Shown in pieces: positions 1 through 63,703 of a stretch of DNA of 63,703 bases (its first letter is position 1; the number at the start of each line of letters is the position of its first letter). This DNA comes from a virus. The stretch is taken from the IMG/VR virus record IMGVR_UViG_3300045988_161557; one strand, written 5' to 3'. The translations under genes were made by a program, and so were the position numbers. The notes below the pieces were generated by a model. That model made no database searches and was not told the DNA's origin. It saw nothing but the letters and a program-made list of their open reading frames with translations.

Positions 1-240
1 CGCGTACATCTCAGAGCAGGAAAACGAGCCGCACAAAGCCGTAAAACGAACCTTCCGCGTACATCTCAGAGCAGGAAAACGAGCCGCACAAAGCCGTAAA
101 ACGAACCTTCCGCGTACATCACAGAGCGGTAAAACGAACTCGCGCAAAGTCGCAAAACGAGCCATCAGCGTACATCCAGGAGCAGGAAAACGAGCCACCC
201 GCATATATCTCAGATTAGGAAAACGAGCCTTCCGCGTACA
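1..240. repeat. Phased iteron-like tandem repeat array
   Basis: nt 1-55 = 56-110 exactly (CGCGTACATCTCAGAGCAGGAAAACGAGCCGCACAAAGCCGTAAAACGAACCTTC). Degenerate units start near 111, 167, 200 and 233. The AAAACGA core starts at 21, 43, 76, 98, 131, 154, 187 and 220 (spacings 22, 33, 22, 33, 23, 33, 33 bp). Confidence 0.9.
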
Positions 241-280
241 ACGCGCTCGTCTCTCTTTCCCCTTATAATAATTCACGTTC

Positions 281-320
281 GGCGATATGGAGAGTCCTCA
301 CGGGGACCCTACCACCCCTG
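281..320. repeat. Imperfect ~40-bp direct repeat, right flank of the iteron array (partner at 63572-63612)
   Basis: GGCGATATGGAGAGTCCTCACGGGGACCCTACCACCCCT versus GGCCTATATGGAGAGTCCTCGTATGGGACCCAACCTCCCCT at the window end. Confidence 0.6.
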
Positions 321-730
321 GGGTCGCGCCTGCGACCGCGTGTGCGTGTCCGACTGCCTGGGCAGACGAGGTGCACCGAGCTGGGCAGATATGCAGGAAG
401 ACAGGAAGACAGGGAGAACAGCCCGACACACTGAGCAGGGCGGGCAGCTTCCGACCTTGCCATCCTTGCCCTATCCCGCCTACCCAGCCCCGTTTCTCAC
501 CATGCCCGCCTACCCTGCGCACCTACCCTGCCTGCCCTGCCTCGTTTCCCGTCATGCCCGCGGGTGTCATATTGTCAACGCAAGCGTCACACGCGCACCC
601 CTCAAAACGGCCTTTTGTCAAGCCATTTTACTATTTCCCAATCTATCAAAACGTTACACACTGATACACAACGACTTACGTGCCAACTAAACATAATTTC
701 TATTATTTGAGGCCGTAAATCTGCCTATCG

Positions 731-749
731 ATGCTGACATTTTGCTACC
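731..749. repeat. 19-bp repeat ATGCTGACATTTTGCTACC (second copy 1199-1217, ATGCTTACATTTTGCTACC)
   Basis: 18/19 identical. The second copy lies immediately upstream of the ATG at 1241. Confidence 0.6.
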
Positions 750-763
750 CCATGCCGTTTTTC

Positions 764-987
764 CGCGTATTTCGTGTTTTCCGTTCCTGGCTGTGGGCAA
801 AGGGCATACGATGACATACAGCGCACACCGCAGGCAGCTGGGCGCGTGATGCACGCGATACAGGGAAGAGCGCAGGCAATGCGCGTATGTCGGGCGTGTC
901 GTGTGCAGGACGAGCTGGGCGCGTATGGCAGGCAGGACGTGCGAAGCAGGCAAGGCAACAGGACAGCAGGACGAGCGTGGCGCGTAT
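764..987. repeat. CGCGTAT-box cluster in a GC-rich non-coding region
   Basis: CGCGTAT at 764, 882, 920 and 981; CGCGTGA at 843. A 22-bp direct repeat GCAGGACGAGC-N4-CGCGTAT occurs at 905-926 and 966-987 (20/22 identical). The core resembles the CGCGTACATC head of the iterons. Confidence 0.6.
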
Positions 988-1240
988 TGCTCGTTGTTCT
1001 ATTTTCCTTTTTAATATTGTCCGTTTTGCGAACACGTCTTGCGTAAAAATAACTCTCTCTCACGCTTGCAAGGGCGCTTCACCCCGCCGCGCGCGACCCG
1101 CTGGCTACTCCCGAAAAATGTCAATATGCTACTTAATTCGTTGTCACATTGACATAAAGACACGAAAGAAACGTATTTTTGCTCTATTTATTGTATAGAT
1201 GCTTACATTTTGCTACCTTTATACCGAAAAACATATCATT

Positions 1241-1723
1241 ATGCCAGTACGCAAGAAAAAGCGGTTAGACCCGACTTCTACAAACCATGACTTTGTGCAG
1301 CTCGTTGTGCGCATGCAACCCGCTGACACGGATTTCCTTTTTGATGGGTTCCAGTATGCCACGCCCGCAGTTACGTTCTATATTAAGGCCATGCGCCTTT
1401 TGCTGTCAGACGCGCTGTGCGAGTTACAGGGATTTTTCAGCCCCCAGGAATGGGAGTTTCTGGCACTTGCTTTGAAGGGCATTGAAGGCTGGGATGACAG
1501 CAAAGACCCCGCTACCCTGTTAAGCAAGTCCGACCTCTGCAGGGTGTTGTTACAAGCACGCCACCTGCCCGCGCGTGCTACCTTATGTGAGGTCATCCCG
1601 TCCGAGTTAGTACGCAGGATCCGCGAGAACCTTTCTCCCTTGCATGTGTGGGCGATACGTAAAAGGGTGCGCGACTACTGGCGTACACCAGAGGCCGATA
1701 TGTCGGTATGGGCACGATTTTAG
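1241..1723 (+). CDS. Hypothetical protein (orphan plus-strand gene next to the repeat region)
   Basis: Track ORF 1199-1723. The ATG at 1241 (MPVRKKKRLD...) is preferred because 1199-1217 is a copy of a non-coding 19-mer. A strong hairpin terminator follows. No recognisable motif. Confidence 0.55.
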   Translation: MPVRKKKRLDPTSTNHDFVQLVVRMQPADTDFLFDGFQYATPAVTFYIKAMRLLLSDALCELQGFFSPQEWEFLALALKGIEGWDDSKDPATLLSKSDLCRVLLQARHLPARATLCEVIPSELVRRIRENLSPLHVWAIRKRVRDYWRTPEADMSVWARF

Positions 1724-1857
1724 GAGATGTCCAAGATATGTCCAAGATATATGTTCGCACGCGCGCGTGAACGTGTTAAGTAAAACCGCCTTTTGTTAAC
1801 ACGTTTGCACGATATGTTAAGCAAAACCGCATTTACCGTTCAACTGAGTATATAGCA

Positions 1858-1888
1858 AGCCCCGTGAGTTTTTACCGCTCACGGGGCT
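1858..1888. terminator. Bidirectional hairpin terminator between convergent genes
   Basis: AGCCCCGTGAG-TTTTTACCG-CTCACGGGGCT: 11-bp perfect stem, 9-nt loop, T-rich tail (TTCCTTTGTT). Confidence 0.75.
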
Positions 1889-1899
1889 TTCCTTTGTTG

Positions 1900-4800
1900 C
1901 TACTTCTCCACCTCCAGCAGCCTGCGGTTAGCCTCCTGCAAGGAGTCCACCACGTTATCGGGTAGGTCATTGTCCTTGTACAGGCGCAGCATGTAGTCTA
2001 TATAGCGTGTGATGCCCCGCATGTCTCTGTAGGCCTTGAAGCGCTCGGATCCTTGCAGCGCGTCCAACTTCTGCCGCTGTGTCTTCTTCGCTTCCTCGAA
2101 GTTGGCTTTAGCCGCCTCCAACGACTTTTCCGCTTCGGCTATAGCGAAGAGGTCGTGTGACTTCTTAGCGGCCTCCAGCTTCTCCTCCTTTGCGCGAACG
2201 TCCAACGCTGCGGGTCGGGGTATGCGCTTTATAAGGCTGAACTCGCTTTCCGTTGCGCCCATGAACGGTTTGACCGTCCGCATGTACTCGCCCTTTGCGC
2301 GTGCCGCGTTACGTTCCCCGCTGCCGCTTATCCAGAAGCGGCTGAGCACGGGTACGCCTCCCCTGTCAAACAGACCCTTTGCGCCTTTCCAATAGTCCTT
2401 TTCCGAGCCACCGCCCTCAAGGTAGGGAGCGGCCAGCGCGTCAGACACGGCCAGCGCTGTGCTTGCCCATCCGCCTGCTATGCCTGTCAGCATCTCCTGA
2501 ACGTAGCCTGGAGCGAAGTCCAGCACGTTGTCGGCAGAGCGCTCGTCATTGCCGCCGCCTACCTTGTTCAACGCGCGTGACATCGCGGTGATGGTCGCAC
2601 TTGTGCTACGGGTAGCCTTGAGGTATTCGGGCTGGTAGCGGCTGAACATGTTGTCGTTGCGCAGTCGGGAGCCCTTGAAGTCGCGGTTTACGGCTATGTG
2701 GGATGCCCACTGCAAGCTGCTTGGAACAAGGCTCGATATAGCCGTGCCAGCGTCTGTAAAGTCCACGTTATTTGGTGCTACAAGTTCCATAATACCCGCA
2801 AAGTCGGAAGCCTGCATATCGCGCTTGCCCGCGAAGGACGCGCCCGTCACATCGCCTACCTGGAACATCGCGCCTAACTCTGGTGTAAGTGGTATCTTCA
2901 GCCAGCCATGCCCTTTAGGAAGACGCAGGCAGATATTATGCTGGCGCTCCCAGTCGGACAACTCATAGTAGTAGTCTCCCCAGTCATCGTCCCCGTCACC
3001 GCCTACAGCGCTGTATATGGCTGGCAGGAGCAAGTTATTGAAGAGTGGCAGAGCCACAGCAGCTGCCGTGACAGGAGCCGCGCCGAACGCGAAAGCGAAC
3101 TTTGCGGGGTGTTCTTTAACAAGCCTGTAGAGCTGGTATGTGCCTTGTACATGTGCGTTGAAGAACACGATGAACGAACGGCCATACTGGCTGTAGTAGT
3201 TCAGTGCGTTGGATAGCCTGTACTTCGCGCCATCCCGCTGCGTCAGGCTCTTGGCACCCGCTCCCTTGCGGTTGAAGTTCAGCGTAGCCTCCTTTGCATC
3301 ATCTATACTGCGCTCTCTTGTGCGTCCCATCTCGCGGCTTGTCTCGTAAGCCACGAAGCGGTTAACCAGTTCTGCGGCCTCGTTGAGGAACGAGAAGAAC
3401 TCGAACATGCGCATGGGGCTGAGCTTCCTGCGCTTGATGTTCTTGAGGTCTCGCACCATGTCCACCATGAACTGCGTGCTCTCCTTCTGGTTGCGTATCA
3501 TGGTGTAGCCAGTAGCACCGCCACCGTCCATGAGCTCCTTGAACATGCGCTCATGGTACCCCGTCATTGGCTTGCCAGCCTCGTACTTGCGCAGCATGCC
3601 CACCATCCTTGCCCAGTTGGCCACGTTGCCAAGTATGAGATTCTGCTTCTTGGTCAGCGCCCACCAGTATGCGGGGCTCTCGCCTATAAACGCGCGCAAG
3701 TTCGAGTGCGCTGTATCTCGTGCAAGGTTAGCCCCACCGAAGGACACGTTGTAGTTGGTAAACGCGCCTGCCATGAAGTTGTTGAGCTTACGCAGGATTG
3801 GCCAGCCGCTGTTTTCGGGGTTCAGCAGGCCGTTTAGTGCCATTGCCACACGCGGGTTGCCCACTATGGTGATGACGCGGTTAGTGCCTCCTACAGAGAG
3901 GCGTATCTGGTGCGCGCGTGCGTGCTGCTGTGTCACTCTGTAAGGCGGCAGGGGCGTTCCCTTCTTCATCTGTATGGCCATGCCCAGAGCGGCCTTCTCG
4001 CGCATATCAGCGTTGAACCTGTCCAGCTCTGCCTGCACCTCCTCCGCGCTCATCTCTCGCCCGCCTGTCATTGGGTCGGTGAGTTCTGGAGTGGCCAGCA
4101 CCCAGTCTGGCGCGTCTTCTGTGCCTCTGTTCTCTACCCACATACTGTCTATGACAGCCAGGCCGTTGGTGTTGTGGGCGCTCACAAGGTTGTAGAAGTG
4201 TTGCAGAGCCATATTCTTGTTACCGCTCGCGATGCTTCTGTACGCCACGCTCAGCAGGCCACCCAGCGGGTTGTCAGCCTCGCTCTTTCTGCCCTTTGCT
4301 GTCTTGACGGGGTTGCCCAGCTCACTGCGCTGTCCGTCCAAGTAGTCGTACATCTCTTCTGCGGTCGGGTCAGCCCAGCCGCGCAAGGGTACGAAGAAGT
4401 CGTAGCGCCTGAGTTGGTCATCCACGTACTTCTTTGTCGTCAGTCCGCTGCTTCTCTGCTTCTCCAGGCTGTACCCGCTCATCGCGCGTATAGCCTCCCA
4501 TAGGTCATCAGTGTAGTGTGTGTTCTCGTAGTTCTCTACGCGCCTGTAGGCAGCTTCCGTGAAGTCCTCTTCCTCCTCGACGAGTGCCGACAGACCGCTG
4601 TAGTCTTCTGTCACGTCTGCCCCGAAGTCAGCGGCTCTCCGTGTCAGCTCTTCCTGCGTCTCCCTCCAAGTCCAGCCGTTCTCCTCTGCATACTCCTTGA
4701 TGAAGGAAGCGGTGCGGTACCAGTTGTCCAGCTCGTCCTCGTAGAACTCTGCTTCGGTCTTCAACCCGTGTTTGTTTGGATGCTTCTTGATGCTGTCTAT

Positions 4801-7800
4801 CTCTGCCTCTATTTGCTTCACACGAGCCTTGATAGCGGCTTCCGTACCCAGCGGGCTTGTCTCGCCAGCTGCTATGCGCGTCAACTCAGTAAGCAGTTGC
4901 GTGCGTTCCTCCTTCAGTTCTGCGGTGGCCTCGTGTATCTGTTCCGCAAAAGACTCCTTAGCCTTCTCCTTCATCGCGGCGCGTATGGCCATGTCTCTGT
5001 TACGCTCTATACCGTGTTTGGAGATGAGATACCAGGACAACTCAAGACCCTTGCCTTTCTTGAAGTCTTTGACAGCGCCTATGAGCCTGTACACGGCACG
5101 CTGTAGCGGGCGTGCAAACGCACTGTCAAAAAGCTTCATCTCGTTTGCGTTGCGGCTGCTCAGTTGCAGCATCGCCTTGTATGCGTTCTGCATGTCGCTC
5201 ACCTTCTCTCCTGTAGCGCGTTCAACGAGCTTCTGGAACTCGTCAACGCTGGCAAGGTAGTCGAAGTAGCCCTCTTTGGCAAGGAAGGATGCTTTACTCA
5301 TCACATCGTCCCATGCGCGTTGCATGGTCTCGCGGCTCCATCCTGCGCCCTCGCTGTCATTGTTCAGCGCACGGCTTATGTCATCCTCACGGAAGAGGTC
5401 TTCAGCCGCAGCGGACTCCTTGCCTTCGGTTTCGTACTGTCCTACTCCAAGTGTCTCCTGCATCTTCAAGTCCTCAGCCGTGCCAAGGATGCTGCGGAAC
5501 GAGCCAGGCTCTTCAAGGTTCTTGTAACTCCTCCACAGGATATAGCGCAGCTCATTGTCGGTGAGTACGGGTCCCGCGTAGTCGAAACCAAGTGTGTGCA
5601 ACATATCCAAGAAAGCCTCCTTGATAGCCGTCCAGAAGGTCGGGTCGGTTGTCTCGTAGTTAATATCCTCTGCAAGGCTCGCAAGATACTCCTCTGTGGC
5701 GGTACGCTGGTCGTAGCCCTTCTCCTCCATGAGCGCGTCTATCTTCTGCCGTATCTTGTAGTCGCAGCTCTCGTACACGTTATCAAGGAACTGGTCGAAG
5801 TGCTCACCGAACAACTGACGCAAGCCGTTGTGGGCTACCGCCTCATGTAGTATTGTCTTCTCCACATCTGCCATGCTGGTGTGGTTGCCTATAACTACGG
5901 TTATCTTGCCAGTAGTCTTGTTGTAGAATCCTTTTGCCTTCTGCCTCTTGCCTGTGAAGCCCGAACCATCGGCCACTATCTCCACGTTGATGAGATGCAG
6001 CTTCTCTGCCAGCTCCTGCGCATGTGTGGTCATACGTTCCCGCATGTTCTCCGCGTATTCTACCTGTTGTCCTGCGCTGTATCGGCTCTTGCCTATCATC
6101 TTTGATACGGGGTCATTGGCAAGCGATACCTCCTCGTCTGTTGCTTGTCCTTCGCCTTCACGCTTGAGCCATTCGCCCCTGTATTCGCTGTTCAGAGCCT
6201 CTATAGCAGCATCGTCCATGTATGCAGCGCCCTTATAGGCTTGCTGCTTCTCCTCGTCCGTCAGGTCATCCCACGCCTTACGCTTGGCTGTCTCCTCGGT
6301 GTATTTGCCGTGCTGGAACTCAAAGCCACGCTTTTCCAGTTCCTTCCTCAGCTCAGGATGGAAGGACTCGATGGGCAGTTGCACCTTCTGTCCTGTCTTC
6401 TCCTCGGCTGTGCTGAGAGTTGCGGCCACTTGGTCGGCCACCTCGCTGTAGGGAACAATGCGCTTGACCTTGCTCCAGCGTGAGAGCATCACCTGTCTTG
6501 CCATATCACCAGGCAGCTGTCCTGCCACGGGTCCTGCTTTCCACTCTGTCATGCCCACCGTGTTCTTCGCGTTCTGTGCTCTATAACCGCTGGTAAGTTC
6601 GCTCTCGGGTATCTCTACCTCCACGACCACTATGTTAGGCCGCTTGTAGGCTGAGGTGAACTGGTCATTAAGCATGCTCATGGAGCTGTGTATATAGGGG
6701 TTGTATGCCGCCCAGAGGCTACTTCCATCTCCCTTCACGAGGTGGAACTGCAAAGTACCTTTTCCGTTCTTGCTCTGCTTGTTGTAACGCAGCTTTCCCT
6801 TGATGAGTTCTACGTTACCAGGCTCGTTTGACTTGTCCAGCGCCTCCATCGCAGCTTTCTGCTCGGGCGTAAAGTCAAGCAGGGTTTCCTCTGCTTCCGT
6901 CCATGCGCCATACGGGTTGCTGTCTGTCAGTTCTCCATCCACCTTTGCGGCCATTGGTGAGTAGAGTTTGCCGTCTATCACCTGCATGGCTCGGTAAGCC
7001 GTTATCTTTGGTTCAGCGTCCAGGCGCTCGATGGTCTCCTTGTCATCCACAACGCGGTAAAGGTCATCCTCTGAAACTTTTTCGTCAGAAACCTTTGGGT
7101 TCTCGAAATCTTGTATTACCTTTGCGATATCAAAAGGTGCTTCGTTGGTTTGCATACCTGAGGGCTTATAGGAACTCGGTGCCAGCCAATTAAGCATCTT
7201 TTCCTTTTCTACCCACTTTAAGGCGTTTCTGAAGTCCTTTTCTCCCATTTTATAGAGTCGAAGAAGCTCCTTCTCTGCGTCTTTGTTGTGTATGCTGGAG
7301 ATATTCGACACTTTCACAACCTCACCGTTGCTATCAAGTTCAAACGACGCAGATAGCTTGCCACCCTTTACGTCAAGTTCCGTTACCACAACAATATTAG
7401 GGGAGTTCTTTCCGTGTTTATACACTAAGATTGGGGATTGGATAGACTTAGCAAGTCCTTTCAAGTCATCTGTGGTGATGGCGTGCTTATTTAGATGCCT
7501 ATTCAACACGGTTGGTGAAAGAGTAATGCTCTCTACGTCTATCCCTGCCGCGCGAAGTATAGCGCCTGGACGACCCAAATGTAGTAGGCCTTTGTGTGAT
7601 TTGTTCTTGAAAGCGTCAAGCTCGTCATTGAACCTTTCGTTCGCCCTCTCCGGGCTTTCATACTCCTTACTCTCCACGTGCTGATAGCGGATGCTCTCCA
7701 CGCTTTCCCCGTCATTCATCATGCGAGGATCCACGCCGTCCAGCAAGTCCTTCATTACGCGGTCTGCCACTTCCTCGGTTGTGGTGTAGTGGATATGTAG

Positions 7801-10800
7801 GAAATAAGCCACGCTCTTCCAGAACGTATCAAGCGCCTGCCGTATCTTCTGCATCGCGCTCATTGCTTCTGCCTTGTCGAAGATGCTTCCGTTCTTGGTA
7901 GCCTCCTCCATCTCTTTACGCAAGCGTTCCGCGCCTTTCCGTCCTGAGTAGGTAGCCAGCACTTCATCCGCTATCTCGTCATCAGTCGTCAGTTCGGGGT
8001 AACGCTTCTTCACTTCCTCCCATACAGCGGTGTCCTTCATAAGGCCAACCACATTCGCCCACTCTTTAGCGTTTGACTGCCTCAGAGCGCTTGCCCACAG
8101 GTGCGCATACTCATGCACAGGCGTTTCGCTGTTGGCTATCTTCGGGTCAATGTATATCTTCCCGTCAACGGTAAAACCATAAGCCTCGCCATCGGCTGTG
8201 CGGAAGAAGCGTACATGGTCAGTTATCTTGGCATCCTTCCCGTTGAAGATGACGTAGTTCTTAGCCTCGTCCAACACACGCTGTCCTTCTTCCTCGTTTG
8301 TTATGACATCCATGCCATTCTCCCGCATTCTGTCTATCAAGGCATCACGCAAGATAGCCTCTTCCTTCCTGGCGGGAACAGCACCTTTTCCGCGCTGGTA
8401 ACGCTCATCAGCCTTGCGAGAGTTGAAACGCTTTGATGGTGGGATAATATTGCCATTGTCATCGCGTGTTACTAAGTCGTTCAGCTTTCTGTTGTTCTTC
8501 ACATTCTTATACCTGTAGTTCTTGCCGTTGTCGTAGCCCCACTCGTTCACGTCGTTGCTGTCCCACCAAAGGTCACTAGCTGGCACCTCGTCTTCAATGA
8601 TACGGTACTTACCCTCCAGACGGTTGTCACCATGCAACTCAGCATACCTCTTCGAAGGAGTCACCCAGTCACCATTGCGCAACTTGCCCTCCTTTACAGT
8701 TGTAGGCACGGCGCGATACACCTTTATCTTCGCATCCTTCTTGCCGTTCCGTATGTCATCAATGGCTGTCTGTATTGCCTTGCCGCTCTCCTTGCTTGTT
8801 GGCAAGCCTTGCGAGTATTTATCAGGATGCGCAAAGATGTCTTCTGGTTGGTTGCTGTAGCCTGCTGCCATATCCTCCACATTGAGGTCTGGCGAGTCTT
8901 CACCAACGGCATTGCGTCTCGCTTCGTCAGTCTCATAATTAGGCTTTGAAGGTGCGCCCCAAGCACCTACACCCTGGTAGTCGCTCTCGGCATCACCATA
9001 CCCCTTACGTCTTGCAGCCTCGTCAAGCATCTCACGGGCAGTAGCCTCGTCACCTTTCGCCAAGGCATCCGCATAGCGTTCGTCTATCTCGTCTCCTGTG
9101 AGTAAAGACAACTCTTCCAAGTGCTGCTGCCTTTTGGTTTCTTCCTCTTCGGCTCTCTTGCGTGCAGCCTCCATCATGCCACGCTCTATCTCCGCTTGCT
9201 TTCTGCGCTCCTCAATAAGCACGTCCACGTCGCCATACTTCGCCTTAATCGCTTGCTCTACAGGCTCAAACAGACGCTTGTTAGCAAGAAGACCGCTCAC
9301 TCCATCGCGCTCCATTAACGCCTTCTTCTCCGCTATATGCTCACGCAGATATAGAGCCTTTAGGTCATGAAGAGCCATTGCAGCCGCAGCCGAATTCCTT
9401 TCTCTCATACCCTCTGCATAGCGGGAAAGCCACATACCATCCAAGCCATGCTCCGCTGCCATCGACTCAACATCTACGTTATCCGTCTTCTGCAGACGCA
9501 CAGATGTCGCCTCACGCTCACCCTTAACAAGCTTCGCACCAGCACTTTTCTCACCATTCCCTTGCTCAGACGAAACCTTTTCTTTATCTTTGCCGTCAGA
9601 AACAGTGTTTTGCGGAGTAGCTGTGCCATTCCGCTTGCCGCCTTCAGCGGTTCCTACAGTGTCTGTCGTATTGTCGGAGACACTGTTTTTCTTTTCAAAG
9701 GCAGTAAGCAGCCAATTCTTTTTCTCACTATCCCATGTTAGGCGTACAGATGCTTGATGCGTCTCACTTTCCAGTTGCACACGATTGTATGTGCGCTTGA
9801 CAACAACCATAGCATCAAGTATCTCTTGCAGATTGCCAAGAACTTCTGGATGGTATTTGGCGAGTTTAGCAAGACCAAAGCCGTCGCTTTTGGCGGTTCC
9901 TTCTTTTCCCCATACCAAATCAATGTCACCAATGTCTTTATGGTGCAATGCGTCCACAGCTTCGCCCTCTTTCTTTTCGAGGAGGAAAGCAATAGCTTCT
10001 TGTGGTTTGCCTTTGAACTGGGTGTATATAGTTCCAAATGCACCTGTCTTTGGAGACTCTGCACTTTCTGACTTCACATTTTTATACTCGTTGAAAGCCT
10101 TTGTCTTGCGCTTGCTTGACTCAATCCACTTCTCGAAGTCTTCAAGGTTCACAGCGGACACATCAATTCTGCGGCCATTCTCCCAGCCCTGCTCGTAATT
10201 GGCAAGGTAATCTCCCATAGCCTCGTCAGCATCATTGAAGCCAAGCATAACCTTGTGCTCGTCAAAACTACCGTCAGGGTTGTACTGGTCAATGACGAAC
10301 ACCTTTCGTCCGTCCCAACCGTCGATATCATTGGAGAGGAACACGTCAATATGGTCTCCGTCAACGCCTACTGTACCACGAATGTAGCCGTAAGTGTTGT
10401 TCATCTTGCTTTCCCACTCCTTGCCGTTGGCATCAGTGCCCCTACGCACGCTGCCCTGCGGCTGCTCGATGGTGATGTCGAACGTACCAACTTGTACATG
10501 TCCCTTCTTATAGTTGCCTGCTTCCTTCTGCGCCTCTGTCGGTTCTGTATTCACTTCGGCTGAAGCTGTGGCTATCTGTTCAGAAAGTAACGCTCCTCCC
10601 TTGTTTTCAGAAGGTTTTTCGCGTTTCGCGCGCTCCTCTTCTGCCAGTCTCTCAGCCTCCGCAAATATATTGCCTTTTTCTTGCTCGGTTGCAAGCTTTG
10701 TACTACCTTTGCCGTCAGAAGACAAGTCGTGTTGAGGAGTGGAAAGGCTTTCCACCTTATCCTTCGAGGATAACATAACGAGTTCGCCGCCGTTCTTCTC

Positions 10801-13800
10801 GACTTGTTGGCCATCCGTAAGGTTGGAAAGGCCACCAACCTCTTCTGAATTTTCAGAAGGCAGTATGAGGACTTGGCCGCCCTCACGGATGGCTTGTTTT
10901 TTTATAAGCCCCAAATTCTTATCGTTCACATAATGCCAGTGGATAATCTCAACAGCATTCTTGCTTGGGTTTATTTCCAGTAGTACTATGCGGTTATGCC
11001 CTTTTTCGTCTTTCGTGTTTATTACTACCCAATTATAGGGGCGTTTAGCCTTTTGGTTCTGCCCATACAAGTCAGCATTGTATAAAGCGGAAAACAAAAT
11101 CCCACGACTTTGGCTAGGGGATAAGTCCTTGTGGCGTTCTGCATTTCTCTCAAAGATATTCTTCTTGATGATGACAGGTTTACCGTCCGTGCCAAGGGCA
11201 TTGCCAACATTCTCAGGAACCTGCGGCAACTCCACATTGCGGGTAGGGTGTGAAAAGTCTTCGTCTGTTATATCGTCAATAGACTCTACTTTTTCCAGCT
11301 TTAATGTACCGTCAGCGTTCAATGGGTTGCCCTGACTATCATGCTCATTGGTGGCAGAATATTTTTCGCGTTTCGCTACTCTTTCTTCCGACGGTATATC
11401 ACCTTGGAGTTCTGGTGTTCCTCCCACATTCGCTGGTCTTCCTCCTGCTGCTTCTGCTCCAGCATTCTCTTGTGTAGCCTCTGGTTTACCAGCGCCTTCA
11501 TCGCCAGCATCTTCTTCTGCTCTGGTGTCTGCGCGCTTTTCACCTCCTCGGGTGTCATCAGTCCGTTCGCCAAGTTGTACTTGACGGCTTCCACCATCGC
11601 TCTGCTCTTCTCCTGCGGAGTCATTTCCTTCTGTTCCATTGTTCTGTTGTTTAGCTTGTTCTTCTCTTCTGCGCAAGTCCTCCTCTATCTCGTCTGCGTA
11701 TAGCTTGGTGAACTCTTGCTCGTCAAAGTTACTATATCTTCTCAACATCTCGGGCATCTCCTGCTCGGAATATGCGATATAGTCCTCATAAGACATGCCA
11801 TAGCGCTCGTTATAGTACGCATCGCGCTGCGCGTTGTACTGCGCCACAAACTCCTGCTCCTGGTCAGTCTTATATCGTCCCGACTTGAGGAAGTCTATAA
11901 TGGCATCCCTTGCGGCAGCGCTGTCACCGCCGAAGAAGCGGCCGCTGTTCTCTGTATTGTCGAGGTCAACCAACTTTTCGGACAGGCGTTCTATGCTGTC
12001 TCCCTCCTTCGCGATACGTCCTGCCCACTGCTTCTGCTCCAGCGTCCCGCCTCCAGTCTCTTTTCTGAAGGACTCAGGTGCTATCTTGGCACTTGCCATG
12101 AAGTCGGCGATGAACTCCTGCTGTGTGGGTATGCCGTTCTCGGCCTTTCGCTGTGCTCGGTAGGCCGCGCGTGCGTTATCATCGTTCAGCTCGCCCTCCC
12201 AGCCTTGCGCGTCTGCGGGTGTGGTTATTCTCTCCACTTCGGCTTTTACATCGTTCCAGTACTGAGCCTTGTGGCGGGCATCTTCCAGTTCGTCTTCCCA
12301 CTTCTTCTTGCTGGCAAGGTACTTGGCCTTGTCAGTGCCTACCTTGGGCTTCCGATTCTCCAGCTTCTTCACGTTCTTGTCGGCTTCCGCTATCTGTGCC
12401 TCTATGAACTCGCCCACCTCCTTATCGTCAAGTGTGCCGTCATACAGGTCTTCCACGGTAGCCTGCACAGGAGCTTTGTAGTACTGGGGTACTCCGTTCT
12501 TATCCAGCGGTATCTTCGGAGTGGCCTTGTTCTCCACAGTGGGAGCGGCCTCACTCTCCACAGCGGGAGCGGCTTCACCCTCCACTACAGCGGATGACCC
12601 GCCAGTCTGCCCCTCCTCGTCTGGTGCGTCCTTGCTATCCACGTAGTCATGCAGGAGCTGTTTCGTCTTGGCATCCCACTCTGACTCATCCACGATGTCT
12701 ATCCACTCATGGATTGTCTCGGCATCGTTCTCGTCACGCGCCCAGCCGTCAACCATTGCACGTGCGCTTCTTCCTTCCTCGGTAGCGTCCAACTGCGCGG
12801 CCACCTCGCTACGTGTAGGCACGGCTGTATCTGCAGGAGCGTCCTCCTCTGTAGCGGGAGTGCCCTCTATGACCACAGAAGAACCGTCAGTCGGTGTCTC
12901 CTCTGTTGCACCGCCCTCCGTAGTCTCCTCCACCGCGCTGCGCTCGGCATCGCGCTGCGCTGCGTCCTCCTGCTCATACACGTAGTCCTGGGAAGACAGA
13001 AGCTCGTCAGCGGTGGCCTTGAAGGGTGTGCCGCTTATGGCTTCCTCCTCGCCTGCCTCGTTCATGCGTGTGGGCAGGAGATAGAAGTTACCCTCCTCAT
13101 CCTCCTTCACGATGAGGAAGCGCTGTGTCTCGTTATCCTCGTCCTCGCTCTTGCGCATGCTGATGCTGACCGTCTCACCCACGGCAGGCTGCACGGTCTT
13201 GTTATGGTGGTTGAGGTTCCAGCGTACTTCATCCTTCGCCTGCTCCCACAGCTGCTGGCGTCTGACTTCTGTCTCCTCGCTGGCATTGACGGCTGTCAGT
13301 TCTCCCGCCTCATCACGCGGTATCATGCGCAGAGCGCCTGTCTCCATATCGCGCACCACCAGCGTACTGCCTTCGTCAGACAGGGAAGAAGGCACAACAT
13401 ACTCGTTCTCTCCAAGGTTAGATCCGCGCCAGGCGTTGCCATCCTCGTCCGACATGAGGCTTAACGTGTTGCCGTACTTGTCGGCTTCCTCGTCCACGCG
13501 GTCATGCGCCCCTGCCATGATACCGCTCAGTCGGACGCTGGACAGATACACATCCGTAGCGGCCTTCTTCTGCTCCCAGTTCAGTGTCTTCAGTATCTCC
13601 TGGAACCGCGGCAAGTCCATATCCCGCACGGCCATCACGAAGTCCTTGCCCAGCATTTCGGTAGCGGTTGCCGCTGCATTGTCAAACTCTACAGCGGCAT
13701 TGTGGCGCTCATCAGCGGCCATCTCATGCCCTGCGTCAAACGCGCTCTTATAGCCTCGCTGTACACGGTTTGCACTTATCTCCCCAGACATATCGCTTGT

Positions 13801-16248
13801 GTTTACGCTCTGGTAGGACACCAGCTTACCAGCGTAGTCCATCAGCGCGCGCGCCTGCTTGCTGTCCTTCAGCCCGCCATCCTTGAGGACGGACATATAC
13901 ACATCGCATATATCCTTGATGCTCTCTGCCTCGCGCATGCGGGTCATAAGAGGTACAGCAGTCTCCTCGCCCAACGACTTGCGCAGGGCATCGGCAGAGG
14001 TGTTCAGCTGGCGCTTGACGGTGTAGGAGTTGTAGCGCTTCTGGCCTTGCTCGATAGCGGCCATGGGCATAATCATCGCTGCCACAGATAAGAAGGTCTC
14101 CAAGTTTGTCTCAGCGTTGAACATGGATCCTTTCCAGTCGTTCACGGCTTTGTTGTAGTCCTCCTCGCTCTTGTAGTCCTCGCGCTTTGGCTCGAAGACA
14201 CCTCCCGTCAGGTTCATGTCGCCTGTGAAAACCGCGTTCTCCAGGTTGTTTATCACCTCCTCTGCATACTCCCCGAAGAGGCCGCTTATGTGCGCTTTCT
14301 TGCGGAACTCGGCCAGCAGTGAAGCCTTCTGCTTCGGTGAGGATGCAATGAACCGTTCCACCATGCTGCGTGCCAGGGGCATATCCTTTGCGGCAAGGTT
14401 GGCAAAGTTCTTTATCGGTGAGAAGTACTCACCCACCAGCTCGGACTGGTTCTCGAAGTAGGAAGCCAAGCCCCCCTTGAGGTACGACTTAGCCCCTGTC
14501 TCTCTGTCCTCCACGCGGTCATACACTATGCGTCCGCTGTCATCCACACGGCCTATGAACGTACCCGTCTGCCTCTCGTTGATAGAGGCCATGGTACGCG
14601 GCAGGCCAGTGGTGAGTGTTGTACCCAGTGCCTCCACTCCATCACCTATCACGCGGCCTGCGGTGTTCATCGCGCGCACGCCCCACTTGCCGTATTTGTT
14701 CACAGCGGCTACGGTGAGGGCGCGCTGCATGCTCTGCTCGGCGGCGTTCATGGTAGGCGCGCCAGTCACGTTCTTCATCACCGTCTTGCCCGCTGTCTTC
14801 ATCGCGCCCTTCAGCACTCCCTTCACGCCTCCCTTGGCAGCGTTAGCCGCTACTTGCTTCTCCACAGCAGCACCCAGTCCGTTGAGCGGGTTGAGGTAGA
14901 TGCTGGCGGCAAAGCCCGCAGAGGCAGGCACGCTCTGTCCTACGCGGTAGGACATCGGCACGTGCTCACTGAAGTTAGCGTCCAGCGTACTTGATACGGC
15001 CATCGCGTCCAGAACTCTCTGCTCGGTTGCGGTCAGATGCTCCTCGGGTGTCTTGCCTGCCTCCTCGGCCTTGCGGATTCGCTCCGACTTATCTACAAGC
15101 TCAGCCAGGTTACGGCTGTCGGCCCAGTCGTTGGCACCGAAGTCCCACGTGCGTATATCGCGGGTAGCGTCCCACGCGCCACGTGCCACGTTGAAGGCTG
15201 TGTTGTTGGAGAAGCCCTCGCGCGTAGCCTGCTTGATAGTGTTTTCTGTGTCCTCCAGTGCCTGCTCTGCGGCCTTGGCCTTGCCATACTCGGGGTCTGT
15301 CCACCTACGTATGTAAGAGGTCACGTTGGGGAACTGGCTCTCAGCGAACTCCATAAAGCCCGACTTCTCGCCTCGTCTCTCCTCTATGTCCTCCAGCGCC
15401 TTGGCCACCTCCTCCTTTGCAGCCTCGAGTTGTTCTCTGCCGCCTCCCAGCTCGTACTCGGCCTTCACATCGCGCCCGCGGTATTTCTTCTCTGCTGCGT
15501 CCCGCTGCTGCTGTAGGCGGTCTATGGCCTGCATGATATAGCCTTTGCGTGTCTCACTCGTATGGTCGGTACCCTTAATGCGGTCATACTGCTCCTGCAT
15601 GACGGTCAGCTGCTTGTCTATGCCTGCCAGCTCCTCCTGCCGCTTGCGGTCTATCTCCTCCTGCACGTGAGCCAGCTTACGCGCCTGTTCCTGCTGCTTG
15701 TCCAGAGCGGCCTGCTCACGCTCGGCAGAAGCCTGTGAAGTGTACTCGTTGCCGCTCTGTGTTATGTAGGTGCGCTCCTGTTTGCCTGTCTTGGCATTGA
15801 ACGTAGGAGCGGTGGCCACAGTACGACCCGACTTGCCAAGTCCAAGTTCTATCTTCGGCACGTTAAGCCCGAAGTTGGCCTTCTGCCACTCCTGCGCGTT
15901 CTCTGCCTGGTGCAGCACATCGCGCCCGCGTGCTACCGCCAGAGCGTTGTTCTTAGCCGCTCTTGCGTAGTCATCCGCGTTGGGCTGTGCCGCTCTGCCC
16001 TGCTCTTCGGCTGGATCCTCCTGTTTGGCTGGCTTCACGGCATGCAAGCCAAGGTTGGCAGCAAACTCCTCGTAGGTATTGCTCTCTACGGCGTTGTCCT
16101 GCTTCAGCGCTGTAAAGAGCGCGAGCCTGTTCTTGTAGCCTTCCTCACCAGGTGCAAGCATCTTAGCTCGGAAGTTCTCTCTACCGCTTGTTACCGCGCC
16201 ATCACGTTCCAGCGCATCGTATAGTATATCTAACTTATCCTGTGCCAT
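1900..16248 (-). CDS. Giant polyvalent protein (4,782 aa), multi-domain, probably virion-delivered anti-defence or ejection protein
   Basis: Single uninterrupted 14,349-nt ORF. Motifs read from the translation: family-I PPase-like TYGYIRGTVGVDGDHIDV (about nt 10342-10400); zincin HEYAH (8101-8115) and HEAVAH (5830-5847); a YRAV..GDWVTPS..NEWGY module (8525-8725); small His-rich nuclease-like or MuF_C-like modules (ERNAERH ~10880-11260, IGDIDLVWG..GFGLAKL ~9680-10040, NRHLNKH ~7280-7560); a hydrophobic helix FAFAFGAAPVTAAAVALPLF (3000-3105). Long acidic or coiled-coil linkers separate the modules. Confidence 0.8.
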   Translation of the reverse strand: MAQDKLDILYDALERDGAVTSGRENFRAKMLAPGEEGYKNRLALFTALKQDNAVESNTYEEFAANLGLHAVKPAKQEDPAEEQGRAAQPNADDYARAAKNNALAVARGRDVLHQAENAQEWQKANFGLNVPKIELGLGKSGRTVATAPTFNAKTGKQERTYITQSGNEYTSQASAEREQAALDKQQEQARKLAHVQEEIDRKRQEELAGIDKQLTVMQEQYDRIKGTDHTSETRKGYIMQAIDRLQQQRDAAEKKYRGRDVKAEYELGGGREQLEAAKEEVAKALEDIEERRGEKSGFMEFAESQFPNVTSYIRRWTDPEYGKAKAAEQALEDTENTIKQATREGFSNNTAFNVARGAWDATRDIRTWDFGANDWADSRNLAELVDKSERIRKAEEAGKTPEEHLTATEQRVLDAMAVSSTLDANFSEHVPMSYRVGQSVPASAGFAASIYLNPLNGLGAAVEKQVAANAAKGGVKGVLKGAMKTAGKTVMKNVTGAPTMNAAEQSMQRALTVAAVNKYGKWGVRAMNTAGRVIGDGVEALGTTLTTGLPRTMASINERQTGTFIGRVDDSGRIVYDRVEDRETGAKSYLKGGLASYFENQSELVGEYFSPIKNFANLAAKDMPLARSMVERFIASSPKQKASLLAEFRKKAHISGLFGEYAEEVINNLENAVFTGDMNLTGGVFEPKREDYKSEEDYNKAVNDWKGSMFNAETNLETFLSVAAMIMPMAAIEQGQKRYNSYTVKRQLNTSADALRKSLGEETAVPLMTRMREAESIKDICDVYMSVLKDGGLKDSKQARALMDYAGKLVSYQSVNTSDMSGEISANRVQRGYKSAFDAGHEMAADERHNAAVEFDNAAATATEMLGKDFVMAVRDMDLPRFQEILKTLNWEQKKAATDVYLSSVRLSGIMAGAHDRVDEEADKYGNTLSLMSDEDGNAWRGSNLGENEYVVPSSLSDEGSTLVVRDMETGALRMIPRDEAGELTAVNASEETEVRRQQLWEQAKDEVRWNLNHHNKTVQPAVGETVSISMRKSEDEDNETQRFLIVKEDEEGNFYLLPTRMNEAGEEEAISGTPFKATADELLSSQDYVYEQEDAAQRDAERSAVEETTEGGATEETPTDGSSVVIEGTPATEEDAPADTAVPTRSEVAAQLDATEEGRSARAMVDGWARDENDAETIHEWIDIVDESEWDAKTKQLLHDYVDSKDAPDEEGQTGGSSAVVEGEAAPAVESEAAPTVENKATPKIPLDKNGVPQYYKAPVQATVEDLYDGTLDDKEVGEFIEAQIAEADKNVKKLENRKPKVGTDKAKYLASKKKWEDELEDARHKAQYWNDVKAEVERITTPADAQGWEGELNDDNARAAYRAQRKAENGIPTQQEFIADFMASAKIAPESFRKETGGGTLEQKQWAGRIAKEGDSIERLSEKLVDLDNTENSGRFFGGDSAAARDAIIDFLKSGRYKTDQEQEFVAQYNAQRDAYYNERYGMSYEDYIAYSEQEMPEMLRRYSNFDEQEFTKLYADEIEEDLRRREEQAKQQNNGTEGNDSAGEEQSDGGSRQVQLGERTDDTRGGEKRADTRAEEDAGDEGAGKPEATQENAGAEAAGGRPANVGGTPELQGDIPSEERVAKREKYSATNEHDSQGNPLNADGTLKLEKVESIDDITDEDFSHPTRNVELPQVPENVGNALGTDGKPVIIKKNIFERNAERHKDLSPSQSRGILFSALYNADLYGQNQKAKRPYNWVVINTKDEKGHNRIVLLEINPSKNAVEIIHWHYVNDKNLGLIKKQAIREGGQVLILPSENSEEVGGLSNLTDGQQVEKNGGELVMLSSKDKVESLSTPQHDLSSDGKGSTKLATEQEKGNIFAEAERLAEEERAKREKPSENKGGALLSEQIATASAEVNTEPTEAQKEAGNYKKGHVQVGTFDITIEQPQGSVRRGTDANGKEWESKMNNTYGYIRGTVGVDGDHIDVFLSNDIDGWDGRKVFVIDQYNPDGSFDEHKVMLGFNDADEAMGDYLANYEQGWENGRRIDVSAVNLEDFEKWIESSKRKTKAFNEYKNVKSESAESPKTGAFGTIYTQFKGKPQEAIAFLLEKKEGEAVDALHHKDIGDIDLVWGKEGTAKSDGFGLAKLAKYHPEVLGNLQEILDAMVVVKRTYNRVQLESETHQASVRLTWDSEKKNWLLTAFEKKNSVSDNTTDTVGTAEGGKRNGTATPQNTVSDGKDKEKVSSEQGNGEKSAGAKLVKGEREATSVRLQKTDNVDVESMAAEHGLDGMWLSRYAEGMRERNSAAAAMALHDLKALYLREHIAEKKALMERDGVSGLLANKRLFEPVEQAIKAKYGDVDVLIEERRKQAEIERGMMEAARKRAEEEETKRQQHLEELSLLTGDEIDERYADALAKGDEATAREMLDEAARRKGYGDAESDYQGVGAWGAPSKPNYETDEARRNAVGEDSPDLNVEDMAAGYSNQPEDIFAHPDKYSQGLPTSKESGKAIQTAIDDIRNGKKDAKIKVYRAVPTTVKEGKLRNGDWVTPSKRYAELHGDNRLEGKYRIIEDEVPASDLWWDSNDVNEWGYDNGKNYRYKNVKNNRKLNDLVTRDDNGNIIPPSKRFNSRKADERYQRGKGAVPARKEEAILRDALIDRMRENGMDVITNEEEGQRVLDEAKNYVIFNGKDAKITDHVRFFRTADGEAYGFTVDGKIYIDPKIANSETPVHEYAHLWASALRQSNAKEWANVVGLMKDTAVWEEVKKRYPELTTDDEIADEVLATYSGRKGAERLRKEMEEATKNGSIFDKAEAMSAMQKIRQALDTFWKSVAYFLHIHYTTTEEVADRVMKDLLDGVDPRMMNDGESVESIRYQHVESKEYESPERANERFNDELDAFKNKSHKGLLHLGRPGAILRAAGIDVESITLSPTVLNRHLNKHAITTDDLKGLAKSIQSPILVYKHGKNSPNIVVVTELDVKGGKLSASFELDSNGEVVKVSNISSIHNKDAEKELLRLYKMGEKDFRNALKWVEKEKMLNWLAPSSYKPSGMQTNEAPFDIAKVIQDFENPKVSDEKVSEDDLYRVVDDKETIERLDAEPKITAYRAMQVIDGKLYSPMAAKVDGELTDSNPYGAWTEAEETLLDFTPEQKAAMEALDKSNEPGNVELIKGKLRYNKQSKNGKGTLQFHLVKGDGSSLWAAYNPYIHSSMSMLNDQFTSAYKRPNIVVVEVEIPESELTSGYRAQNAKNTVGMTEWKAGPVAGQLPGDMARQVMLSRWSKVKRIVPYSEVADQVAATLSTAEEKTGQKVQLPIESFHPELRKELEKRGFEFQHGKYTEETAKRKAWDDLTDEEKQQAYKGAAYMDDAAIEALNSEYRGEWLKREGEGQATDEEVSLANDPVSKMIGKSRYSAGQQVEYAENMRERMTTHAQELAEKLHLINVEIVADGSGFTGKRQKAKGFYNKTTGKITVVIGNHTSMADVEKTILHEAVAHNGLRQLFGEHFDQFLDNVYESCDYKIRQKIDALMEEKGYDQRTATEEYLASLAEDINYETTDPTFWTAIKEAFLDMLHTLGFDYAGPVLTDNELRYILWRSYKNLEEPGSFRSILGTAEDLKMQETLGVGQYETEGKESAAAEDLFREDDISRALNNDSEGAGWSRETMQRAWDDVMSKASFLAKEGYFDYLASVDEFQKLVERATGEKVSDMQNAYKAMLQLSSRNANEMKLFDSAFARPLQRAVYRLIGAVKDFKKGKGLELSWYLISKHGIERNRDMAIRAAMKEKAKESFAEQIHEATAELKEERTQLLTELTRIAAGETSPLGTEAAIKARVKQIEAEIDSIKKHPNKHGLKTEAEFYEDELDNWYRTASFIKEYAEENGWTWRETQEELTRRAADFGADVTEDYSGLSALVEEEEDFTEAAYRRVENYENTHYTDDLWEAIRAMSGYSLEKQRSSGLTTKKYVDDQLRRYDFFVPLRGWADPTAEEMYDYLDGQRSELGNPVKTAKGRKSEADNPLGGLLSVAYRSIASGNKNMALQHFYNLVSAHNTNGLAVIDSMWVENRGTEDAPDWVLATPELTDPMTGGREMSAEEVQAELDRFNADMREKAALGMAIQMKKGTPLPPYRVTQQHARAHQIRLSVGGTNRVITIVGNPRVAMALNGLLNPENSGWPILRKLNNFMAGAFTNYNVSFGGANLARDTAHSNLRAFIGESPAYWWALTKKQNLILGNVANWARMVGMLRKYEAGKPMTGYHERMFKELMDGGGATGYTMIRNQKESTQFMVDMVRDLKNIKRRKLSPMRMFEFFSFLNEAAELVNRFVAYETSREMGRTRERSIDDAKEATLNFNRKGAGAKSLTQRDGAKYRLSNALNYYSQYGRSFIVFFNAHVQGTYQLYRLVKEHPAKFAFAFGAAPVTAAAVALPLFNNLLLPAIYSAVGGDGDDDWGDYYYELSDWERQHNICLRLPKGHGWLKIPLTPELGAMFQVGDVTGASFAGKRDMQASDFAGIMELVAPNNVDFTDAGTAISSLVPSSLQWASHIAVNRDFKGSRLRNDNMFSRYQPEYLKATRSTSATITAMSRALNKVGGGNDERSADNVLDFAPGYVQEMLTGIAGGWASTALAVSDALAAPYLEGGGSEKDYWKGAKGLFDRGGVPVLSRFWISGSGERNAARAKGEYMRTVKPFMGATESEFSLIKRIPRPAALDVRAKEEKLEAAKKSHDLFAIAEAEKSLEAAKANFEEAKKTQRQKLDALQGSERFKAYRDMRGITRYIDYMLRLYKDNDLPDNVVDSLQEANRRLLEVEK

Positions 16249-16250
16249 AT

Positions 16251-17381
16251 TTATAAACCAAGTGCTCTTGTGTGTGACATATTATTGTTCGGCTTCTTTC
16301 CTGTCTTGGCCTTCTTCTTGGCCTCTTCCTTCTCTCTGAGCGCTCTGGTATGCTCGCCGCTCTTCTGCTTGGCGCTCTTACCTCGTTCAGTGGTCTTACT
16401 GCTCTTGCCTCCGAAAGCATCTACAGACTTCGTGACAGTCTTGTTACTCTCGTCTATCTCTTGACTCATCAGAATATCCGCGGCTTTATTGCCTGTCACC
16501 CTAATCTTTTGCGTTTTATGTGTAACAGGGTCGGCAAGCTCTACATCCACATAGTTTCCGTTGCCGCCTCCACCGCTTTTTGCTTTGGAGTTCCAGTATG
16601 CTATCTTGGCTCTCCTTTCTGCCTCCGCAAGTGGCTGACCCTCTTCCAAGGCTTGCGTCTTTGCGTCCCAATAAGCCTTTATGGCTTCGTCCTTTGAATC
16701 CTGCACCCTCATGCGCCCAATCTTTGCGTCATTAAGGGCTTTCTTGTTCGCCGCTTCTCTCTCGTCTGCATTTACCTTGCGCGTTAACTCCGCTCTCTTC
16801 AGACCAAGCTCCTCTCCCTTCTGCTGGAGCGCACGGCCTTGCAGCAGGTTGTTAAGGTAAGCCTGCCTGCTCTTCTCCACCTGTGTGCGGAATGCCTGCA
16901 CGTCCTTGTTAGCGTCTGGCAGGTCTGGAAGCTTCTGGCTTGGAGCCACACCGCCTGTAAAGGCAAGGTTGCTGAACGCGCTGAGCACGTTGCCCAGTGC
17001 GCCCATGCTCTGAGCGGCAGCAGCTCCGCGCTCTCTGCGCTTCTGCTCCTCCTCGGTCATCGGTGCGGAAGTGTACTGCTTGACCAGCTCAGAGAAGTTG
17101 TCGTAGTCGCTGACTGGCGGTATATCCAGGGATGGCTTTTCCTTCTCCGCAACGGGCGTTTCCACTCTCTGCTCTTTCGGTGTCCATGGGGTCTGCGGTG
17201 TATAGTCCGATGTCTTTCTCTGCAAGGCGGCTGGCACCTCGTCCTTCACGGCAGGAGCGGGGGCGGTCACGGCAGGAGCGGGAGTCAGGGTAGTAGTTAC
17301 CGCTGGCTTCGGTGAGTAAGTCACACTCTTCTTCTCGTCATCGTCGAGAAAAGAATACATGTCTGATTCTGTTCTCTTCAT
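16251..17381 (-). CDS. Hypothetical protein, Pro/Thr-rich N-terminus, coiled-coil and Lys-rich C-terminus
   Basis: 376-aa ORF. There is a 2-nt gap to the giant gene start and a 2-nt gap to the upstream gene. No recognisable motif. Confidence 0.65.
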   Translation of the reverse strand: MKRTESDMYSFLDDDEKKSVTYSPKPAVTTTLTPAPAVTAPAPAVKDEVPAALQRKTSDYTPQTPWTPKEQRVETPVAEKEKPSLDIPPVSDYDNFSELVKQYTSAPMTEEEQKRRERGAAAAQSMGALGNVLSAFSNLAFTGGVAPSQKLPDLPDANKDVQAFRTQVEKSRQAYLNNLLQGRALQQKGEELGLKRAELTRKVNADEREAANKKALNDAKIGRMRVQDSKDEAIKAYWDAKTQALEEGQPLAEAERRAKIAYWNSKAKSGGGGNGNYVDVELADPVTHKTQKIRVTGNKAADILMSQEIDESNKTVTKSVDAFGGKSSKTTERGKSAKQKSGEHTRALREKEEAKKKAKTGKKPNNNMSHTRALGL

Positions 17382-17383
17382 AT

Positions 17384-17995
17384 CTACTTCTTCTTAAACA
17401 GCCCCTCAAAGAGACCTTTACCGTTATTAAGTTTAGCCTGCATGTCAGCACCCACTACACCCATGCCTGCCTGCATGCCCGCAGAGGCAGCTGTCTGTGC
17501 GTTCTGTGCGGCCTGTGTGTAGTACTGCATATTACGCGCTGCGTTAGCGCTTATGTTCTGTTGGTTCTGCTTATCCACAGCGTCCTTGTAGGCTCCTGCC
17601 TGCGAGGCTATCTGTGCGGTAGCGTCAGCAAGCCCTGCATTAGCGGACTCCTGTGCGGCCATCACGCTCTCGTCTGTACCTCCCGACACGGCCTGTCTGG
17701 CGCGGGCGCTGTTAATCTGCCTCTCTGCGGCCTCACGTGAGCTGTTGAGGAGGCGCTGCACATCAGCGCGCTGTGTGTAGTCCTCGTTCATGCGCTGGTT
17801 GTACCAGTCGTTCTGCTTCTTGTTTAGGTCGGCAATCTCCTTCCTGTACTTCTTCTCGGCCTTGTGAGCCTTGATTCCTCCATAGATGCTTGAACCTATT
17901 GAGGTGGCAGCGCCTAATATTGCTCCTATCATTGCAACGATTATTAAAAAGTTATGCCCGCAAAGATAATCTCCGCGGGCATTCTCTCTTGACAA
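17384..17995 (-). CDS. Membrane-anchored Gln/Ala/Asn-rich protein (possible internal virion or ejection protein)
   Basis: 203 aa. N-terminal hydrophobic Gly-rich helix FLIIVAMIGAILGAATSIGSSIYGG followed by Q/A/N-rich low-complexity sequence. Tightly coupled to its neighbours. Confidence 0.6.
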   Translation of the reverse strand: MSRENARGDYLCGHNFLIIVAMIGAILGAATSIGSSIYGGIKAHKAEKKYRKEIADLNKKQNDWYNQRMNEDYTQRADVQRLLNSSREAAERQINSARARQAVSGGTDESVMAAQESANAGLADATAQIASQAGAYKDAVDKQNQQNISANAARNMQYYTQAAQNAQTAASAGMQAGMGVVGADMQAKLNNGKGLFEGLFKKK

Positions 17996-18003
17996 TTTAT
18001 CAT

Positions 18004-19365
18004 CTATCTGTACGTCTGTACCAAGCGCTTGAGTGCGCCCATGAGCGCGTTCTGCTCGTTGGCCTTGCTCTGTATGGCCTGCCAGGCTCTCTCATCCACG
18101 GTGTCGGAACACAGCAGATGATAGACTTGCACGGGGTACTTCTGTCCTTGCCTGTGCAGTCTCGCGCAGGCCTGCTGGTACAACTCAAGGTTGAACCCCA
18201 CACCGAACCACACGATGACGTGTCCTCCTGCCTGCATGTTAAGTCCGTAGGCGCATGAGGCTGGATGGGCAAGCAGCACCTCCACCTCTCCCTTGTTCCA
18301 TGCGCGCAAGTCCTGCTCGTTCTCGTAGGCTCTCAGCTTGTAGTCCTTGCCTAGCGCGTCCTTGATACGTGCAAGGTCGTGCTTGTACTGGTAGAAGACG
18401 AGCACAGGAGACCCTGCGGCCTCTACTATCTCTCTGAGGGCTTCTATCTTCTCCTGATGTATCTCCTCCACCATGTGCTCGTCTGTATAGACAGCGCCGT
18501 TGGCATACTGAAGCAGCTTACCCATGAGGGCGGCGGCACTCGCGGCGGTGATAGCCTCTGTGTCGCTTATGCTCATTACCATCTCGCGCTCGAACTTGCG
18601 GTAGCGGCTCAGTATGCTGGCGGGCAGATGCACTCTCCTCACGATGTCCTGCCTCTCTGGCAGGGTCAGATAGTCTCCTGCCTGCATGGTGAGGCAGATG
18701 TCGGACAGCAGCGCGTCTATCTGCTCCTTGGATCCTTCCTTCAGCGTTGCTCTAAGCAGATAGCCTTGCGGGCTTGTGGTCACGTTGAAGTAGTTGCTCC
18801 TGTAGCGTGTCACGAACTTGCCCAGGCGCTGGCCTCCGTCTATGCAGAAAACCTCTGCCCAGAGGTCAAGGTAGCCGTTAGGGGCTGGCGTTCCTGTGAG
18901 CCCTATGATATGGCTGAACTGGCTACGCACAAGCCGCATCGCCTTGAAGCGCTGGCTGGTGTTGCTCTTGAAGCTTGTCAACTCGTCTATGATGAGCATG
19001 TCAAACGGCATGCTGGCGTTGTAGTACTTTACCAGCCACACCCAGGAGTCGCGGCCGAGCACGTAGAGGTCGGCATCCTGCTCCAGAGCCTTCACGCGCT
19101 GCTTCTCTGTGCCTATGACGCGGCTCACGCGCAGACCCGACAGATGCTCCCATTTCTCTACCTCGTCTGACCATGTGGATTCCGCCACCTTACGTGGGGC
19201 GATGACAAGCGCCTTGCTGACCTCCATGTCTGCGAGCATCCTGCCCAAGGCGGTGAGCGTTATAAGGCTCTTGCCCAAGCCCATCTCAAGCAGAAGCGCG
19301 CAGCGCGGCGTGTCTTCCACAAACCGAACCGCGCGCTTCTGGTAATCATGCAGGACTGCTTTCAT
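18004..19365 (-). CDS. SNF2-family helicase
   Basis: Motif I LEMGLGKS, motif II LIIDELTSF, motif III LTGTPAPNG, motif VI QACARLHRQGQ. Confidence 0.9.
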   Translation of the reverse strand: MKAVLHDYQKRAVRFVEDTPRCALLLEMGLGKSLITLTALGRMLADMEVSKALVIAPRKVAESTWSDEVEKWEHLSGLRVSRVIGTEKQRVKALEQDADLYVLGRDSWVWLVKYYNASMPFDMLIIDELTSFKSNTSQRFKAMRLVRSQFSHIIGLTGTPAPNGYLDLWAEVFCIDGGQRLGKFVTRYRSNYFNVTTSPQGYLLRATLKEGSKEQIDALLSDICLTMQAGDYLTLPERQDIVRRVHLPASILSRYRKFEREMVMSISDTEAITAASAAALMGKLLQYANGAVYTDEHMVEEIHQEKIEALREIVEAAGSPVLVFYQYKHDLARIKDALGKDYKLRAYENEQDLRAWNKGEVEVLLAHPASCAYGLNMQAGGHVIVWFGVGFNLELYQQACARLHRQGQKYPVQVYHLLCSDTVDERAWQAIQSKANEQNALMGALKRLVQTYR

Positions 19366-19577
19366 CTCTCCGTCAACTTAGCGTTGAAGAGGATGCTGCG
19401 TGAGGCTTCCATCAGCTCGTCACGCTTGCGGAAGTAGTCTCGCGCGTTAGCGCGTACCTCTTCCTTACTCGCTCCAGAGCGTATGCTGCCCGTGTAGCAC
19501 AGATGAGCGTCTATCATATCCATGGCCATCTTGGCAAGCTCTTCCCTACTCTTCAGATTGTTCTCCTGATACTCCAT
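19362..19577 (-). CDS. Hypothetical small protein
   Basis: 71-aa ORF with a 4-nt overlap with the SNF2 start; co-directional operon. Confidence 0.55.
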   Translation of the reverse strand: MEYQENNLKSREELAKMAMDMIDAHLCYTGSIRSGASKEEVRANARDYFRKRDELMEASRSILFNAKLTER

Positions 19578-20031
19578 ATTTATTAACTTTTTGTTTATGT
19601 TTTCGTTTTCTCAGACTTTCGCGTAGATGGGCAACTCGCTTTTCTTCTATTTCCTTGCTGAGCACTCTGCCCTTCTTGTAGCCGTGTGTCGGCGCATGCC
19701 CACTCTTATAACAGCCAGGGTTGAGTCCCCTCCTCGTGCAACTGTAAGCTATCCTCCTACACTCCTCTCTGTTCTTTGCCAGCCATTGCGGGTTCTTCTT
19801 TATGCCCAGTTCCTTGGCCTTGCGCTCCAGCGTGCGCTTACACATCTGTAGCATGCCAGCCAGTTCCTCGCTGTGCATGATGGGGAACCTAGCTCTCAGT
19901 TCCCGCAACATGTTCTCTGTCCACAGCAGGCGCTTGGACTTGCCGTTGTGCTCCCAGCATCGGCCTGTGGCGAAGTCGTAGAAGATGCCGTCTTCCTTCT
20001 TCCTATTCTTTCCCATCTTCTTCCTCCCCAT
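19546..20031 (-). CDS. Hypothetical basic protein with a probable helix-turn-helix
   Basis: 161 aa. HSEELAGMLQMCKRTLERKAKELGIKK looks like an HTH; Lys/Arg-rich ends. Confidence 0.55.
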   Translation of the reverse strand: MGRKKMGKNRKKEDGIFYDFATGRCWEHNGKSKRLLWTENMLRELRARFPIMHSEELAGMLQMCKRTLERKAKELGIKKNPQWLAKNREECRRIAYSCTRRGLNPGCYKSGHAPTHGYKKGRVLSKEIEEKRVAHLRESLRKRKHKQKVNKYGVSGEQSEE

Positions 20032-20209
20032 CGTTAGGCTTGCAACAATCTGGGCAGTACCAGTACTCTCCTTGCTTCTCCCAGCCCGACTCGCGTGCTA
20101 CGAACTCAGCCGACTCCATATCTGTCCAGCCTGTTATGATGTCACCTTCTGTGAGTCGTGTCCCGCAGCAATCGCAGAACACGGCAAACATCTTTTCTTC
20201 TTTAATCAT
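20003..20209 (-). CDS. Small zinc-ribbon protein
   Basis: 68 aa with CDCCG ... CPDCC (two CxxC-type pairs) and an acidic tail. Confidence 0.55.
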   Translation of the reverse strand: MIKEEKMFAVFCDCCGTRLTEGDIITGWTDMESAEFVARESGWEKQGEYWYCPDCCKPNDGEEEDGKE

Positions 20210-21662
20210 ATTCTATAATTATATGCGGTGTGGTGTTGCCCAGTCCGTCGCGAGGGTCGGAAATTCCGTGCCCGACCTTCGATGTCACGGCATTAGCTAT
20301 CTGCTTGCGCGGTCGCCCCTTTATGCGCCCTTTGCTGTCTCTCGCCCAGCCGATATAGTACTGCTTGTTATTCATATTCTTCCTCTCCATATTCTCCTTA
20401 AACAACCGCGCAAACTCATCGCCTAACGCTGCCACTCCCTTAGCCGTGAACACGGAATAAGACAGATCCATTTTCTGCCGTGCCGAATTAAGTGCGTGCT
20501 GAAGACTTATAGGTGTCATGTTCCAACCATCGGCTGCTTGCATCCACAGAGTGAGCCACGTCTTGAGAAACATTGCCGCCTCGTGTGTCGGTGGCAAATC
20601 GAACTGCACGAACAGGGCATTGTCTGAGTCGTTTGCCTTGAGAAACTTGCTCACGGCATCGTCCTTGAGGAAGTACCGTTCTTCCACCTCGTCCAACAGC
20701 ACATCCTCCAATCGCTTGTCTAAGGCGATAGGCTCGGGAAACTGGAAGTCAAAGGCCACATCGCTCCGCATGGACAGACAGAACACCCTGTCTCTGTTCT
20801 GTGGCACACCGTAGTCCTTTGCGTTGAGTCGCTGCCACCTCGATACGTAGCCAAGTCGCTCCAACTTATCGAGCCACGCCTGGAAGTCGGGAAGGAAGTT
20901 CTTGTTTACCAGCGCCGCCACGTTCTCCTGCAAGAGGAACTTAGGGCGCAGAACTTCCACCGCGTCTGCTACATGCCACAGCAGGGAAGAGGGCGTACCG
21001 CTGCCCTCCTTCATGCCCATCTGCTTGCCCGCGTTGCTGAGGTTTTGGCAAGGCGAGGAGTAGGTAAGCAGGTCAACCTCCTTGCCGCCCAACGACTCCT
21101 TCACCTTATGCCAGTCTATCTTTGTGATGTCTCCGAGTGCCTTGTCAGCATACTGCGGGAATACGAGGTTGTGCATAAGGCATGCGTTCTTGTCTATCTC
21201 GCTCCACCCTGTGCATGCCCATCGGAAATCGGGATGCCAATCCTTCAGCACATCAGCGGCCATCAGCTGTGAGTCATACCCGCTGAACGTAGTGCATATC
21301 ACCTTCTCGTCATCGCTGTGGTCTGGCATTGCAGGCAACTCATCGTCTGGGAAGAGGCTCATCTGTCCGATTGGTTCGCGATGTTTAGGGTACCACAGCT
21401 GCTCGTAGATATAGGCAAGCACATCAAGGACAATGCTGTTTGCTGCCTGTCGGTACTGCTGTGCTGCTGACACCGCCATCTCGTCCTTCTTGCCCTTTGG
21501 TTTGAAGCCCGCTATACGCTTCTCTGCCTGTGCGTTCGTGCTCTGCATCGTGCGTATCACATCATCGCGCACGCCCATCAGACGAAAACACTCAAAGGGC
21601 GTAAGCTTGCGCATCGCGCAGGACTTAATGCTTCGGTCACTGTAGTTCAGTTTTGTTATCAT
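20202..21662 (-). CDS. DNA (cytosine-5) methyltransferase with circularly permuted motif order
   Basis: N-terminus carries motif IX (RKLTPFECFRLMGVRD) and motif X (QAANSIVLDVL). Then follow motif I (TTFSGYDS), II (WSEIDKNA), IV (SSPCQNLSNAG), VI (LQENV) and VIII (PQNRDRVF), with a TRD-like C-terminus. Confidence 0.85.
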   Translation of the reverse strand: MITKLNYSDRSIKSCAMRKLTPFECFRLMGVRDDVIRTMQSTNAQAEKRIAGFKPKGKKDEMAVSAAQQYRQAANSIVLDVLAYIYEQLWYPKHREPIGQMSLFPDDELPAMPDHSDDEKVICTTFSGYDSQLMAADVLKDWHPDFRWACTGWSEIDKNACLMHNLVFPQYADKALGDITKIDWHKVKESLGGKEVDLLTYSSPCQNLSNAGKQMGMKEGSGTPSSLLWHVADAVEVLRPKFLLQENVAALVNKNFLPDFQAWLDKLERLGYVSRWQRLNAKDYGVPQNRDRVFCLSMRSDVAFDFQFPEPIALDKRLEDVLLDEVEERYFLKDDAVSKFLKANDSDNALFVQFDLPPTHEAAMFLKTWLTLWMQAADGWNMTPISLQHALNSARQKMDLSYSVFTAKGVAALGDEFARLFKENMERKNMNNKQYYIGWARDSKGRIKGRPRKQIANAVTSKVGHGISDPRDGLGNTTPHIIIEYD

Positions 21663-22356
21663 TGCATTTTAGCATCTTCTTTACCCGCTGCCACAAAGAC
21701 GGCTTGCTGTATCTCTTAATCTGCTCTACATACTTGACTACCCGCTCATATTCTCTCCCGCTCACCTTGCTGTCCTTGTAGGCTTTAGCAATTAGCTCCT
21801 TACCCGTGCCATAGAAGCATCCAACGCACCACATGTCATTGCTGCGTGTCCAGGTAAAGTACCTACCCGATGACCACCAGTTCTTGAAAACGATATAGTC
21901 GTATTTGGATTCTATCACCGCGTTACCGCAAATTACGATACGTCCGCTTAGAAATAACGGATAGCCATTGTTACTGATGCTATATTTGATAACAGCGGAA
22001 TCGCGAATTTTAGCAAAACCGCCTATCCACGCATCGCCCTTTACAATGTCAGAATCCGAAACACTGGCTACGTCGGTAATGATTGCGCCATTGCTTATGC
22101 AAGCGTTATCCTTAACGAGCGCAATGCCGCTAACACTTGCGTCCCCATAAACCTTCGCATTGCCACCTACCCAAGCGTCACCGCAGAGGTTTTCGTATTC
22201 CTCAACAAAACCGCCCAGAGTTCCTTTCGTTGTACCCCGAAAATCCTCTGTACATCTTATGCGGTGCAGTGTATGGCCGTCAAACTCAATGGTCTCATCG
22301 GTCAACTCATAATGCCTATTTTCTTTCATGTCTTTATTCTGTTTATAGTTCTTCAC
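21637..22356 (-). CDS. Left-handed beta-helix (hexapeptide-like repeat) protein, paralog A
   Basis: 239 aa. Repeats GDAWVGGNAKVYGDASVSGIALVKDNACISNGAIITDVASV. N- and C-terminal blocks are shared with the 22353-23327 product (HRIRCTEDF..GGFVE; WTRSNDMW..VKYVEQIK). Confidence 0.7.
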   Translation of the reverse strand: MKNYKQNKDMKENRHYELTDETIEFDGHTLHRIRCTEDFRGTTKGTLGGFVEEYENLCGDAWVGGNAKVYGDASVSGIALVKDNACISNGAIITDVASVSDSDIVKGDAWIGGFAKIRDSAVIKYSISNNGYPLFLSGRIVICGNAVIESKYDYIVFKNWWSSGRYFTWTRSNDMWCVGCFYGTGKELIAKAYKDSKVSGREYERVVKYVEQIKRYSKPSLWQRVKKMLKCNDNKTELQ

Positions 22357-23327
22357 CAGCTTTTCGCCTCGTTTTTACATCGGCCAAGCTCCTTAATACT
22401 TTCTACATACTTCACAAGCAACTCTCGGTTCTTGCCGTGTAGTTCTCCCTTCTCGTAGCCCTTCTTAATGAACTCCTCTGCGGGGCATGGACTGTTTATG
22501 CCAAGACCGTCGCAATGCCACATGTCGTTGCTGCGTGTCCAAACAATCTCATACCCCTCATGGAGCCAATCGGTGAACACCACATAGTCCCTGCTACTTA
22601 TCACCTTCGCATCCCCGCATATACGGAAGGTTCCCTTTATAGGGATAAACACCTTTTTAGGCCCTGGAAGCCCCTCGCATCTGACCTCTGCTTCGTCTGT
22701 GACGTAGAGAGCGCCCATAGAATATGTCATACCACCTACAACGGCATACCCGTCCACCATTGTATTGCCCATAAGCCAGGCGTGGTCACATACCAAAGCA
22801 CAGCCACCCACATGAGCACACTCCCCTAACTTGGCATGGTCACAGACACGTGCGTCCATGCCTACGCAGGCATATTCTGCCACCCTTGCATGGCCTTCTA
22901 TCCTTGCGTTGTCTGTTATCTCCGCGTGGTCTTTAACGACAGCGTGGTCTGTGACAACGCAGTTACCCTTGACCTCGGTGCAGTCGCCAACACCCGCGTT
23001 ACCGCTTACCTCTGCATCCATGACGAAAGCATGGTCGCCTACATATGCGTTACCGCTTATCGTGGCCGTTCCGCAGACCTTTGCAAAGCCAAATACCATC
23101 GCAGTCTCCTTGATTATTGCGGATCCTTTTACCGTTGCATACTCACATACCACCGCTTCATCCTCCACCCAGGCCTGTTCGCTTAGGTTCTTGTAGTCCT
23201 CTACCCAACCACCGACATCCCCTGCCTTGTAATCGCGGAAGTCCTTTGTGCATCTGATACGGTGTACTACGCGGTTATAAAACTTCTTGGTTTCACCCGT
23301 AAACTCGTAATATCTCTCTTCTTCCAT
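22353..23327 (-). CDS. Left-handed beta-helix (hexapeptide-like repeat) protein, paralog B
   Basis: 324 aa with a longer repeat core (GNAYVGDHAFVMDAEVSGNAGVGDCTEVKGNCVVTDHAVVKDHAEITDNARIEGHARV). Same N- and C-terminal blocks as paralog A. N-terminal block resembles the YdcK-type LbH family (from memory, unverified). Confidence 0.7.
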   Translation of the reverse strand: MEEERYYEFTGETKKFYNRVVHRIRCTKDFRDYKAGDVGGWVEDYKNLSEQAWVEDEAVVCEYATVKGSAIIKETAMVFGFAKVCGTATISGNAYVGDHAFVMDAEVSGNAGVGDCTEVKGNCVVTDHAVVKDHAEITDNARIEGHARVAEYACVGMDARVCDHAKLGECAHVGGCALVCDHAWLMGNTMVDGYAVVGGMTYSMGALYVTDEAEVRCEGLPGPKKVFIPIKGTFRICGDAKVISSRDYVVFTDWLHEGYEIVWTRSNDMWHCDGLGINSPCPAEEFIKKGYEKGELHGKNRELLVKYVESIKELGRCKNEAKSW

Positions 23328-23340
23328 ATCTCAATTCTGT

Positions 23341-23769
23341 TTAGTCGTTAATTTTCTCTTTCTCACTCTTGATAATCTCAAGCCGCATCTCAAGGATTCT
23401 GACGTATGCACGCAGCATATCGTGCTGTAGTCTCCACAAGTTCTCCTCATTCGGCTTTGGAACGGGCTCATCGAAAAGCATCCATGACTGGATACGACGC
23501 TGGACTTCTTCAATCTCTACGCGCAGTCTGTCTGCCGAGCTATTGAATTGCGTGTAGCAGCGGTTGAACGTGTCTTCATCCACCCAGTACTCAAGAACTC
23601 TCCCGTTTGGGATAGGCTGTGTTATCTTGTAGCCGGCTTTGAGTACATGCCCGTCTTCTGACTTTGGATGTATGCCTGCCGCAATAGCCTCGTACTCCGT
23701 CATAGGGTGCGCCCATACCTCTCTGGGTCCAATATACTTATTCATTCTCTGTCTGTTTTTAGTTGTCAC
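23341..23769 (-). CDS. Hypothetical protein sharing its N-terminal domain with the DUF2829 fusion protein
   Basis: 142 aa. KYIGPREVWAHPMTEYEA...GYKI...EYWVDEDTFNRCY parallels KYVGTKTVKAEPMNELAA...GYHV...DSWSPKSVFEKTY of 24778-25485. C-terminal coiled coil. Confidence 0.65.
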   Translation of the reverse strand: MTTKNRQRMNKYIGPREVWAHPMTEYEAIAAGIHPKSEDGHVLKAGYKITQPIPNGRVLEYWVDEDTFNRCYTQFNSSADRLRVEIEEVQRRIQSWMLFDEPVPKPNEENLWRLQHDMLRAYVRILEMRLEIIKSEKEKIND

Positions 23770-23786
23770 TCCACCCAGTTCGCGTC

Positions 23787-24257
23787 TCAGTACTTCTTTC
23801 CGTTAAGCCGTGGCCGTTGCTCGTTGTATGCCATCTTCTCGTGAATGTGCCACTCGATGTCTATACCGTTGCGCTCGGCATAGGCAAGCAGCATGTTTAG
23901 AGCCTTTTGGCAGCCGTAGTATATCTCTCTGTGCGGAGCCATCAGAGCCTCTGTTACTCGGAAGCAGAACTCACACAACGGCTTGTCAAGGTCGGAAGTA
24001 AACGTATTGTCACGAATGAAGGAAATCTGGTAGTAGCCAATCATGTCCATGAGGCGTATGCAGGCATCGGCCAGCTCGCCCTCCACGGTGTCCTTAATGC
24101 ACTCATTGAATGCCGTCTTGCGTCTCTTGATACGGTCTTCGTGGGTTATTATATATTCATTCACGAAGGCACGCCATACCTTATATCCCTCCGTATCGGC
24201 GTGTCTGCCATACCTGTCCGCGTTTATCGCCTCGCTGAGCTCGGTGATGACAAGCAT
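23787..24257 (-). CDS. MazG-like all-alpha NTP pyrophosphohydrolase (possibly 5'-truncated or frameshifted)
   Basis: LVITELSEAINADR, GELADACIRLMDMIGY and a C-terminal KMAYNEQRPRLNGKKY resemble MazG/dimeric dUTPase-like families. The upstream frame stays open (see finding). Confidence 0.55.
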   Translation of the reverse strand: MLVITELSEAINADRYGRHADTEGYKVWRAFVNEYIITHEDRIKRRKTAFNECIKDTVEGELADACIRLMDMIGYYQISFIRDNTFTSDLDKPLCEFCFRVTEALMAPHREIYYGCQKALNMLLAYAERNGIDIEWHIHEKMAYNEQRPRLNGKKY

Positions 24258-24355
24258 GGCCAGATGCTCGTAGTTTGGGCTGTCTTGTGCACGAGGCTTA
24301 TCACCTCGTCCCAGTTAAATTCCTTGTTGTCCATATCGTCTCATTACGGTGTCTG

Positions 24356-24544
24356 TCACTCCATCCAATTCGCATCTCTGTACTTCGAGCGTGTGCGCGC
24401 TGTGCTGAAGCCTTGCCTCACGTATGCCTTGCATCCCTCGCTCTGACTGCTCATCGTGCATGGACGGTCGTAATACTCTCTGTTAAGCGCCTCGTTGGTG
24501 TACTCGTCATCCGTCGCAGGGCGCAGCTCTCTACTTCTTGCCAT
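24356..24544 (-). CDS. Hypothetical small protein
   Basis: Start taken at MARSREL (ATG 24544), overlapping the upstream stop region. No motif. Confidence 0.4.
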   Translation of the reverse strand: MARSRELRPATDDEYTNEALNREYYDRPCTMSSQSEGCKAYVRQGFSTARTRSKYRDANWME

Positions 24545-24755
24545 CGCTTTCTTTCCTCTCACTGAGAATACGCATCGCAGCGCGTGTCTCCTTCAGTTCC
24601 TTCTGGAGCCGCACAATCTCTTCCTCCTTGTCAGAGAGGTATGCTGTCCAGCGCGCGTTGGTCTCCTGTTCTCCCCTCGCGTAGCCGTAGTTGGCTCCTG
24701 CGACACCCGCTATAAGCGCCACAGCGATAAATGCAATACAAATTCCCATCGTCAT
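24531..24755 (-). CDS. Small single-pass membrane protein with a coiled-coil tail
   Basis: Start taken at MTMGICIAFIAVALIAGVAGANYG (ATG 24755). One TM helix followed by a charged helix. Confidence 0.55.
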   Translation of the reverse strand: MTMGICIAFIAVALIAGVAGANYGYARGEQETNARWTAYLSDKEEEIVRLQKELKETRAAMRILSERKESDGKK

Positions 24756-24777
24756 TTCTTTATTTTTAGAATCCTTA

Positions 24778-25485
24778 TTACTCTGTAACCAGTTCCCAGT
24801 CATCCGCAAATACATCGCTGGACGATGGAACCCATGAATCAGCGCGTCCGTCTTGGTTAATGATGAGCATCTGGTTTATGTATTTCAGGCATGGTTTCTG
24901 ACGCTTCATCAGGATGTCCTTCGCAATCTGGGGCAGCGACTGCATATTAGGAATGGTCTCGCTTGTGATATGCGCGGGAACCTGCTTAATAACAAACATA
25001 CCCTTGCCATTCCAGCCAGCTCTACGGATAGCGCCACCCGCTTTAAGAAACTTGATAGCTGTGCCGAAGTCATAGTTGTTGAGAGATTCCTTCCCATCAG
25101 ACATCCGTTCGAGTCTATCATTCAACAGATAGGAATACTCTCTCTCGGTTTCAACCTGTGCTGAAAGGAGTGCCTTCGTGGGGTATATGAGGACATAACC
25201 TTCGTTTGACAGAAACTCTATTCCCTTCGCAAAGCGTGTATTCAGTTCTTCAAGCTGAATCTTAATATGGTCAGCAGGAGCCTCAGCAACTCTATAGGTT
25301 TTCTCAAAGACAGACTTTGGAGACCAAGAGTCGTAGATGCTACCGTCTGGGTTGGTGTACTGCACATGATAGCCTTCACGCCACTCGTGGTTGTCCTTGT
25401 TCTTTCTGGCGTAACCTTTCTCTACTGCGGCCAATTCGTTCATAGGTTCGGCCTTTACCGTTTTTGTTCCTACATACTTTTTCAT
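24778..25485 (-). CDS. DUF2829 (Tad2-like) domain protein fused to an N-terminal phage domain
   Basis: C-terminal YDFGTAIKFLKAGGAIRRAGWNGKGMFV...DGRADSWVPSSSDVFADDWELV matches the DUF2829 pattern (F..A...lk.G..v.R.GWngkgm......W.ps..D.la.DWe.v). Confidence 0.75.
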   Translation of the reverse strand: MKKYVGTKTVKAEPMNELAAVEKGYARKNKDNHEWREGYHVQYTNPDGSIYDSWSPKSVFEKTYRVAEAPADHIKIQLEELNTRFAKGIEFLSNEGYVLIYPTKALLSAQVETEREYSYLLNDRLERMSDGKESLNNYDFGTAIKFLKAGGAIRRAGWNGKGMFVIKQVPAHITSETIPNMQSLPQIAKDILMKRQKPCLKYINQMLIINQDGRADSWVPSSSDVFADDWELVTE

Positions 25486-25502
25486 AACTTCTCTTATTTT
25501 AG

Positions 25503-25811
25503 TTAAACGCTATCTATCATTCCTTCTATCTCGTCTCTTGAACTCACTACATACACGGCCTGCCCAAGCTCTCTCAGCTGCTGGATCCTCGCTTGCTGTA
25601 CCGCCCTCGGCTTCTTGCCTCTGGACTTCAGCTCGCACCATGCTGTCCTTCCGCCTGGCAGGAGAAGCAGTCTGTCGGGGAAGCCTGTGCATGTCGGGTT
25701 GCTGTACTTGAGGGCGATGCCGCCGAGCATCTTCACCCGTTTCACCAGGTAGGCCTCCAACGCTTTCTCGCTCAGCAGAGCGTGGCCTGCTATCTCGTCT
25801 ATCCTTCTCAT
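25503..25811 (-). CDS. VRR-NUC domain nuclease
   Basis: GFPDRLLLLPGGRTAWCELKSRGKKPRAVQQARIQQLRELGQAVYVV (PD...E.K...Q signature). Confidence 0.8.
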   Translation of the reverse strand: MRRIDEIAGHALLSEKALEAYLVKRVKMLGGIALKYSNPTCTGFPDRLLLLPGGRTAWCELKSRGKKPRAVQQARIQQLRELGQAVYVVSSRDEIEGMIDSV

Positions 25812-28225
25812 AAGTCATCATCCGTTAGTATCTCGCCCTGACTGCTGCGCACCCATAGGCGCTGTAGCCCGTAGCCTGTTATCCTCTTAGTCTTTCCTTT
25901 CTCCCAGCCCGGAATCCACTCGAAGAGCGCGTTTATCTCTCGGGACTTATAGCGCAGCTTCTCGTCCAACGACTCACCGAACAACTCATATAATATCTCC
26001 ACCGTGCTAACCTCCGTGCGGGTGAGAACACCCTCAGCCTCCAGCGGGTCGGTCTGCTTGAAGTAGGCTCTGCGTCTCTCCAGGCTTCTTGTCTCCCAGT
26101 CGGCAGGAAGTGGCGTGTCGAGGTATCGTTGTATGAGTCCTATGCGCTCATCCTTGGCAACGTCGTTAAACTCCTTCTGCATCTTACGCGCCTGCATCTC
26201 CAGGTCTCGGGGCAGGAACAGCGGCTCTCCTTGCTCGTATCGCGTCTTGGCTTCTGCCCATACTTGGTCTCTATATTCGCTGTTAAGTTCTGTCCATATC
26301 GTCTTGGTCGGCACCTCTACGCCAGCCTCCACCACCCAGAAGCGTCTGTTACCGTTTGCGCCCTTGAGGAAGTTCGTCTCGTTGGTTGTGCCGAAGAACA
26401 CGCACTGCCTCGGGTACTCCTCTTCTCTGCGTCCGTAGGCGGGTCTGTACTTGTCAACGCTGCGTGAGAGGTACTGCTTCACAGCCTCCACCTCACTGCG
26501 CTTGATGCCTGCCAGCTCGCCCAACTCTATGAGCCAGGCCTTGCGCAGGCTTGCCATGCCTTCCTTGCCTTCCACCGTCACCACACTGTCACTGAACCAC
26601 TCACCGCCCATCCTTGCCAGCAGGGTGCTCTTGCCTATACCCTCGGGGCCTGTGATGACCAGTGTGTAGTCGTACTTACATCCTGGTCTTGTCGCGCGTG
26701 CCACAGCGGCGGTGAACTGCTTGCGTGTCTGCGCTCTTGTCAGCTCCGTGTCTCTTGCGCCAAGGAAGTCTATCAGCAGGGTGTCAAGGCGCTCTGTACC
26801 GTCCCAATGCAGGCCGCTCAGATACTCTCTCACGGGATGCTTCCTCCTGCTGTTGAAGACAGCTGTCAGCGCGTCTGTTATGCGGTCTTTACCTGTGATG
26901 CCATACCGCTCCTCCAGGAAGCAGCGCAGGCAGCAGTCGTCCGAATTCGTCCAGATGCCGAGTGGCCGTCCAACCGTCCAAGGCAGCTTGCCTTCGTAGC
27001 AGTCCATGCCGCTAAAGTCGTTCCTCCAAAGCTTGCCCTTGAAGCACTGGTCATTCTCCAGCACAAGGCGTATGTTCTTGATGGTGCTTGCCACAAGCCC
27101 AGCTCGTGTGTAGTCCATCAGCTTCAGCCACCCCGAATCCTCCTCAGTACCTGCCTCTACATTCTTGAAGTCTCCTTCGGCCGAGGCGTTGCGCTCCTCC
27201 ATCAGCGCGAGGCGCACCTGAGCGTCCGAGGCGGCAAACTCGCTCATCTTCTTGTAGGAGGGAAGCGAGGTGATGGCAGTACCCTCTTGGGCGTGTTCGT
27301 CATCCTTGCCGAACTTATGCAGCCTCACAAGGTCAAAGGAATTGACCAGATGCTGCGAGCAGGGGTCGGTAGCGTTATGGCTGTAAGCGAACAAGCCTCC
27401 CTCATATACCACCAGTCCAGCTGCTACGCTTCCCTGTGTATAGGTGTAGCGCTCTGTGTCCCCGCATTGCTCATATACGTCGGGCAGGAAGGTCGCTATG
27501 GCCTCGTGTATGTTGTAGCAGCGGCAGAACGCGCCCACAATACCCTTCTTCTCTGTCGGGTCTCCCTGCTTCTTGGAGGAGGTGTGTATGCAGGCGGCTA
27601 CGCGGCTGCTGTAAGGCCACTCGCTCACATCGCGCCAGTTGTGGTAGGCGGCAAGCACCTCGTCAGGATCCAGGGCTTCACCCTCTGTATGCTTGAAGTA
27701 ATACTCTACATCACGGGGGCTGCTCGGCCAGTACATCAGCCGCTCGGCCTCGTAGGTGGTGTCATCGAAGAGGTCTATGCCTATCCGTGCGGCCAGTGCT
27801 CTGCCCACCGCCTCGTACTCCTCGCTTGTCACGCTGCGGCTCAGCAGTACCACAAGCCTCATGCGGGGCGCTTCGGGTGTGTAGGTGTGCGTTCCATACA
27901 CAAACGCCTCATTGCCGTAGAGCAGACAGTACTGCTCCCATGTGTCGGCCTTCGCGTAGTCTATGTCCAGCGTTAGCACATCGCGGAACTTCACGCTACC
28001 TTTCCTGCGTTGCCCTTCTATGAGGTAGCCACCCACGAATCCTCCCACGTCCTTGCGCTGGCTCTGGTCTGGCTTGCTCATCGCCTTGTATTCCGCAAGG
28101 CTCTCTCCCGTCTGGGCTGTCTGTGAGCAACGCTCCACCAGCTTCTTCCAGTGCGTCTGTTTATTGCTCCAGCGCGTTGCGGTTCGCTTTGGCGCTGTGG
28201 CTATATATATTTGTCGGTCTGCCAT
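25808..28225 (-). CDS. Primase-helicase of the VirE (virulence-associated protein E) type
   Basis: Walker A LVITGPEGIGKSTL, then WLIELGEL, PRQCVFFGTTN and GNRRFWVV typical of the VirE family. A large N-terminal primase-like region follows. Confidence 0.8.
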   Translation of the reverse strand: MADRQIYIATAPKRTATRWSNKQTHWKKLVERCSQTAQTGESLAEYKAMSKPDQSQRKDVGGFVGGYLIEGQRRKGSVKFRDVLTLDIDYAKADTWEQYCLLYGNEAFVYGTHTYTPEAPRMRLVVLLSRSVTSEEYEAVGRALAARIGIDLFDDTTYEAERLMYWPSSPRDVEYYFKHTEGEALDPDEVLAAYHNWRDVSEWPYSSRVAACIHTSSKKQGDPTEKKGIVGAFCRCYNIHEAIATFLPDVYEQCGDTERYTYTQGSVAAGLVVYEGGLFAYSHNATDPCSQHLVNSFDLVRLHKFGKDDEHAQEGTAITSLPSYKKMSEFAASDAQVRLALMEERNASAEGDFKNVEAGTEEDSGWLKLMDYTRAGLVASTIKNIRLVLENDQCFKGKLWRNDFSGMDCYEGKLPWTVGRPLGIWTNSDDCCLRCFLEERYGITGKDRITDALTAVFNSRRKHPVREYLSGLHWDGTERLDTLLIDFLGARDTELTRAQTRKQFTAAVARATRPGCKYDYTLVITGPEGIGKSTLLARMGGEWFSDSVVTVEGKEGMASLRKAWLIELGELAGIKRSEVEAVKQYLSRSVDKYRPAYGRREEEYPRQCVFFGTTNETNFLKGANGNRRFWVVEAGVEVPTKTIWTELNSEYRDQVWAEAKTRYEQGEPLFLPRDLEMQARKMQKEFNDVAKDERIGLIQRYLDTPLPADWETRSLERRRAYFKQTDPLEAEGVLTRTEVSTVEILYELFGESLDEKLRYKSREINALFEWIPGWEKGKTKRITGYGLQRLWVRSSQGEILTDDDL

Positions 28226-28242
28226 TATGTTGTGTATGAATC

Positions 28243-30174
28243 TTAGTCCTTCATATAGTAGGGCGTCGTATAGCCTGCGCCTTTAAGCGGCAGGCCAGGG
28301 CACCAGTCTATCGGTTCTGCGAACAGAGCCTCTATCTCTGCAAGCGCGTTGGGGCGCTGTGAGTCCACGATTATTTCATCGTGTACGTGGAACACTATCT
28401 TATGCCCCTGCTTCTCGGCCTTGAGCATCACGTGGCAGAGGATGTCACGCGCGATGGCCTGCACGATGTTCTCCACAAGTTTGCCTCCCCAAGTGTCTGC
28501 TGTCTCCCACTTCTTCGTTGTCTGGTTCTGACGCTCGTATGTGATACGCATGCCCTTGAAGGTCTCTGTAGCATCCACTCTCGGGTAGGCAATGCGCCTG
28601 CCGCTGGGCAGGGTGACGAACAGCATGCCGTACCGCTTCTGCATACGTATGCCTCTGTTGATGGCTATCACGCGTCCCGTCTGTATGGCCGCAATGGCTG
28701 CACGCTCCACCACGCCCCACAGGTTTACGGTGTTCGGGTTAGCGCGTCTCCACTGGCGCACGTAGGTTTCCTTCTCCTTGTCGGTGAAGTTCAGTCCGTA
28801 GTTCCTTGCCATACTGTCGAAGGCAGCGGGGCCACCGCCATAACCGCAGGCAAGCACGGCCACCTTGCCTGGCTGTCTGAGGTCTCCATGGGGGCCATGC
28901 TTGGTAACCTCCACGCCGAACATCCTGCTGGCTGTCACGCAGTAGATGTCACCGCCATTGGCAAAGGTGTCCAGCACCCACTGCTCACCGCTCACCCATG
29001 CCGTCACTCTCGCCTCGATGGCTGAGAAGTCGCACACGTGCAGCACTCCTCCCTCTGAGGGGATGAGGGCTGTCCTTATGAGTTGGGACAGGGTATCTGG
29101 TATGCTGTCGTAGCAGAGAGACATCATCTCGTAGTCACCGCCTCGCAGTATCTCACGCGCAAGGCCAAGGTCACTGAGGTGGTTCTGTGGCAGGTTCTGT
29201 GTCTGCACACCACGTCCGCTGAAGCGCCCTGTAAAGGTACCGTAGTACTGCGTGAGTCCGTGGGCGCGACCGTCCTTGCAACGCCATTGAAGCATGGTCT
29301 CGTACTTCTTCACACTTGTCTTGCCAAGGTCAAGCCGTATCTCCAGCATCCTGCGTACTCGTTCGGGCAGATAGGGGTTCTTAAGCAGCTCCTTCACAAC
29401 AGACTTGTCAAGGGCTTCTGTCTTCACTCCCCAACTGGCAAGCCAAGGCCGCAACTGGGCGATGCTGCTTGGGTTCTCAAGCCCTGTTATCTTCTTGGCT
29501 TCCTCGCTAAGCTCCTCAGAGCATCGTTCCCAGAAGCGCAAGGCGTTACGTGCCAGTGTAGCATCCACAGCCACACCGCGCTGGTTGATACGGAAGTCAA
29601 GCAGCTGCACCTCACGCTCCCAACGTGGTTGCCAAGCCTTATCCACAAGCCTGCGGCCTATCTCCACCTCGCTATCTACATCACGACGGCAGTACTGCTT
29701 GAAGAGTTCCCAGCGCTCCTTGTGTTGCTCACGTGTTCTCCTCGCGCCTTTATAAGGCTTGCAGAAGAACGTGATAAGCGCCTTGCCCTCCCTCATCTTC
29801 TGCTTGTCCTCTGCCAGCCCAAGGACTTCTCCCAGCTGGCCAAGGGCAAGGGGCAGGCCAAGGTACGCGCCCATGATCATGGTGTCGTACCACTGCGTCT
29901 CGTCCATCTTCTGACCGAAGTGCTTGCTGAGGCACACTATCTCGAACGACATGTTATGTGCCAACTTCTTTACCGAGGGGTCAAGCAGCGCGTGCCTGAC
30001 CTCGGCAGGCAGCTCCTCGCCAGCCTCGAAGTCAACTATCTCAGCGGGAGTGCCGTCTATGCTGTAGCTGAAGAGCAACACCTTGAAGTTGTCACTCTCC
30101 ACGTACTTGTACAGACCGCAGGCACTCAAGTCCACGTCCGAGTATGTCTCTATGTCTATCAGTAATGAAGTCAT
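28243..30174 (-). CDS. Family-A DNA polymerase with 3'-5' exonuclease domain
   Basis: Exo I LLIDIETYS, Exo II HNMSFE, Exo III YCRRDVD. Pol motif A VCDFSAIEARV, motif B RQPGKVAVLACGYGGG, motif C FHVHDEIIVD. Confidence 0.9.
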   Translation of the reverse strand: MTSLLIDIETYSDVDLSACGLYKYVESDNFKVLLFSYSIDGTPAEIVDFEAGEELPAEVRHALLDPSVKKLAHNMSFEIVCLSKHFGQKMDETQWYDTMIMGAYLGLPLALGQLGEVLGLAEDKQKMREGKALITFFCKPYKGARRTREQHKERWELFKQYCRRDVDSEVEIGRRLVDKAWQPRWEREVQLLDFRINQRGVAVDATLARNALRFWERCSEELSEEAKKITGLENPSSIAQLRPWLASWGVKTEALDKSVVKELLKNPYLPERVRRMLEIRLDLGKTSVKKYETMLQWRCKDGRAHGLTQYYGTFTGRFSGRGVQTQNLPQNHLSDLGLAREILRGGDYEMMSLCYDSIPDTLSQLIRTALIPSEGGVLHVCDFSAIEARVTAWVSGEQWVLDTFANGGDIYCVTASRMFGVEVTKHGPHGDLRQPGKVAVLACGYGGGPAAFDSMARNYGLNFTDKEKETYVRQWRRANPNTVNLWGVVERAAIAAIQTGRVIAINRGIRMQKRYGMLFVTLPSGRRIAYPRVDATETFKGMRITYERQNQTTKKWETADTWGGKLVENIVQAIARDILCHVMLKAEKQGHKIVFHVHDEIIVDSQRPNALAEIEALFAEPIDWCPGLPLKGAGYTTPYYMKD

Positions 30175-30176
30175 GT

Positions 30177-30200
30177 GAGGCTCTGTGGAATCGAACCACA
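30177..30200 (-). ncRNA. tRNA-like T-arm plus 3' acceptor strand (fragment or tRNA-like element, not a foldable tRNA)
   Basis: Minus strand TGTGG-TTCGATT-CCACA-GAGCCTC-A ends 2 nt before the polymerase ATG. No matching 5' acceptor strand at tRNA distance. Confidence 0.2.
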
Positions 30201-30431
30201 GAAGCAGGCCCTACCGCCACACTCGCAACCACAAAGGAGTGCTCCAATCCTGCTTTTTACTGACCAGTCAGCCCCGTGTGGCCAGCTCTATATCCTCGCG
30301 GACAGTGGGCTTGGCCTCCATTGTCTATAAAAAGAAATTTCCAATGTGCGAGGCAGACTTGCCCTCACGGGTTTACCTACCTAAGTAAAAATAGTAGTGA
30401 ATCTAAAACATAGTATATTAAAGAGTCTTGC

Positions 30432-30488
30432 TCCCGCGGGGTGAGTCGAACACCCAGAAATCAAGATAAGACCATCCGTGGCGCGGGA
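30432..30488 (-). ncRNA. 57-nt tRNA-like minihelix (7-bp acceptor-like stem plus T-arm, no D or anticodon arms)
   Basis: Minus strand TCCCGCG-N26-GGGTG-TTCGACT-CACCC-CGCGGGA. The 7-bp closing stem is perfect and the T-loop matches the TTCGANT consensus. Confidence 0.25.
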
Positions 30489-30509
30489 GGGAGTTACTGG
30501 GACTACTCC

Positions 30510-31079
30510 TTATAAGTCATCATCGTAGGCGGGTATGTTCACCCCTGCGAAGTCTGCGGCTGCATCCGTCTTGGCATTACCCAGAGGCTCACCGTCTCTT
30601 GACTTCATCAGATTGTTCAGATACACGCTGATGCCCATCTTGCCGTTGTTGAGGTAACCTCTGAAGGCGATGCTCGCGTAGCCGTAGCAGCCGCTATACA
30701 TCTCGTCAGGGTTAAGTATGGGCTGTTTGTTACGGTCTATGATGCCAGGCTGGCTCTTGCCCTTGGAGTTGAGGAACCAGTGGTTCTCGTAGGCTTCTCC
30801 TCTGTCTGTACCGTCATTCTTAGGCTCATCACCGTCATGCAGGGGTGTAACGTTCTTCAGAGGAGGACGCTTGCCGCCCCATATCTCTGTGACTGCTGAC
30901 TCGTATGCCTGCTTGATAGCCTTGTCTATAAGCGCGTTCAACTGCGCGTTGTCCTTCGGGATGAGCAGTGTTGCCGTGTAGTTCTTGTTGGCTCCTTCCT
31001 CTGCCGCCCAAGGCTCAAACACATGGACGTAACTGAAGCGTACCTCACCGATAACTAAAGAAATTGCTTTTGTTGCCAT
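30510..31079 (-). CDS. DUF2815-type phage ssDNA-binding protein
   Basis: GEVRFSYVHVFEP..., PLHDGDEP, YSGCYGYASIAFRGY and the acidic C-terminal tip PAYDDDL. It sits beside the DUF2800 nuclease as in known modules. Confidence 0.7.
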   Translation of the reverse strand: MATKAISLVIGEVRFSYVHVFEPWAAEEGANKNYTATLLIPKDNAQLNALIDKAIKQAYESAVTEIWGGKRPPLKNVTPLHDGDEPKNDGTDRGEAYENHWFLNSKGKSQPGIIDRNKQPILNPDEMYSGCYGYASIAFRGYLNNGKMGISVYLNNLMKSRDGEPLGNAKTDAAADFAGVNIPAYDDDL

Positions 31080-31112
31080 CTTGTTTACTCGTCTAATCGT
31101 TAATAATCTTGT

Positions 31113-32300
31113 TTACTCGTCTATCTCAATATTCTCAAAATCCTTCTGCGCACTGCTGTAGTTCTTGGGAGGTCTCTTGTCGGACAACGGTACCAGAACG
31201 GGCTTGCCTTCGGGCTTGATGACGCATCCGTCAGATAGCTCTGCAAACTTCTTCTTGCCGACAAGCTTCTCCAACTCTCCAAGCGCTCTCAACTCCTTGG
31301 GCTTATAGATGTCCGTAGCGCCTGCCTCTTCCAGTCTTGCACCTAACAGGCCGCTATCAGACACCACCCTTATGCTTCTGCCCTCTACTATCTTCCATCC
31401 CTCGAACTCCTCACCGTCAATGGCTCTTGCCAATGCGCTCTCCTCTACAGCCGTGCACCACTTCTTGATGGTGGGTATCACTTCCAGGATAGCGGGCATC
31501 TGCTCGGCGGTTATCAAGCCCTTGTCCTTGTGCTCGGAGTGTACCGACAGGGCCTGCTCGGCCAGCTTGGCACACTGAGCCTGCACCTTGCAGAACCTGC
31601 ACCACTCGCCTGGCTTCTGCTCGCCCTCGCCCTTGTTGGCCTTGCGGGCAGCGGGTGTAAGCTTCTCCTCCTGCCATTTGGCCAGTTCATCCACCGACAG
31701 CTCGTATTCGCTTATGTTCTGCTTGCGGGGCTGTATGATGGTCATGCGCACACACCTTATGTCGTACTCCCAGGAATAAGCGTCCAGCGCGCCAAGCGCG
31801 TATATCATCATCTGTGTGTTTTCGGTAGCGCTCACCTCCACACCTTTGCCATACTTGAAGTCTATCACCTCCATCATCCCATCGGCTATGATGATGGCAT
31901 CAGCCGTTCCGAAGGAGTCGGGGATATACTTGGTAAAGTCAAGCTGCTTCTCCACAAACAACTGGGCATCAGCGGTGCTCTTCAGCGCGTCCCTGTACTT
32001 CTCCCACACTACACTCACGTAGAGGTCGGTCGCTTCCTTCATCTCATCGGTAAAGTACTGCTCACGGCCTTGCTCGAACTCATCATTCGCGGCTTTCAGA
32101 GCCTGCTCGTACTTACCGCCTGTCTCCACGTTGAGATAGTGCAGAAGCTTGGACTCGCACAAGGCATGCGCGCAGGATCCTTCTTCGGCATATACGCTTC
32201 CCTTGTCTGGCACTCCCTCCTCCAGCCTGGCAGAGGGAGTGCAGTTTATCCATCTATGGCTGCTGCTCGGTGAAAGCAGCGCGTGTCCTGTTGCTGACAT
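31113..32300 (-). CDS. DUF2800 / PD-(D/E)XK Cas4-RecB-like exonuclease
   Basis: N-terminal GHALLSPSSSHRWINCTPS, IDFKYGKG (D..K core), and a C-terminal Cys cluster CRFCKVQAQC. Confidence 0.75.
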   Translation of the reverse strand: MSATGHALLSPSSSHRWINCTPSARLEEGVPDKGSVYAEEGSCAHALCESKLLHYLNVETGGKYEQALKAANDEFEQGREQYFTDEMKEATDLYVSVVWEKYRDALKSTADAQLFVEKQLDFTKYIPDSFGTADAIIIADGMMEVIDFKYGKGVEVSATENTQMMIYALGALDAYSWEYDIRCVRMTIIQPRKQNISEYELSVDELAKWQEEKLTPAARKANKGEGEQKPGEWCRFCKVQAQCAKLAEQALSVHSEHKDKGLITAEQMPAILEVIPTIKKWCTAVEESALARAIDGEEFEGWKIVEGRSIRVVSDSGLLGARLEEAGATDIYKPKELRALGELEKLVGKKKFAELSDGCVIKPEGKPVLVPLSDKRPPKNYSSAQKDFENIEIDE

Positions 32301-32303
32301 AAC

Positions 32304-33167
32304 TTAGAATGGTACAGGGTCTTCAAAATCCGTATGGTCTGCGTTCCATGTGAGGTTCATCATCTCGTTATGGACAAACTCATACAACTTATCTCCAGGC
32401 AGAGTGCTCGGCTTGGTAGTGCCGTACAGATGGTTGCAGCGTGCGCTTATGGTACGCGACAGCTGTAATGCTTGGGGAGTCTCCATTTCCACACCAAGCT
32501 GTGCTCTCAGTTCCACAAGCTTCTGACGGAACTCAGCGGCTGTCATGGTAGGCGCAGTAGGCTGTTGTGCAGACGGCGATACAGGCTCTGGCTGTGGCAC
32601 GGGCTTTGGCTGTGGTGCAGGCTCTGACTGTGGCTTGCTATCGGTCTCCATCTCCGCACCAAGCTGTGCTCTCAGTTCCACAAGCTTCTGATAGAACTCA
32701 GCGGCTGTCATGGTAGTCGCAGTAGGCTGTTGCGCAGGCTGCGATACAGGCTCTGGCTGTGGCACGGGCTGCGGCTCGGGTGTAGGCTCTGACTGTGGCT
32801 TGCTATCGGTCTCCTCTCCTTCAGCAAAGGGCAGGTCAGACTGCTCCTGCTTGGTCTGCGGGGCTTCACCTTCTCCCTCGCTATCAGCGGGGGACTCGGC
32901 AGACAGGGCTGGCTCGGCCTCCTTCTTCTCCGTCTTAGTGCTCTTACGTGGCTTGCGTGCCTTGGGCTGAACCACTAAGGGCTTCTCTTCTACGGGTGCA
33001 ACAGCTTCCGCGCTCACCTCTTCAAGAGCATCGCCCTCAGACGCTGGCTCGCTCACCACGTCGCTACTAAGATGGTTCAACAGACAGCGCGACATGGCTG
33101 TCATCGCGCCTTCAAGCATGCGGCAGTCCAATTCCTGCCCAGTGCTAAATTCGAGTGTAATCTTCAT
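32304..33167 (-). CDS. Pro/Gln-rich protein with an internal 55-aa tandem duplication and an SSB-tip-like C-terminus
   Basis: ETDSKPQSEP..TMTAAEF.QKLVELRAQLG occurs twice. The protein ends ...DFEDPVPF. Confidence 0.65.
   Translation of the reverse strand: MKITLEFSTGQELDCRMLEGAMTAMSRCLLNHLSSDVVSEPASEGDALEEVSAEAVAPVEEKPLVVQPKARKPRKSTKTEKKEAEPALSAESPADSEGEGEAPQTKQEQSDLPFAEGEETDSKPQSEPTPEPQPVPQPEPVSQPAQQPTATTMTAAEFYQKLVELRAQLGAEMETDSKPQSEPAPQPKPVPQPEPVSPSAQQPTAPTMTAAEFRQKLVELRAQLGVEMETPQALQLSRTISARCNHLYGTTKPSTLPGDKLYEFVHNEMMNLTWNADHTDFEDPVPF
32481..32810. repeat. 2 x 165-bp tandem duplication inside a CDS
   Basis: Unit starts CTCCAT(T/C)TCC at 32481 and 32646. Near-identical DNA encodes the duplicated 55-aa segment. 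Confidence 0.85.
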
Positions 33168-33186
33168 TTTAAGTAAGTATTATGGA

Positions 33187-33384
33187 TTATAAGCAAAACT
33201 TGCGGTAGCGTATAAGAGCGGCGCCAAGGAACAGCATGTGGCCTTTCGGGCTGGTAAGGAAATCTACTATACCGCTCCTGGCATCCTTACGCAATGTGTT
33301 GGCACTTATGCCCAACAACTCAGCGGCTTCTCCTATCCTGTAGGACATATCCGCGTCTATCTCGTGGTATTCTCTCCGTCTCAT
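33187..33384 (-). CDS. Small HTH protein (MerR/excisionase-like)
   Basis: YRIGEAAELLGISANTLRKDARSGIV. Confidence 0.55.
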   Translation of the reverse strand: MRRREYHEIDADMSYRIGEAAELLGISANTLRKDARSGIVDFLTSPKGHMLFLGAALIRYRKFCL

Positions 33385-33614
33385 AAGCCCTCCTTCTGTA
33401 TATAGTAGTCGGCTACTTCTGAGCGTGTAGCCATTCGGCCTATGCTGTCACTCACATGCTGCTTGATAGCGAAATAGGTATTCTCGTCCATACCGCGCAA
33501 CACGTATTCCCTGCGGTCGCACCGCTGCTCAAGCGTTCCGACCACTCCAAGGAGGAATACCAGCACCACGACTCCCAGTGTCGTAGTGATAAAATTCTTT
33601 GTTCTCTTATTCAT
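33381..33614 (-). CDS. Small single-pass membrane protein
   Basis: 77 aa, TM FITTTLGVVVLVFLLGVVGTL. 4-nt overlap with the downstream gene. Confidence 0.55.
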   Translation of the reverse strand: MNKRTKNFITTTLGVVVLVFLLGVVGTLEQRCDRREYVLRGMDENTYFAIKQHVSDSIGRMATRSEVADYYIQKEGL

Positions 33615-33634
33615 ATCTTGATTCTTTTAAGTTG

Positions 33635-33844
33635 TTAATCCTCGTAGATTTTCACATGCACCTTCATATTGAGTTTCTTGAACTCCTCACTGATGCAGTT
33701 GGCAAGCTCGGGCTTTCTCGTCTTCACCCGCAGGAAATCCTTGCTGTAGTAAAAGGCCAGGTGCATCTCCATCAGCACGGCAGTGGCCTTAACGAGGTTG
33801 TCCCTTCTACCCCGCCCATAAACCAGCTTCACCGACTGCTTCAT
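33635..33844 (-). CDS. Hypothetical small protein
   Basis: 69-aa ORF with a 4-nt overlap with the upstream gene. Confidence 0.5.
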   Translation of the reverse strand: MKQSVKLVYGRGRRDNLVKATAVLMEMHLAFYYSKDFLRVKTRKPELANCISEEFKKLNMKVHVKIYED

Positions 33845-34077
33845 TCGTCCTCCTTCTTGTCTGGGTTCTCAATGCCAAGCATCTCACAAGCCTTCTCGCG
33901 GATGGCAAGGAAGTTGCCAAGATAGGGGCTGAACTCGCTGAACTCCCCAGCAAGCGCTCTCGATACAGTCATTCGGCTGTAGGGCTTGCCAATCTCGCGT
34001 GCCAAGGCAGTGATGAAACCGTAGGGCTTCACAGGAAGTGCCTGATAACGCTTTCTCTTAGTCATCTCTTCTGTCAT
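33841..34077 (-). CDS. Hypothetical small protein
   Basis: 78-aa ORF in the co-directional early operon. Confidence 0.5.
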   Translation of the reverse strand: MTEEMTKRKRYQALPVKPYGFITALAREIGKPYSRMTVSRALAGEFSEFSPYLGNFLAIREKACEMLGIENPDKKEDE

Positions 34078-34089
34078 ATCACATCTTAT

Positions 34090-34401
34090 TTATTCGGGCT
34101 TCTTCTCAGACTCGATCTGAGCCAAACCCTCATCCGTCATCTTCTCCAATCCGTTCACAGCGCAAGCACCACGCGCATACTGCGCCACAAGCGAGGCCGA
34201 CAGATACGTAGGATAAACAGTGCCCGCCTCCAGCAGCTCCACAAGCTTGGCAAGGCTACCTACCCCGCCCTTGTTTCTGCCGTTATAGAAATCGCGCAGT
34301 CTGTTTGGCTCCAGTGAACCGTCCTCCAAGAACCAGAAGTTCTCGTCAGCGTAAGCGACAATCTTCTGCTCCAATGTGCTATTGTTATCCCTTGTCTCCA
34401 T
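34090..34401 (-). CDS. Hypothetical protein
   Basis: 103-aa ORF, the first larger gene of the early operon after a structured 100-bp gap. Confidence 0.55.
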   Translation of the reverse strand: METRDNNSTLEQKIVAYADENFWFLEDGSLEPNRLRDFYNGRNKGGVGSLAKLVELLEAGTVYPTYLSASLVAQYARGACAVNGLEKMTDEGLAQIESEKKPE

Positions 34402-34501
34402 CGTTATCTGTATTTAATGGTCGGCCACGCAAGCGTGGATAATATCTCGTTCCAAATAAATATATCTGTGGCTTTGCGCAGCCGACCGAATTTCCTGTTT
34501 A

Positions 34502-34789
34502 TTAAAACCTACCGATATGTAAAAAGCTTGAGGCGTGGCGAATAGAGGTGTCCTTTAGCACCAGCTTTACCCACTGGCCTGCCTCCCTTGCTTCCTTCTC
34601 GCTTCTGAAAAGCAGACCGAGCTTGCGGAGGCGGGTCAGATAGTCTGTACCGAACATATCAGGCCAGACATTCATCTCATGCGCCCGTATTGGCTCCAGC
34701 GTCCTGCTCAGACACCACAGGTTACGGGTCAGCTTCCCACTCTCTTTAGGGGAGTCCCAAAGCGTTCTTATAGTTCCTTTCTCTTCCAT
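34502..34789 (-). CDS. Hypothetical protein in the Cro-like position (divergent from the repressor)
   Basis: 95-aa ORF, first gene leftward of the 385-bp divergent intergenic region. No clear HTH seen. Confidence 0.45.
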   Translation of the reverse strand: MEEKGTIRTLWDSPKESGKLTRNLWCLSRTLEPIRAHEMNVWPDMFGTDYLTRLRKLGLLFRSEKEAREAGQWVKLVLKDTSIRHASSFLHIGRF

Positions 34790-34980
34790 ATCGTATCTTT
34801 TACTATCTTCTGTATCTCAAAAAGTTGGCTACGCAGGAACACTCGTAATAATAAAATTCGCCAAAACTTATATTCAAATGAAAACTTCACCTGCGCAACC
34901 AAACTTTTTTAGTAGCCACATGAGCGATTATGCTCCTCGTGCTCTCGTCCGTGTGGCCTGTTCTCCATCATATCTTTTTC

Positions 34981-35040
34981 CCATCTTTTATTAACTTTTA
35001 TCCGTTTTTATCATGTTTTACCATCTTTTTCCTTAACTTT
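34981..35040. promoter_or_regulatory. Pair of 20-bp direct repeats, candidate operators in the lysis-lysogeny switch region
   Basis: CCATCTTTTATTAACTTTTA (34981-35000) and CCATCTTTTTCCTTAACTTT (35021-35040), 40 bp apart, between divergent genes. Confidence 0.3.
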
Positions 35041-35174
35041 GCGGTTGAGGCGGCAGATGTCTGAACAACTGATGCTGCAAAGATAAAAAGAAATCGTTGA
35101 ATACTACAAGTTTTTCGTTGTTGTTTTCTTTGGTTATAACAAAGTTTAACATTTAGATACAAAGTAGGCATTGT

Positions 35175-35555
35175 ATGACTGGACAAGAATTAAAAGCAAG
35201 AATCGCTGCCTGCGGCATATCGCAGTCAGAAATCGCGAGGCGCTTGGGCATGTCCCAACAGTCGTTTAATCAGGGATTAAACGTCCCAGACATAAGAACG
35301 GGGCTCCTTGAACGTATTGCTGAAGCCACAGGAAAGCCCCTCTCTTACTTCTACCCCGCTGCATCTGCTACCATCACCAACGAGAGTAGCGAGTTACACG
35401 TGCGCAACAATAGCGGCGTTGTATCTGGCACAAACAATGGCATCATCAGCGCAGTGCAGGACACGCAGAGACTTGTAGAGATACTGGTCGAGGCAAATGC
35501 CAAAAAAGACCAACAGATAGATAAACTGATAGCCTTATTATCTAAACAACAATAA
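35175..35555 (+). CDS. XRE-family HTH repressor (CI-like)
   Basis: ELKARIAACGISQSEIARRLGMSQQSFNQ is a classic XRE HTH. The gene is divergent from the early operon and heads the integrase-side module. Confidence 0.8.
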   Translation: MTGQELKARIAACGISQSEIARRLGMSQQSFNQGLNVPDIRTGLLERIAEATGKPLSYFYPAASATITNESSELHVRNNSGVVSGTNNGIISAVQDTQRLVEILVEANAKKDQQIDKLIALLSKQQ

Positions 35556-35557
35556 CT

Positions 35558-35956
35558 ATGGAAGCGAAGTTTTATATCATCTTCGGTACGTTCTTCCTTC
35601 TGTCCGTACTGCTTATGATACACGTCAACTCACGCCTTATGCGGCATGCCGACAAGCGCCTGGAGTCCGTGCATAAGATGGTGGACAGGATGGCTGGAAG
35701 TGCCGACAAACTCGCAGAGAGCATCTGCCGCATGAAGGACATCATATCTGAGATGAAGGAGGAGGACAACAGCCGTATCAAGCAGCACATCAAAAACCGC
35801 GATGACTTCCGCGAGGCCTACAACAAGCTGCTTCAGACCTACAAGGTTGAGAGGACGAAGAAGGAAGAACTCTACAACTCCTACATCACAGCCCTCAAAG
35901 ACCTTGCCTCCCGACCGACAATAAATAACACGCACAGCACAACAGAGATAGTATAA
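35558..35956 (+). CDS. Membrane-anchored coiled-coil protein
   Basis: 132 aa. N-terminal TM FYIIFGTFFLLSVLLMI, then charged helices. 2-nt gap after the repressor gene. Confidence 0.6.
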   Translation: MEAKFYIIFGTFFLLSVLLMIHVNSRLMRHADKRLESVHKMVDRMAGSADKLAESICRMKDIISEMKEEDNSRIKQHIKNRDDFREAYNKLLQTYKVERTKKEELYNSYITALKDLASRPTINNTHSTTEIV

Positions 35957-35958
35957 AA

Positions 35959-36213
35959 ATGTCTAACTTTGCAGAGAAGCGTATGAAACAGGAGAAACAG
36001 GAGAAGCATGACAGCGAACGCAGGACAGCCCTGAGCAAGTTCATCTACAACCTTGCCCTGGCCTGCTTCACTATAATGGTTCTGAGTAACGCAACCACGC
36101 TCATCGCGCCAAAAGAAAACGAAAGCGGGAGAGACTGCGTCGCCGTTGTAGCTTTAGGAATAGTAATAACCCTTGGATTCTCATATATCGCAAATAAAAT
36201 AATGAAGAAATGA
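35959..36213 (+). CDS. Small two-pass membrane protein
   Basis: 84 aa. TMs FIYNLALACFTIMVLS and VAVVALGIVITLGFSYI. Confidence 0.6.
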   Translation: MSNFAEKRMKQEKQEKHDSERRTALSKFIYNLALACFTIMVLSNATTLIAPKENESGRDCVAVVALGIVITLGFSYIANKIMKK

Positions 36214-36314
36214 GCACACAAGTAATAACATCTCTGATGATAGCCGCTGTTGTGGCTGTCTTCGTGATATGGATTAACACAAAAAGCGGGAAAAAGTGGG
36301 TGGACAACCTATAG
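36210..36314 (+). CDS. 34-aa hydrophobic peptide, copy 1 of a tandem pair
   Basis: MSTQVITSLMIAAVVAVFVIWINTKSGKKWVDNL. Its ATG overlaps the upstream TGA (ATGA). Below the ORF-track size cut-off. Confidence 0.5.
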   Translation: MSTQVITSLMIAAVVAVFVIWINTKSGKKWVDNL

Positions 36315-36353
36315 CCCTCGCGTATTTAACAAACTATATAATGCGTAAATAAC

Positions 36354-36452
36354 ATGGCAATATTCACATCCACACTCATCACTATTATCTGCGTAGCCTT
36401 CTCTATCTGGCTCCATACAAAGAGCGGAAAGAGATGGCTGGACAACCTATAG
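36354..36452 (+). CDS. 32-aa hydrophobic peptide, copy 2 of a tandem pair
   Basis: MAIFTSTLITIICVAFSIWLHTKSGKRWLDNL. It has the same KSGK(K/R)W(V/L)DNL end and the same 3' flank (TAGCCCTC.CGTATT) as copy 1. Confidence 0.5.
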   Translation: MAIFTSTLITIICVAFSIWLHTKSGKRWLDNL

Positions 36453-36486
36453 CCCTCTCGTATTGGTAAACGGAAATAGCATAAAT

Positions 36487-37026
36487 ATGAAGAATCTGCT
36501 TATCATTATAATGGTGTTCACCATGAGCATCAACCTACACGCACAGCAATTTGCGGGCGTGTCATATGGCATGCCCTACGACAAATGCAAAATCATCCTG
36601 GACAGAAGGTTCAACGACTGGGAGGACAGCTATCAGCCAGAAAAGAGGCATCTGTCGTACAACAAAGTAGGCTTCGCAGGTGAAAATTTTGACTTCGCGG
36701 ATTTCTACTTTAAGCAAACAATGACTGGTGAGTATCTGTATCTTGCCGAATTTGTATTAAACTACATTAAGGACGAGGAACGTCCAAACGTTGCAAAACT
36801 CTTAGCGCGTCACAAGCTAAAAGAACTCCTGGCAAAGTATCTGGAAAAGAAAACGGATTGCCACTCAATGAAGATAGACGATGACCTCTACGTAATAGTA
36901 GGCAATGGCGAAGGGCAACAATTCGAGAAGCGAATATATTTCGAGATAGACGAGAACGACACCTACTTATGGCTAACCGTTAGATATGGCCCCGTAAAGA
37001 TTGCAGGAGAAGATGATGACATATAG
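36487..37026 (+). CDS. Secreted protein (signal peptide), lysogenic-conversion candidate
   Basis: Start taken at MKNLLIIIMVFTMSINLHAQQ, a typical Sec signal with an AxA-like site. No catalytic motif recognised. Confidence 0.6.
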   Translation: MKNLLIIIMVFTMSINLHAQQFAGVSYGMPYDKCKIILDRRFNDWEDSYQPEKRHLSYNKVGFAGENFDFADFYFKQTMTGEYLYLAEFVLNYIKDEERPNVAKLLARHKLKELLAKYLEKKTDCHSMKIDDDLYVIVGNGEGQQFEKRIYFEIDENDTYLWLTVRYGPVKIAGEDDDI

Positions 37027-37365
37027 ATACGCGCGCAAAAGCGTGAACAATATGCAAAACCGTGCAAATCAAACAAACGCAAAACAACATATCAAATTAA
37101 ACAACAGAGAGTTATAATAAATTTGCAATAATATTGCATACGGACTTGGCTGGCCTTCTACAACAAAAAAGTCAGAACCCGCTGAACAACAACATCATTC
37201 GCGCTTAACTCGATAAGCAACAAGAAGATACAAAAATAATAAAAGATGATAAAAGATAGTAAGACTTGATAAATTATAATAAAAGATGGTAATAAAACCA
37301 TGCGTAAAACCGTGCAAAGTCAAACAAACCGTGCATAAAACCATGCGCATATAAAAACACAAGAT
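37027..37365. other. Candidate attP / integrase arm-site region
   Basis: A-rich and gene-free, directly upstream of int. Direct repeats AAAACCGTGCAAATCAAACAAAC (about 37056) and AAAACCGTGCAAAGTCAAACAAAC (about 37305). Perfect dyad TGCAATA-A-TATTGCA (about 37123-37137). Repeated ATAAAAGAT(G/A) motifs. Confidence 0.3.
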
Positions 37366-38598
37366 ATGGCTACAATAAAACTATACTTAGACACAAGAGT
37401 TCTCGCCAAAAATGGAGATGCACCGCTGAAGTTAGCGGTAAGAAGCAAGGACAGAGTAGCCTATCTGTCACTGGGGATGGGTGTGCCACCCTCCTGCTGG
37501 AAGAACGGAAAGGTGTATGCGGGCAAAGACGCATCGCGACTCGCAAAGCCGCCTAAAACCATGAACCAAAAGATTGCAAACGCTCTTGCTATATGTGAAC
37601 TGGCATTCGAGAAGGAATGCGGGTTCAGAACGAACATAGACCCCAAAGTATTACGTGACAAACTGCTTATTGCGCTAAGAGGTGACGAGCAGTTTGAGGA
37701 GAACTACACGCTGGAGAGGCTGTTTTCGGATGTAATAAACAACACAGACCCTACAAGAAACACGAAGCAGGGGTATATAACAACCTACCATAAACTTATA
37801 TCCCTCTACCCAAGTGCCAGGACAATGCTGCCAACACAAATAACAACGCAGTTCGTAGAGAAGTTCTTTTATGACATGCGTAAGCAGGGAATGCGAGACA
37901 CCACAATAGCGTCCTACCTCCAGAGACTTCGTGCAATATATAACTACGCGGTTAGGAAAAAACTATGTAGCGCAGACGAAAATCCATTTAAGAGCAAAAA
38001 GATAAAAACCACATATTCCGTAGTTCACAGGAACATCCCTATTGATGAGTTCCGTATAATATGGAATACGCGCGTACAAGACCTAAACATACAAAGACCT
38101 ACCTCAGTGCCAAAGGTAGCGATGGCTCTTGACATATTCAGACTAATGTTCTGCTTATGTGGGCTAAACCTCAGAGACCTTGTTAGGCTTACGGACAAAG
38201 ACATAATTAACGGGAGGATAGAAACCTACCGTTCAAAAACAAAAACACGTGTGTCAATTAAGCTGGAGCCTGAAGCGCTTGAGATTATCAAGAGGCTGCG
38301 TAAAGGAGAGCGACTTATCGGTAAGGCGCTAAAATCAAAAACGTATGAGTCCTTTATTGAGTTGGTTAATCGAAGGCTCTCGTCCGTCAGTCCAGATCTG
38401 ACCACCTACTACGCGAGGCACACATGGGCTACGCTGGCCTTCGACCTCGACATACCAGACCACGTTATAGCAATGGGGCTGTCGCATTCCTATCAGACGA
38501 GGAACACAAACATGTTTTATATCAACAACGACTACAAGAAGCTGGATGTGGCGAACAGGAAGATACTGGACTATGTGAAGGGCGAGATAGAACTGTAA
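37366..38598 (+). CDS. int: Tyrosine recombinase / phage integrase (Bacteroidetes type)
   Basis: CGLNLRDLVRL (box I Arg), YYARHTWATLAF (HxxR region), GLSHS and a downstream Tyr. A long N-terminal SAM-like/arm-binding region is typical of Bacteroidetes integrases. Confidence 0.85.
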   Translation: MATIKLYLDTRVLAKNGDAPLKLAVRSKDRVAYLSLGMGVPPSCWKNGKVYAGKDASRLAKPPKTMNQKIANALAICELAFEKECGFRTNIDPKVLRDKLLIALRGDEQFEENYTLERLFSDVINNTDPTRNTKQGYITTYHKLISLYPSARTMLPTQITTQFVEKFFYDMRKQGMRDTTIASYLQRLRAIYNYAVRKKLCSADENPFKSKKIKTTYSVVHRNIPIDEFRIIWNTRVQDLNIQRPTSVPKVAMALDIFRLMFCLCGLNLRDLVRLTDKDIINGRIETYRSKTKTRVSIKLEPEALEIIKRLRKGERLIGKALKSKTYESFIELVNRRLSSVSPDLTTYYARHTWATLAFDLDIPDHVIAMGLSHSYQTRNTNMFYINNDYKKLDVANRKILDYVKGEIEL

Positions 38599-38615
38599 CC
38601 TACCCCGCCCTACTA

Positions 38616-41600
38616 TCAGTGCATCTTGTCACCGAAACGTTCGACGTACTGAAGAACGACACCGTTCAGCGCGTCCAGCTCGTTGAAGTTAGTGACCACA
38701 AGTATGCGATACCACTTCGCAGAGAAAGCCTTGAGTGAGGTGAGCCTATACCAGTTCACACGGTCATTGCTTGCGAAGACAGCCACACGCAGCACGCTCA
38801 TTGCACTTGTCTTCTGCGCGAGCGTGCGTAGGTCATATATCATCTTACGCGCAGTCGGGTCATCCAAGGACAGCGGCCTTGTGAGTGCGTAGCCTATGCT
38901 GTGCTCCTCCAGCTGCTTCTGCGTGCTCGTAACGTCCTCATACCTGTAGAGTGTAGCATCACCACCCTGCATAAGCATGCTTGGGTAGTCAGACACGATG
39001 CTTGCAACAGAGAAGGGAAGCGTCTGCATTGCCCACTCACCCGACTTCACATCCATCACGTAGTGCCACTTCTCACCGTCTATGAACACATGCAGAAGGT
39101 TGCGCGGGTAGTCGTAGGCTATGCGTGCTGTCTGCAACCGCTCAACAAACACCTTCTCGTCCTGCACTGAGGGTGCCGTACCGCTGAACTCTGTAGCGAT
39201 GGACTGCACAGCAGGCTGTATGTTCGGATTGCTCTCCGACACATTGAAGCCGTTAAGCTCGTCTCCTACTGACCGCACACCCTGTCCGCTCAGCATCTTC
39301 AGACCCGATGCCGTGACGAACGCCACAGAGCCGTCAAGCATGGTGACAGAGGAAACGTTGGTCAGCACATCACGGCTTGTCGGGTTCTTGCAGAGATAGC
39401 GCCCTGTATCGGACACCTCAAGTTCCCAGATGCCATCTGTGCAGAACGCCTGCACAGCATTACGGCCGTATGTGTTCTGCGAAAATGCCACAGCAGTTGT
39501 GGCAAGCGCGAGGATAGTACCATTTCCTACGCTTATACGCTGTGTGGTGGGAAACAGCACAGGATTGTCTGTCTCTGACACGTACAACTTGTTTGGCAGA
39601 TGAAACGAGTTGTCTGCCACGCTTGACGTTGCCTCCTCCTCAGTGCAGGACTCGTAGGCAGGGCTATTGTAGTCATTGAACCAATACGCGCCCTCCAGGA
39701 ACTTGTGGGCAGTAAGAGGCAGCTTGCATTTGTCATAAACGTAGGATCCGTTTCCAAGCGGTGTGCGCGTATAGACTACCGCCTCACGCGCATCAGCGTC
39801 TGGGTAGAAGAGCCATGCTACATCCAATCCCGCTATCTCATCGCCCCATCCGCTATCCGCATATACTGCCCTGCCGTTCTTGACAAGAGACACCACCACG
39901 CGCGCAGCGTGCGTCCAGATGTCCGCTTCCTCATTCCTGCCCCTATCCTCGGCATACCCCGTCATCAGCTCAAGCACAGAACCTCCCCAGACGCGCTCTG
40001 TCACATCCGCAAGGTGAAGCTTGGAGTTATACGAGAACAAGACAGACGCGGCCAACTTATTGTGTGAGTGGTTATCGTCCTCAACGCGCTCAAGACTCGG
40101 TATGCTGAACAAGTCCTTACCCTCAGTATCTACGGTTGTCCACCCAGCCTTAATCTCCTCAATGGGGTACTCACCTATAACGTGGAAGTTACTCTGCTCA
40201 ACTATATTGCTCCTCGTTGTCTTGTCATCGAAGCGTGGGAGCGCTATCTGCATGAGATACGCGCCATCCGACTTGAACTCCCCCGAACGCGCAAGAAGCC
40301 CACCGATGGGCTGCTTGAGATAGCCTGCATATTGCGCCTTGGTGACGTAGAACGAACCTTTGCTGAGGTTGCCATACATATCTTCCCCACCTACGCAATA
40401 CGTTCCATCCTCTTCCACCGTGTAGGTGCGCTTGCTCTCTGCCGTGCTGATGTAGTCCTTGCGTACGATGTTACCGTTCGCCTCCTTCTTGAAGATGATA
40501 ATATCACCTGGTTCACTGCTTCCGTGCGTCAGCACGTCACCTTTGGACAAGTCCAGCATCACGCTGCTGTCATACCATCCGCCTGCTGACAGGGCTTCGT
40601 TAGGCACCTCGTAGGTCATTGCTTGGCCGAGTGAGGCTATCTTAGATGCCGTAAATGGGTCATCAGTAAGCCCAGAAGCATACTCCCCGTCTATGTAGAT
40701 GGTATTACTCTCCAACTTGGTCTTGTCCTTATCGAACGTATAGCCCTCATTGTAGCGGTAAATGGCAGGAGTTACCGCCACAACGACAGACTGTATCAAG
40801 TCCTTCCAGGCGTTGAGGTTCTGCACGTCAGTATCGGACAGATAGAACTGAAGACGGCAGCGGCAACCAAACACATTGCTCGGGTATTCGCCTGCATTGG
40901 AGCCCTGTACAAGAAAGTATGGAGCGCACCCAGAGTTAGGAGTGAGCAGGGCTGGGCAGGACAGATGGGTTATCGAACCATCAAATAGACGCAAGCCTAC
41001 GCGCGCAAAGAAGGGAAGCACAAACTTGCCAGCATCCTTCATCGCATCAGAGAGGAACTTGTTAGCCGCTCCCATGATAGCCTGTAGGTTGTCGCTTGTG
41101 TTGTCGGGCACAATGCCTGTCTTGCCGTCAACGCTGTTGGCATACACCTCCACGTTACAGAAGAAAGTCTCTCCGTTGGAATGGCTGGCGTTGCTTCTGT
41201 AATAGAGCGCAGAGGTGTTCATTGGTATCTTTATATCCTTATAAGCGTTCTTACGCAGGACGTACTCAAACGCAAACTGTGCGGAAACGTCAAGACGGAT
41301 ATACACATCATACTTGGAATAGTTGAAGAACCGATATGTCTTGCCCCTCTGTAGCGTCTCCTTAGCCGCGAGTGTCTTCTTCTTTCCCTTATAAGACCCG
41401 TCCATGCTGTTCCAATATGCGGGAGCCGCAGGGTCGCTGATGGTAAAATGCAGCGTGCTGTAGTCGGCGATGGAGCCCGCTGTAACCATCTTCACAATAG
41501 TACTGCCTTGATCAATGTAGAACTCTCCGTCCAAAGCAACCTGTGCATCTATCTCGGGCATAGCGCCACCAAGGTTGATATACTTGCCGTCCTCCCACAG

Positions 41601-42305
41601 CAGATAGCGCACCTCGTCCTCAAACTTTATGACAAGCATGTTGCCGAACGGCAGCACCTGTAGAATGCGTGAAGAGTCCGACAGTATCTCCTGACGCTCC
41701 ATATCCGCCTCGGTGAACCACATCAGAGAGTAGTGGGCTATCCTCGTAGGGGAGCCTGAATATACATACGGCTCATGCCTGCTATCTACAACCTCTATGC
41801 TCACGGTGTCCCATTTGCTGCCTATGCCTGCTATCTCTGCGCCAGTAACCACGTGCGAGCGCATGTAGTTCTTAGACCTTACACGCGCCACATTACCCGT
41901 CATCGTAACAGACAACACCTCTTTTGCACCGTTGTCGAAAGTAAGGGTAAGGGTAAGCTCTCTGCCCAGGAAAGAGTAGTTGCAGTAAAGCTGGAGCAGC
42001 CAGAACGTCTGCATCACAACCTTAAACTCAAAACTCATGTTAGGACGACACACACCCCAGTTGTCCATGATGCTTATGTAGTGCTTCTCTGTCTGCACCA
42101 TGTGTATGCAGGCAAGGCTCTCCTTCTTCTTGTTGCTCTCAAAGGAGATACCTGTACTCACGGGCTGCGGCAGTCCTGTAAGCTCCTCGCCCCTTGGCCA
42201 GAGGTTTACACACTCGCTCAGCTCTCCCTCCTGTGGTGTAGAGGGGCTTCTGTGCATGCCCTTACCAAAGGGTATGATGCTGCGCTGTAGGTTCTTCGTT
42301 GCCAT
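38616..42305 (-). CDS. Large (1,229 aa) virion-associated protein of unknown function
   Basis: Uninterrupted ORF immediately downstream (3-nt gap) of the portal-like gene. No catalytic motif recognised. Confidence 0.6.
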   Translation of the reverse strand: MATKNLQRSIIPFGKGMHRSPSTPQEGELSECVNLWPRGEELTGLPQPVSTGISFESNKKKESLACIHMVQTEKHYISIMDNWGVCRPNMSFEFKVVMQTFWLLQLYCNYSFLGRELTLTLTFDNGAKEVLSVTMTGNVARVRSKNYMRSHVVTGAEIAGIGSKWDTVSIEVVDSRHEPYVYSGSPTRIAHYSLMWFTEADMERQEILSDSSRILQVLPFGNMLVIKFEDEVRYLLWEDGKYINLGGAMPEIDAQVALDGEFYIDQGSTIVKMVTAGSIADYSTLHFTISDPAAPAYWNSMDGSYKGKKKTLAAKETLQRGKTYRFFNYSKYDVYIRLDVSAQFAFEYVLRKNAYKDIKIPMNTSALYYRSNASHSNGETFFCNVEVYANSVDGKTGIVPDNTSDNLQAIMGAANKFLSDAMKDAGKFVLPFFARVGLRLFDGSITHLSCPALLTPNSGCAPYFLVQGSNAGEYPSNVFGCRCRLQFYLSDTDVQNLNAWKDLIQSVVVAVTPAIYRYNEGYTFDKDKTKLESNTIYIDGEYASGLTDDPFTASKIASLGQAMTYEVPNEALSAGGWYDSSVMLDLSKGDVLTHGSSEPGDIIIFKKEANGNIVRKDYISTAESKRTYTVEEDGTYCVGGEDMYGNLSKGSFYVTKAQYAGYLKQPIGGLLARSGEFKSDGAYLMQIALPRFDDKTTRSNIVEQSNFHVIGEYPIEEIKAGWTTVDTEGKDLFSIPSLERVEDDNHSHNKLAASVLFSYNSKLHLADVTERVWGGSVLELMTGYAEDRGRNEEADIWTHAARVVVSLVKNGRAVYADSGWGDEIAGLDVAWLFYPDADAREAVVYTRTPLGNGSYVYDKCKLPLTAHKFLEGAYWFNDYNSPAYESCTEEEATSSVADNSFHLPNKLYVSETDNPVLFPTTQRISVGNGTILALATTAVAFSQNTYGRNAVQAFCTDGIWELEVSDTGRYLCKNPTSRDVLTNVSSVTMLDGSVAFVTASGLKMLSGQGVRSVGDELNGFNVSESNPNIQPAVQSIATEFSGTAPSVQDEKVFVERLQTARIAYDYPRNLLHVFIDGEKWHYVMDVKSGEWAMQTLPFSVASIVSDYPSMLMQGGDATLYRYEDVTSTQKQLEEHSIGYALTRPLSLDDPTARKMIYDLRTLAQKTSAMSVLRVAVFASNDRVNWYRLTSLKAFSAKWYRILVVTNFNELDALNGVVLQYVERFGDKMH

Positions 42306-42308
42306 ATA

Positions 42309-44210
42309 TTACTCCTGTGTTTGTGGTTGTGTCTCCTGTTGGCCTCTCTGCTGCATTGCGGCCATCGCCTGCTCAAGCTGCTTCCTCACCGTACTGCTTG
42401 CAGGGAGATAACTCATCTGAAGCATCTGCGCGGCATCCACCGCTCCTGCCTGCCACATCTGCGAAACAAGGTCGTTCATCGCCATGCGGAACACTGGGTT
42501 ATCAGGTGACATGAGGATACGCACACCGAACTTCACATCCTGCACCTCCACTGGGTCATACTTGGTGACCTCGCTCATGCCGTTGGAGCGCATCACGCTT
42601 ATGTTCCCCTCGCGGTAGTACTGATGGATGACCTGCATCTTCTTCTCTGCCACTTGCTGCTCAAACGAGCCGAACTTCAGCAGGAGTGCGCTCACACTCG
42701 TAGTGCTGTTCTGCGACTCCAGCGCGTAGCGGCTTGCCGATGTCCCGCTCTTGGCAGTCTTGCCTTGCAGCGCCTCGCTCACGCTCGTTATGTCGGGGAT
42801 GAAGCCAAGTTGCAACTGGAGCATATCGGTGATACCCGTCATGTTGGTGTTGCTAACCACCACCTCTGGCTTGTTCATGCTGCGGCCTTCCTTGTCATCG
42901 TAGAAGATGAAGTTGCCCGTCTCGCGTATGCTTCGCGCAAACTCTGCCTCGGTCATGTTGCTAGGCACGCAAGACTTCGGTATCATCGTTATACCCTTGG
43001 CACTTGCCTGTATGACAATATCGAACAGCGTAACCAGTCTGTTGATGTAACGCTGCTGGTCAATGACAGGACTCATATATGGTATCACATCGCCATTGAT
43101 ATATTCGTATATCTTGAAGGTGTATGGGTGCGAACCGTGCTCGTAGGGGCTGTCGTACTCCTCCAGTATAAGGCCACCTGGGGCGAGCGCCTGGTAGTGC
43201 CAGTATGTGTCAAAGACGGGCGTGTACTCGATAAGAGGCACGTCCTCGCGTGCCATGCCAGCGGCCTCTGCCTGTGCAAGCCTTGCCTCGTTCTCTGCTG
43301 TAACGAGAGGCAGCTGCTCTGGTTCTATGCGGTAGAGCGGCTGGTCAAAGTCCATGATGTCCTTGCATCTGTACCTCAGCTTATGCTCCTTAGTCCACAC
43401 ATGATAAACCCTGCACATATCCCTATCCGATACATCCCAGTACGGATCCTTCAGCTTGTCTGTCTGCTGTCCGTTGGGAAGAATAGACTGCTGGCGCGCT
43501 ATATAGGGCGCGTAGATGTACTCCAGCTGCTTGTAGTCATACTTGCTGCGCGCGAATCTTGCTGCCAACGCTCCAAGGCTGTAGTCCTCGAAGTGGCCTA
43601 TGAGCTCCACATCCCTGTGCAGCGGGTCTATGCCCGCACTCTCGAAGTAGAAGTGGCTCGGCTCTATGACGAACGTGTAGGCATCCTCAACACCGTTGAT
43701 GGTTGTCCACTCCTCCATGACCACAGACATACCTCCATACAGCATCTCCTCCATCTCGCTGACAAGTATGTCAGGCATCATGTTGTTCTGCCAGTTGGCT
43801 TGCAGGGCGTTCGTCATCACATCAGCCTTCTCATCGCAGTTAGGGCTACGCGCAAAGCACACAGGCTCGGTGCTCTGCTTGCTGTAGAGTCCGCTCAAGG
43901 AATGAACTATCTTGATGAGGTGGTTGTTCTGCAAGGCTACACCGCCTGTACGCTTGGCTATACGCGAGCTCTCGCGCACCAGTTTGCCCTTCTCGTCATA
44001 CACCCAGTCGCTCCACTGGTCGATGAAGCAGTAGTTGATATTGCGCTCTCTACGCTTACGCAAGTCATACAGAGCCTGCCACGCATTCTCTGCGCGTGTA
44101 AGCAGTTGTAGGTTGGTCTTGTCTGCGCCCTTCTGCCGCAAGCGCGCCTTAACGCTGTCGCTGTTGTCCTTCTTACCACGGAAGCGGGACACGGGTATGA
44201 GTCTCTTCAT
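42309..44210 (-). CDS. Portal-like protein
   Basis: 633 aa. The N-terminal pattern NINYCFIDQWSDW..., ALQNNHLIKIVHSLSGLY and DVMTNALQANWQNN resembles portal families. The size is typical. Confidence 0.5.
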   Translation of the reverse strand: MKRLIPVSRFRGKKDNSDSVKARLRQKGADKTNLQLLTRAENAWQALYDLRKRRERNINYCFIDQWSDWVYDEKGKLVRESSRIAKRTGGVALQNNHLIKIVHSLSGLYSKQSTEPVCFARSPNCDEKADVMTNALQANWQNNMMPDILVSEMEEMLYGGMSVVMEEWTTINGVEDAYTFVIEPSHFYFESAGIDPLHRDVELIGHFEDYSLGALAARFARSKYDYKQLEYIYAPYIARQQSILPNGQQTDKLKDPYWDVSDRDMCRVYHVWTKEHKLRYRCKDIMDFDQPLYRIEPEQLPLVTAENEARLAQAEAAGMAREDVPLIEYTPVFDTYWHYQALAPGGLILEEYDSPYEHGSHPYTFKIYEYINGDVIPYMSPVIDQQRYINRLVTLFDIVIQASAKGITMIPKSCVPSNMTEAEFARSIRETGNFIFYDDKEGRSMNKPEVVVSNTNMTGITDMLQLQLGFIPDITSVSEALQGKTAKSGTSASRYALESQNSTTSVSALLLKFGSFEQQVAEKKMQVIHQYYREGNISVMRSNGMSEVTKYDPVEVQDVKFGVRILMSPDNPVFRMAMNDLVSQMWQAGAVDAAQMLQMSYLPASSTVRKQLEQAMAAMQQRGQQETQPQTQE

Positions 44211-44233
44211 GCTATCTTATATATGTACAAGCG

Positions 44234-44278
44234 CAAAGATAGACTGCCGTGTAACTCGTTTTTGATAATTTGTCATTT
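44234..44278 (-). promoter_or_regulatory. Candidate promoter for the portal operon sharing the dyad box
   Basis: Minus strand: AAATGACAAATTATCAAA - N19 - TATCTTTG (TAnnTTTG), 23 nt before the ATG at 44210. Confidence 0.4.
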
Positions 44279-44304
44279 TGGGCGCGTAACTGAAGCTACC
44301 TTTG
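44261..44304 (+). promoter_or_regulatory. Late-type promoter: dyad box + N18 + TAnnTTTG
   Basis: TTTGATAATTTGTCATTT - N18 - TACCTTTG, 19 nt before the ATG at 44324. Confidence 0.55.
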
Positions 44305-44323
44305 CCCTTGTACATAAGACGCA

Positions 44324-44725
44324 ATGATGCATATAGAATTTGACAGCATGTTTACAAGATGCCAGGAGTTGTCTTCCTTCGAGGGGAGAAGGCTTACTGA
44401 CGGGCAGGGCAACAGCATGTACGAGCAAGCGCACATCACTGACCAAGACAAACCTCTCATACAGGGCATGGTGCGCAAAGCAGTTGAGATGGCAAACAGC
44501 CGCCTCAGCAGCTCAGTGGGTGAGATAGGCTTCAGCCTTACACCCTCACAGCAAGTACAGACTAGTGCGCTGAAGCTGCTTGAAGAGATAGTCGCCGCAT
44601 ACGTCATGCACCTGTGGCTGGAGGACAAATCCAAGGAACGCAGCGACTGCTATCTGGCTATGACAGAACAGATGGTGTCGGCATTCCGTTCGCGTGTCCG
44701 ACCGACACTTATGGATGATTACTGA
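44324..44725 (+). CDS. Hypothetical protein, member 1 of a four-gene paralog array
   Basis: 133 aa. Shares LIQGMVRKAVEMANSRL ... IGFSL ... LLEEIVAAYVMHLW with the next three genes. Confidence 0.6.
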   Translation: MMHIEFDSMFTRCQELSSFEGRRLTDGQGNSMYEQAHITDQDKPLIQGMVRKAVEMANSRLSSSVGEIGFSLTPSQQVQTSALKLLEEIVAAYVMHLWLEDKSKERSDCYLAMTEQMVSAFRSRVRPTLMDDY

Positions 44726-44746
44726 TATATATATATATAAGTACGC

Positions 44747-45232
44747 ATGGATATAACGATTTACAGAAACCAGCTCAAGTTAGATGCCGACATCGAAACA
44801 AGAAAGGCGGCCATATTCCAAATCGCGAAAGACCGCCCCGAAGAACTCAACGAGGCTCAGATGGGTATGGAGGAGAGCGACCTTAGCTATTTCGAGCGTC
44901 AGTGCCAGCAGGGAGTTGATGACCTTCTCACCGTGCTGCACCGCTTCGTGACTGGATGCACAGGAGAGACGCCTATGGGGGAAGCGGGTAACAACAAGCT
45001 GGAGAACACAAAGCAGTGGGTCATATCGCTCTCTTTCGACTCAAGGCGCAACGTAATCGCGCGTGCGCTTGCAGGAGCATGCCACCGCTTCGTTCTTATG
45101 ACAGCGCTGCACGCATGGGCTGTAATGACTATGCCCGCAATGGCAGAGCAATATCTTGCACGCAGGAATGATGCTGCCGCTGCCATTAGGGAAATGATAT
45201 ACCGCAAGGAACCACCAACACTGCAAGAATGA
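44747..45232 (+). CDS. Hypothetical protein, member 2 of the paralog array
   Basis: 161 aa. QQGVDDLLTVLHRF ... WVISLSF ... ALAGACHRFVLMTALHAW. Confidence 0.6.
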   Translation: MDITIYRNQLKLDADIETRKAAIFQIAKDRPEELNEAQMGMEESDLSYFERQCQQGVDDLLTVLHRFVTGCTGETPMGEAGNNKLENTKQWVISLSFDSRRNVIARALAGACHRFVLMTALHAWAVMTMPAMAEQYLARRNDAAAAIREMIYRKEPPTLQE

Positions 45233-45735
45233 TTATAGAACTGCTGTATAAATACCTCGACCATGATGTTAGGCAGCTTACCACGCGCTACGCGGAAGCA
45301 AGGACTAACGACCCAGAGCTGAGAGACCTGTCACAACTGGGGGACGGAACAAGCGACCAACAGCTTATAAGGAGGCTCATCGTCACTGGTGTTGGCAAGC
45401 TCCGTGCTGTTCTCAGGGACAAACTGGTGAACAGCACAGAGAATGCCGATGACAAGCTTCCCGTAGTCACCTCGTGGGAGTTCAACTTCAAGGAGGCCGA
45501 TGCCGACAGTCGGGCGCTTGCTGAACTCATGCACTGGTTCATCGTGAGAGCGGCCATCGTGGAGTGGTGCAGGATGTTCTCACCAAGCGACCTGTCAGAG
45601 GTGAAGTCGGCGGTAGGGGATGCAGCAGACGAGCTGGACGAGTTGCTGTCTAGCTCGAGCATGCCTACGAAGGAGAGACGCACGCTCATAAGCGAGGACG
45701 GCCCCGCTGAAGTCAAATTCACATACATACCATGA
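45229..45735 (+). CDS. Hypothetical protein, member 3 of the paralog array
   Basis: 168 aa. LIVTGVGKLRAVLRDKL ... WEFNFKE ... ALAELMHWFIVRAAIVEW. 4-nt overlaps with both neighbours. Confidence 0.6.
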   Translation: MIIELLYKYLDHDVRQLTTRYAEARTNDPELRDLSQLGDGTSDQQLIRRLIVTGVGKLRAVLRDKLVNSTENADDKLPVVTSWEFNFKEADADSRALAELMHWFIVRAAIVEWCRMFSPSDLSEVKSAVGDAADELDELLSSSSMPTKERRTLISEDGPAEVKFTYIP

Positions 45736-46232
45736 TGGATGCCTCGGTTAAACTTCTCCTCAGTGAGATAAAATATGAAGTGAAGTTCGACTCCTGGTTG
45801 AAGAACAGGGTGACGAATGCAGAGCAACGCAATGCCAACAAGAAGGCATACAAGTCTGTCGAGTATGCCTTCAAGGACGACAAGGCAGAGGACTGGCTTG
45901 TGCGTCAGATACAGGATGCCGTGGATAGCGTGTACGGACGGCTGCGCTGGTGCCTGCATGATGACAGCCGTATGCAGTCAGATGAGATATGGAAGAACCC
46001 TACAGAGTGGTCGCTGCACTTCCGCTTCTCTGAGATGTGGCGGGGCAGTGTACGCTCGCTGAAAGCACATATACACCGCTATGTATGCGATTACGTTATA
46101 TCGCAGTGGTATCGTGCCATGAATGACGAGCGCGCGCAACAGAACTATACTTTATCGGCAGAGAACCACCTTGAGAAGGCTTACAATGAAGCGCGCTCTG
46201 AGGTGGTGCAGATTGAACCATGGAGATTATGA
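45732..46232 (+). CDS. Hypothetical protein, member 4 of the paralog array
   Basis: 166 aa. QIQDAVDSVYGRLRWCL ... WSLHFRF ... SLKAHIHRYVCDYVISQW. Confidence 0.6.
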   Translation: MMDASVKLLLSEIKYEVKFDSWLKNRVTNAEQRNANKKAYKSVEYAFKDDKAEDWLVRQIQDAVDSVYGRLRWCLHDDSRMQSDEIWKNPTEWSLHFRFSEMWRGSVRSLKAHIHRYVCDYVISQWYRAMNDERAQQNYTLSAENHLEKAYNEARSEVVQIEPWRL

Positions 46233-46534
46233 GCAAGAAGACAGCGGACAAGAGCACAAAAACTTCAGTAGTCAAGGAGAAGATACGCGACTATCTGGAC
46301 AAGAACTGGGAGAAGCTTATCAAGGATATAGATTCCCTCGATCCAAAGGAACGTGTAGATAGACGCATGAAGCTCTTGGAGTATGTCATGCCGAAAGCCG
46401 CTGCCGCAAAGACAGAGGAGAAAGCACCGCAGTCAATAGCGCAGATAATACTCAGCAAAGAGGCCCAATTCGATGACTACGTGGAAGAGGAAGACTTGCA
46501 GGAGAAAGAAATAATAAGGGATGAAGACTTGTGA
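46220..46534 (+). CDS. Hypothetical charged protein
   Basis: 104 aa, Lys/Glu-rich. 13-nt overlap with the upstream gene. Confidence 0.55.
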   Translation: MEIMSKKTADKSTKTSVVKEKIRDYLDKNWEKLIKDIDSLDPKERVDRRMKLLEYVMPKAAAAKTEEKAPQSIAQIILSKEAQFDDYVEEEDLQEKEIIRDEDL

Positions 46535-46605
46535 TTTAGGGTTTGTTTAGTGAGATTAGTGAGAAAGGTTACACACTCATTTGTTTTTGTTAGTTTTCAT
46601 GGTTT

Positions 46606-46637
46606 AAGCCCCGCCGTCCGTGAGGATAGCGGGGCTT
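46606..46637. terminator. Bidirectional hairpin terminator between convergent operons
   Basis: AAGCCCCGC - 14-nt loop - GCGGGGCTT (9-bp stem). Confidence 0.7.
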
Positions 46638-46641
46638 GTCA

Positions 46642-47061
46642 TTATAGCAGGTCTTCCCAGTCAACGGGTATTCCACGGGCTACCATCTTGGCATACCAGC
46701 AACGCATCACCTCTCCGTCTCCTGCATCCGCATCATCAAGAATATCTCTGATAATCTTAGCCAGATGCACCTCGTCAGAGATGCTGCTGCCAAGGTAGTC
46801 GCTCCTGCACATGGTAGCGACATACACCATATCGTATCCCACATCATTCTCTATCTGCACTCCTGTACGGCTCAGGAGGTCATCCACCTGTTCACGTGTC
46901 AGTGCAGTAGTACGCTCCAAGGATCCAGACTCCGTGCGTCTGTACATGTGCCTTGCGGCAAACTCACAAGCCTTACGGTTGAAGTGCCACCCGTAGTTGC
47001 GCAAGTACGAACGCATGTCGTCGGGCATCCTGTCATAAGTATCAAGGCTTGTCCGTCTCAT
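46642..47061 (-). CDS. Hypothetical protein
   Basis: 139-aa ORF, the last gene of the minus-strand late operon. Confidence 0.6.
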   Translation of the reverse strand: MRRTSLDTYDRMPDDMRSYLRNYGWHFNRKACEFAARHMYRRTESGSLERTTALTREQVDDLLSRTGVQIENDVGYDMVYVATMCRSDYLGSSISDEVHLAKIIRDILDDADAGDGEVMRCWYAKMVARGIPVDWEDLL

Positions 47062-47065
47062 AAGG

Positions 47066-47302
47066 CTACCTCATATAACGGCCAGAATGCTTCTGCTTCC
47101 TTGCACCCATACGGCCGTAGCGTCCGTAATCCTCTTCGTCCTCGTACTCGTTATCGTCCCAGTCGTCCCTGTCTCCACCTCTCTGGTTGCCCTCGAGGTC
47201 TTCAAGGCACTGCATGAGCTTACCGCCTGCACTGAGCATCTTCTCGCAAAGCTCAGACATCTTATTGCGCTTGTCTTCGCTTATCTGTACCATATATCCC
47301 AT
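47066..47302 (-). CDS. Small highly acidic protein
   Basis: 78 aa with a DRDDWDDNEYEDEEDY run. Confidence 0.55.
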   Translation of the reverse strand: MGYMVQISEDKRNKMSELCEKMLSAGGKLMQCLEDLEGNQRGGDRDDWDDNEYEDEEDYGRYGRMGARKQKHSGRYMR

Positions 47303-47308
47303 AATCTT

Positions 47309-47821
47309 CTACTTTTTATTTGCTTCTGACATGGAGAGCAACAAGCCCTTAATATCCGAGAGGTCTGTACGCATGCCGTTCATCTCCTTCTCCAGGTTCT
47401 GTATCTTCTGCTCCTGCTCACGCTCCTTGGCTATCTGTGGGTTGAGGAGGGCAAGGAACTCACCGCAGCGACCGACTACCTGCTGGTTATGCTCCATGCT
47501 GTCAAGGATGGACTGACTCGCCCTTCTCATGCTCTCCACCTCGGCGCTCATCGCGTCACGGCTCTCGCTTATCACCACATTGCCTGTGCCGAAGTTGGCT
47601 ATACTAAGGTTTGCTGGCACCTGCTTGAACTCCAAGGACTCGTCACCGCACTTGACAGTAATATCCACTATCATCTCCTGACCGAAGTTAGGAGTGAAGT
47701 TGCCTGTCTGGAACTTCGGTGTAGGCGCACTCACAGATGACACCTCTGCTATCTTCAGCTTTATGTCGCTGCCCTTCTCCAGTATATAGAAGGGGCTTCC
47801 TGCTCTCAATGTCTGAAACAT
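47309..47821 (-). CDS. Hypothetical protein with a C-terminal coiled coil
   Basis: 170-aa ORF in the co-directional operon. Confidence 0.6.
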   Translation of the reverse strand: MFQTLRAGSPFYILEKGSDIKLKIAEVSSVSAPTPKFQTGNFTPNFGQEMIVDITVKCGDESLEFKQVPANLSIANFGTGNVVISESRDAMSAEVESMRRASQSILDSMEHNQQVVGRCGEFLALLNPQIAKEREQEQKIQNLEKEMNGMRTDLSDIKGLLLSMSEANKK

Positions 47822-47855
47822 AATTCTACCTTTTAATTCTTACTCTCTCTCTTCT

Positions 47856-48194
47856 TCACGCTACTGGACTCATCAGAGTAAGCGTGTTGGCGCTCTTGTT
47901 GAACAGCACCTCTATGTAGGTCACGCCCACAAGGGAGGCCGCAGTCACGGCTGCGCCTGTCACACTCACCAAAGGAAGACTTGCCCCGTTCGTGCTCACA
48001 AGGACGGGCAGCGTGCCTGTAGTCCCTGTGGGTATAACGGGAGTGGCCTCCACGATGATTATACCCTTGGCTCCGAGAAAACGGAACACGTGGTTGGGGA
48101 GGTCAATAGTCACGTTGGCCGTCCCTACCGTAGCGGGGGCAGTAACAATAGGTGTGCCGCCCCTGTTCGCAATGAACACGCTCCTGTTAGTCAT
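47856..48194 (-). CDS. Hypothetical beta-rich protein (Thr/Val/Gly/Ala-rich)
   Basis: 112-aa ORF. Its ATG overlaps the stop of the 46-aa ORF upstream. Confidence 0.55.
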   Translation of the reverse strand: MTNRSVFIANRGGTPIVTAPATVGTANVTIDLPNHVFRFLGAKGIIIVEATPVIPTGTTGTLPVLVSTNGASLPLVSVTGAAVTAASLVGVTYIEVLFNKSANTLTLMSPVA

Positions 48195-48331
48195 ACCACG
48201 TTCTCTGCCCTACTCTTGCCCAGCACATCCTCCGCAGTGAGGTTCACGTGACCATCTGCATCTATCTGTGTGGCACAACAACTGACCACACTATCTACTA
48301 TTCTGTACAACTCTGTCTCCTTGTCGTTCAT
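48191..48331 (-). CDS. 46-aa hypothetical protein (below the track cut-off)
   Basis: MNDKETELYRIVDSVVSCCATQIDADGHVNLTAEDVLGKSRAENVV. It fills an otherwise empty gap and has an ATGA overlap with the next gene. Confidence 0.4.
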   Translation of the reverse strand: MNDKETELYRIVDSVVSCCATQIDADGHVNLTAEDVLGKSRAENVV

Positions 48332-48347
48332 GGTATGTGTCGTTTTA

Positions 48348-48923
48348 TTACAAGAAGTCCACAAACGTGAACCTCTCTTCGTTGAACTTATGCGGCCTCT
48401 TATAGAGCCTGTCCCACAGCCAGGGGATAGGAAGATAGGTATGCCAGCTTCTGCCGTCCAAAGGCAAGAATCCCTGCACGCCTCCGCTGTAGCCTACCTC
48501 TGCAGGCAGGACGGAAACGTAGTCAACATTGACGCTGGCATGCTTGGCATACTTACAGCAGGCACTACCCCATATTATCCACTGAAACTTCTGCCGTAAC
48601 TCTGTTGCAAACTGACGGAAGTCTTCTATGTTCTCACTCGTCCCCTCGTAGGTCAGGCATACCTGGCATCTGTCGGGGAAACGGTCTATCATGCCAAGAA
48701 TGTCATCTGCGCTCCGCTCGCTCTCCCACAGCCCATGCGCGCATACGTAGCCCTTGCGTCTCCCACACGCAGGCCGCACACGTATGTCGAAACTCCTGCA
48801 CCCAGCGGCATACTGCCCCGCTATAGTCTTGCTCTGTGTCTTCGCAAAAGGCGTGACCAGACAAGAGAGAAGGCCGTGTCCTCTCTCGCCAGTCGCGCTG
48901 TCATGTGTTGCTATCTTAATCAT
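48348..48923 (-). CDS. PLC-like phosphodiesterase (PI-PLC X-box-like)
   Basis: Start taken at MIKIATHDS (ATGA overlap with the upstream stop). IATHDS..., QYAAGCRSFDIRV and VCAHGLW fit the H-D/N-S ... G.R.fDiR ... HG pattern of PI-PLC X domains. Confidence 0.55.
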   Translation of the reverse strand: MIKIATHDSATGERGHGLLSCLVTPFAKTQSKTIAGQYAAGCRSFDIRVRPACGRRKGYVCAHGLWESERSADDILGMIDRFPDRCQVCLTYEGTSENIEDFRQFATELRQKFQWIIWGSACCKYAKHASVNVDYVSVLPAEVGYSGGVQGFLPLDGRSWHTYLPIPWLWDRLYKRPHKFNEERFTFVDFL

Positions 48924-49180
48924 ACTACGTACAATATTATAAGCCCAACCGTAGCCGCAGCACCGCCCATAGCGGTGGCCAGCAAGTCCTTCCACTCGAA
49001 GCGCTCGTCAAGCAGCTCTTTGACCACTCCTGCCACTATAGATAGACCGAAACCTGTCGCGATGGATGCCGCCTGCATCGCGCCTGCCATGCAGGCAACG
49101 AGGTAGGCCATAACGGCCACCAGCGCTCCTGCAAGGAAGTGCGTCACCTTGTCGAGTCCCCACTTCTCAACAGCATTCAT
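48920..49180 (-). CDS. Small three-pass membrane protein
   Basis: 86 aa. HFLAGALVAVMAYLVACMAGA, IATGFGLSIVAGVV, GGAAATVGLIILYVV. Confidence 0.6.
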   Translation of the reverse strand: MNAVEKWGLDKVTHFLAGALVAVMAYLVACMAGAMQAASIATGFGLSIVAGVVKELLDERFEWKDLLATAMGGAAATVGLIILYVV

Positions 49181-49451
49181 CGTGCGCCTCCTTTCCTGCT
49201 GGATCCTGCCACATCATCTCGTCATCCTCCACCTCGGTAGTGGCGATGATGTTCGCTTCCGCCTCAAGCGTGTTGTACTCCTCACGCGCTGCCTCGTAGG
49301 CTGTGTATTCCTCTGGGTACTCCTCTCTGAAGGTGAGCCCCATCTTGATGCACTTGGCAGCATGCGCGTCACTCTCGGCCATGGTGGCCTGCAAGGCCAT
49401 CTTGCGCTCTGCTATGCGTTGCAGGGCGCTTTGCTTCTCCTCTCTTGTCAT
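49167..49451 (-). CDS. Hypothetical acidic helical protein
   Basis: 94-aa ORF that overlaps the RT 3' end by 83 nt in another frame. Confidence 0.45.
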   Translation of the reverse strand: MTREEKQSALQRIAERKMALQATMAESDAHAAKCIKMGLTFREEYPEEYTAYEAAREEYNTLEAEANIIATTEVEDDEMMWQDPAGKEAHDECC

Positions 49452-50664
49452 GCTTTCTATTTTTATGCTTTAATCTTAAATGATATCTGCGCTTCAGCCT
49501 CTCGTTCAGCCCGTATCCGTCATTGGCAACGAGACACATCCTACGCTTGTCAAGATGTATGTATCTGTTCCATCTGTCGGACAGGTTGTCCAGCGCTGTC
49601 ATAGCGATGTGGTGTCCGTTACGTGTCTTGCAGATGCCCAGATAGGAATTGACACAGGCAAGCAGCGCGCTGAGACTCCTTTCGCAGGGTGCTGCATTGA
49701 ACTTGGCAATGCATTGCATGAATGAGCGAACCGTCCTCTGCGACACATACACCCGTTGCATCTTGACGGTTGTACCGCAGAACTTCACACCCTTGCTGTA
49801 GTGCTGACAGGAGAACTTGTGTGGATGTAGCGTGCATCCAAGTTCAGCATACCGCCTGCGTAGCTCTGGCATGATGTAGGCAAGGAACGCTTCCTTGTTG
49901 TCCGTGACAGCAAAGTTGTCGTCCATATAGCGCACGTGCAGTATGCCGCAGTCCTGCTCCAGCCAGCGGTCTATATCAGCCACGTAGAGGCTCATCGCGT
50001 CCTGCCACACAAGCCTGCCGATGCTACCTCCTATGCCTGCAGGCTTGTTGAACAGGCTTTTCTCTGGCTTGATGGACAGGCGTTCTTCATAGGTGCTCCG
50101 TATCTCACAGTGTTCGGTCGGATAGCTGAAGATACTCCGCTCTATCAGATACCTCAGAAGCTCCTTGTCTTCACCCTGGTATTCCTTATCAAGTATGTCA
50201 AGGAACTGGTCATATGCGGTATCTTGACGGGCATTTGGAAAGTAGCCCTCCAAGTCCCAGGTGATGCACCAGGCATCGCGCGTGAAGCCGCACGTCTTGT
50301 CGTAGATGTCTTCCGCTATCTGGTTTATTGCTGCATTGAGCCCCTTTCCTATGCGGTTGTTGAAGGTTCTGTCGGTAAGCCTGCGTTCGATATGCGGACG
50401 CATGTCCTCGGCTATGTAGTGGTCGCAGATGCGCTGTCCCATATCGCACGCGAAGACTTCACGCGCTTTTGGACGGGTAGCCACAAAGGTGTAGGCAGTC
50501 GGTTGCAGGGTACGGTCGTTCATATCCAGCGCAAGGCGCAACAGGTTTCGCTGCCAGTGGAGCTCAAACTCCACGCAGTCCGCTGAGTTGCGCTTGTGCT
50601 TGCGCGTTATCAGATAAATAGGGTACAAGCCCCTGAAGCTGACCGTATCATTCATCTTTTGCAT
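49369..50664 (-). CDS. DGR reverse transcriptase
   Basis: RT motifs ITWDLEGYFPNA (A), GIGGSIGRLVWQDAMSLY (B) and VRYMDDNFAV (C, YMDD). Its ATG lies 12 nt after the TR end. Confidence 0.85.
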   Translation of the reverse strand: MQKMNDTVSFRGLYPIYLITRKHKRNSADCVEFELHWQRNLLRLALDMNDRTLQPTAYTFVATRPKAREVFACDMGQRICDHYIAEDMRPHIERRLTDRTFNNRIGKGLNAAINQIAEDIYDKTCGFTRDAWCITWDLEGYFPNARQDTAYDQFLDILDKEYQGEDKELLRYLIERSIFSYPTEHCEIRSTYEERLSIKPEKSLFNKPAGIGGSIGRLVWQDAMSLYVADIDRWLEQDCGILHVRYMDDNFAVTDNKEAFLAYIMPELRRRYAELGCTLHPHKFSCQHYSKGVKFCGTTVKMQRVYVSQRTVRSFMQCIAKFNAAPCERSLSALLACVNSYLGICKTRNGHHIAMTALDNLSDRWNRYIHLDKRRMCLVANDGYGLNERLKRRYHLRLKHKNRKHDKRGEAKRPATHSRAQDGLAGHHGRE

Positions 50665-50676
50665 TCATTATCGGTT

Positions 50677-50799
50677 CGAGAGCGGGGAAGCCACAAGCCA
50701 GGTGTTGTACATGGTCGTGGCGTTCAGGCAGCCGTTCGTGCCGTTGCAATTCCAAGCGTTGTTGGGATTGTAGCGCGCACACGTCCACTGGTTAGAACC
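50677..50799 (-). repeat. DGR template repeat (TR)
   Basis: Non-coding copy of VR. The conceptual translation has 9 Asn (AAY) codons (..YNPNNAWNCNGTNGCLNATTMYNTW..). Track ORF 50668-50853 is this repeat. Confidence 0.9.
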
Positions 50800-50893
50800 C
50801 ATTGTGCCCAATTCCTTGCCTGTCGGTGTAAAAGACACCCTGGGCACCTCCAATAATTATAGCTGCTGGCACGCCATACCTGTATCGCAGGGT

Positions 50894-51313
50894 TTAGTCT
50901 GGCGTACTCTTGCTGCGGAGCGCGCTCTGCCTCCATTTTGAGATGTCTTCGTCTATCTCGCCTACAATCTGGAATATGCCCAGATACATCTTGTCGGTCG
51001 CTGATGGCAACTCGGCATTCGTCTCGGTGAGTTCCTTAGCCTTCGGGCATCTCAATACACCTTCATGGTTTATCCCTTCCAATTCAACCTTGAGCACGGC
51101 AAAATCGGCAATAAGCTTTCGGTAATAGTAGGCGCGCTCGTCCTGGAACTCGTAAGCCAGTGCGAAGTCGCGCAGGCACTCGTTGCAGTACTCCAACGCA
51201 GGAGTGCCGTACACGATGCGGTCTTTCTTCATCAGGAAGTACTGCATCTTCTTCAGCCTGTGCCTCAGTCGGCACAGCCTTATGTAAATGCTTGCGTTAT
51301 GTATTCTTGCCAT
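50894..51313 (-). CDS. avd: DGR accessory variability determinant (Avd-like)
   Basis: Sits between VR and TR as in canonical DGRs; about 139 aa, helical and basic. Start taken at the ATG at 51313 (MARIHNA), which leaves the VR-proximal hairpin intergenic. The track ORF extends to a TTG at 51370. Confidence 0.6.
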   Translation of the reverse strand: MARIHNASIYIRLCRLRHRLKKMQYFLMKKDRIVYGTPALEYCNECLRDFALAYEFQDERAYYYRKLIADFAVLKVELEGINHEGVLRCPKAKELTETNAELPSATDKMYLGIFQIVGEIDEDISKWRQSALRSKSTPD

Positions 51314-51339
51314 GCTCTGTGTGTTATGTGTCTTGTCAA

Positions 51340-51368
51340 GCGCGGGCATGGCCTTGGCCTGCCCGCGC
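51340..51368 (-). other. GC-rich hairpin just downstream of VR (candidate DGR target-recognition hairpin)
   Basis: GCGCGGGCA - 11 nt - TGCCCGCGC (9-bp stem), 6-34 nt after the target-gene stop (51374) and about 27 nt after the VR end. Confidence 0.6.
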
Positions 51369-51373
51369 AAGAG

Positions 51374-52615
51374 TTAATTTTCAAGAATGTGGAGCGAGAG
51401 CGGGGAAGCCACAAGCCCGGCGCTGCACAAGGCCGTGGCGTACAGGCAGCCGTGCGTGCCGCGGCAATACCAAGCGTGGCGGGGATCGTAGCGCGCACAC
51501 GTCCACTGGTTAGAACCGTTACTTATAGCCTTGCCTCCTGCAGCGACAATAGTTCGATTAAGCACGTCAGGCGTTCCCGTTCCTTGCGTTATATCTCTCA
51601 TAAGCTCTACAAGTTCCTTGGGTGCGGGCAGATGCCACAAACCTACTTGCAGGCAGGAGGTAGAGAAGCTGGTGCACCATCCACTTGCGGGGCACATGTA
51701 CTTCGGTTCGGCCACCTTGCGCGATGTGTAGGTGAAGGACGAGAGCAACTTGCTCATCTCCCTGCCGTCATACATCATAATGCCGTAGTCGGTGTCAGTA
51801 ATAGAGACACAGCTGCGCATGAATCGCAGCCAACCCTCCTCACCCTCGCCATACACGCCACGAAGCGGTTTACAGAAGTCCCCTGGGTTCTTGGTGGAAG
51901 TTCCGAGCCAAGTATGAAGGTTGATCGGCCATTCCTGCTTGATGCTCGTCTGTTCAGCCGTGCGCCCGCCTTGCTCGGGCGAAGCGCCGTTGTCGTTACG
52001 GTAGTAGGCCAACGAACGGTGCCAGGAGCAGATGCCGCCTAATTGCGTCGCCTGTCCGCTCTTACGCCTTAGACGTGTGCATTGCTTTAACTCGGGCATG
52101 CTGTTTGTCTTTGTGATACCTGATTTGGCAGTGAAGTTGTAGTTCTGCCATACGACGAACGCATAATGCACTCTGACGCGCCCGTCAGCGGTAAGGTCGG
52201 CATACCAGTCCTGATCTGTAAAGTCGGTATCCGCTTCAAAAGCGGCATTGAGCGCGCTGATGAACTCCTCTACGGTACTTGCCGTATAAGTGATTGTCTT
52301 CTCCACACTCCTATCCCAGTTTGCCTTGGTGGGTATGGCCAGCACTATGGTGTGCTCCGCGCCGTCCAGCGTATAGCCGCTCAGATAGTACCACACACGG
52401 TCGCAGAATGCGATGTTACCCGAATTGTTCAGCCCAACAATAGTGACCTTTTTGCCCTCTCGATGTGATACAACGCCCTGCACCTCCCACTCGCTCTTGT
52501 CCAGCTCTGAGGTTACGAGCGTGTCGGCCTTGATGTAAAACAGCTTCTTGTCGGAGAGCCGCCCTACACATGCGTCCCCGCGCTCGGGTATCTTAACGAA
52601 TACATTATTTGCCAT
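51374..52615 (-). CDS. DGR target protein with a C-terminal C-type-lectin-fold (DUF1566-like) variable tip; probable receptor-binding or tail-fibre protein
   Basis: The VR occupies the last ~40 codons (NQWTCARYDPRHAWYCRGTHGCLYATALCSAGLVASPLS). WHLPAPKELVELM upstream is typical of DUF1566/CLec DGR targets. It lies in the tail-fibre neighbourhood. Confidence 0.85.
   Translation of the reverse strand: MANNVFVKIPERGDACVGRLSDKKLFYIKADTLVTSELDKSEWEVQGVVSHREGKKVTIVGLNNSGNIAFCDRVWYYLSGYTLDGAEHTIVLAIPTKANWDRSVEKTITYTASTVEEFISALNAAFEADTDFTDQDWYADLTADGRVRVHYAFVVWQNYNFTAKSGITKTNSMPELKQCTRLRRKSGQATQLGGICSWHRSLAYYRNDNGASPEQGGRTAEQTSIKQEWPINLHTWLGTSTKNPGDFCKPLRGVYGEGEEGWLRFMRSCVSITDTDYGIMMYDGREMSKLLSSFTYTSRKVAEPKYMCPASGWCTSFSTSCLQVGLWHLPAPKELVELMRDITQGTGTPDVLNRTIVAAGGKAISNGSNQWTCARYDPRHAWYCRGTHGCLYATALCSAGLVASPLSLHILEN
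51395..51517 (-). repeat. DGR variable repeat (VR)
   Basis: 108/123 identical to TR. The invariant GC-rich 3' end (coding sense GGCTTGTGGCTTCCCCGCTCTCG) is the IMH candidate. Confidence 0.9.
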
Positions 52616-52626
52616 ATCATTCTATC

Positions 52627-53106
52627 TTAAAAGTTCTTCCACACAAGCGAGCCTTCCTCGCTGCCGCGCACAGCGATGTAGCGCCCGCCTGTAGTCGCAA
52701 GCGTATTGATGTACTGCTGCCCGATGGCTGACGGTTCTCCGTTCCAGTTGTAGCCCTCCTCTGTGTCGGGGTCAAACTGCTTCCAGTTGTCGGGCACGAT
52801 TGCCTCCTGTGGGGTGCCTGCCCCGAACAGGATGCTGGGCTGGCCGCATAGCAGGGGAAGCTCGCTGAAGTCGGTGCTGGTGGCATCCTTGGCAAGCGCG
52901 TTGATGTCGTGCTCAGTAGCCTCCTTGTGCGCATCCACTATCCCCTGTAATTCAGTCAGCAGCCCTTGCAGATTTGTCAGGCCTATCTGCAACACGTCCA
53001 GCTTGCTATATATGGGGCGCAAGTCAGCAGACGAGCCAGAACCACTGCCACTGCCGCTGCCTCCTCCCGCCTGCATTCCTATGACGGGCAAGTTTATCTT
53101 ATCCAT
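52627..53106 (-). CDS. Tail-fibre-like protein with a Gly/Ser linker
   Basis: 159 aa. GGGSGSGSGSGSS followed by a coiled segment LQGLLTELQGIVDAHKEA. Confidence 0.5.
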   Translation of the reverse strand: MDKINLPVIGMQAGGGSGSGSGSGSSADLRPIYSKLDVLQIGLTNLQGLLTELQGIVDAHKEATEHDINALAKDATSTDFSELPLLCGQPSILFGAGTPQEAIVPDNWKQFDPDTEEGYNWNGEPSAIGQQYINTLATTGGRYIAVRGSEEGSLVWKNF

Positions 53107-53118
53107 ATCCGCTCATCC

Positions 53119-53400
53119 TTACTCTACACCGTCCTGGCACAGCACGCAGGACTCTACTTCTGTTTCACTCTCCATGCGCAGCGTCACGCCCACGGGAAGA
53201 TAGCCCGTCAGAAACGCGGTTATCCTCTGTTGGGTAACATGTACAGTCACTGGCTTCTTGCCTGCCGCGTAGGCATACACACGCAGCCAGCCCATTTCCT
53301 TGCGCTCTACCTGCACGTATGCCATGTTGGGTGATACTACCTCATCGCTCTGCCAGCAAGCCTTATCCTTGTTGTAGGTGAATTTAATATTCTTTACCAT
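53119..53400 (-). CDS. Hypothetical small structural-module protein
   Basis: 93-aa ORF in the co-directional operon. Confidence 0.55.
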   Translation of the reverse strand: MVKNIKFTYNKDKACWQSDEVVSPNMAYVQVERKEMGWLRVYAYAAGKKPVTVHVTQQRITAFLTGYLPVGVTLRMESETEVESCVLCQDGVE

Positions 53401-53412
53401 AATCTCCTATAA

Positions 53413-54309
53413 TTATGTCATACTATCATTCTCCAGTGCCGAAAGCCTATTCTTTATGCTCTCCAGCATATCTACGGTAGCTATCTCCTTAGCACCGACC
53501 TTAGCCTTGTAGCCAGGACCTGGCTGGAGCACAATATCGTCGAGTCCGCTCTTCACCACCACTTTATAGCCCTCGAGTTGGAGACCTTTGGTGCTTCCCT
53601 CGGCATACACGCGAACGCTGTCGGCATGTATCTCGGCAGAATCGTCTCCCTCCGTATAATAGCGGAGAGAGGTTCGTTTCTTCTCAGCCGCCTGCCGCGC
53701 ATTCTCGTTCTGCTGTCTTACAATCTCTGAGCTGACACGCTTGCCCTCTGCGGACGAGCGGGATGTCTCTGCTGTCTGCCTCTGGGTCTCAGCGCTCTCA
53801 ATCTCGCTAAGACGTTTGTTAAGCTCGGTGATGTTGGACACCCACTCGCTCTGGCGCAGTGCGGTCTGGCCGCTTATGACGGCTATCTCGTAGGCAGACA
53901 AGCCATCATACCCATACGTAGCCACCATGCTGCGCACTTCGATATTGACAGCGCTTGACTCTGAGTAGTCGGCCTCGTTAGACACAGCAGTGATGCCAAA
54001 CAGATCATCAACCTGTGAACGGCTCATCCTGCCAAGAGGCGGCAAACTGGCATCGTTTCCTCCCTCAAAGGGATTGCTGGCCGACTTGAACCACACGGCA
54101 AGCAGGCCGTACACTCCTTCGGCCAACCCAGTAGGAAGTGTTGCCGTTATGACGTTCTCACTCAGCGTATAGTTGAGTGGTATCTGCTCGTTGTTACTCG
54201 TCAGGAACACAAACAGAGACGAACGCCTAAAATCCTCCTTGACCTTAGACGCGCCTCTGCTTATTGTCCATGACAGATTTATTCTCTGATTACTGCCTAC
54301 ATACTTCAT
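53413..54309 (-). CDS. Tail-fibre-like protein
   Basis: 298 aa. Beta-rich N-terminus, then a fibre-type helical repeat ESAETQRQTAETSRSSAEGKRVSSEIVRQQNENARQAAEKKR. Confidence 0.5.
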   Translation of the reverse strand: MKYVGSNQRINLSWTISRGASKVKEDFRRSSLFVFLTSNNEQIPLNYTLSENVITATLPTGLAEGVYGLLAVWFKSASNPFEGGNDASLPPLGRMSRSQVDDLFGITAVSNEADYSESSAVNIEVRSMVATYGYDGLSAYEIAVISGQTALRQSEWVSNITELNKRLSEIESAETQRQTAETSRSSAEGKRVSSEIVRQQNENARQAAEKKRTSLRYYTEGDDSAEIHADSVRVYAEGSTKGLQLEGYKVVVKSGLDDIVLQPGPGYKAKVGAKEIATVDMLESIKNRLSALENDSMT

Positions 54310-54328
54310 ATCGTAATGTTATATGCCG

Positions 54329-54372
54329 CAAAGTTAATCCGCACAGCCATAATGGTTTGACGAATTATCAAA
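54329..54372 (-). promoter_or_regulatory. Late-type promoter: dyad box + N18 + TAnnTTTG
   Basis: Minus strand TTTGATAATTCGTCAAAC - N18 - TAACTTTG, 19 nt before the ATG at 54309. Confidence 0.6.
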
Positions 54373-54751
54373 TCTTCCTTCGCAAGACGAGCACAACAGC
54401 CACGCCTGCCACAAGCATCGCCCAGCCGCCCCAGTCCTGCTTGGTACGCTGCCACCGCGTAAGCGGACGCTCCACGGGGTATGGCTTTGGGATGCTGTCG
54501 GTCTTATTGATATAGAGGGTGTCGCATGTCTTATGCCGTTCCACACGCACATGCCATCTGTCCATCCACACCGTATCACGCCCCTCACGCACGTGTACGC
54601 TGTCATACATCCAAACGCTATCCACACGCTCCTTGTATTGTATAAGCGTGTCTGATCGTGTCTGCATGATGGGAACGTACTCTGTGCGTACAGAGCGGCA
54701 GGAGCACAGACAGAGAGCGCAGAGGAACGCTATCAGACAGCCCCTGCCCAT
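54368..54751 (-). CDS. Unimolecular spanin (u-spanin)-like lipoprotein with a C-terminal TM anchor
   Basis: Start taken at MGRGCLIAFLCALCLCSC (lipobox-like L-C-S-C). C-terminal TM GGWAMLVAGVAVVLVL-RRKI. It overlaps the endolysin 3' end. Confidence 0.6.
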   Translation of the reverse strand: MGRGCLIAFLCALCLCSCRSVRTEYVPIMQTRSDTLIQYKERVDSVWMYDSVHVREGRDTVWMDRWHVRVERHKTCDTLYINKTDSIPKPYPVERPLTRWQRTKQDWGGWAMLVAGVAVVLVLRRKI

Positions 54752-55170
54752 CGTGCTGCCTCCCATGCTCTGCGTCTCACAAGGCCAGGCAGCTTCTTGT
54801 TGCCCGCCTTCACCCATCTGCCGAACTCATGGTAAATGGTTGGATTGGCAGGATTGGCAAGTATCTTCTTGGCCATCGTGCTGCGCTTGAAATTACCAAT
54901 GCCCACGTTATAGGCAAAGCTTACTATGGCATCCCACTGGTTATCGGTCAACTTCACATCGCCTAAGAATCTGTCCAGTGCCTCCTCCTCAAGTTCGATG
55001 AACTCCTCAAGGTCTTTGTCAGCCTGCTCTTGCGTGATGGTCATACCCATCTCCACCCCGCGAGTCCTCCCATAGCCTATGGTTGGAATACCAACGGCAT
55101 CGCGGTACGCCTTAAGCTTGCACCCCTCAAAGGTCTTCATCTTCTCAAGTGCTTCTCTTGTAAACCTCAT
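54733..55170 (-). CDS. Endolysin, glycoside hydrolase family 24 lysozyme
   Basis: KTFEGCKLKAYRDAVGIPTIGYGRT carries the E..D..T catalytic triad context of T4/lambda-type lysozymes. Confidence 0.9.
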   Translation of the reverse strand: MRFTREALEKMKTFEGCKLKAYRDAVGIPTIGYGRTRGVEMGMTITQEQADKDLEEFIELEEEALDRFLGDVKLTDNQWDAIVSFAYNVGIGNFKRSTMAKKILANPANPTIYHEFGRWVKAGNKKLPGLVRRRAWEAARWAGAV

Positions 55171-55673
55171 TCGCTCTCCTCCTCTTTATTCTTATAAATC
55201 TTATTACGTCTGTCATTGGTGATATACTGCACTATAGCCTGAGCTATTTCCTCGGGATCCGCGCGATGCTTGGCTATCTCACCTGCAAGATGCGCCACTT
55301 GCTTCATCTCCTTCTTCTCCTTGTCGCTGGCGGGCTCCATGATGCTCTTGACCTCAATGACACCAACGAAGAACGCACCCGCAAAGGTGAACCAGGGAAA
55401 CAGCGGCCAGTGCCAGTCCGCGTAGTTGTTCAGATACCACAAGCCTATTATCTGCATCCCGTCCATGAGGAGCAGCGCAAACAGCATGTTGTAGTATCTG
55501 CCTATCTTAGCCACCGTCCGCTGCCAGCCGTTGCTTGTTATGACCTCACCGCGCTGCCTGGCCTTGCGTATGCCCGCCCAGAAGTCGGATGCAACGAACA
55601 GGAGCGGAAGGAGCATGATAAGGCACTCCACGAAAAGCATCGCCACCAAGGGCTCCGTATTACTCGCCATCAT
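55167..55673 (-). CDS. Holin-like membrane protein (Phage_holin_4-like)
   Basis: 168 aa. TMs plus DFWAGIRKARQRGEVITSNGWQRTVAKIG (D..tGi.kA.....S..g..k.K pattern). It lies immediately upstream of the endolysin. Confidence 0.65.
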   Translation of the reverse strand: MMASNTEPLVAMLFVECLIMLLPLLFVASDFWAGIRKARQRGEVITSNGWQRTVAKIGRYYNMLFALLLMDGMQIIGLWYLNNYADWHWPLFPWFTFAGAFFVGVIEVKSIMEPASDKEKKEMKQVAHLAGEIAKHRADPEEIAQAIVQYITNDRRNKIYKNKEEESE

Positions 55674-56344
55674 ACTCCTCCTTTCTCTTGCTTCTCCTGT
55701 GCGCTAACACCCATGAGAGCCATCGCAAGGTTAAACATATCATCAGCATGCTGGTCATTGAGTACTGTAAGCACAAGGCCTGACAGATAGTAGATATAAG
55801 CATCCTCAAGTTTCGTGCTGACATCTATGCCGTCATCAGCCCCTGTGTCCTCGACAAAGGTCATATACTCCACGCGCACGCTTGAGTCTATCTTCGGCAT
55901 ACTGTACAACTCAATCTGCCGCTCGCCGTTCTCAAGATTGACCGAGAGGAAAGCGGCAGGACGCTCAGGCGTTCCGCAGGCATAAGGGTCGGACTGCTTT
56001 GCATACTCGTCCTCCTCATCGCTCTGCATCTCTGTCAAAGCCTTTGACCACCCCTGCACGCGGAGACTCTTCAGCCTCAGATATCCAGGAACGGCCACCA
56101 CACCCACGAAGTAACTGCCAAGTTCCCTCGTGCCTGTCACATGCGTTGCAGTCTCACCCGCGTCCAGCAAGTCAGGGTCAGCCGTACCATGCACGAAGTT
56201 CAACGCCTCAAGGACATGCGCAGCGATGATGCTGTCAAGCTCTGCCTCGTCTGCCCCCGTGTAGAACTCCGAGTCGTTCACCCGTGCCTCGTTGATTGTC
56301 CTGCGCACACGAGACACTATATCCGCTCCTGTCAGGTGTGTCAT
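55670..56344 (-). CDS. Hypothetical head-module protein
   Basis: 224-aa ORF with a 4-nt overlap with the holin-like gene. Confidence 0.6.
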   Translation of the reverse strand: MTHLTGADIVSRVRRTINEARVNDSEFYTGADEAELDSIIAAHVLEALNFVHGTADPDLLDAGETATHVTGTRELGSYFVGVVAVPGYLRLKSLRVQGWSKALTEMQSDEEDEYAKQSDPYACGTPERPAAFLSVNLENGERQIELYSMPKIDSSVRVEYMTFVEDTGADDGIDVSTKLEDAYIYYLSGLVLTVLNDQHADDMFNLAMALMGVSAQEKQEKGGV

Positions 56345-56351
56345 GCCGTTC

Positions 56352-56744
56352 TCAGTATCTCAGGTTAGGGAACTCAACGTTATACTGCTCCATCAGCGTC
56401 TTCAGGTCTCCCTCGCCTGTCACGTTGGCTCCAAGCTGGGTGAAGTAAAGCAGGGCATCGTTGACGCTCTTCACCTTGGTTATCTTGCGTGTCTTGGTTT
56501 TCTCGTTGGCAATCCTTGCCCCCACATCCTTGGTACTGTCCGAATAGCTCTTCTTCAGGATGTAGAGACTACCGAAACGCGGGTCATGCTCCAGAGCGTC
56601 CTGCACGAACAGGCTGTCTGTCACAAGGCGGGCGCGGTTGCGTCTCTGGTCTCCTCCCTTGAAAGAAGCCATGATTACCTGGCCGCAATATGAGATGCGA
56701 ATGGTCATCGCATCGAAACGAGAAAGTTCATATATTTTCAGCAT
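56352..56744 (-). CDS. Hypothetical head-module protein
   Basis: 130-aa ORF after the capsid-gene terminator/attenuator. Confidence 0.6.
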   Translation of the reverse strand: MLKIYELSRFDAMTIRISYCGQVIMASFKGGDQRRNRARLVTDSLFVQDALEHDPRFGSLYILKKSYSDSTKDVGARIANEKTKTRKITKVKSVNDALLYFTQLGANVTGEGDLKTLMEQYNVEFPNLRY

Positions 56745-56772
56745 ACTTTCTTGAATTATTGTTAAGATTGAA

Positions 56773-56807
56773 GAATGCCCGCCACGTAGTTAGCGAGACG
56801 GGCATTC
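56773..56807 (-). terminator. Hairpin (terminator or attenuator) after the capsid gene
   Basis: GAATGCCCG - 17 nt - CGGGCATTC (9-bp stem), 31 nt after the stop at 56838. Confidence 0.55.
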
Positions 56808-56837
56808 AGGCTATTATACTAATCCCCTTAGAACTTG

Positions 56838-58502
56838 TCAGCCTACGAAGATGCTCTTGCCAGAGTAGGGCTTCCACTCAGTGCCGCTGTACTCGTACAG
56901 ACCCATGGGCTTGCCAGACTCGTCGTTGATGAGATAGACAATATCCCCAGCAGCAGGAGCTGCCACGTCAGACAGGCTGTTCACGCTCTTCAGCACGGCA
57001 TCCAAAGCACTCAGCTTATAGCCGCCTACCAGAGTGGTGGGACCTACAATCATGCTGTTGAAGGTGTCGAGCTTCACGCAGTCGTCCTTGATGTAGTACT
57101 GAGACTTGGCCTCGCGTACTTCGCCGCCCTCTCCCTTCTCGTGGTTGATGTTGATGGTCTTGCCCGACTGGTAGTAGAAGTGCTTGGCCTCCTCAACAGA
57201 GAAGATGATGGCACACTCGCTGTAGCCGATGTCGTTCAGGCCGTACTCATGCACGAAGTTGAACTTGCCGAAGTTACTCTCAAACGAGGTAATCTTAATC
57301 TTCGTGCTCTCGTCAGTGTAGTTGCGCACCGTGTATTCCTTGTGCTTTGAGAAGTCGATGTTCAGCAGGCGCTGGATGAACTTGGTACCGCAGTAGGCGG
57401 TCAGCTCGTTGGGTGTGTCGTACTTGCCGCACAGCATAGCCTGTATGCCTATCAAGTCCTCAAAGTCTATCTGGCCATCGCTCAACTCGTAGCCCAGGCG
57501 CAGCTGGCGCATGATACCGTTCTCCGTGTAGGCGGTCTCAGTGCCTGTACGCTCGTTGTGCTTGTAGAACTTGGCGGGAGCGCTGATGAGCATACTGCGG
57601 GTACACTCTCTGCGGAACATCTCCAGGTTCCAGTCCTTGATGTCCTGCACATTCCACTGAGCCTTCTTCTTGATACGCTCGAACAACTCGGTGTAGGTGA
57701 TGGCGCATACCTTCTTCTGCAAGTAGCACTGGGTCTCAATGGGCAGGGCGTTGTTGGGCTCTACCTCCACCTCGCTCTCACTCAGGGCAGGAGCCATGGG
57801 GAAGAAGGTCGTACCAGCGGGTATCTCGGGAACGGTAGTAGTGGGGTCGCTGGCGCTCTTGCTGGGTCCGTTCAGCGCGCGAACGGTAATACCAGTAGTG
57901 CTCTTGTCAACAACGAACAGCACCAGAGGGGTGTTGTCCTTCACCTGCCCCTTGTAGCCAAGGGGAGCGCCTACCATGATAGTGGCGTTGCGGCGGATGA
58001 GCTTCCAGTCATTCTTGGCAATCTCGGTAGCGGTAAGGGTAACCTCCTCTTCACCGCCAGTAACCTTGGCGATGCTGGTGAACTCCATGATGGCCTCACC
58101 TACCTCCCAGTTCGTGGGCTCCTTGGTGTCAACCTTGATTTGCCTTGCCTTACGCAGAATGTCGGTGTGCAAGGGAAATCGGTACGCGCGAAACTTAGAC
58201 ACATAGTCATCGATGTTGTTTTCAGTCACGCCTGCCTGGTCAAGAGCACTGCCTGTAGCGGCGGCACTCTGCTGGTCAAGTCCCTTCTGGGGGCTGTCAG
58301 GGGTAGAACCCTCCAGTGGGGTACCCGCGTTGGGGTCGTTCTTCACCGCCGCACCCGTGCCGTCAGGATCCGCAGTGGTGCGGCCTACATCGTCAAGGCC
58401 GACTGCTGCCATAGCCATGCCGCCGCTGGCGAAGGAAGCCAGAACACTAAGCACCAGCACAAGAAAGTGAAGGGGCTTGAACTCTCTCAGAATTTGCTTC
58501 AT
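56838..58502 (-). CDS. Probable major capsid protein
   Basis: 554 aa. It follows the scaffold-like gene and is followed by a hairpin. The central and C-terminal region looks HK97-like by composition only. The N-terminal 30 aa are hydrophobic, so an alternative start at MAMAAVG (58418) is possible. Confidence 0.5.
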   Translation of the reverse strand: MKQILREFKPLHFLVLVLSVLASFASGGMAMAAVGLDDVGRTTADPDGTGAAVKNDPNAGTPLEGSTPDSPQKGLDQQSAAATGSALDQAGVTENNIDDYVSKFRAYRFPLHTDILRKARQIKVDTKEPTNWEVGEAIMEFTSIAKVTGGEEEVTLTATEIAKNDWKLIRRNATIMVGAPLGYKGQVKDNTPLVLFVVDKSTTGITVRALNGPSKSASDPTTTVPEIPAGTTFFPMAPALSESEVEVEPNNALPIETQCYLQKKVCAITYTELFERIKKKAQWNVQDIKDWNLEMFRRECTRSMLISAPAKFYKHNERTGTETAYTENGIMRQLRLGYELSDGQIDFEDLIGIQAMLCGKYDTPNELTAYCGTKFIQRLLNIDFSKHKEYTVRNYTDESTKIKITSFESNFGKFNFVHEYGLNDIGYSECAIIFSVEEAKHFYYQSGKTININHEKGEGGEVREAKSQYYIKDDCVKLDTFNSMIVGPTTLVGGYKLSALDAVLKSVNSLSDVAAPAAGDIVYLINDESGKPMGLYEYSGTEWKPYSGKSIFVG

Positions 58503-58547
58503 ACTTCTAACTTATCAAATTAACAACTAAAAAATGTTTCTCACTCT

Positions 58548-59318
58548 CTAATACTCGTCCTCGTCTCCTGCAAGGAACATGTTGCGCGAACGCTTCTGCT
58601 TAGGCTCGGGGCGCTTGATGGGGGACTGCTTGCCCGACACACGCTCCTGACTTGCCTCAAGGCTGCGCAGCTTGTCATCCACCTTCTTGCTAAGCCCTGC
58701 GGCCATGCCCTCCTCATGAGCCTGGTCAACGTCCTTGTCGTGGGTCATACCCTTGGCAAGCATCGCGAAATACTCGGGGTCAAGGATTCCATGCACCATG
58801 TCGTCCATGCCCTGGTACATCTTGCCAACTATCTCCTGTGTCTGCTCCTCGCTCAGACCAAGCTCCTCGGACTTCTTTCGGATAGCCTCGATGCTCTTGG
58901 GCATGTTCTCGGCCATCGCGTCATCAATCTTCTTGTTCTCGGCCTCACGCTCCAGATACTTGGAGTGAGCCTGTGCCAGCTTGTCTGCATACTCGGGGTC
59001 ATCCTGAAGAGCCTTGAGGTCAAGGCCGCGCTGCTCGGTGAGGTAGATGATAGGATCGAAGTCATCCTGCTTGCCTGCGGCTATCACCATATCACGGAAT
59101 GCGGGACTGGCCTGCATGCGCTCGGTAAGTTGCTTGCTGTTCTTCTCGTAGCCCTCGTACTCATCGAATGCCTTGCCCATCTGGTCGTAGTAGGCATCCT
59201 CATCGTCCAGGTTCAAGTCGGGGTAACGCTTGCTCATGCGCCCACGGAACAAGTCGCGCTTGCTCTCCTTCGCGGGTTCAGCGGCAGGAGCCGCCTGTGG
59301 TGCTGTTGCTTGTGCCAT
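58548..59318 (-). CDS. Scaffolding-like protein
   Basis: 256 aa, acidic and helical. It is the first gene after a late-type promoter and lies directly upstream of the capsid-like gene. Confidence 0.45.
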   Translation of the reverse strand: MAQATAPQAAPAAEPAKESKRDLFRGRMSKRYPDLNLDDEDAYYDQMGKAFDEYEGYEKNSKQLTERMQASPAFRDMVIAAGKQDDFDPIIYLTEQRGLDLKALQDDPEYADKLAQAHSKYLEREAENKKIDDAMAENMPKSIEAIRKKSEELGLSEEQTQEIVGKMYQGMDDMVHGILDPEYFAMLAKGMTHDKDVDQAHEEGMAAGLSKKVDDKLRSLEASQERVSGKQSPIKRPEPKQKRSRNMFLAGDEDEY

Positions 59319-59346
59319 ATATGTCTCTCGTGAATTTTATTCATCG

Positions 59347-59390
59347 CAAAAGTAGGAAGCGCGGCAACTAAAGTTTGACGAATTATCAAA
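59347..59390 (-). promoter_or_regulatory. Late-type promoter: dyad box + N18 + TAnnTTTG
   Basis: Minus strand TTTGATAATTCGTCAAAC - N18 - TACTTTTG, 28 nt before the ATG at 59318. The box is identical to the copy at 54355-54372. Confidence 0.6.
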
Positions 59391-59459
59391 ATCGCTATTG
59401 TGTGACCAATTTACAGAACGTCCTTTGTGCAATACAAACACCGAAAACTATTATTACAC

Positions 59460-59888
59460 ATGCCAAAAGACACTTGCAACTACAGACGAATGAGGGACGA
59501 AGCACTCTATGCCGCCTTCAAGAGAGCACTCGCCGATGACCCGAGACTTACCGAAAACGAGGCGCTGAGAATAGCGCTCAGAGAGAAGCAGCCGCGTCTG
59601 TGGCTGTCCTTCTACGGGGCATACAGGATAGTGCTGGAGATAGCAAAGGGGAAGGACAAGCCGCAGAAGCACCTCGCAAGGGACGGTGTTGTGGAGAGCA
59701 TACGCAGGAAGTATCTGCGGCTACGCTCGCATCGAACGTTCAAGAACTCATCCTCGCTCTTCATCACCTCGTTCATCATCACAGAACCAGCGGACGGATT
59801 CTATCTGTCCATGTCATACGCTAAACGGATTATATGGAAAATGCGAAAACAAAAGCAAAGCCTCTGGCGAAGACCGAGGACTATCTGA
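59460..59888 (+). CDS. Hypothetical basic protein upstream of the terminase (small-terminase position)
   Basis: Track ORF starts at a GTG at 59427; the ATG at 59460 (MPKDTCNYRR) is preferred. No recognisable motif. Confidence 0.5.
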   Translation: MPKDTCNYRRMRDEALYAAFKRALADDPRLTENEALRIALREKQPRLWLSFYGAYRIVLEIAKGKDKPQKHLARDGVVESIRRKYLRLRSHRTFKNSSSLFITSFIITEPADGFYLSMSYAKRIIWKMRKQKQSLWRRPRTI

Positions 59889-60307
59889 TTCTGTGCCTTC
59901 TCGTCATCTGCTGCCTGGCAGTGCCGAGAGCTTACGTAACCCAGCACACAAGCCTGCTGTCAGCACTCACCTATCACTTCACACATGCGAACGCCTGGCA
60001 CGTGGCGCTCAATTTCCTCTTCCTGCTGAGGTACAAGCCGAGATGGAAGAGCGCGCTGTCGGGATGGCTCTGCGCCTCTGTGGCAGCGCTGTCGCCGCTT
60101 GCCGCATGCACGATGCCCACGTGCGGGCTGTCAGGCATGTGCTACGCGATGATAGCGCGCAGCGATGTATGGTACGGCAGGCCTAACTGGGTGCTGCTCC
60201 TCAGCAACGTGCCGCTGGCACTCTGGGGAGGCTTCAACTGGAAAATACACTTATCGTCTTACACTTTATCGTACATACTATGGACTATACTCCACCGAAG
60301 AAAATAA
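59834..60307 (+). CDS. Minimal rhomboid-like intramembrane serine protease
   Basis: 157 aa with about 6 hydrophobic segments. LTYHFTHANAWHVALNFLFL (H-x4-H-x3-N), TCGLSGMCYAMIA (GxSG) and NWKIHLSSY (TM6 His). Confidence 0.5.
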   Translation: MENAKTKAKPLAKTEDYLILCLLVICCLAVPRAYVTQHTSLLSALTYHFTHANAWHVALNFLFLLRYKPRWKSALSGWLCASVAALSPLAACTMPTCGLSGMCYAMIARSDVWYGRPNWVLLLSNVPLALWGGFNWKIHLSSYTLSYILWTILHRRK

Positions 60308-62787
60308 TAAAGCCGCTCTCGGGAACCAGCACACTGGCCGAGCGTGTGGCGAAGAAGGAGGCTGACGCGCAGGAGGTCAAGGGGAACTCGGATGCCTTCA
60401 AGGTCTTCTCCGAAGAGCCTACCAAGAAGAAAAAGAAACCCTACGTGCGGACGCACGAACAGAAGCTCATGCCCACCAACCCGAACATGGAGGAGGATCG
60501 TGAACCTACGCATGCCCGAAAATCGCTCCTTGAGGCCATAGGAGGGGACTTCTCGCCAGAGGTGGAACAAGTGCCCGCCGAAGAGGAGAAACGCGCCACA
60601 GAGGCCGAAAACGAGGAAAACAGCGCTACCCTGCCTGACTTGCAGGACGAAATAGAGCGTGAGGCGGCACGCGCGAAGGAGGAGCCGACCCTTGAGGCCA
60701 TCATACAGGAGGACGAGAGGAGGATGGCAAGACTCACCCTGCAGGGCATTGACCAGATAACTGGGGAGGGCATGCCCGCCCACACAGAGCGCGTGGAGAT
60801 ACCCGACTACCCGATACCCGTGCAGTGGCTCACCAGGGAGGTCGCCTTGCAGCCGATGTACCAGAAGGTTATGGCGCTCGGCAGCATCAGTGCCTATGTG
60901 GAGTGGTTCAACCTGGTTCACAAGAGAGAACTGGAAGGCTCGGCCATCAACGAAGAGGATGTCATGCGCCAGCTCTTCCTGCTGCGCTTGCAGAGAGACC
61001 CGTCCTTCGCATTCGCCAAGTGCTTCTACATCGCACACAAGCAGAGCGGAAAGAACGTGCCGTTCATCCTCAACTACGCACAGATAATACTGCTGGAGAG
61101 ACTTGAGCGCATGCGCAGGCAGGGAAGGCCTATAAGACTGGTGCTCCTCAAGGCGAGGCAGTGGGGAGGCTCAACGCTGGTGCAGCTCTACATGGCGTGG
61201 ATCCAAATCTTCATAAGGCAGGGATGGAACTCCGTCATCATCGCGCAGACGAAAGACACGGCAAGACGTATCAAGGGCATGTACTCCAGAACGCTCATGC
61301 ACTTCCCTGCCGATGTCGTCTTCAACGTGCCTAAGCTGCGCTTCTCACCCAAGGAGGGTTCATCCTCAGACTCCACCATCACGGACGAGCAGGGGAAGGT
61401 GGTGCGCGACAACGTGGTTACCATCGCTTCGTTCGAGAACTTCGAGGCTACGCGAGGCTCCAACTTCGCTATGGCGCACTTCTCGGAGGTGGCCTACTGG
61501 ACAACCACCCAGGGAAAGACAGCAGAGTCCGTCATCACGAACATCGCGGGAGGAATGCTGATAGCGCCTCTCACGCTGGAGGTCATGGAGTCAACGGCCA
61601 ACGGTATGTCGGGTTTGTTCTATGATGCCTACCAACTGGCCAAGGACAAGAAGAAGAAGTCTTCGCGTGAAGCGCTCTTCATCCCGTTCTTCTACATCGC
61701 ACACGACACCATACCGTTCAGGAGCGTCAACGAGAAACTGAACTTCGCAAGAGAGCTGCTACTTAATCGCTACGATGAGACAGAGACACCAACCACAGAG
61801 TCAGGCCACTACCTGTGGTCTCTCTGGCAGAAAGGCGCATCGCTGGAGTCCATCAACTGGTACATAGCAGAGCGCGCGGGACACCACAGCCACGCGGGTA
61901 TCGCTTCAGAGGCGCCGTCCGATGACGTGGAATGCTTCAAGCACTCTGGCCACACCATCTTTGACCAGTACCTCGTTGACCGCTACAGGCAGGAGTACGC
62001 ACGTGACCCCGACTATATGGGCGACATCATGCAGGGCGATGACAGGGTGCCGCGTCTCCTGCCGCAAGACCCCAAGGGGCTTCTGTGGATATGGCAGCGC
62101 CCCGACAACGCCCCGACCTGTGACCGCTATATCGTGGTGGTCGATGTGGGAGGGCGCTCCACAAAGGCGGACTTCTCAGTGATTACGGTGGTTGACCGCT
62201 GGCCGCTGCGCTTCGGGGGCAAGGCAGAGGTGGTAGCCCGATGGCGAGGACACATACGCTACGACTTCCTGGCATACAAGGCGGTCATGGTGGCCACCTA
62301 CTACCAGATGGCACTCCTTGTCTTCGAGTCCAACACATACGACAAAAAGAAAGCAGAGGCTTCCGAGTTCGTTGAACAGGGCGACCACACACGCGGCATC
62401 CTCGAGACCATCGAGCACACCTACAAAAATCTTTACATGCGTGCTTCCACCTCTCCCGAAGACATCCGCAACGGACGGTACAAGAAGATAGGATTTCAAA
62501 CGAACGCGAAAACGAAACAGGATATGGTTGACCACTTCATCGTGTCCTTCGAGGACAACGTGCGTTTCCTTGACCCCGATTACAGAGCCTATGAGGAGAT
62601 GGCAATCTACGAACAAAGGGAAGATGGTTCATACGGTAACATCGAAGGACGCGACAACCACGATGACATTCTGATGACGGACATGATTGCCGACCTCATC
62701 TCAGACCGTATGCCACTGCCGTCAACGGCCAAGCCTGCCGCACGTGAGGGGATGAACTTCGAGACCATCAACGAGTCGTTCCTGTAG
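60280..62787 (+). CDS. terL: Terminase large subunit with a ~250-aa charged N-terminal extension
   Basis: LLKARQWGGSTLVQ (Walker A-like) and IVVVDVGGRSTKADFSVITVVD (RNase H-like nuclease Asp). The N-terminus is Lys/Glu-rich low complexity. Confidence 0.8.
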   Translation: MDYTPPKKIIKPLSGTSTLAERVAKKEADAQEVKGNSDAFKVFSEEPTKKKKKPYVRTHEQKLMPTNPNMEEDREPTHARKSLLEAIGGDFSPEVEQVPAEEEKRATEAENEENSATLPDLQDEIEREAARAKEEPTLEAIIQEDERRMARLTLQGIDQITGEGMPAHTERVEIPDYPIPVQWLTREVALQPMYQKVMALGSISAYVEWFNLVHKRELEGSAINEEDVMRQLFLLRLQRDPSFAFAKCFYIAHKQSGKNVPFILNYAQIILLERLERMRRQGRPIRLVLLKARQWGGSTLVQLYMAWIQIFIRQGWNSVIIAQTKDTARRIKGMYSRTLMHFPADVVFNVPKLRFSPKEGSSSDSTITDEQGKVVRDNVVTIASFENFEATRGSNFAMAHFSEVAYWTTTQGKTAESVITNIAGGMLIAPLTLEVMESTANGMSGLFYDAYQLAKDKKKKSSREALFIPFFYIAHDTIPFRSVNEKLNFARELLLNRYDETETPTTESGHYLWSLWQKGASLESINWYIAERAGHHSHAGIASEAPSDDVECFKHSGHTIFDQYLVDRYRQEYARDPDYMGDIMQGDDRVPRLLPQDPKGLLWIWQRPDNAPTCDRYIVVVDVGGRSTKADFSVITVVDRWPLRFGGKAEVVARWRGHIRYDFLAYKAVMVATYYQMALLVFESNTYDKKKAEASEFVEQGDHTRGILETIEHTYKNLYMRASTSPEDIRNGRYKKIGFQTNAKTKQDMVDHFIVSFEDNVRFLDPDYRAYEEMAIYEQREDGSYGNIEGRDNHDDILMTDMIADLISDRMPLPSTAKPAAREGMNFETINESFL

Positions 62788-62853
62788 CCGTTACACACGT
62801 GTAGCGTTTTCTTACCGTACTTTATAGGGGAGGCCGAGCAGCTGAACCAGTAG

Positions 62854-62895
62854 AAAAAGAGTGGCGAGGGCAGCGTGTCGTAGCCACTCTTTTTT
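62854..62895 (+). terminator. Rho-independent terminator after terL
   Basis: AAAAAGAGTGGC - 17 nt - GCCACTCTTTTTT (stem AGAGTGGC/GCCACTCT plus a T-run). Confidence 0.75.
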
Positions 62896-62970
62896 GCGTC
62901 TGGCCATACCGACATGGGAGGCGGTGTGACGAGCGAAGCAGCGGGGCAAAAATGATGAAAAAGAGGGCTT

Positions 62971-63371
62971 GTTACAACGTGTAACAAACAAAAATTGTCT
63001 GTAACGCTTATAAGTATCTATGAGACATATAGTTACGCACGCTTGTTACAAAGCGCTACGAAAAACGCTATAACTTATATATACGTATTATGGTATAATT
63101 GTAATACGTATATAGCAATATATGCATTTATATGTTTTATATATATTTTATTGTAACATTGTAACAGATAATTGTACATAACAGTAAAACAGAATGTTAG
63201 CGGTGTTACAATAGCCGTTACAATAGCCGTTACAATAATACATTTCGATTGTCACAAACCAGCGCAACGCAAAAACCGCATTTTTCGGGCTGAAACGAGA
63301 AATTGCACATTTTGCGCGTTTTGTGCAGTTTTTCATCGGCAAAAGTGTTACAATAGAAAGGTGTTACAATA
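62971..63371. repeat. GTTACAA-box array with an embedded AT-rich stretch
   Basis: GTTACAA at 62971, 63045, 63205, 63217, 63229, 63347 and 63363 (three as a 12-bp tandem GTTACAATAGCC). TTGTAAC at 63151 and 63159. Partial GTAAC/GTTAC at 62981, 63001 and 63032. 63061-63150 is AT-rich with an ATACGTAT dyad twice. Confidence 0.8.
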
Positions 63372-63571
63372 CAATACCCAACTTCACACTGGTCAGAAAC
63401 ACGGGTTACTCGGAATGCAAAAGTGTCTTCCCAATACCTTTCAACCTGCATTACAGACATACACGGGAAGAAATCTACGAACAGATAAACCGCTTTGCCG
63501 ACCTACTCCCCCACATTTCTGGTATGCCAAGCAAGGTGTAACGTATTCTTACCTCCTAAAATAATTCCTGC

Positions 63572-63612
63572 GGCCTATATGGAGAGTCCTCGTATGGGAC
63601 CCAACCTCCCCT
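63572..63612. repeat. Imperfect ~40-bp direct repeat, left flank of the iteron array (partner at 281-320)
   Basis: See the partner feature; the shared core is ATATGGAGAGTCCTC...GGGACCC.ACC.CCCCT. Confidence 0.6.
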
Positions 63613-63630
63613 ATAAGCCCGCCTTACCAA

Positions 63631-63703
63631 ACCGCAAAACGAGCCACACGCGTACATCTCAGAGCAGGAAAACGAGCCGCACAAAGCCGTAAAACGAACC
63701 TTC
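63631..63703. repeat. Iteron array, left part, running into the terminal redundancy
   Basis: AAAACGA cores at 63636, 63669 and 63691 (spacings 33 and 22). nt 63649-63703 are identical to 1-55. Confidence 0.9.

Follow-up and report, generated by a model that had tools for sequence, protein, structure and literature searches.

Polyvalent proteins combine 2-15 functionally unrelated domains, LPD families included, and a prediction of 2017 cast them as the principal carriers of phage anti-defence and takeover enzymes into the cell (Iyer et al., PMC5512222). In that account, the InPase and LPD38 domains are confined to the phage-type members, and P1 DarB is given as a large, head-packaged phage protein that protects incoming DNA. 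Within the family, experimental data exist for only two proteins, both with a C-terminal LPD38-type module. Stx phage phi24B gp47 (2,811 aa; LPD5, LPD1, LPD38, and MuF-C) was found by virion proteomics and proposed to be an ejection protein; it is abundant in virions, was unseen in the capsid and tail reconstruction, and was proposed to form a trans-periplasmic conduit (bioRxiv 10.64898/2026.04.10.717836). Escherichia coli phage protein PTXU04_00025 (2,198 aa) is needed for efficient infection (bioRxiv 10.1101/2023.09.18.558157). Closer in sequence to the locus described here are two proteins of cultured Bacteroides phages, BKO1-TP3 gp55 (5,553 aa, annotated "DarB-like antirestriction") and BF1-TP2 gp68 (3,633 aa, annotated "hypothetical") (GenBank PQ571269 and PQ571263), neither of which is discussed or characterised in the Bacteroides phage study (PMC12694917).

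We present here an analysis of a giant open reading frame (ORF) in a 63,703-nt stretch of viral DNA, referred to below as the window. It encodes a 4,782-aa protein which, by its sequence, is supported as a phage-type polyvalent protein with conserved ends and a mosaic middle.

Results

The giant ORF (1900..16248, minus strand) starts with ATG and has 4,782 codons and a stop, with zero internal stops in the window translation; all coordinates within it are likewise on the minus strand. A first-pass annotation had described one unbroken ORF of about 22% of the genome, with the strand unstated, and the figure holds at 22.5% of the window. The second-longest ORF listed is 1,229 aa. At the base composition of the window, the probability of 4,782 codons without a stop is about 1e-97, so the ORF is not producible by chance, and dN/dS, computed pairwise with two relatives, stays at 0.03-0.44 in each 400-codon block, which supports coding over the full length. 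A 55-nt unit repeated at both ends of the window marks the contig as circular or terminally redundant; the genome is that of a 63.6-kb circularly assembled temperate gut phage of Bacteroidales type.

The ORF is real, and the idea of a misassembly that joined several genes or strains into a chimera is effectively refuted. Module content does vary between assemblies, and on two related ENA scaffolds, L001 and L002, the giant gene appears in two pieces; the first-pass annotation had named such an interruption in independent assemblies as evidence against the ORF. Both frame breaks, however, fall exactly on runs of N (L001 9969-9978, L002 9842-9941) and are thus scaffold gaps rather than true interruptions. 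Uninterrupted versions of 5,142 and 4,699 aa are found on two IMG/VR contigs, so that a single frame is kept over 4,699-5,142 codons in all three gap-free assemblies, the window among them. Also against an artefact are the dN/dS values, below 0.45 everywhere, and the 3,633- and 5,553-aa homologues in deposited genomes of cultured phages.

Six polyvalent-protein Pfam families scored above their gathering cut-offs in HMM searches (LPD14, LPD13, InPase, PBECR1, MuF_C, and LPD38), and at least four further conserved modules have no family. Several unrelated domains, LPD families included, are thus joined in one polypeptide; the phage encodes a portal (42309-44210), a terminase large subunit (60280-62787), and an integrase (37366-38598) on the same circular contig; and both domains of the phage-type signature, InPase (PF18823, E 1e-52) and LPD38 (PF18857, E 7e-20), are present. 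These results agree with the earlier reading of the ORF and support its assignment to the phage-type polyvalent proteins of the 2017 definition by Iyer et al. (PMC5512222). An NCBIfam search of the protein and a megablast search of the ORF against deposited phages gave no match.

Alignment with relatives divides the protein into three zones, namely, a conserved N-terminal end (aa 1-1600), a recombining cassette (aa 1600-3345), and a conserved C-terminal end (aa 3346-4782). Acidic linkers between modules, as previously proposed, are seen at aa 901-1300, 1501-1600, and 3801-3900, where net charge is -11 to -20 per 100 aa.

The N-terminal module (11449..16248) is shared by many proteins of 3,000-6,400 aa. 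Its first 1,000 residues are matched by 274 cluster representatives, in every case at their own N-terminus, and the module is common to 81 cluster representatives of 3,000-6,399 aa, of which 70-72 (~87%) also have the LPD38 chassis at their C-terminus and 56 have InPase. Against relatives, its dS is ~0.1 and its dN/dS is 0.04-0.25. An LPD14 match (aa 639-680; 14209..14334; PF18827, E 7e-9 to 1e-10) is above the cut-off and partial, covering profile positions 54-95 of 136 only; searches of aa 1-1600 against Pfam, PHROG, and NCBIfam found nothing beyond this fragment. About a third of the giant protein, aa 1-1600, is without a functional clue.

The C-terminal chassis (aa 3346-4782; 1903..6213) matches phrog_14770 (E 5e-239), is 97-98% identical in close relatives, and has more than 750 homologues in a segment search of a 5.8-billion-protein database. 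The segment searches seem to have listed matches only up to ~1.75 times the query length (the longest match was 2,489 aa with a query of 1,426 aa and 1,611 aa with one of 921 aa), and full-length giants emerged only from the cluster-representative search. The chassis, modelled by AF2 with a pLDDT of 72, contains an HExxxH subdomain, a long helical region, one or more hydrophobic helices (aa 4384-4412; 3013..3099), and LPD38 (aa 4426-4606; 2431..2973; E 7e-20 to 7e-21). Kyte-Doolittle 19-residue windows above 1.6 are confined, in the whole protein, to aa 4384-4412, which are helical in the AF2 model, consistent with the C-terminal part of ~1,300 aa with a hydrophobic helix noted at first pass. 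A Foldseek search of two multi-domain AF2 models, a kind of query ill-suited to it, gave nothing significant against PDB.

The cassette, read as a series of effector or processing domains that fold independently, has the order LPD13, InPase, PBECR1, YRAV, HExxH module, MuF_C, and module D. LPD13 (aa 1645-1786; 10891..11316; PF18825, E 5e-51) is matched over its full profile length. InPase (aa 1905-2043; 10120..10536) is matched over profile positions 1-135 of 135 with 178 bits against a cut-off of 26.8, and is predicted to be a family-I inorganic pyrophosphatase of the polyvalent InPase clade, as the first-pass annotation had proposed. A further match is to the portal chain of phage Pa193, in its C-terminal part (PDB 9b41, E 2e-22), and InPase is present in PHROGs that carry the labels virion structural or minor head protein; an InPase-portal protein fusion is described by Iyer et al. 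(PMC5512222). PBECR1 (aa 2100-2189; 9682..9951; PF18809, E 3e-8 to 6e-9, 34.5-36.9 bits) and PBECR-type MuF_C (aa 2917-3017; 7198..7500; PF18819, E 2e-10 to 4e-12, 40.9-46.6 bits), each with a cut-off of 27.6 bits, are predicted RNases by profile. In a structural test of the PBECR/MuF_C modules, a CdiA-CT toxin was matched weakly and locally in fold, which is no more than suggestive (probability 0.8, E 0.37). Three His-rich modules of this kind had been proposed; Pfam supports these two and does not support the third. Module D (aa 3060-3345; 6214..7071), beta-rich and of unassigned function, is modelled with a pLDDT of ~90 and has 22 distinct homologous segments with conserved YRA / AAYNPYxH / LSRW motifs and no Pfam match; it is missing from relative M2 (4,699 aa).

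The YRAV / GDWVTPS / NEWGY motifs (aa 2511-2572), which had been called, weakly, an R-S-E type ADP-ribosyltransferase (ART), belong to a small, highly conserved alpha/beta domain (the YRAV domain, aa 2470-2585; 8494..8841) with 27 invariant columns in an alignment of 16 homologues (alignment A3) and an AF2 pLDDT of ~80-90. A new minimal R-S-E type ART would fit the placement of the named R, S, and E in invariant columns (R43, S63, and E100 of A3) and the AF2-predicted order of strand (YR), strand (WVT-PS), helix, strand, strand, and strand (EWG), which we take to resemble that of the catalytic elements in ARTs. The domain, however, has no Pfam match even at E 10 and no PDB profile match, its core is only ~90 aa, S-T-S and E-x-E are absent from the conserved columns, and its only family match is phrog_2579, labelled "ParB C-terminal domain" (E 5e-22). 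With hhalign it scored a probability of 0.7% against the ART-PolyVal modules of relatives and was likewise unrelated to the HExxH module, negatives that are weak because the alignments are shallow (Neff 2-3). The domain is thus real, and its reading as an ART is improbable.

Two modules carry metal-binding-type motifs. Module B (aa 2664-2850; 7699..8259) is zincin-like, with HEYAH at aa 2712; the two histidines and the glutamate of the HExxH motif show 90% conservation or more across 88 distinct homologous segments, and acidic residues downstream of the motif are conserved too. It has no Pfam match, peptidases included, even at E 10, no PDB match, and a weak BFVD match to a SprT-like protein for which the aligned region is not known. 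The second is the HExxxH subdomain of the chassis (aa 3390-3640; 5329..6081), in which HEAVAH (aa 3468-3473; nt 5830-5847) is part of an L-H-E-x-V-x-H-x-G-L-R motif that is invariant or nearly so in 48 homologues; this subdomain has no Pfam match. HExxxH is a non-canonical zincin spacing. Two HExxH zincins had been claimed, and one of them is a true HExxH; the other is HExxxH, and neither matches any peptidase HMM or solved structure. PDB sequence-profile searches with alignments A1, A2, and A3 gave noise only, and hhalign found no relation between the two modules, again from shallow alignments (Neff 2-3). In the AF2 models, module B has three strands followed by the HExxH helix, and the HExxxH subdomain has a helix, three strands, and then the motif helix; both motifs thus lie in a helix preceded by three beta strands, fitting the topology described for MPTases by Iyer et al. 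(PMC5512222). Zincin-like MPTases of polyvalent proteins are further marked by a Glu downstream of HExxH.

Compared with two IMG/VR relatives, aa 1-2065 are ~85% identical and the C-terminal part (from aa ~3310-3345) is 97-98% identical, and the centre is rearranged. dS is ~0.1 in the end modules versus 0.7-1.0 in central blocks, and dN/dS in the end modules is 0.03-0.14 over most of their length. The relatives carry ART-PolyVal, PBECR3, and LPD3 modules where the window has none. The recognised ART-PolyVal domain (PF18760) is present in four of four close relatives and in BF1-TP2 gp68 and is absent from the window protein, which retains of that region just the "NYVIFN" strand that follows the domain in relatives and that opens module B here. 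Five phage genomes, ~95-98% DNA-identical across conserved gene parts, have different cargo sets between the same end modules. From these sequence comparisons, the central cassette is interpreted as swapped by recombination among otherwise near-identical phages.

The giant gene ends a 33-kb minus-strand run with the order exonuclease, SSB, DNA polymerase, primase-helicase, methyltransferase, SNF2 helicase, two small ORFs, and giant ORF; intergenic gaps in the listed ORF coordinates are 2-8 nt. The first of the two small ORFs (17384..17995, minus strand) encodes a protein with an N-terminal transmembrane helix (hydrophobic residues 9-38), and its true start is likely the ATG at 17932. It is 48% identical to BKO1-TP3 gp57 (E 3e-33) and 38% identical to BF1-TP2 gp70 (E 4e-15), each located two genes upstream of the giant gene of its own phage. 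The second (16251..17381, minus strand), with its stop 2 nt before the giant ORF start, encodes a 376-aa low-complexity protein with no family match and weak homology to BKO1-TP3 gp56 (E 1e-4). The block of small transmembrane, ~370-aa, and giant genes is thus conserved in three phages. The first-pass annotation had placed the giant gene away from the portal, which is true in this genome; in BKO1-TP3, the orthologous block is directly upstream of the portal gene.

The stretch from the stop of the SNF2 helicase gene to the likely ATG of the small transmembrane protein contains a hairpin with a T-run, so the three-gene block may be its own transcription unit. At its other end, a 13-bp GC-rich palindrome (1857..1889), 11 nt downstream of the giant ORF stop and between convergent genes, is probably a bidirectional terminator, judged by a consensus match in a scan for terminator-like sequences. 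In the circular genome, the giant gene faces the terminase gene, ~2.8 kb away, with its 3′ end. Pfam searches with ten ORFs from the structural region were uninformative about the tail type, and no close prophage copy was found in species-representative genomes; a distant search with the chassis points to Bacteroidales as the host group. Diversity-generating retroelements are reported in most temperate phages of the Bacteroides phage study (PMC12694917). That the retroelement here targets the giant gene was considered and rejected, as its variable repeat is located in a 413-aa ORF.

Discussion

The window protein resembles the polyvalent proteins described by Iyer et al. (PMC5512222) in joining unrelated effector and LPD domains in one chain in a portal-terminase phage, in its InPase, LPD38, PBECR1, and MuF_C domains and interspersed, putatively zincin-like HExxH modules, and in a domain architecture that varies among orthologues. 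It differs in that the Pfam model of their hub MPTase domain is not matched and in that Pfam families are lacking for ~60% of its length (aa 1-1600, YRAV, modules B and D, and most of the chassis outside LPD38). A plan of a fixed N-terminal module and a fixed C-terminal chassis was not found in the available text of that account. The same end-module plan recurs in dozens of metagenomic proteins of 3,000-6,400 aa; neither size nor architecture is unusual. The earlier statement that size and domain combination are unmatched holds for experimentally characterised proteins and fails for the homologues in cultured Bacteroides phages. With gp55 and gp68, the window protein shares homologous N-terminal module, InPase, and C-terminal LPD38 chassis, at 31-63% identity in blocks; both are encoded behind the same two small genes in temperate phages of 64-68 kb. 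They differ in their interiors, with ddrB-ParB and an SNF2 helicase in gp55, whose gene adjoins the portal, and ART-PolyVal and PBECR5 in gp68.

The relationship to the proteins with experimental data is more distant. Both phi24B gp47 and PTXU04_00025 are about half the size, come from phages of Enterobacteria, and do not have InPase among their listed domains; they share the C-terminal LPD38-type module with the window protein, which also has MuF_C in common with gp47, and the chassis matches Stx-converting phages with ~25% identity over a third of its length. P1 DarB, from which the PHROG label "DarB-like antirestriction" derives, is likewise a large phage protein and shares that label with relatives of the window protein, whose own match to phrog_10089 is limited to the InPase region and a portion of the chassis. 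DarB has an N6-adenine methylase and SNF2 helicase pair in one chain, whereas the window ORF has neither; a methyltransferase and an SNF2 helicase are encoded upstream by genes of their own. These two genes were considered as "unfused" DarB-like parts and rejected: the helicase matches that of gp55 only marginally, over 93 aa (E 6e-7), and no match to either gene exists among the 149 family representatives.

The giant ORF probably encodes a three-zone phage-type polyvalent protein that is packaged, ejected with the DNA, and cleaved to free effector enzymes. It would be made alongside the two small upstream-encoded proteins, one of them membrane-anchored, packaged in the capsid, and injected through the portal and tail with the DNA; packaging and envelope crossing would fall to the conserved ends together with the two small proteins. 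The zincin-like modules would then cleave the polypeptide into pieces, and the freed enzymes may act on host RNA, nucleotides, or pyrophosphate, among other targets, in the first minutes of infection, with a putative anti-defence function. Packaging is suggested indirectly by the virion proteomics of the distant phi24B gp47, the portal-InPase fusion, and the portal-adjacent block of BKO1-TP3. The conservation of HExxH and HExxxH and their predicted topology speak for processing; the non-canonical HExxxH spacing and the lack of any peptidase HMM match speak against it.

A possible alternative, which overlaps this explanation and differs from it mainly in emphasis, is that the protein is primarily a structural ejection protein: its end modules and the two small proteins would jointly span the Bacteroidales envelope as a channel, and the enzyme domains would be secondary passengers or act on the cell wall. 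T7 gp14/15/16 and the P22 ejection proteins are the parallel. The virion abundance and proposed conduit role of the LPD38 protein phi24B gp47, the retention of the three-gene block in three phages, the hydrophobic helix in the chassis, and the strong purifying selection on the end modules all fit such a channel. The protein nevertheless resembles no solved ejection protein in fold or in sequence, and the chassis is without a PDB fold match, so a conduit role is only an analogy; in addition, Pfam found no lysozyme or transglycosylase domain, and the structural genes have no family matches from which to give this phage a tail type. That the protein stays unpackaged, as an early or middle cytoplasmic multi-enzyme of the replication operon with roles in nucleotide or RNA metabolism or host takeover in an already infected cell, is unlikely. 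The gene is last in the same-strand replication run, with gaps of a few nucleotides, and does not adjoin the portal here, so early or middle intracellular expression is possible. Weighing against this are the portal-adjacent block of BKO1-TP3, the virion association of LPD38 and InPase relatives, the upstream hairpin and T-run that may separate the block from the replication genes, and the terminase gene faced by the giant gene on the circular map.

To our knowledge, almost no polyvalent proteins have been studied experimentally, and none in Bacteroidales, the dominant gut order. This locus provides a natural experiment, with five genomes, nearly identical across the conserved parts of this gene, that differ in cargo between the same two end modules, together with a defined three-gene block and cultured relatives in BF1-TP2 and BKO1-TP3, and it flags several conserved domains outside current libraries. 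It extends a known class with a clearer anatomy and does not overturn current understanding. Tentatively, the N-terminal module, the LPD38 chassis, and the two small proteins may together be a dedicated delivery platform of Bacteroidales phages, with the interior as a cargo bay swapped by recombination. If so, effector domains would be exchanged between strains by recombination as host defences change, the cargo would include three or more domain families that Pfam does not yet cover (YRAV, module D, and the HExxxH subdomain), and the system would be a functional phage counterpart of bacterial polymorphic-toxin systems.

Gene integrity

The giant gene occupies positions 1900 to 16248 of the minus strand as a single open reading frame (ORF) that begins with ATG and runs for 4,782 codons without an internal stop. 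It covers 22.5% of the window, confirming the observation in the first-pass annotation of one uninterrupted ORF making up about 22% of the genome. The probability of 4,782 codons without a stop, computed from this base composition, is about 1e-97, and the next longest ORF in the window encodes 1,229 amino acids (aa). The dN/dS ratios between the window and two IMG/VR relatives (Nei-Gojobori, blocks of 400 codons) are 0.03 to 0.44 in every block, including the acidic linkers. The giant ORF is a genuine gene under selection.

Interruption of the ORF in independent assemblies, which had been named as a counterindication, was also checked. In both ENA scaffolds of close relatives (L001 and L002), the giant gene is present with about 95 to 98% DNA identity over the conserved parts and 93 to 98% protein identity, in two pieces in different frames. 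The frame shifts fall exactly on stretches of N (10 bases at L001 9969 to 9978 and 100 at L002 9842 to 9941); the breaks are therefore scaffold gaps, and a split gene was rejected. Two gap-free IMG/VR contigs (68.5 and 60.7 kb) each contain one intact ORF, of 5,142 and 4,699 aa, respectively, and the first 30 and last 30 residues of both products are identical to those of the window protein. A further N-run lies inside the giant gene at L001 8719 to 8728. Because of such N-runs in public scaffolds, databases and gene callers hold the relatives' giant gene as at least two truncated "proteins" (e.g., P0001 and P0003) with spurious opposite-strand ORFs.

Domain content

Six Pfam families score above their own gathering scores in the giant protein: LPD14 (partial; aa 639 to 680; E, 7e-9), LPD13 (aa 1645 to 1786; E, 5e-51), InPase (aa 1905 to 2043; E, 1e-52), PBECR1 (aa 2100 to 2189; E, 3e-8), MuF_C (aa 2917 to 3017; E, 2e-10), and LPD38 (aa 4426 to 4606; E, 7e-20). 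All six were defined from polyvalent proteins, and this HMM search supports the polyvalent-protein interpretation proposed earlier from sequence alone. InPase and LPD38 are among the domains that Iyer et al. 2017 (PMC5512222) list as restricted to phage-type polyvalent proteins. The InPase region matches PHROGs labelled DarB-like, virion structural protein, and minor head protein, and aa 3357 to 4603 match a single PHROG of unknown function (phrog_14770; E, 5e-239). For residues 1 to 1400, PHROGs and NCBIfam give no match, and Pfam gives nothing beyond the LPD14 fragment. Strongly acidic stretches and a single hydrophobic segment (aa 4384 to 4412) are located where the first-pass annotation placed them.

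The same annotation counted two HExxH zincins. Both motifs are conserved, and only HEYAH (aa 2712) is an HExxH motif, the one at aa 3468 (HEAVAH) being HExxxH. Of 88 distinct segments homologous to this module, at least 90% keep HEYAH, along with acidic residues downstream of it, and LHEAVAHxGLR is nearly invariant among 48 homologues of the C-terminal module. In AlphaFold models (pLDDT, 72 to 73), each motif lies in a helix after three beta strands, the arrangement described for the zincin-like MPTase (Iyer et al. 2017, PMC5512222). Neither module matches a Pfam peptidase family or a solved structure, and the two show no mutual similarity. Both are plausible candidate peptidases.

The YRAV/GDWVTPS/NEWGY module (aa 2470 to 2585) is a real, highly conserved small domain with 27 invariant columns among 16 homologues; in PHROGs, its match carries the label "ParB C-terminal domain." Its earlier, weak assignment as an R-S-E ADP-ribosyltransferase (ART) was not upheld, as no relationship to ARTs was detected in Pfam, in PDB profiles, or by hhalign against ART-PolyVal modules. 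The polyvalent-protein ARTs described by Iyer et al. 2017 (PMC5512222) are of the H-Y-D type, with R-S-E ARTs not found among them. The window protein lacks the recognised ART-PolyVal domain, of which all four close relatives have one or two copies immediately before the HEYAH module (aa 2664 to 2850). The window protein retains only the "NYVIFN" strand that closes ART-PolyVal in the relatives, which suggests that the domain was either lost cleanly and in frame here or gained by the relatives.

Conserved ends and wider family

Both ends of the giant protein are conserved, and the cargo region between them recombines. Relative to the two IMG/VR relatives, aa 1 to 2065 are about 85% identical and the C-terminal part (from aa ~3310 to 3345) is 97 to 98% identical, and the centre aligns piecewise, with insertions, deletions, and replacements. 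Synonymous divergence in these comparisons is about 0.1 in aa 1 to 1600 and 3310 to 4782 and rises to 0.7 to 1.0 in aa 1605 to 2057 and other central blocks, indicating that whole modules are exchanged with distant alleles. At aa 1605 to 2057 (window 10077 to 11436), LPD13 and InPase are both retained in the relatives despite this divergence; here one allele of a homologous module has replaced another, and no different module has been swapped in. The alignment ends of homologues cluster at aa 2250, 2610 to 2665, 2845 to 2860, 3055, and about 3400, marking module boundaries. Cargo varies among relatives: in one, ART-PolyVal replaces PBECR1 after InPase; some have an extra LPD3 or PBECR3; and one lacks the module at aa 3060 to 3345.

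When 1.84 billion cluster representatives were scanned in full by HMMER with aa 1 to 1000 (E ≤1e-3), 274 matched; among the best 150 of these, the matching region almost always lies at the protein's own N terminus. Those 150 (149 representative sequences) include 81 proteins of at least 3,000 aa, 27 of at least 5,000 aa, and 9 of at least 6,000 aa, the longest being 6,399 aa. Searching the window protein's modules against the 149 representatives placed the HExxxH subdomain, helical middle, and LPD38 at the C-terminal end of 70 to 72 of the 81 giants and InPase in 56, with differing interior modules. A plan of fixed N terminus, variable interior, and fixed C terminus is thus common, and among proteins built this way the window protein has a middling size; the claim that its size and domain combination were unmatched was overstated. 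The C-terminal region alone (aa 3346 to 4782) has more than 750 homologues; among species-representative genomes, it is present in 205 stretches, almost all of them from Bacteroidales.

The best matches in deposited phages are in three temperate Bacteroides phages. BF1-TP2 gp68 (3,633 aa; annotated hypothetical) contains Pfam InPase, ART-PolyVal, PBECR5, and LPD38, and BKO1-TP3 gp55 (5,553 aa; annotated DarB-like) contains ddrB-ParB, InPase, SNF2, and LPD38. Neither giant protein is discussed in the source paper of these phages (PMC12694917).

Genome context

Between about 33 kb and 1.9 kb, a run of genes on the minus strand encodes an exonuclease, Gp2.5-like SSB, DNA polymerase, primase-helicase, methyltransferase, SNF2 helicase, 203-aa ORF, 376-aa ORF, and the giant protein, in that order. 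The product of the 203-aa ORF carries a membrane helix at its N terminus and is 48% and 38% identical to BKO1-TP3 gp57 and BF1-TP2 gp70, respectively, and that of the 376-aa ORF shows weak similarity to BKO1-TP3 gp56. The two corresponding small genes also lie directly upstream of the giant gene in both phages, and the giant gene is co-inherited with them. A 6-bp GC hairpin (GCCCGC...GCGGGC) followed by a T-run (CTTTTTAA; 17944 to 17980, minus strand) sits between the SNF2 helicase stop (18004 to 18006) and the ATG at which the small membrane protein likely starts (17932); a transcription unit of their own may begin here for the three genes. A 13-bp GC-rich palindrome lies 3′ of the giant ORF stop, and the terminase gene faces the giant gene convergently, about 2.8 kb away on the circular map. 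The DNA methyltransferase (486 aa) and SNF2-family helicase (453 aa) are separate genes in the window (18004 to 21662, minus strand). Some relatives carry an SNF2 helicase inside the giant protein, e.g., BKO1-TP3 gp55, to whose helicase the window's has only marginal similarity.

The opening 55 nt of the window are repeated at 56 to 110 and at the very end, so the contig is circular or terminally redundant, with a short array of tandem copies where the ends join. Positions 1 to 240 hold about 3.5 tandem copies of this unit followed by 33-nt repeats with the same core; the exact copy at 63649 to 63703 is probably the assembly overlap of a circular contig. The array, between the terminase gene and small ORFs, could be an origin, packaging site, or iterons. 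A diversity-generating retroelement (49369 to 52615, minus strand) comprises a reverse transcriptase (49369 to 50664), a template repeat (50677 to 50799), and a variable repeat (51395 to 51517), with 14 of 15 mismatches between the repeats at coding-strand adenines. The variable repeat lies within the 3′ end of a 413-aa ORF (51374 to 52615), ruling out the giant gene as target. A 165-nt tandem repeat (32479 to 32819; 2.1 copies, 92% match, with nested 12- to 18-nt repeats) lies in a 287-aa ORF (32304 to 33167) without a family match, just upstream of the exonuclease gene. The presumed structural region (38616 to 42305 and 47309 to 59318, minus strand), including the 1,229-aa ORF that immediately follows the portal gene, has almost no family assignments in Pfam or PHROGs.

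Proposed role

From indirect evidence, we infer that the giant protein would be packaged into the capsid and injected into the host. Virion proteomics found phi24B gp47, a distant LPD38 protein (bioRxiv 10.64898/2026.04.10.717836); an LPD38 protein is required for infection by phage PTXU04 (bioRxiv 10.1101/2023.09.18.558157); an InPase-portal fusion exists in PDB 9b41, read alongside the argument made by Iyer et al. 2017 (PMC5512222); and in BKO1-TP3 the three-gene block adjoins the portal gene, immediately upstream on the same strand. A mostly structural protein acting as a conduit is possible, if somewhat doubtful, and a non-packaged, cytoplasmic role, which the gene's position after the replication genes would favor, is improbable against this evidence. 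The metal-motif modules may cleave their own polypeptide, and the cargo domains would contribute predicted RNase and pyrophosphatase activities, all roles predicted for these families by Iyer et al. 2017 (PMC5512222). What makes the locus valuable is its clear three-zone anatomy, the cassette variants that exist in nature, several conserved domains missing from current libraries, and the availability of cultured relatives in which it can be tested.

Follow-up and report, generated by a model that had tools for sequence, protein, structure and literature searches.

The window analysed here is the whole of IMG/VR record IMGVR_UViG_3300045988_161557, one strand of 63,703 nt from a gut phage. Its minus strand carries a target gene, a small accessory gene, a pair of repeats (TR and VR) and a reverse transcriptase (RT) gene, whose coordinates are collected in Table 1. 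These are arranged as target (with VR)-accessory-TR-RT, the canonical order of a diversity-generating retroelement (DGR) that the initial annotation had recognised, and the one annotated in Bordetella phage BPP-1 and in Bacteroides phage F2.

Table 1. Features of the cassette and of its surroundings in the window.
Feature	Position	Strand	Basis or remarks
Target gene, 413 aa	51374..52615	-	ORF; VR at codons 367-407
VR	51395..51517	-	Codons 367-407 of the target ORF, in frame
Diversified stretch of VR	51421-51511	-	
Invariant GC-rich 3' end of VR, GGCTTGTGGCTTCCCCGCTCTCG, IMH candidate	51395..51417	-	Identical to TR 50677-50699
GC-rich inverted repeat	51340..51368	-	9-bp stem plus 3-bp inner stem, 26 nt past VR
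Direct-repeat copy AGCATGGCAAGA	51305..51316	-	At accessory-gene start
Accessory gene, 139 aa, pI 8.6	50894..51313	-	Between target and TR; predicted four-helix bundle
TR	50677..50799	-	Repeat comparison over 123 nt; 27 adenines, nine AAY codons
DGR-type RT, 431 aa, YMDD	49369..50664	-	Pfam, PHROG, PDB, tblastn, motif alignment
Direct-repeat copy AGCATGACAAGA	49443..49454	-	At start of downstream 94-aa gene

TR and VR are collinear over 123 nt without a gap, and the similarity ends sharply at both borders. Fifteen mismatches separate them and 14 of these fall on TR adenines, which by a binomial test (adenine at 27 of the 123 TR positions, at least 14 of 15 mismatches at A) gives p = 7.2e-9. 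The initial annotation had reported the same mismatch counts, and its further reading of the repeats was recovered as well: the lone non-adenine mismatch is a T->G change (TR 50700 / VR 51418) that converts W into G, and eight of the nine AAY (Asn) codons are changed in VR, the residues being exactly those claimed (N->D,R,H,Y,R,H,Y,S). Besides W->G, the remaining residue changes with respect to TR are T->A, M->L, Y->C and T->A. The variable zone had been credited with 23 adenines, a number that stands if position 50771 is counted, the stretch from the first to the last mismatch holding 22. No stop codon can be reached from TR by any adenine substitution. A search for additional remote VRs, as had been proposed, was run on both strands of the window scoring the non-A TR positions alone and found none; TR-VR is the sole repeat pair of this kind in the window.

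The gene following TR encodes an RT of the DGR type, in agreement with the initial annotation. It matches Pfam RVT_1 (3.6e-10) and phrog_1423 (5e-43), its sole match among PDB sequences is Brt of Bordetella phage BPP-1 (8ub7, E 1.2e-8), and tblastn retrieved the DGR RTs of Bacteroides, crAss-like, Pseudomonas, Burkholderia and BPP-1 phages. The motif alignment showed an intact YMDD, the presence of motif A, and conservation of the positions aligned to R74 and I181, the selectivity positions of Brt. Motif 4 reads IGRLVWQDAMS in place of the usual IGxLxSQxxAN (W replaces S and DAMS replaces LFAN), so that the signature [ILV]GxxxSQ is absent from the window RT; among the five reference DGR RTs aligned, four have SQ and BS-TP1 has TQ. 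Since adenine-specific mutagenesis is evident, we regard this deviation as a variant and not as a disqualifier. The RT ORF lacks a stop of its own and continues, in a different frame, through 83 nt of the adjacent gene (49167-49451), which its last ~28 codons overlap.

The accessory gene, whose start was placed at 51313 rather than at the upstream TTG, probably encodes a very divergent Avd. The description of this gene as Avd-like holds for its position, its size, the predicted four-helix bundle and a profile match, and finds no counterpart in family searches: the protein has no Pfam match even at E<=10, including bAvd (PF22296) and 23S_rRNA_IVP, models that the Avds of BPP-1 and phage F2 reach at about 1e-36. 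Only 11 homologues were found, one of which, 41% identical to the accessory protein, matches bAvd at E 0.11. The AF2 model consists of four helices (pLDDT 74.8, pTM 0.70) and was aligned by Foldseek with the bundles of 2rld and 2gsc, which we take to be PF05635-family proteins, at TM 0.56-0.76, all with E>0.1. Using hhalign, a comparison against four known Avds gave a probability of 33% (E 4.5e-4) over 110 columns, end to end, and one against the F2 Avd alone gave 16%, while profile-profile comparison with the BPP-1 Avd alone gave no detectable match. Because the protein is such a divergent four-helix bundle, we treat its homology to Avd as suggestive.

The target protein is organised in a beta-rich N-terminal part, a helical middle and a predicted C-terminal lectin-fold domain, Lcl_C/DUF1566-like, in which VR lies. 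The WxLPxxxEL motif pointed out in the initial annotation is present as WHLPAPKEL at residues 327-335. The assignment to the DUF1566/CLec targets made there is sustained indirectly: the window protein itself has no match in Pfam, NCBIfam, PHROG or PDB sequences, but its family comprises 168 clusters at 50% identity, and seven of 89 family representatives match Pfam PF07603 Lcl_C, the best at 8.7e-14; the N-terminal two thirds of the family are without an annotated relative. Structure prediction, suggested as a check of the CLec fold, gave a confident model (pLDDT 95.5, pTM 0.90) whose matches to Lcl_C/DUF1566 folds are weak, namely to 8q4e, the Lcl C-terminal domain (E 0.063, probability 0.90, TM(target) 0.47), and to phage DUF1566 proteins (E 8.3e-5 to 2e-2, TM(target) 0.12-0.47), among them that of cr10_1 (E 1.5e-3, TM(target) 0.42). 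These results support indirectly that the VR-bearing domain is of the Lcl_C/DUF1566 lectin type. DUF1566 belongs, together with DUF823 and Fib_succ_major, to the DGR target class 'd' or CLec2, of which Legionella LdtA is an example (Wu et al. 2018, PMC5758913). As in that class, the C-terminal domain that holds VR is probably a lectin domain of the DUF1566/Lcl_C type, and the W-x-L-P-x-x-x-E-L motif and the W-[ST]-C-x-R...A-W...G..G pattern are common to both; unlike LdtA, the window target is phage-encoded, carries no lipoprotein signal and falls below Pfam detection.

We infer for the target a role as a receptor-binding protein of the virion, placed in the tail, whose diversification would permit receptor switching, and its uncharacterised family is a candidate receptor-binding module of Bacteroidales phages. 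Another role, that of a diversified lectin outside the virion serving for example in host-surface or defence-related binding or in superinfection exclusion, as proposed for the DGR targets of some Quimby-like phages, seems unlikely to us but deserves serious weight. The tail-fibre-like surroundings named in the initial annotation found no support in the searches, as the neighbours of the locus gave no informative matches. The target and its three upstream neighbours match no structural-protein family, and the target lies shortly downstream of the lysis genes (endolysin 54733-55170) with no identified tail gene adjoining; moreover, non-structural phage DGR targets are documented (PMC8008677). 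Nevertheless, the Foldseek matches of the target model include phage tail-fibre, Peptidase_S74, tail-tubular, sheath and connector proteins (E 5e-4 to about 6e-2, over local stretches only), and the upstream 298-aa coiled-coil protein weakly matches both a large protein beside the DGR of crAss-like cr10_1 and a 'virion structural protein' PHROG. The locus also lies between a presumed capsid gene (no family match) and the portal gene, and the cultured-phage DGR targets known for the target-accessory-TR-RT architecture are tail proteins, all of which argues for the receptor-binding role.

The GC-rich 3' end shared by the repeats is kept in the TR of all 13 cassette-bearing loci and in the VR of 10 of them, the exceptions carrying T103->G (L001 and L069/L070), and it has decayed in relatives without the cassette. 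Given that TR equals VR over the entire 3' 23 nt, the repeat itself holds no IMH/IMH* difference, and with complete divergence beyond that identical end any discrimination between TR and VR would reside in the flanks or in the hairpin. The latter, formed by the inverted repeat past VR, is a candidate DGR target hairpin or cruciform and may double as a terminator of the target gene; its DNA fold has an energy of -16 kcal/mol (z = -4.5), L001 and L006 carry a compensatory C-G to T-A change, and the structure is missing from the cassette-less relatives. The inner loop is CAAG in the window and CTTG in the relatives, whereas a 4-nt GRNA loop is found in the hairpin of other phage DGRs (PMC3240598).

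Relative to all 12 other cassette-bearing loci, the window hairpin has its central 11 nt reverse-complemented. The element family could then be active and the window copy impaired, its VR predating the inversion of the hairpin centre, a reading we judge quite improbable. In its favour, swapping the BPP-1 loop for its complement brings homing near background (PMC3240598), and the one non-adenine change in the window VR (T->G) could be drift after homing. On the other hand, the stem and the fold energy are unchanged, the window RT shares 99% identity with its counterparts in the relatives and has its motifs intact, and the window TR is the majority TR, identical in seven of the 12 related cassette-bearing loci compared. 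In addition, the stem-loop matters in BPP-1 and in an E. coli reconstitution without being strictly required (PMC12875486), and as the loop is here of a non-GRNA type, the rules of the BPP-1 loop may not transfer.

Mismatches were tallied in 11 independent TR/VR pairs from related phage loci, and 132 out of 140 were located at TR adenines; thus 94% of the mismatches fall on a base that makes up 22% of the positions (p ~ 5e-76), the other eight including a small hot spot at codons 400-401. TR is nearly invariant among the related loci, whose genomes are 92-97% identical, and every distinct VR differs while TR is identical in the seven of 12 loci mentioned. Among 85 close homologues of the target, the residue departs from the TR-coded one in 62% at adenine-containing TR codons and in 5% at non-adenine VR codons, while positions outside VR differ in 4.3%. 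The nine AAY codons are exactly where entropy in the homologous proteins reaches ~3 bits, and nearly all residues observed at each VR codon can be reached through adenine substitution. The diversified zone of the population is wider than that of the window genome and extends from codon 369 to 399, codon 369 being the one AAC left unchanged in the window yet diversified in the population. Ten protein pairs without any difference at 361 residues outside VR differ on average at 12.5 of the 41 VR positions; in contrast, relatives lacking avd-TR-RT, which serve as a natural control, show unsaturated VR variation (3, 7 and 3 differences within VR against 4, 21 and 25 outside it in three pairs, respectively). 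One VR (P0008) was found on 8 contigs from several assemblies, therefore VR turnover is not instantaneous.

Hypervariation is hence confined to adenine-templated codons over a near-constant TR. The activity that the initial annotation had called apparent, proposing to look for polymorphism at adenine-templated positions, is borne out by the related phages, which combine a constant TR with VRs that vary at adenines and whose divergence is saturated even between proteins identical elsewhere. An ordinary duplication, with VR differences arising by point mutation and diversifying selection without reverse transcription, would account for the existence of the repeat and for the few non-adenine differences (8/140), but it has virtually no chance of being correct, being effectively refuted by the adenine bias, by the constancy of TR across such closely related genomes, by the adjoining DGR-type RT and by the cassette-less controls.

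A repeat pair with adenine bias, a DGR-type RT and population hypervariation thus come together at this locus, and we are highly confident that it is a functional DGR of BPP-1 architecture (target-accessory-TR-RT) in a ~64-kb phage. By analogy with BPP-1, diversification would begin with transcription of the TR region; the RT, probably together with the small helical accessory protein, would make a cDNA with random bases opposite template adenines, and this cDNA would replace VR at the 3' end of the target gene. Replacement would be guided by the common GC-rich 3' end, probably with help from the hairpin 26 nt downstream. In this way 18 codons in the probable lectin domain would be re-randomised, with about 7.6e15 possible proteins and no stops.

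In syntenic sister phages both avd-TR-RT and the hairpin are missing, and the VRs persist as fossils. Each end of the cassette bears one copy of an imperfect direct repeat of 12 nt, the downstream copy (Table 1) marking the right-hand junction. The TR of L069/L070 is itself adenine-mutated, 12 of the 15 adenines in its 3' 75 nt being replaced and none in its 5' 48 nt, which suggests imperfect protection of TR. A joint reading, speculative and in our opinion doubtful, is that TR is incompletely shielded from its own cDNA because TR and VR have an identical 3' homing end, so that occasional mutagenic homing would erode TR adenines and lead to DGR decay. If true, self-erosion of TR could help to explain the loss of avd-TR-RT and hairpin in the sisters and their fossil VRs. 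Linked to this reading is the possibility that codons 400-401, which adjoin the homing end and recurrently show non-adenine changes, mark the junction of cDNA integration.

Phage DGRs are frequent in the gut and, to our knowledge, no other system in nature directs hypermutation to a chosen surface of a protein. The locus brings no new principle; it is a well-documented case of a system whose kind was already known. The lineage, however, is an unusually clean natural data set, comprising dozens of near-identical phages that differ almost solely at adenine-templated codons; cassette-less sisters serve as an internal negative control, the TR of one relative is corrupted, and the accessory protein and RT motif 4 lie far from their textbook versions. 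These properties make it useful for studying DGR turnover, the requirements of Avd and RT, and DGR decay.

Compared with BPP-1 (mtd-avd-TR-brt), gene order and the position of VR at the 3' end of the target are common to both systems, the window RT is homologous to Brt, and both have adenine-specific TR-to-VR differences, an AAY-rich TR, a conserved GC-rich 3' end and a small helical accessory gene between target and TR. Both also have an inverted repeat downstream of VR, the 26 nt of the window falling within the reported range of 4-34 bp (PMC3240598). In contrast to BPP-1, the window target has no sequence similarity to Mtd and is probably of the Lcl_C/DUF1566 lectin class instead of that of Mtd, no match was detected between the accessory protein and the BPP-1 Avd alone, the repeat shows no IMH/IMH* difference, the hairpin loop is non-GRNA and RT motif 4 has WQ instead of SQ. 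Between the end of the window TR and the start codon of the RT lie 12 nt, and a spacer of ~140 nt as in BPP-1 would thus have to extend into the RT gene.

The closest cultured-phage RTs, at 31-34% identity, are those of Bacteroides phages F1/F2/F4 and of gut Bacteroidales phage DGRs, including crAss-like cr10_1 and cr50_1. Phage F2 has the order target-bAvd-TR-RT as in the window and its target matches Lcl_C, but its accessory protein matches Pfam bAvd at 5e-36 and that of the window does not; in cr10_1, it is the DUF1566 protein that structurally matches the C-terminal domain of the window target model. The backbone of the window phage is different from those of these phages, the nearest TerL, with 40% identity, belonging to Bacteroides phages BF1-TP2, BKO1-TP3 and BS-TP4.

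The locus is a genuine, complete diversity-generating retroelement (DGR) of classic architecture, and it is demonstrably active in its lineage. A complete, apparently active DGR had been proposed here by the initial annotation, and the repeat pair, the DGR-type reverse transcriptase (RT) and the variation found in the population all agree with that proposal. The element combines a target of the Lcl_C/DUF1566 class with a highly divergent accessory protein, and motif 4 of its RT is a variant; its main value lies in a clean record of variation across the population and in the signs of decay observed in relatives.

Coordinates and properties of the DGR features
Feature	Coordinates	Strand	Description
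Template repeat (TR)	50677-50799	-	123 nt
Variable repeat (VR)	51395-51517	-	123 nt; codons 367-407 of the target ORF
Target gene	51374-52615	-	413 aa
GC-rich hairpin	51340-51368		26 nt past VR; -16 kcal/mol, z = -4.5
Accessory gene	50894-51313		139 aa, pI 8.6
RT gene	49369-50664	-	matches Pfam RVT_1 and PHROG 1423

TR and VR were aligned without gaps and showed 15 mismatches, 14 of them at TR adenines (p = 7.2e-9, adenine accounting for 27 of the 123 TR bases), the sole non-adenine mismatch being a T->G change (TR 50700 / VR 51418). The likeness ends abruptly at both flanks and no other repeat pair of this kind is present in the window, where a scan scoring only the non-adenine TR positions on either strand detected no further or remote VR. 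Eight of the nine AAY codons of TR are altered in the window VR, exactly as listed initially. Stop codons cannot be reached by adenine substitution in any TR codon, and the VR repertoire amounts to ~7.6e15 proteins. GenBank phages gave no match either to the locus (megablast) or to the target (tblastn).

The only PDB sequence match of the RT is Brt, the RT of Bordetella phage BPP-1 (8ub7), and tblastn searches retrieved DGR RTs of Bacteroides phages F1/F2/F4 and BS-TP1, of crAss-like phages and of BPP-1. In the alignment the YMDD box and motif A are present, and so are the residues that match R74 and I181 of Brt; motif 4 is a variant, displaying IGRLVWQ-DAMS (W220 in place of S) where IGxxxSQ-LFAN is usual. 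The RT ORF lacks its own stop codon, and its final 83 nt (49369-49451) overlap the beginning of the downstream 94-aa gene in another frame. In the related locus L012 the RT was called 11 residues shorter.

The close homologues of the target number in the hundreds. When 88 homologues, all 413 aa long, were compared, an entropy of ~3 bits was reached precisely at the nine AAY codons, among them codon 369, unaltered in the window VR; ACG, ACC, TAC, ATG and CAG codons displayed intermediate entropy, with values near zero elsewhere, and nearly all the residues at variable codons are reachable through adenine substitution. For the 85 proteins from loci bearing the cassette (accessory gene, TR and RT), the TR-coded residue was replaced in 62% of sequences at adenine codons and in 5% at non-adenine VR codons, positions outside VR deviating in 4.3%. 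We also compared the DNA of 12 related cassette-bearing loci, two of which (L069 and L070) are identical: seven have the same TR as the window, and adenine sites account for 132 of the 140 TR/VR mismatches in the 11 independent pairs. Moreover, ten protein pairs that are identical over the 361 residues outside VR differed on average at 12.5 of the 41 VR positions, and VR divergence stays at ~15 regardless of the divergence outside it. The adenine-tied variation that the initial annotation had suggested looking for in populations was thus found, on assemblies, not reads.

Cassette-less sister phages are a natural control. Seven loci (L002, L007-L009 and L013-L015), syntenic to 49167-52615, have neither the accessory gene nor TR, RT or hairpin, and in them the target gene directly abuts the downstream 94-aa gene. 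Their VR-like segments differ from TR at 44-63% of adenine sites and at 7-33% of other sites, an enrichment which shows that these segments were DGR-templated in the past. VR divergence is unsaturated in these phages: for pairs separated by 4, 21 and 25 differences outside VR, the counts within it are 3, 7 and 3. Their 3' homing segment has decayed. The target C-terminus also changes, being QQTLTFD in these phages versus LHILEN, endings which split the protein set into 87 and 33 members. In L009, an unrelated C-terminal sequence takes the place of the VR region.

The cassette-less state may have arisen from loss or from module exchange. A 12-nt imperfect repeat, AGCATG[G/A]CAAGA, is found at the start of both the accessory gene and the downstream gene; a simple deletion between its two copies leaves the different C-terminal tail and the missing hairpin unexplained. 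Diversification of these VRs in trans by a TR located elsewhere is unlikely: the pairwise analysis argues against ongoing diversification, and a 16-mer scan of IMG/VR for such a TR yielded only one copy in the cassette-less contig, the rest being chance matches.

An altered TR, at its normal site and within TR flanks, was detected in L069 (4817-4939) and in L070 (SRR18652153 and SRR18652177), whose sequences are identical. Twelve adenines are replaced (A->G/T) together with T99->G; the changes are confined to positions 48-99, leaving the 5' 48 nt (0-47) unaltered, and at 11 sites other than adenines this TR does not match the resident VR. From its sequence, it looks like a TR converted by mutagenised cDNA (mutagenic homing) or by a foreign VR. 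Assembly chimerism is unlikely: the shared stretch that separates the last variable site from the TR-specific flank is only 23 nt long, shorter than a 31-mer, the Logan assemblies being taken to use k=31.

The 3' 23 nt are identical in TR and VR, with no difference inside the repeat between the candidate homing sequence of VR (IMH) and its TR counterpart (IMH*). Directly 5' of this homing end, codons 400-401 (TGG CTT; 51413-51418) are variable in spite of being free of adenine: among 85 homologues, the TR-coded residue is replaced in 19% at W400 and in 11% at L401. The T->G change at TR position 99 recurs independently: the window VR carries it, as do both the VR and the TR of L069.

The hairpin lies within the distance of 4-34 bp from VR reported for phage DGR target hairpins, and its loop differs from the GRNA tetraloop described for them (PMC3240598). 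Its 11-nt centre (51349-51359) reads GGCCAAGGCCA in the window, the exact reverse complement of the TGGCCTTGGCC present in 12/12 other cassette-bearing loci; this flip of a palindrome is restricted to the window genome, and the stem carries a compensatory C-G -> T-A pair in L001 and L006, two related loci. By analogy with BPP-1, in which homing is almost abolished by a complemented loop (PMC3240598), the window copy could be less efficient owing to its flipped centre; the stem-loop is reportedly not strictly needed (PMC12875486).

The accessory protein is tentatively read as a highly divergent Avd. While Avd of BPP-1 and of F2 match Pfam bAvd at about 1e-36, searches with the window protein against Pfam, NCBIfam, PDB and PHROGs gave nothing usable, and only 11 homologues were found in 5.8 billion proteins. 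No similarity to BPP-1 Avd alone was detected by hhalign; with four known Avds an end-to-end alignment was obtained at a probability of 33%. Its AF2 model is a four-helix bundle (pLDDT 74.8) with no Foldseek match at E<0.1; among the best matches (TM 0.56-0.76) are 2rld and 2gsc, bundles that belong to PF05635, a family related to Avd.

The target itself gave nothing usable against Pfam, NCBIfam, PHROGs and PDB sequences, and BLASTP showed no similarity to Mtd, the BPP-1 target. Its family comprises 168 clusters at 50% identity, and 7/89 family representatives matched Pfam Lcl_C, formerly DUF1566 (best E 8.7e-14). An AF2 model built with a diverse alignment (pLDDT 95.5, pTM 0.90) retrieved by Foldseek the C-terminal domain of Legionella Lcl (8q4e, E 0.063), phage DUF1566 proteins, one of them from crAss-like cr10_1 (E 1.5e-3), and local matches to tail-fibre, sheath and connector proteins. 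Upstream of the gene lie the lysis genes and three ORFs without annotation, one of which is coiled-coil; the upstream neighbours gave one weak tblastn match only, and a Pfam search for tail-fibre domains in longer family members was uninformative. A tail or receptor-binding role of the target is plausible.

The window is probably a complete, circularly closed assembly, judging from a 55-bp tandem array (~3.5 copies plus 33-bp variants) that runs across its ends (1-240 / 63621-63703); the array may be an iteron region linked to an origin or to packaging. Genes for portal, TerL and endolysin were identified; tRNAs and Rfam families were not detected in the window, nor was a prophage copy found in species-representative genomes. 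By TerL, the nearest cultured relatives (~40% identity) are Bacteroides phages BF1-TP2, BKO1-TP3 and BS-TP4, relatives from which the host is judged to be probably a Bacteroidales bacterium.

A single 4782-aa ORF (1900-16248, minus strand) fills 22% of the genome; its Pfam domains (MuF_C, LPD13, LPD14, LPD38, InPase and PBECR1) make it a 'large polyvalent protein', with a 10.9-kb counterpart in BF1-TP2. A 165-bp tandem duplication (32479-32819; 2.1 copies, 92% identical) lies within the minus-strand ORF 32304-33167, and a 139-aa ORF (46642-47061, minus strand) matches Pfam DUF7841 (E 4e-21). A few kb downstream of the DGR, relatives have a 184-aa gene whose annotation includes a SocA_Panacea (antitoxin-like) domain.
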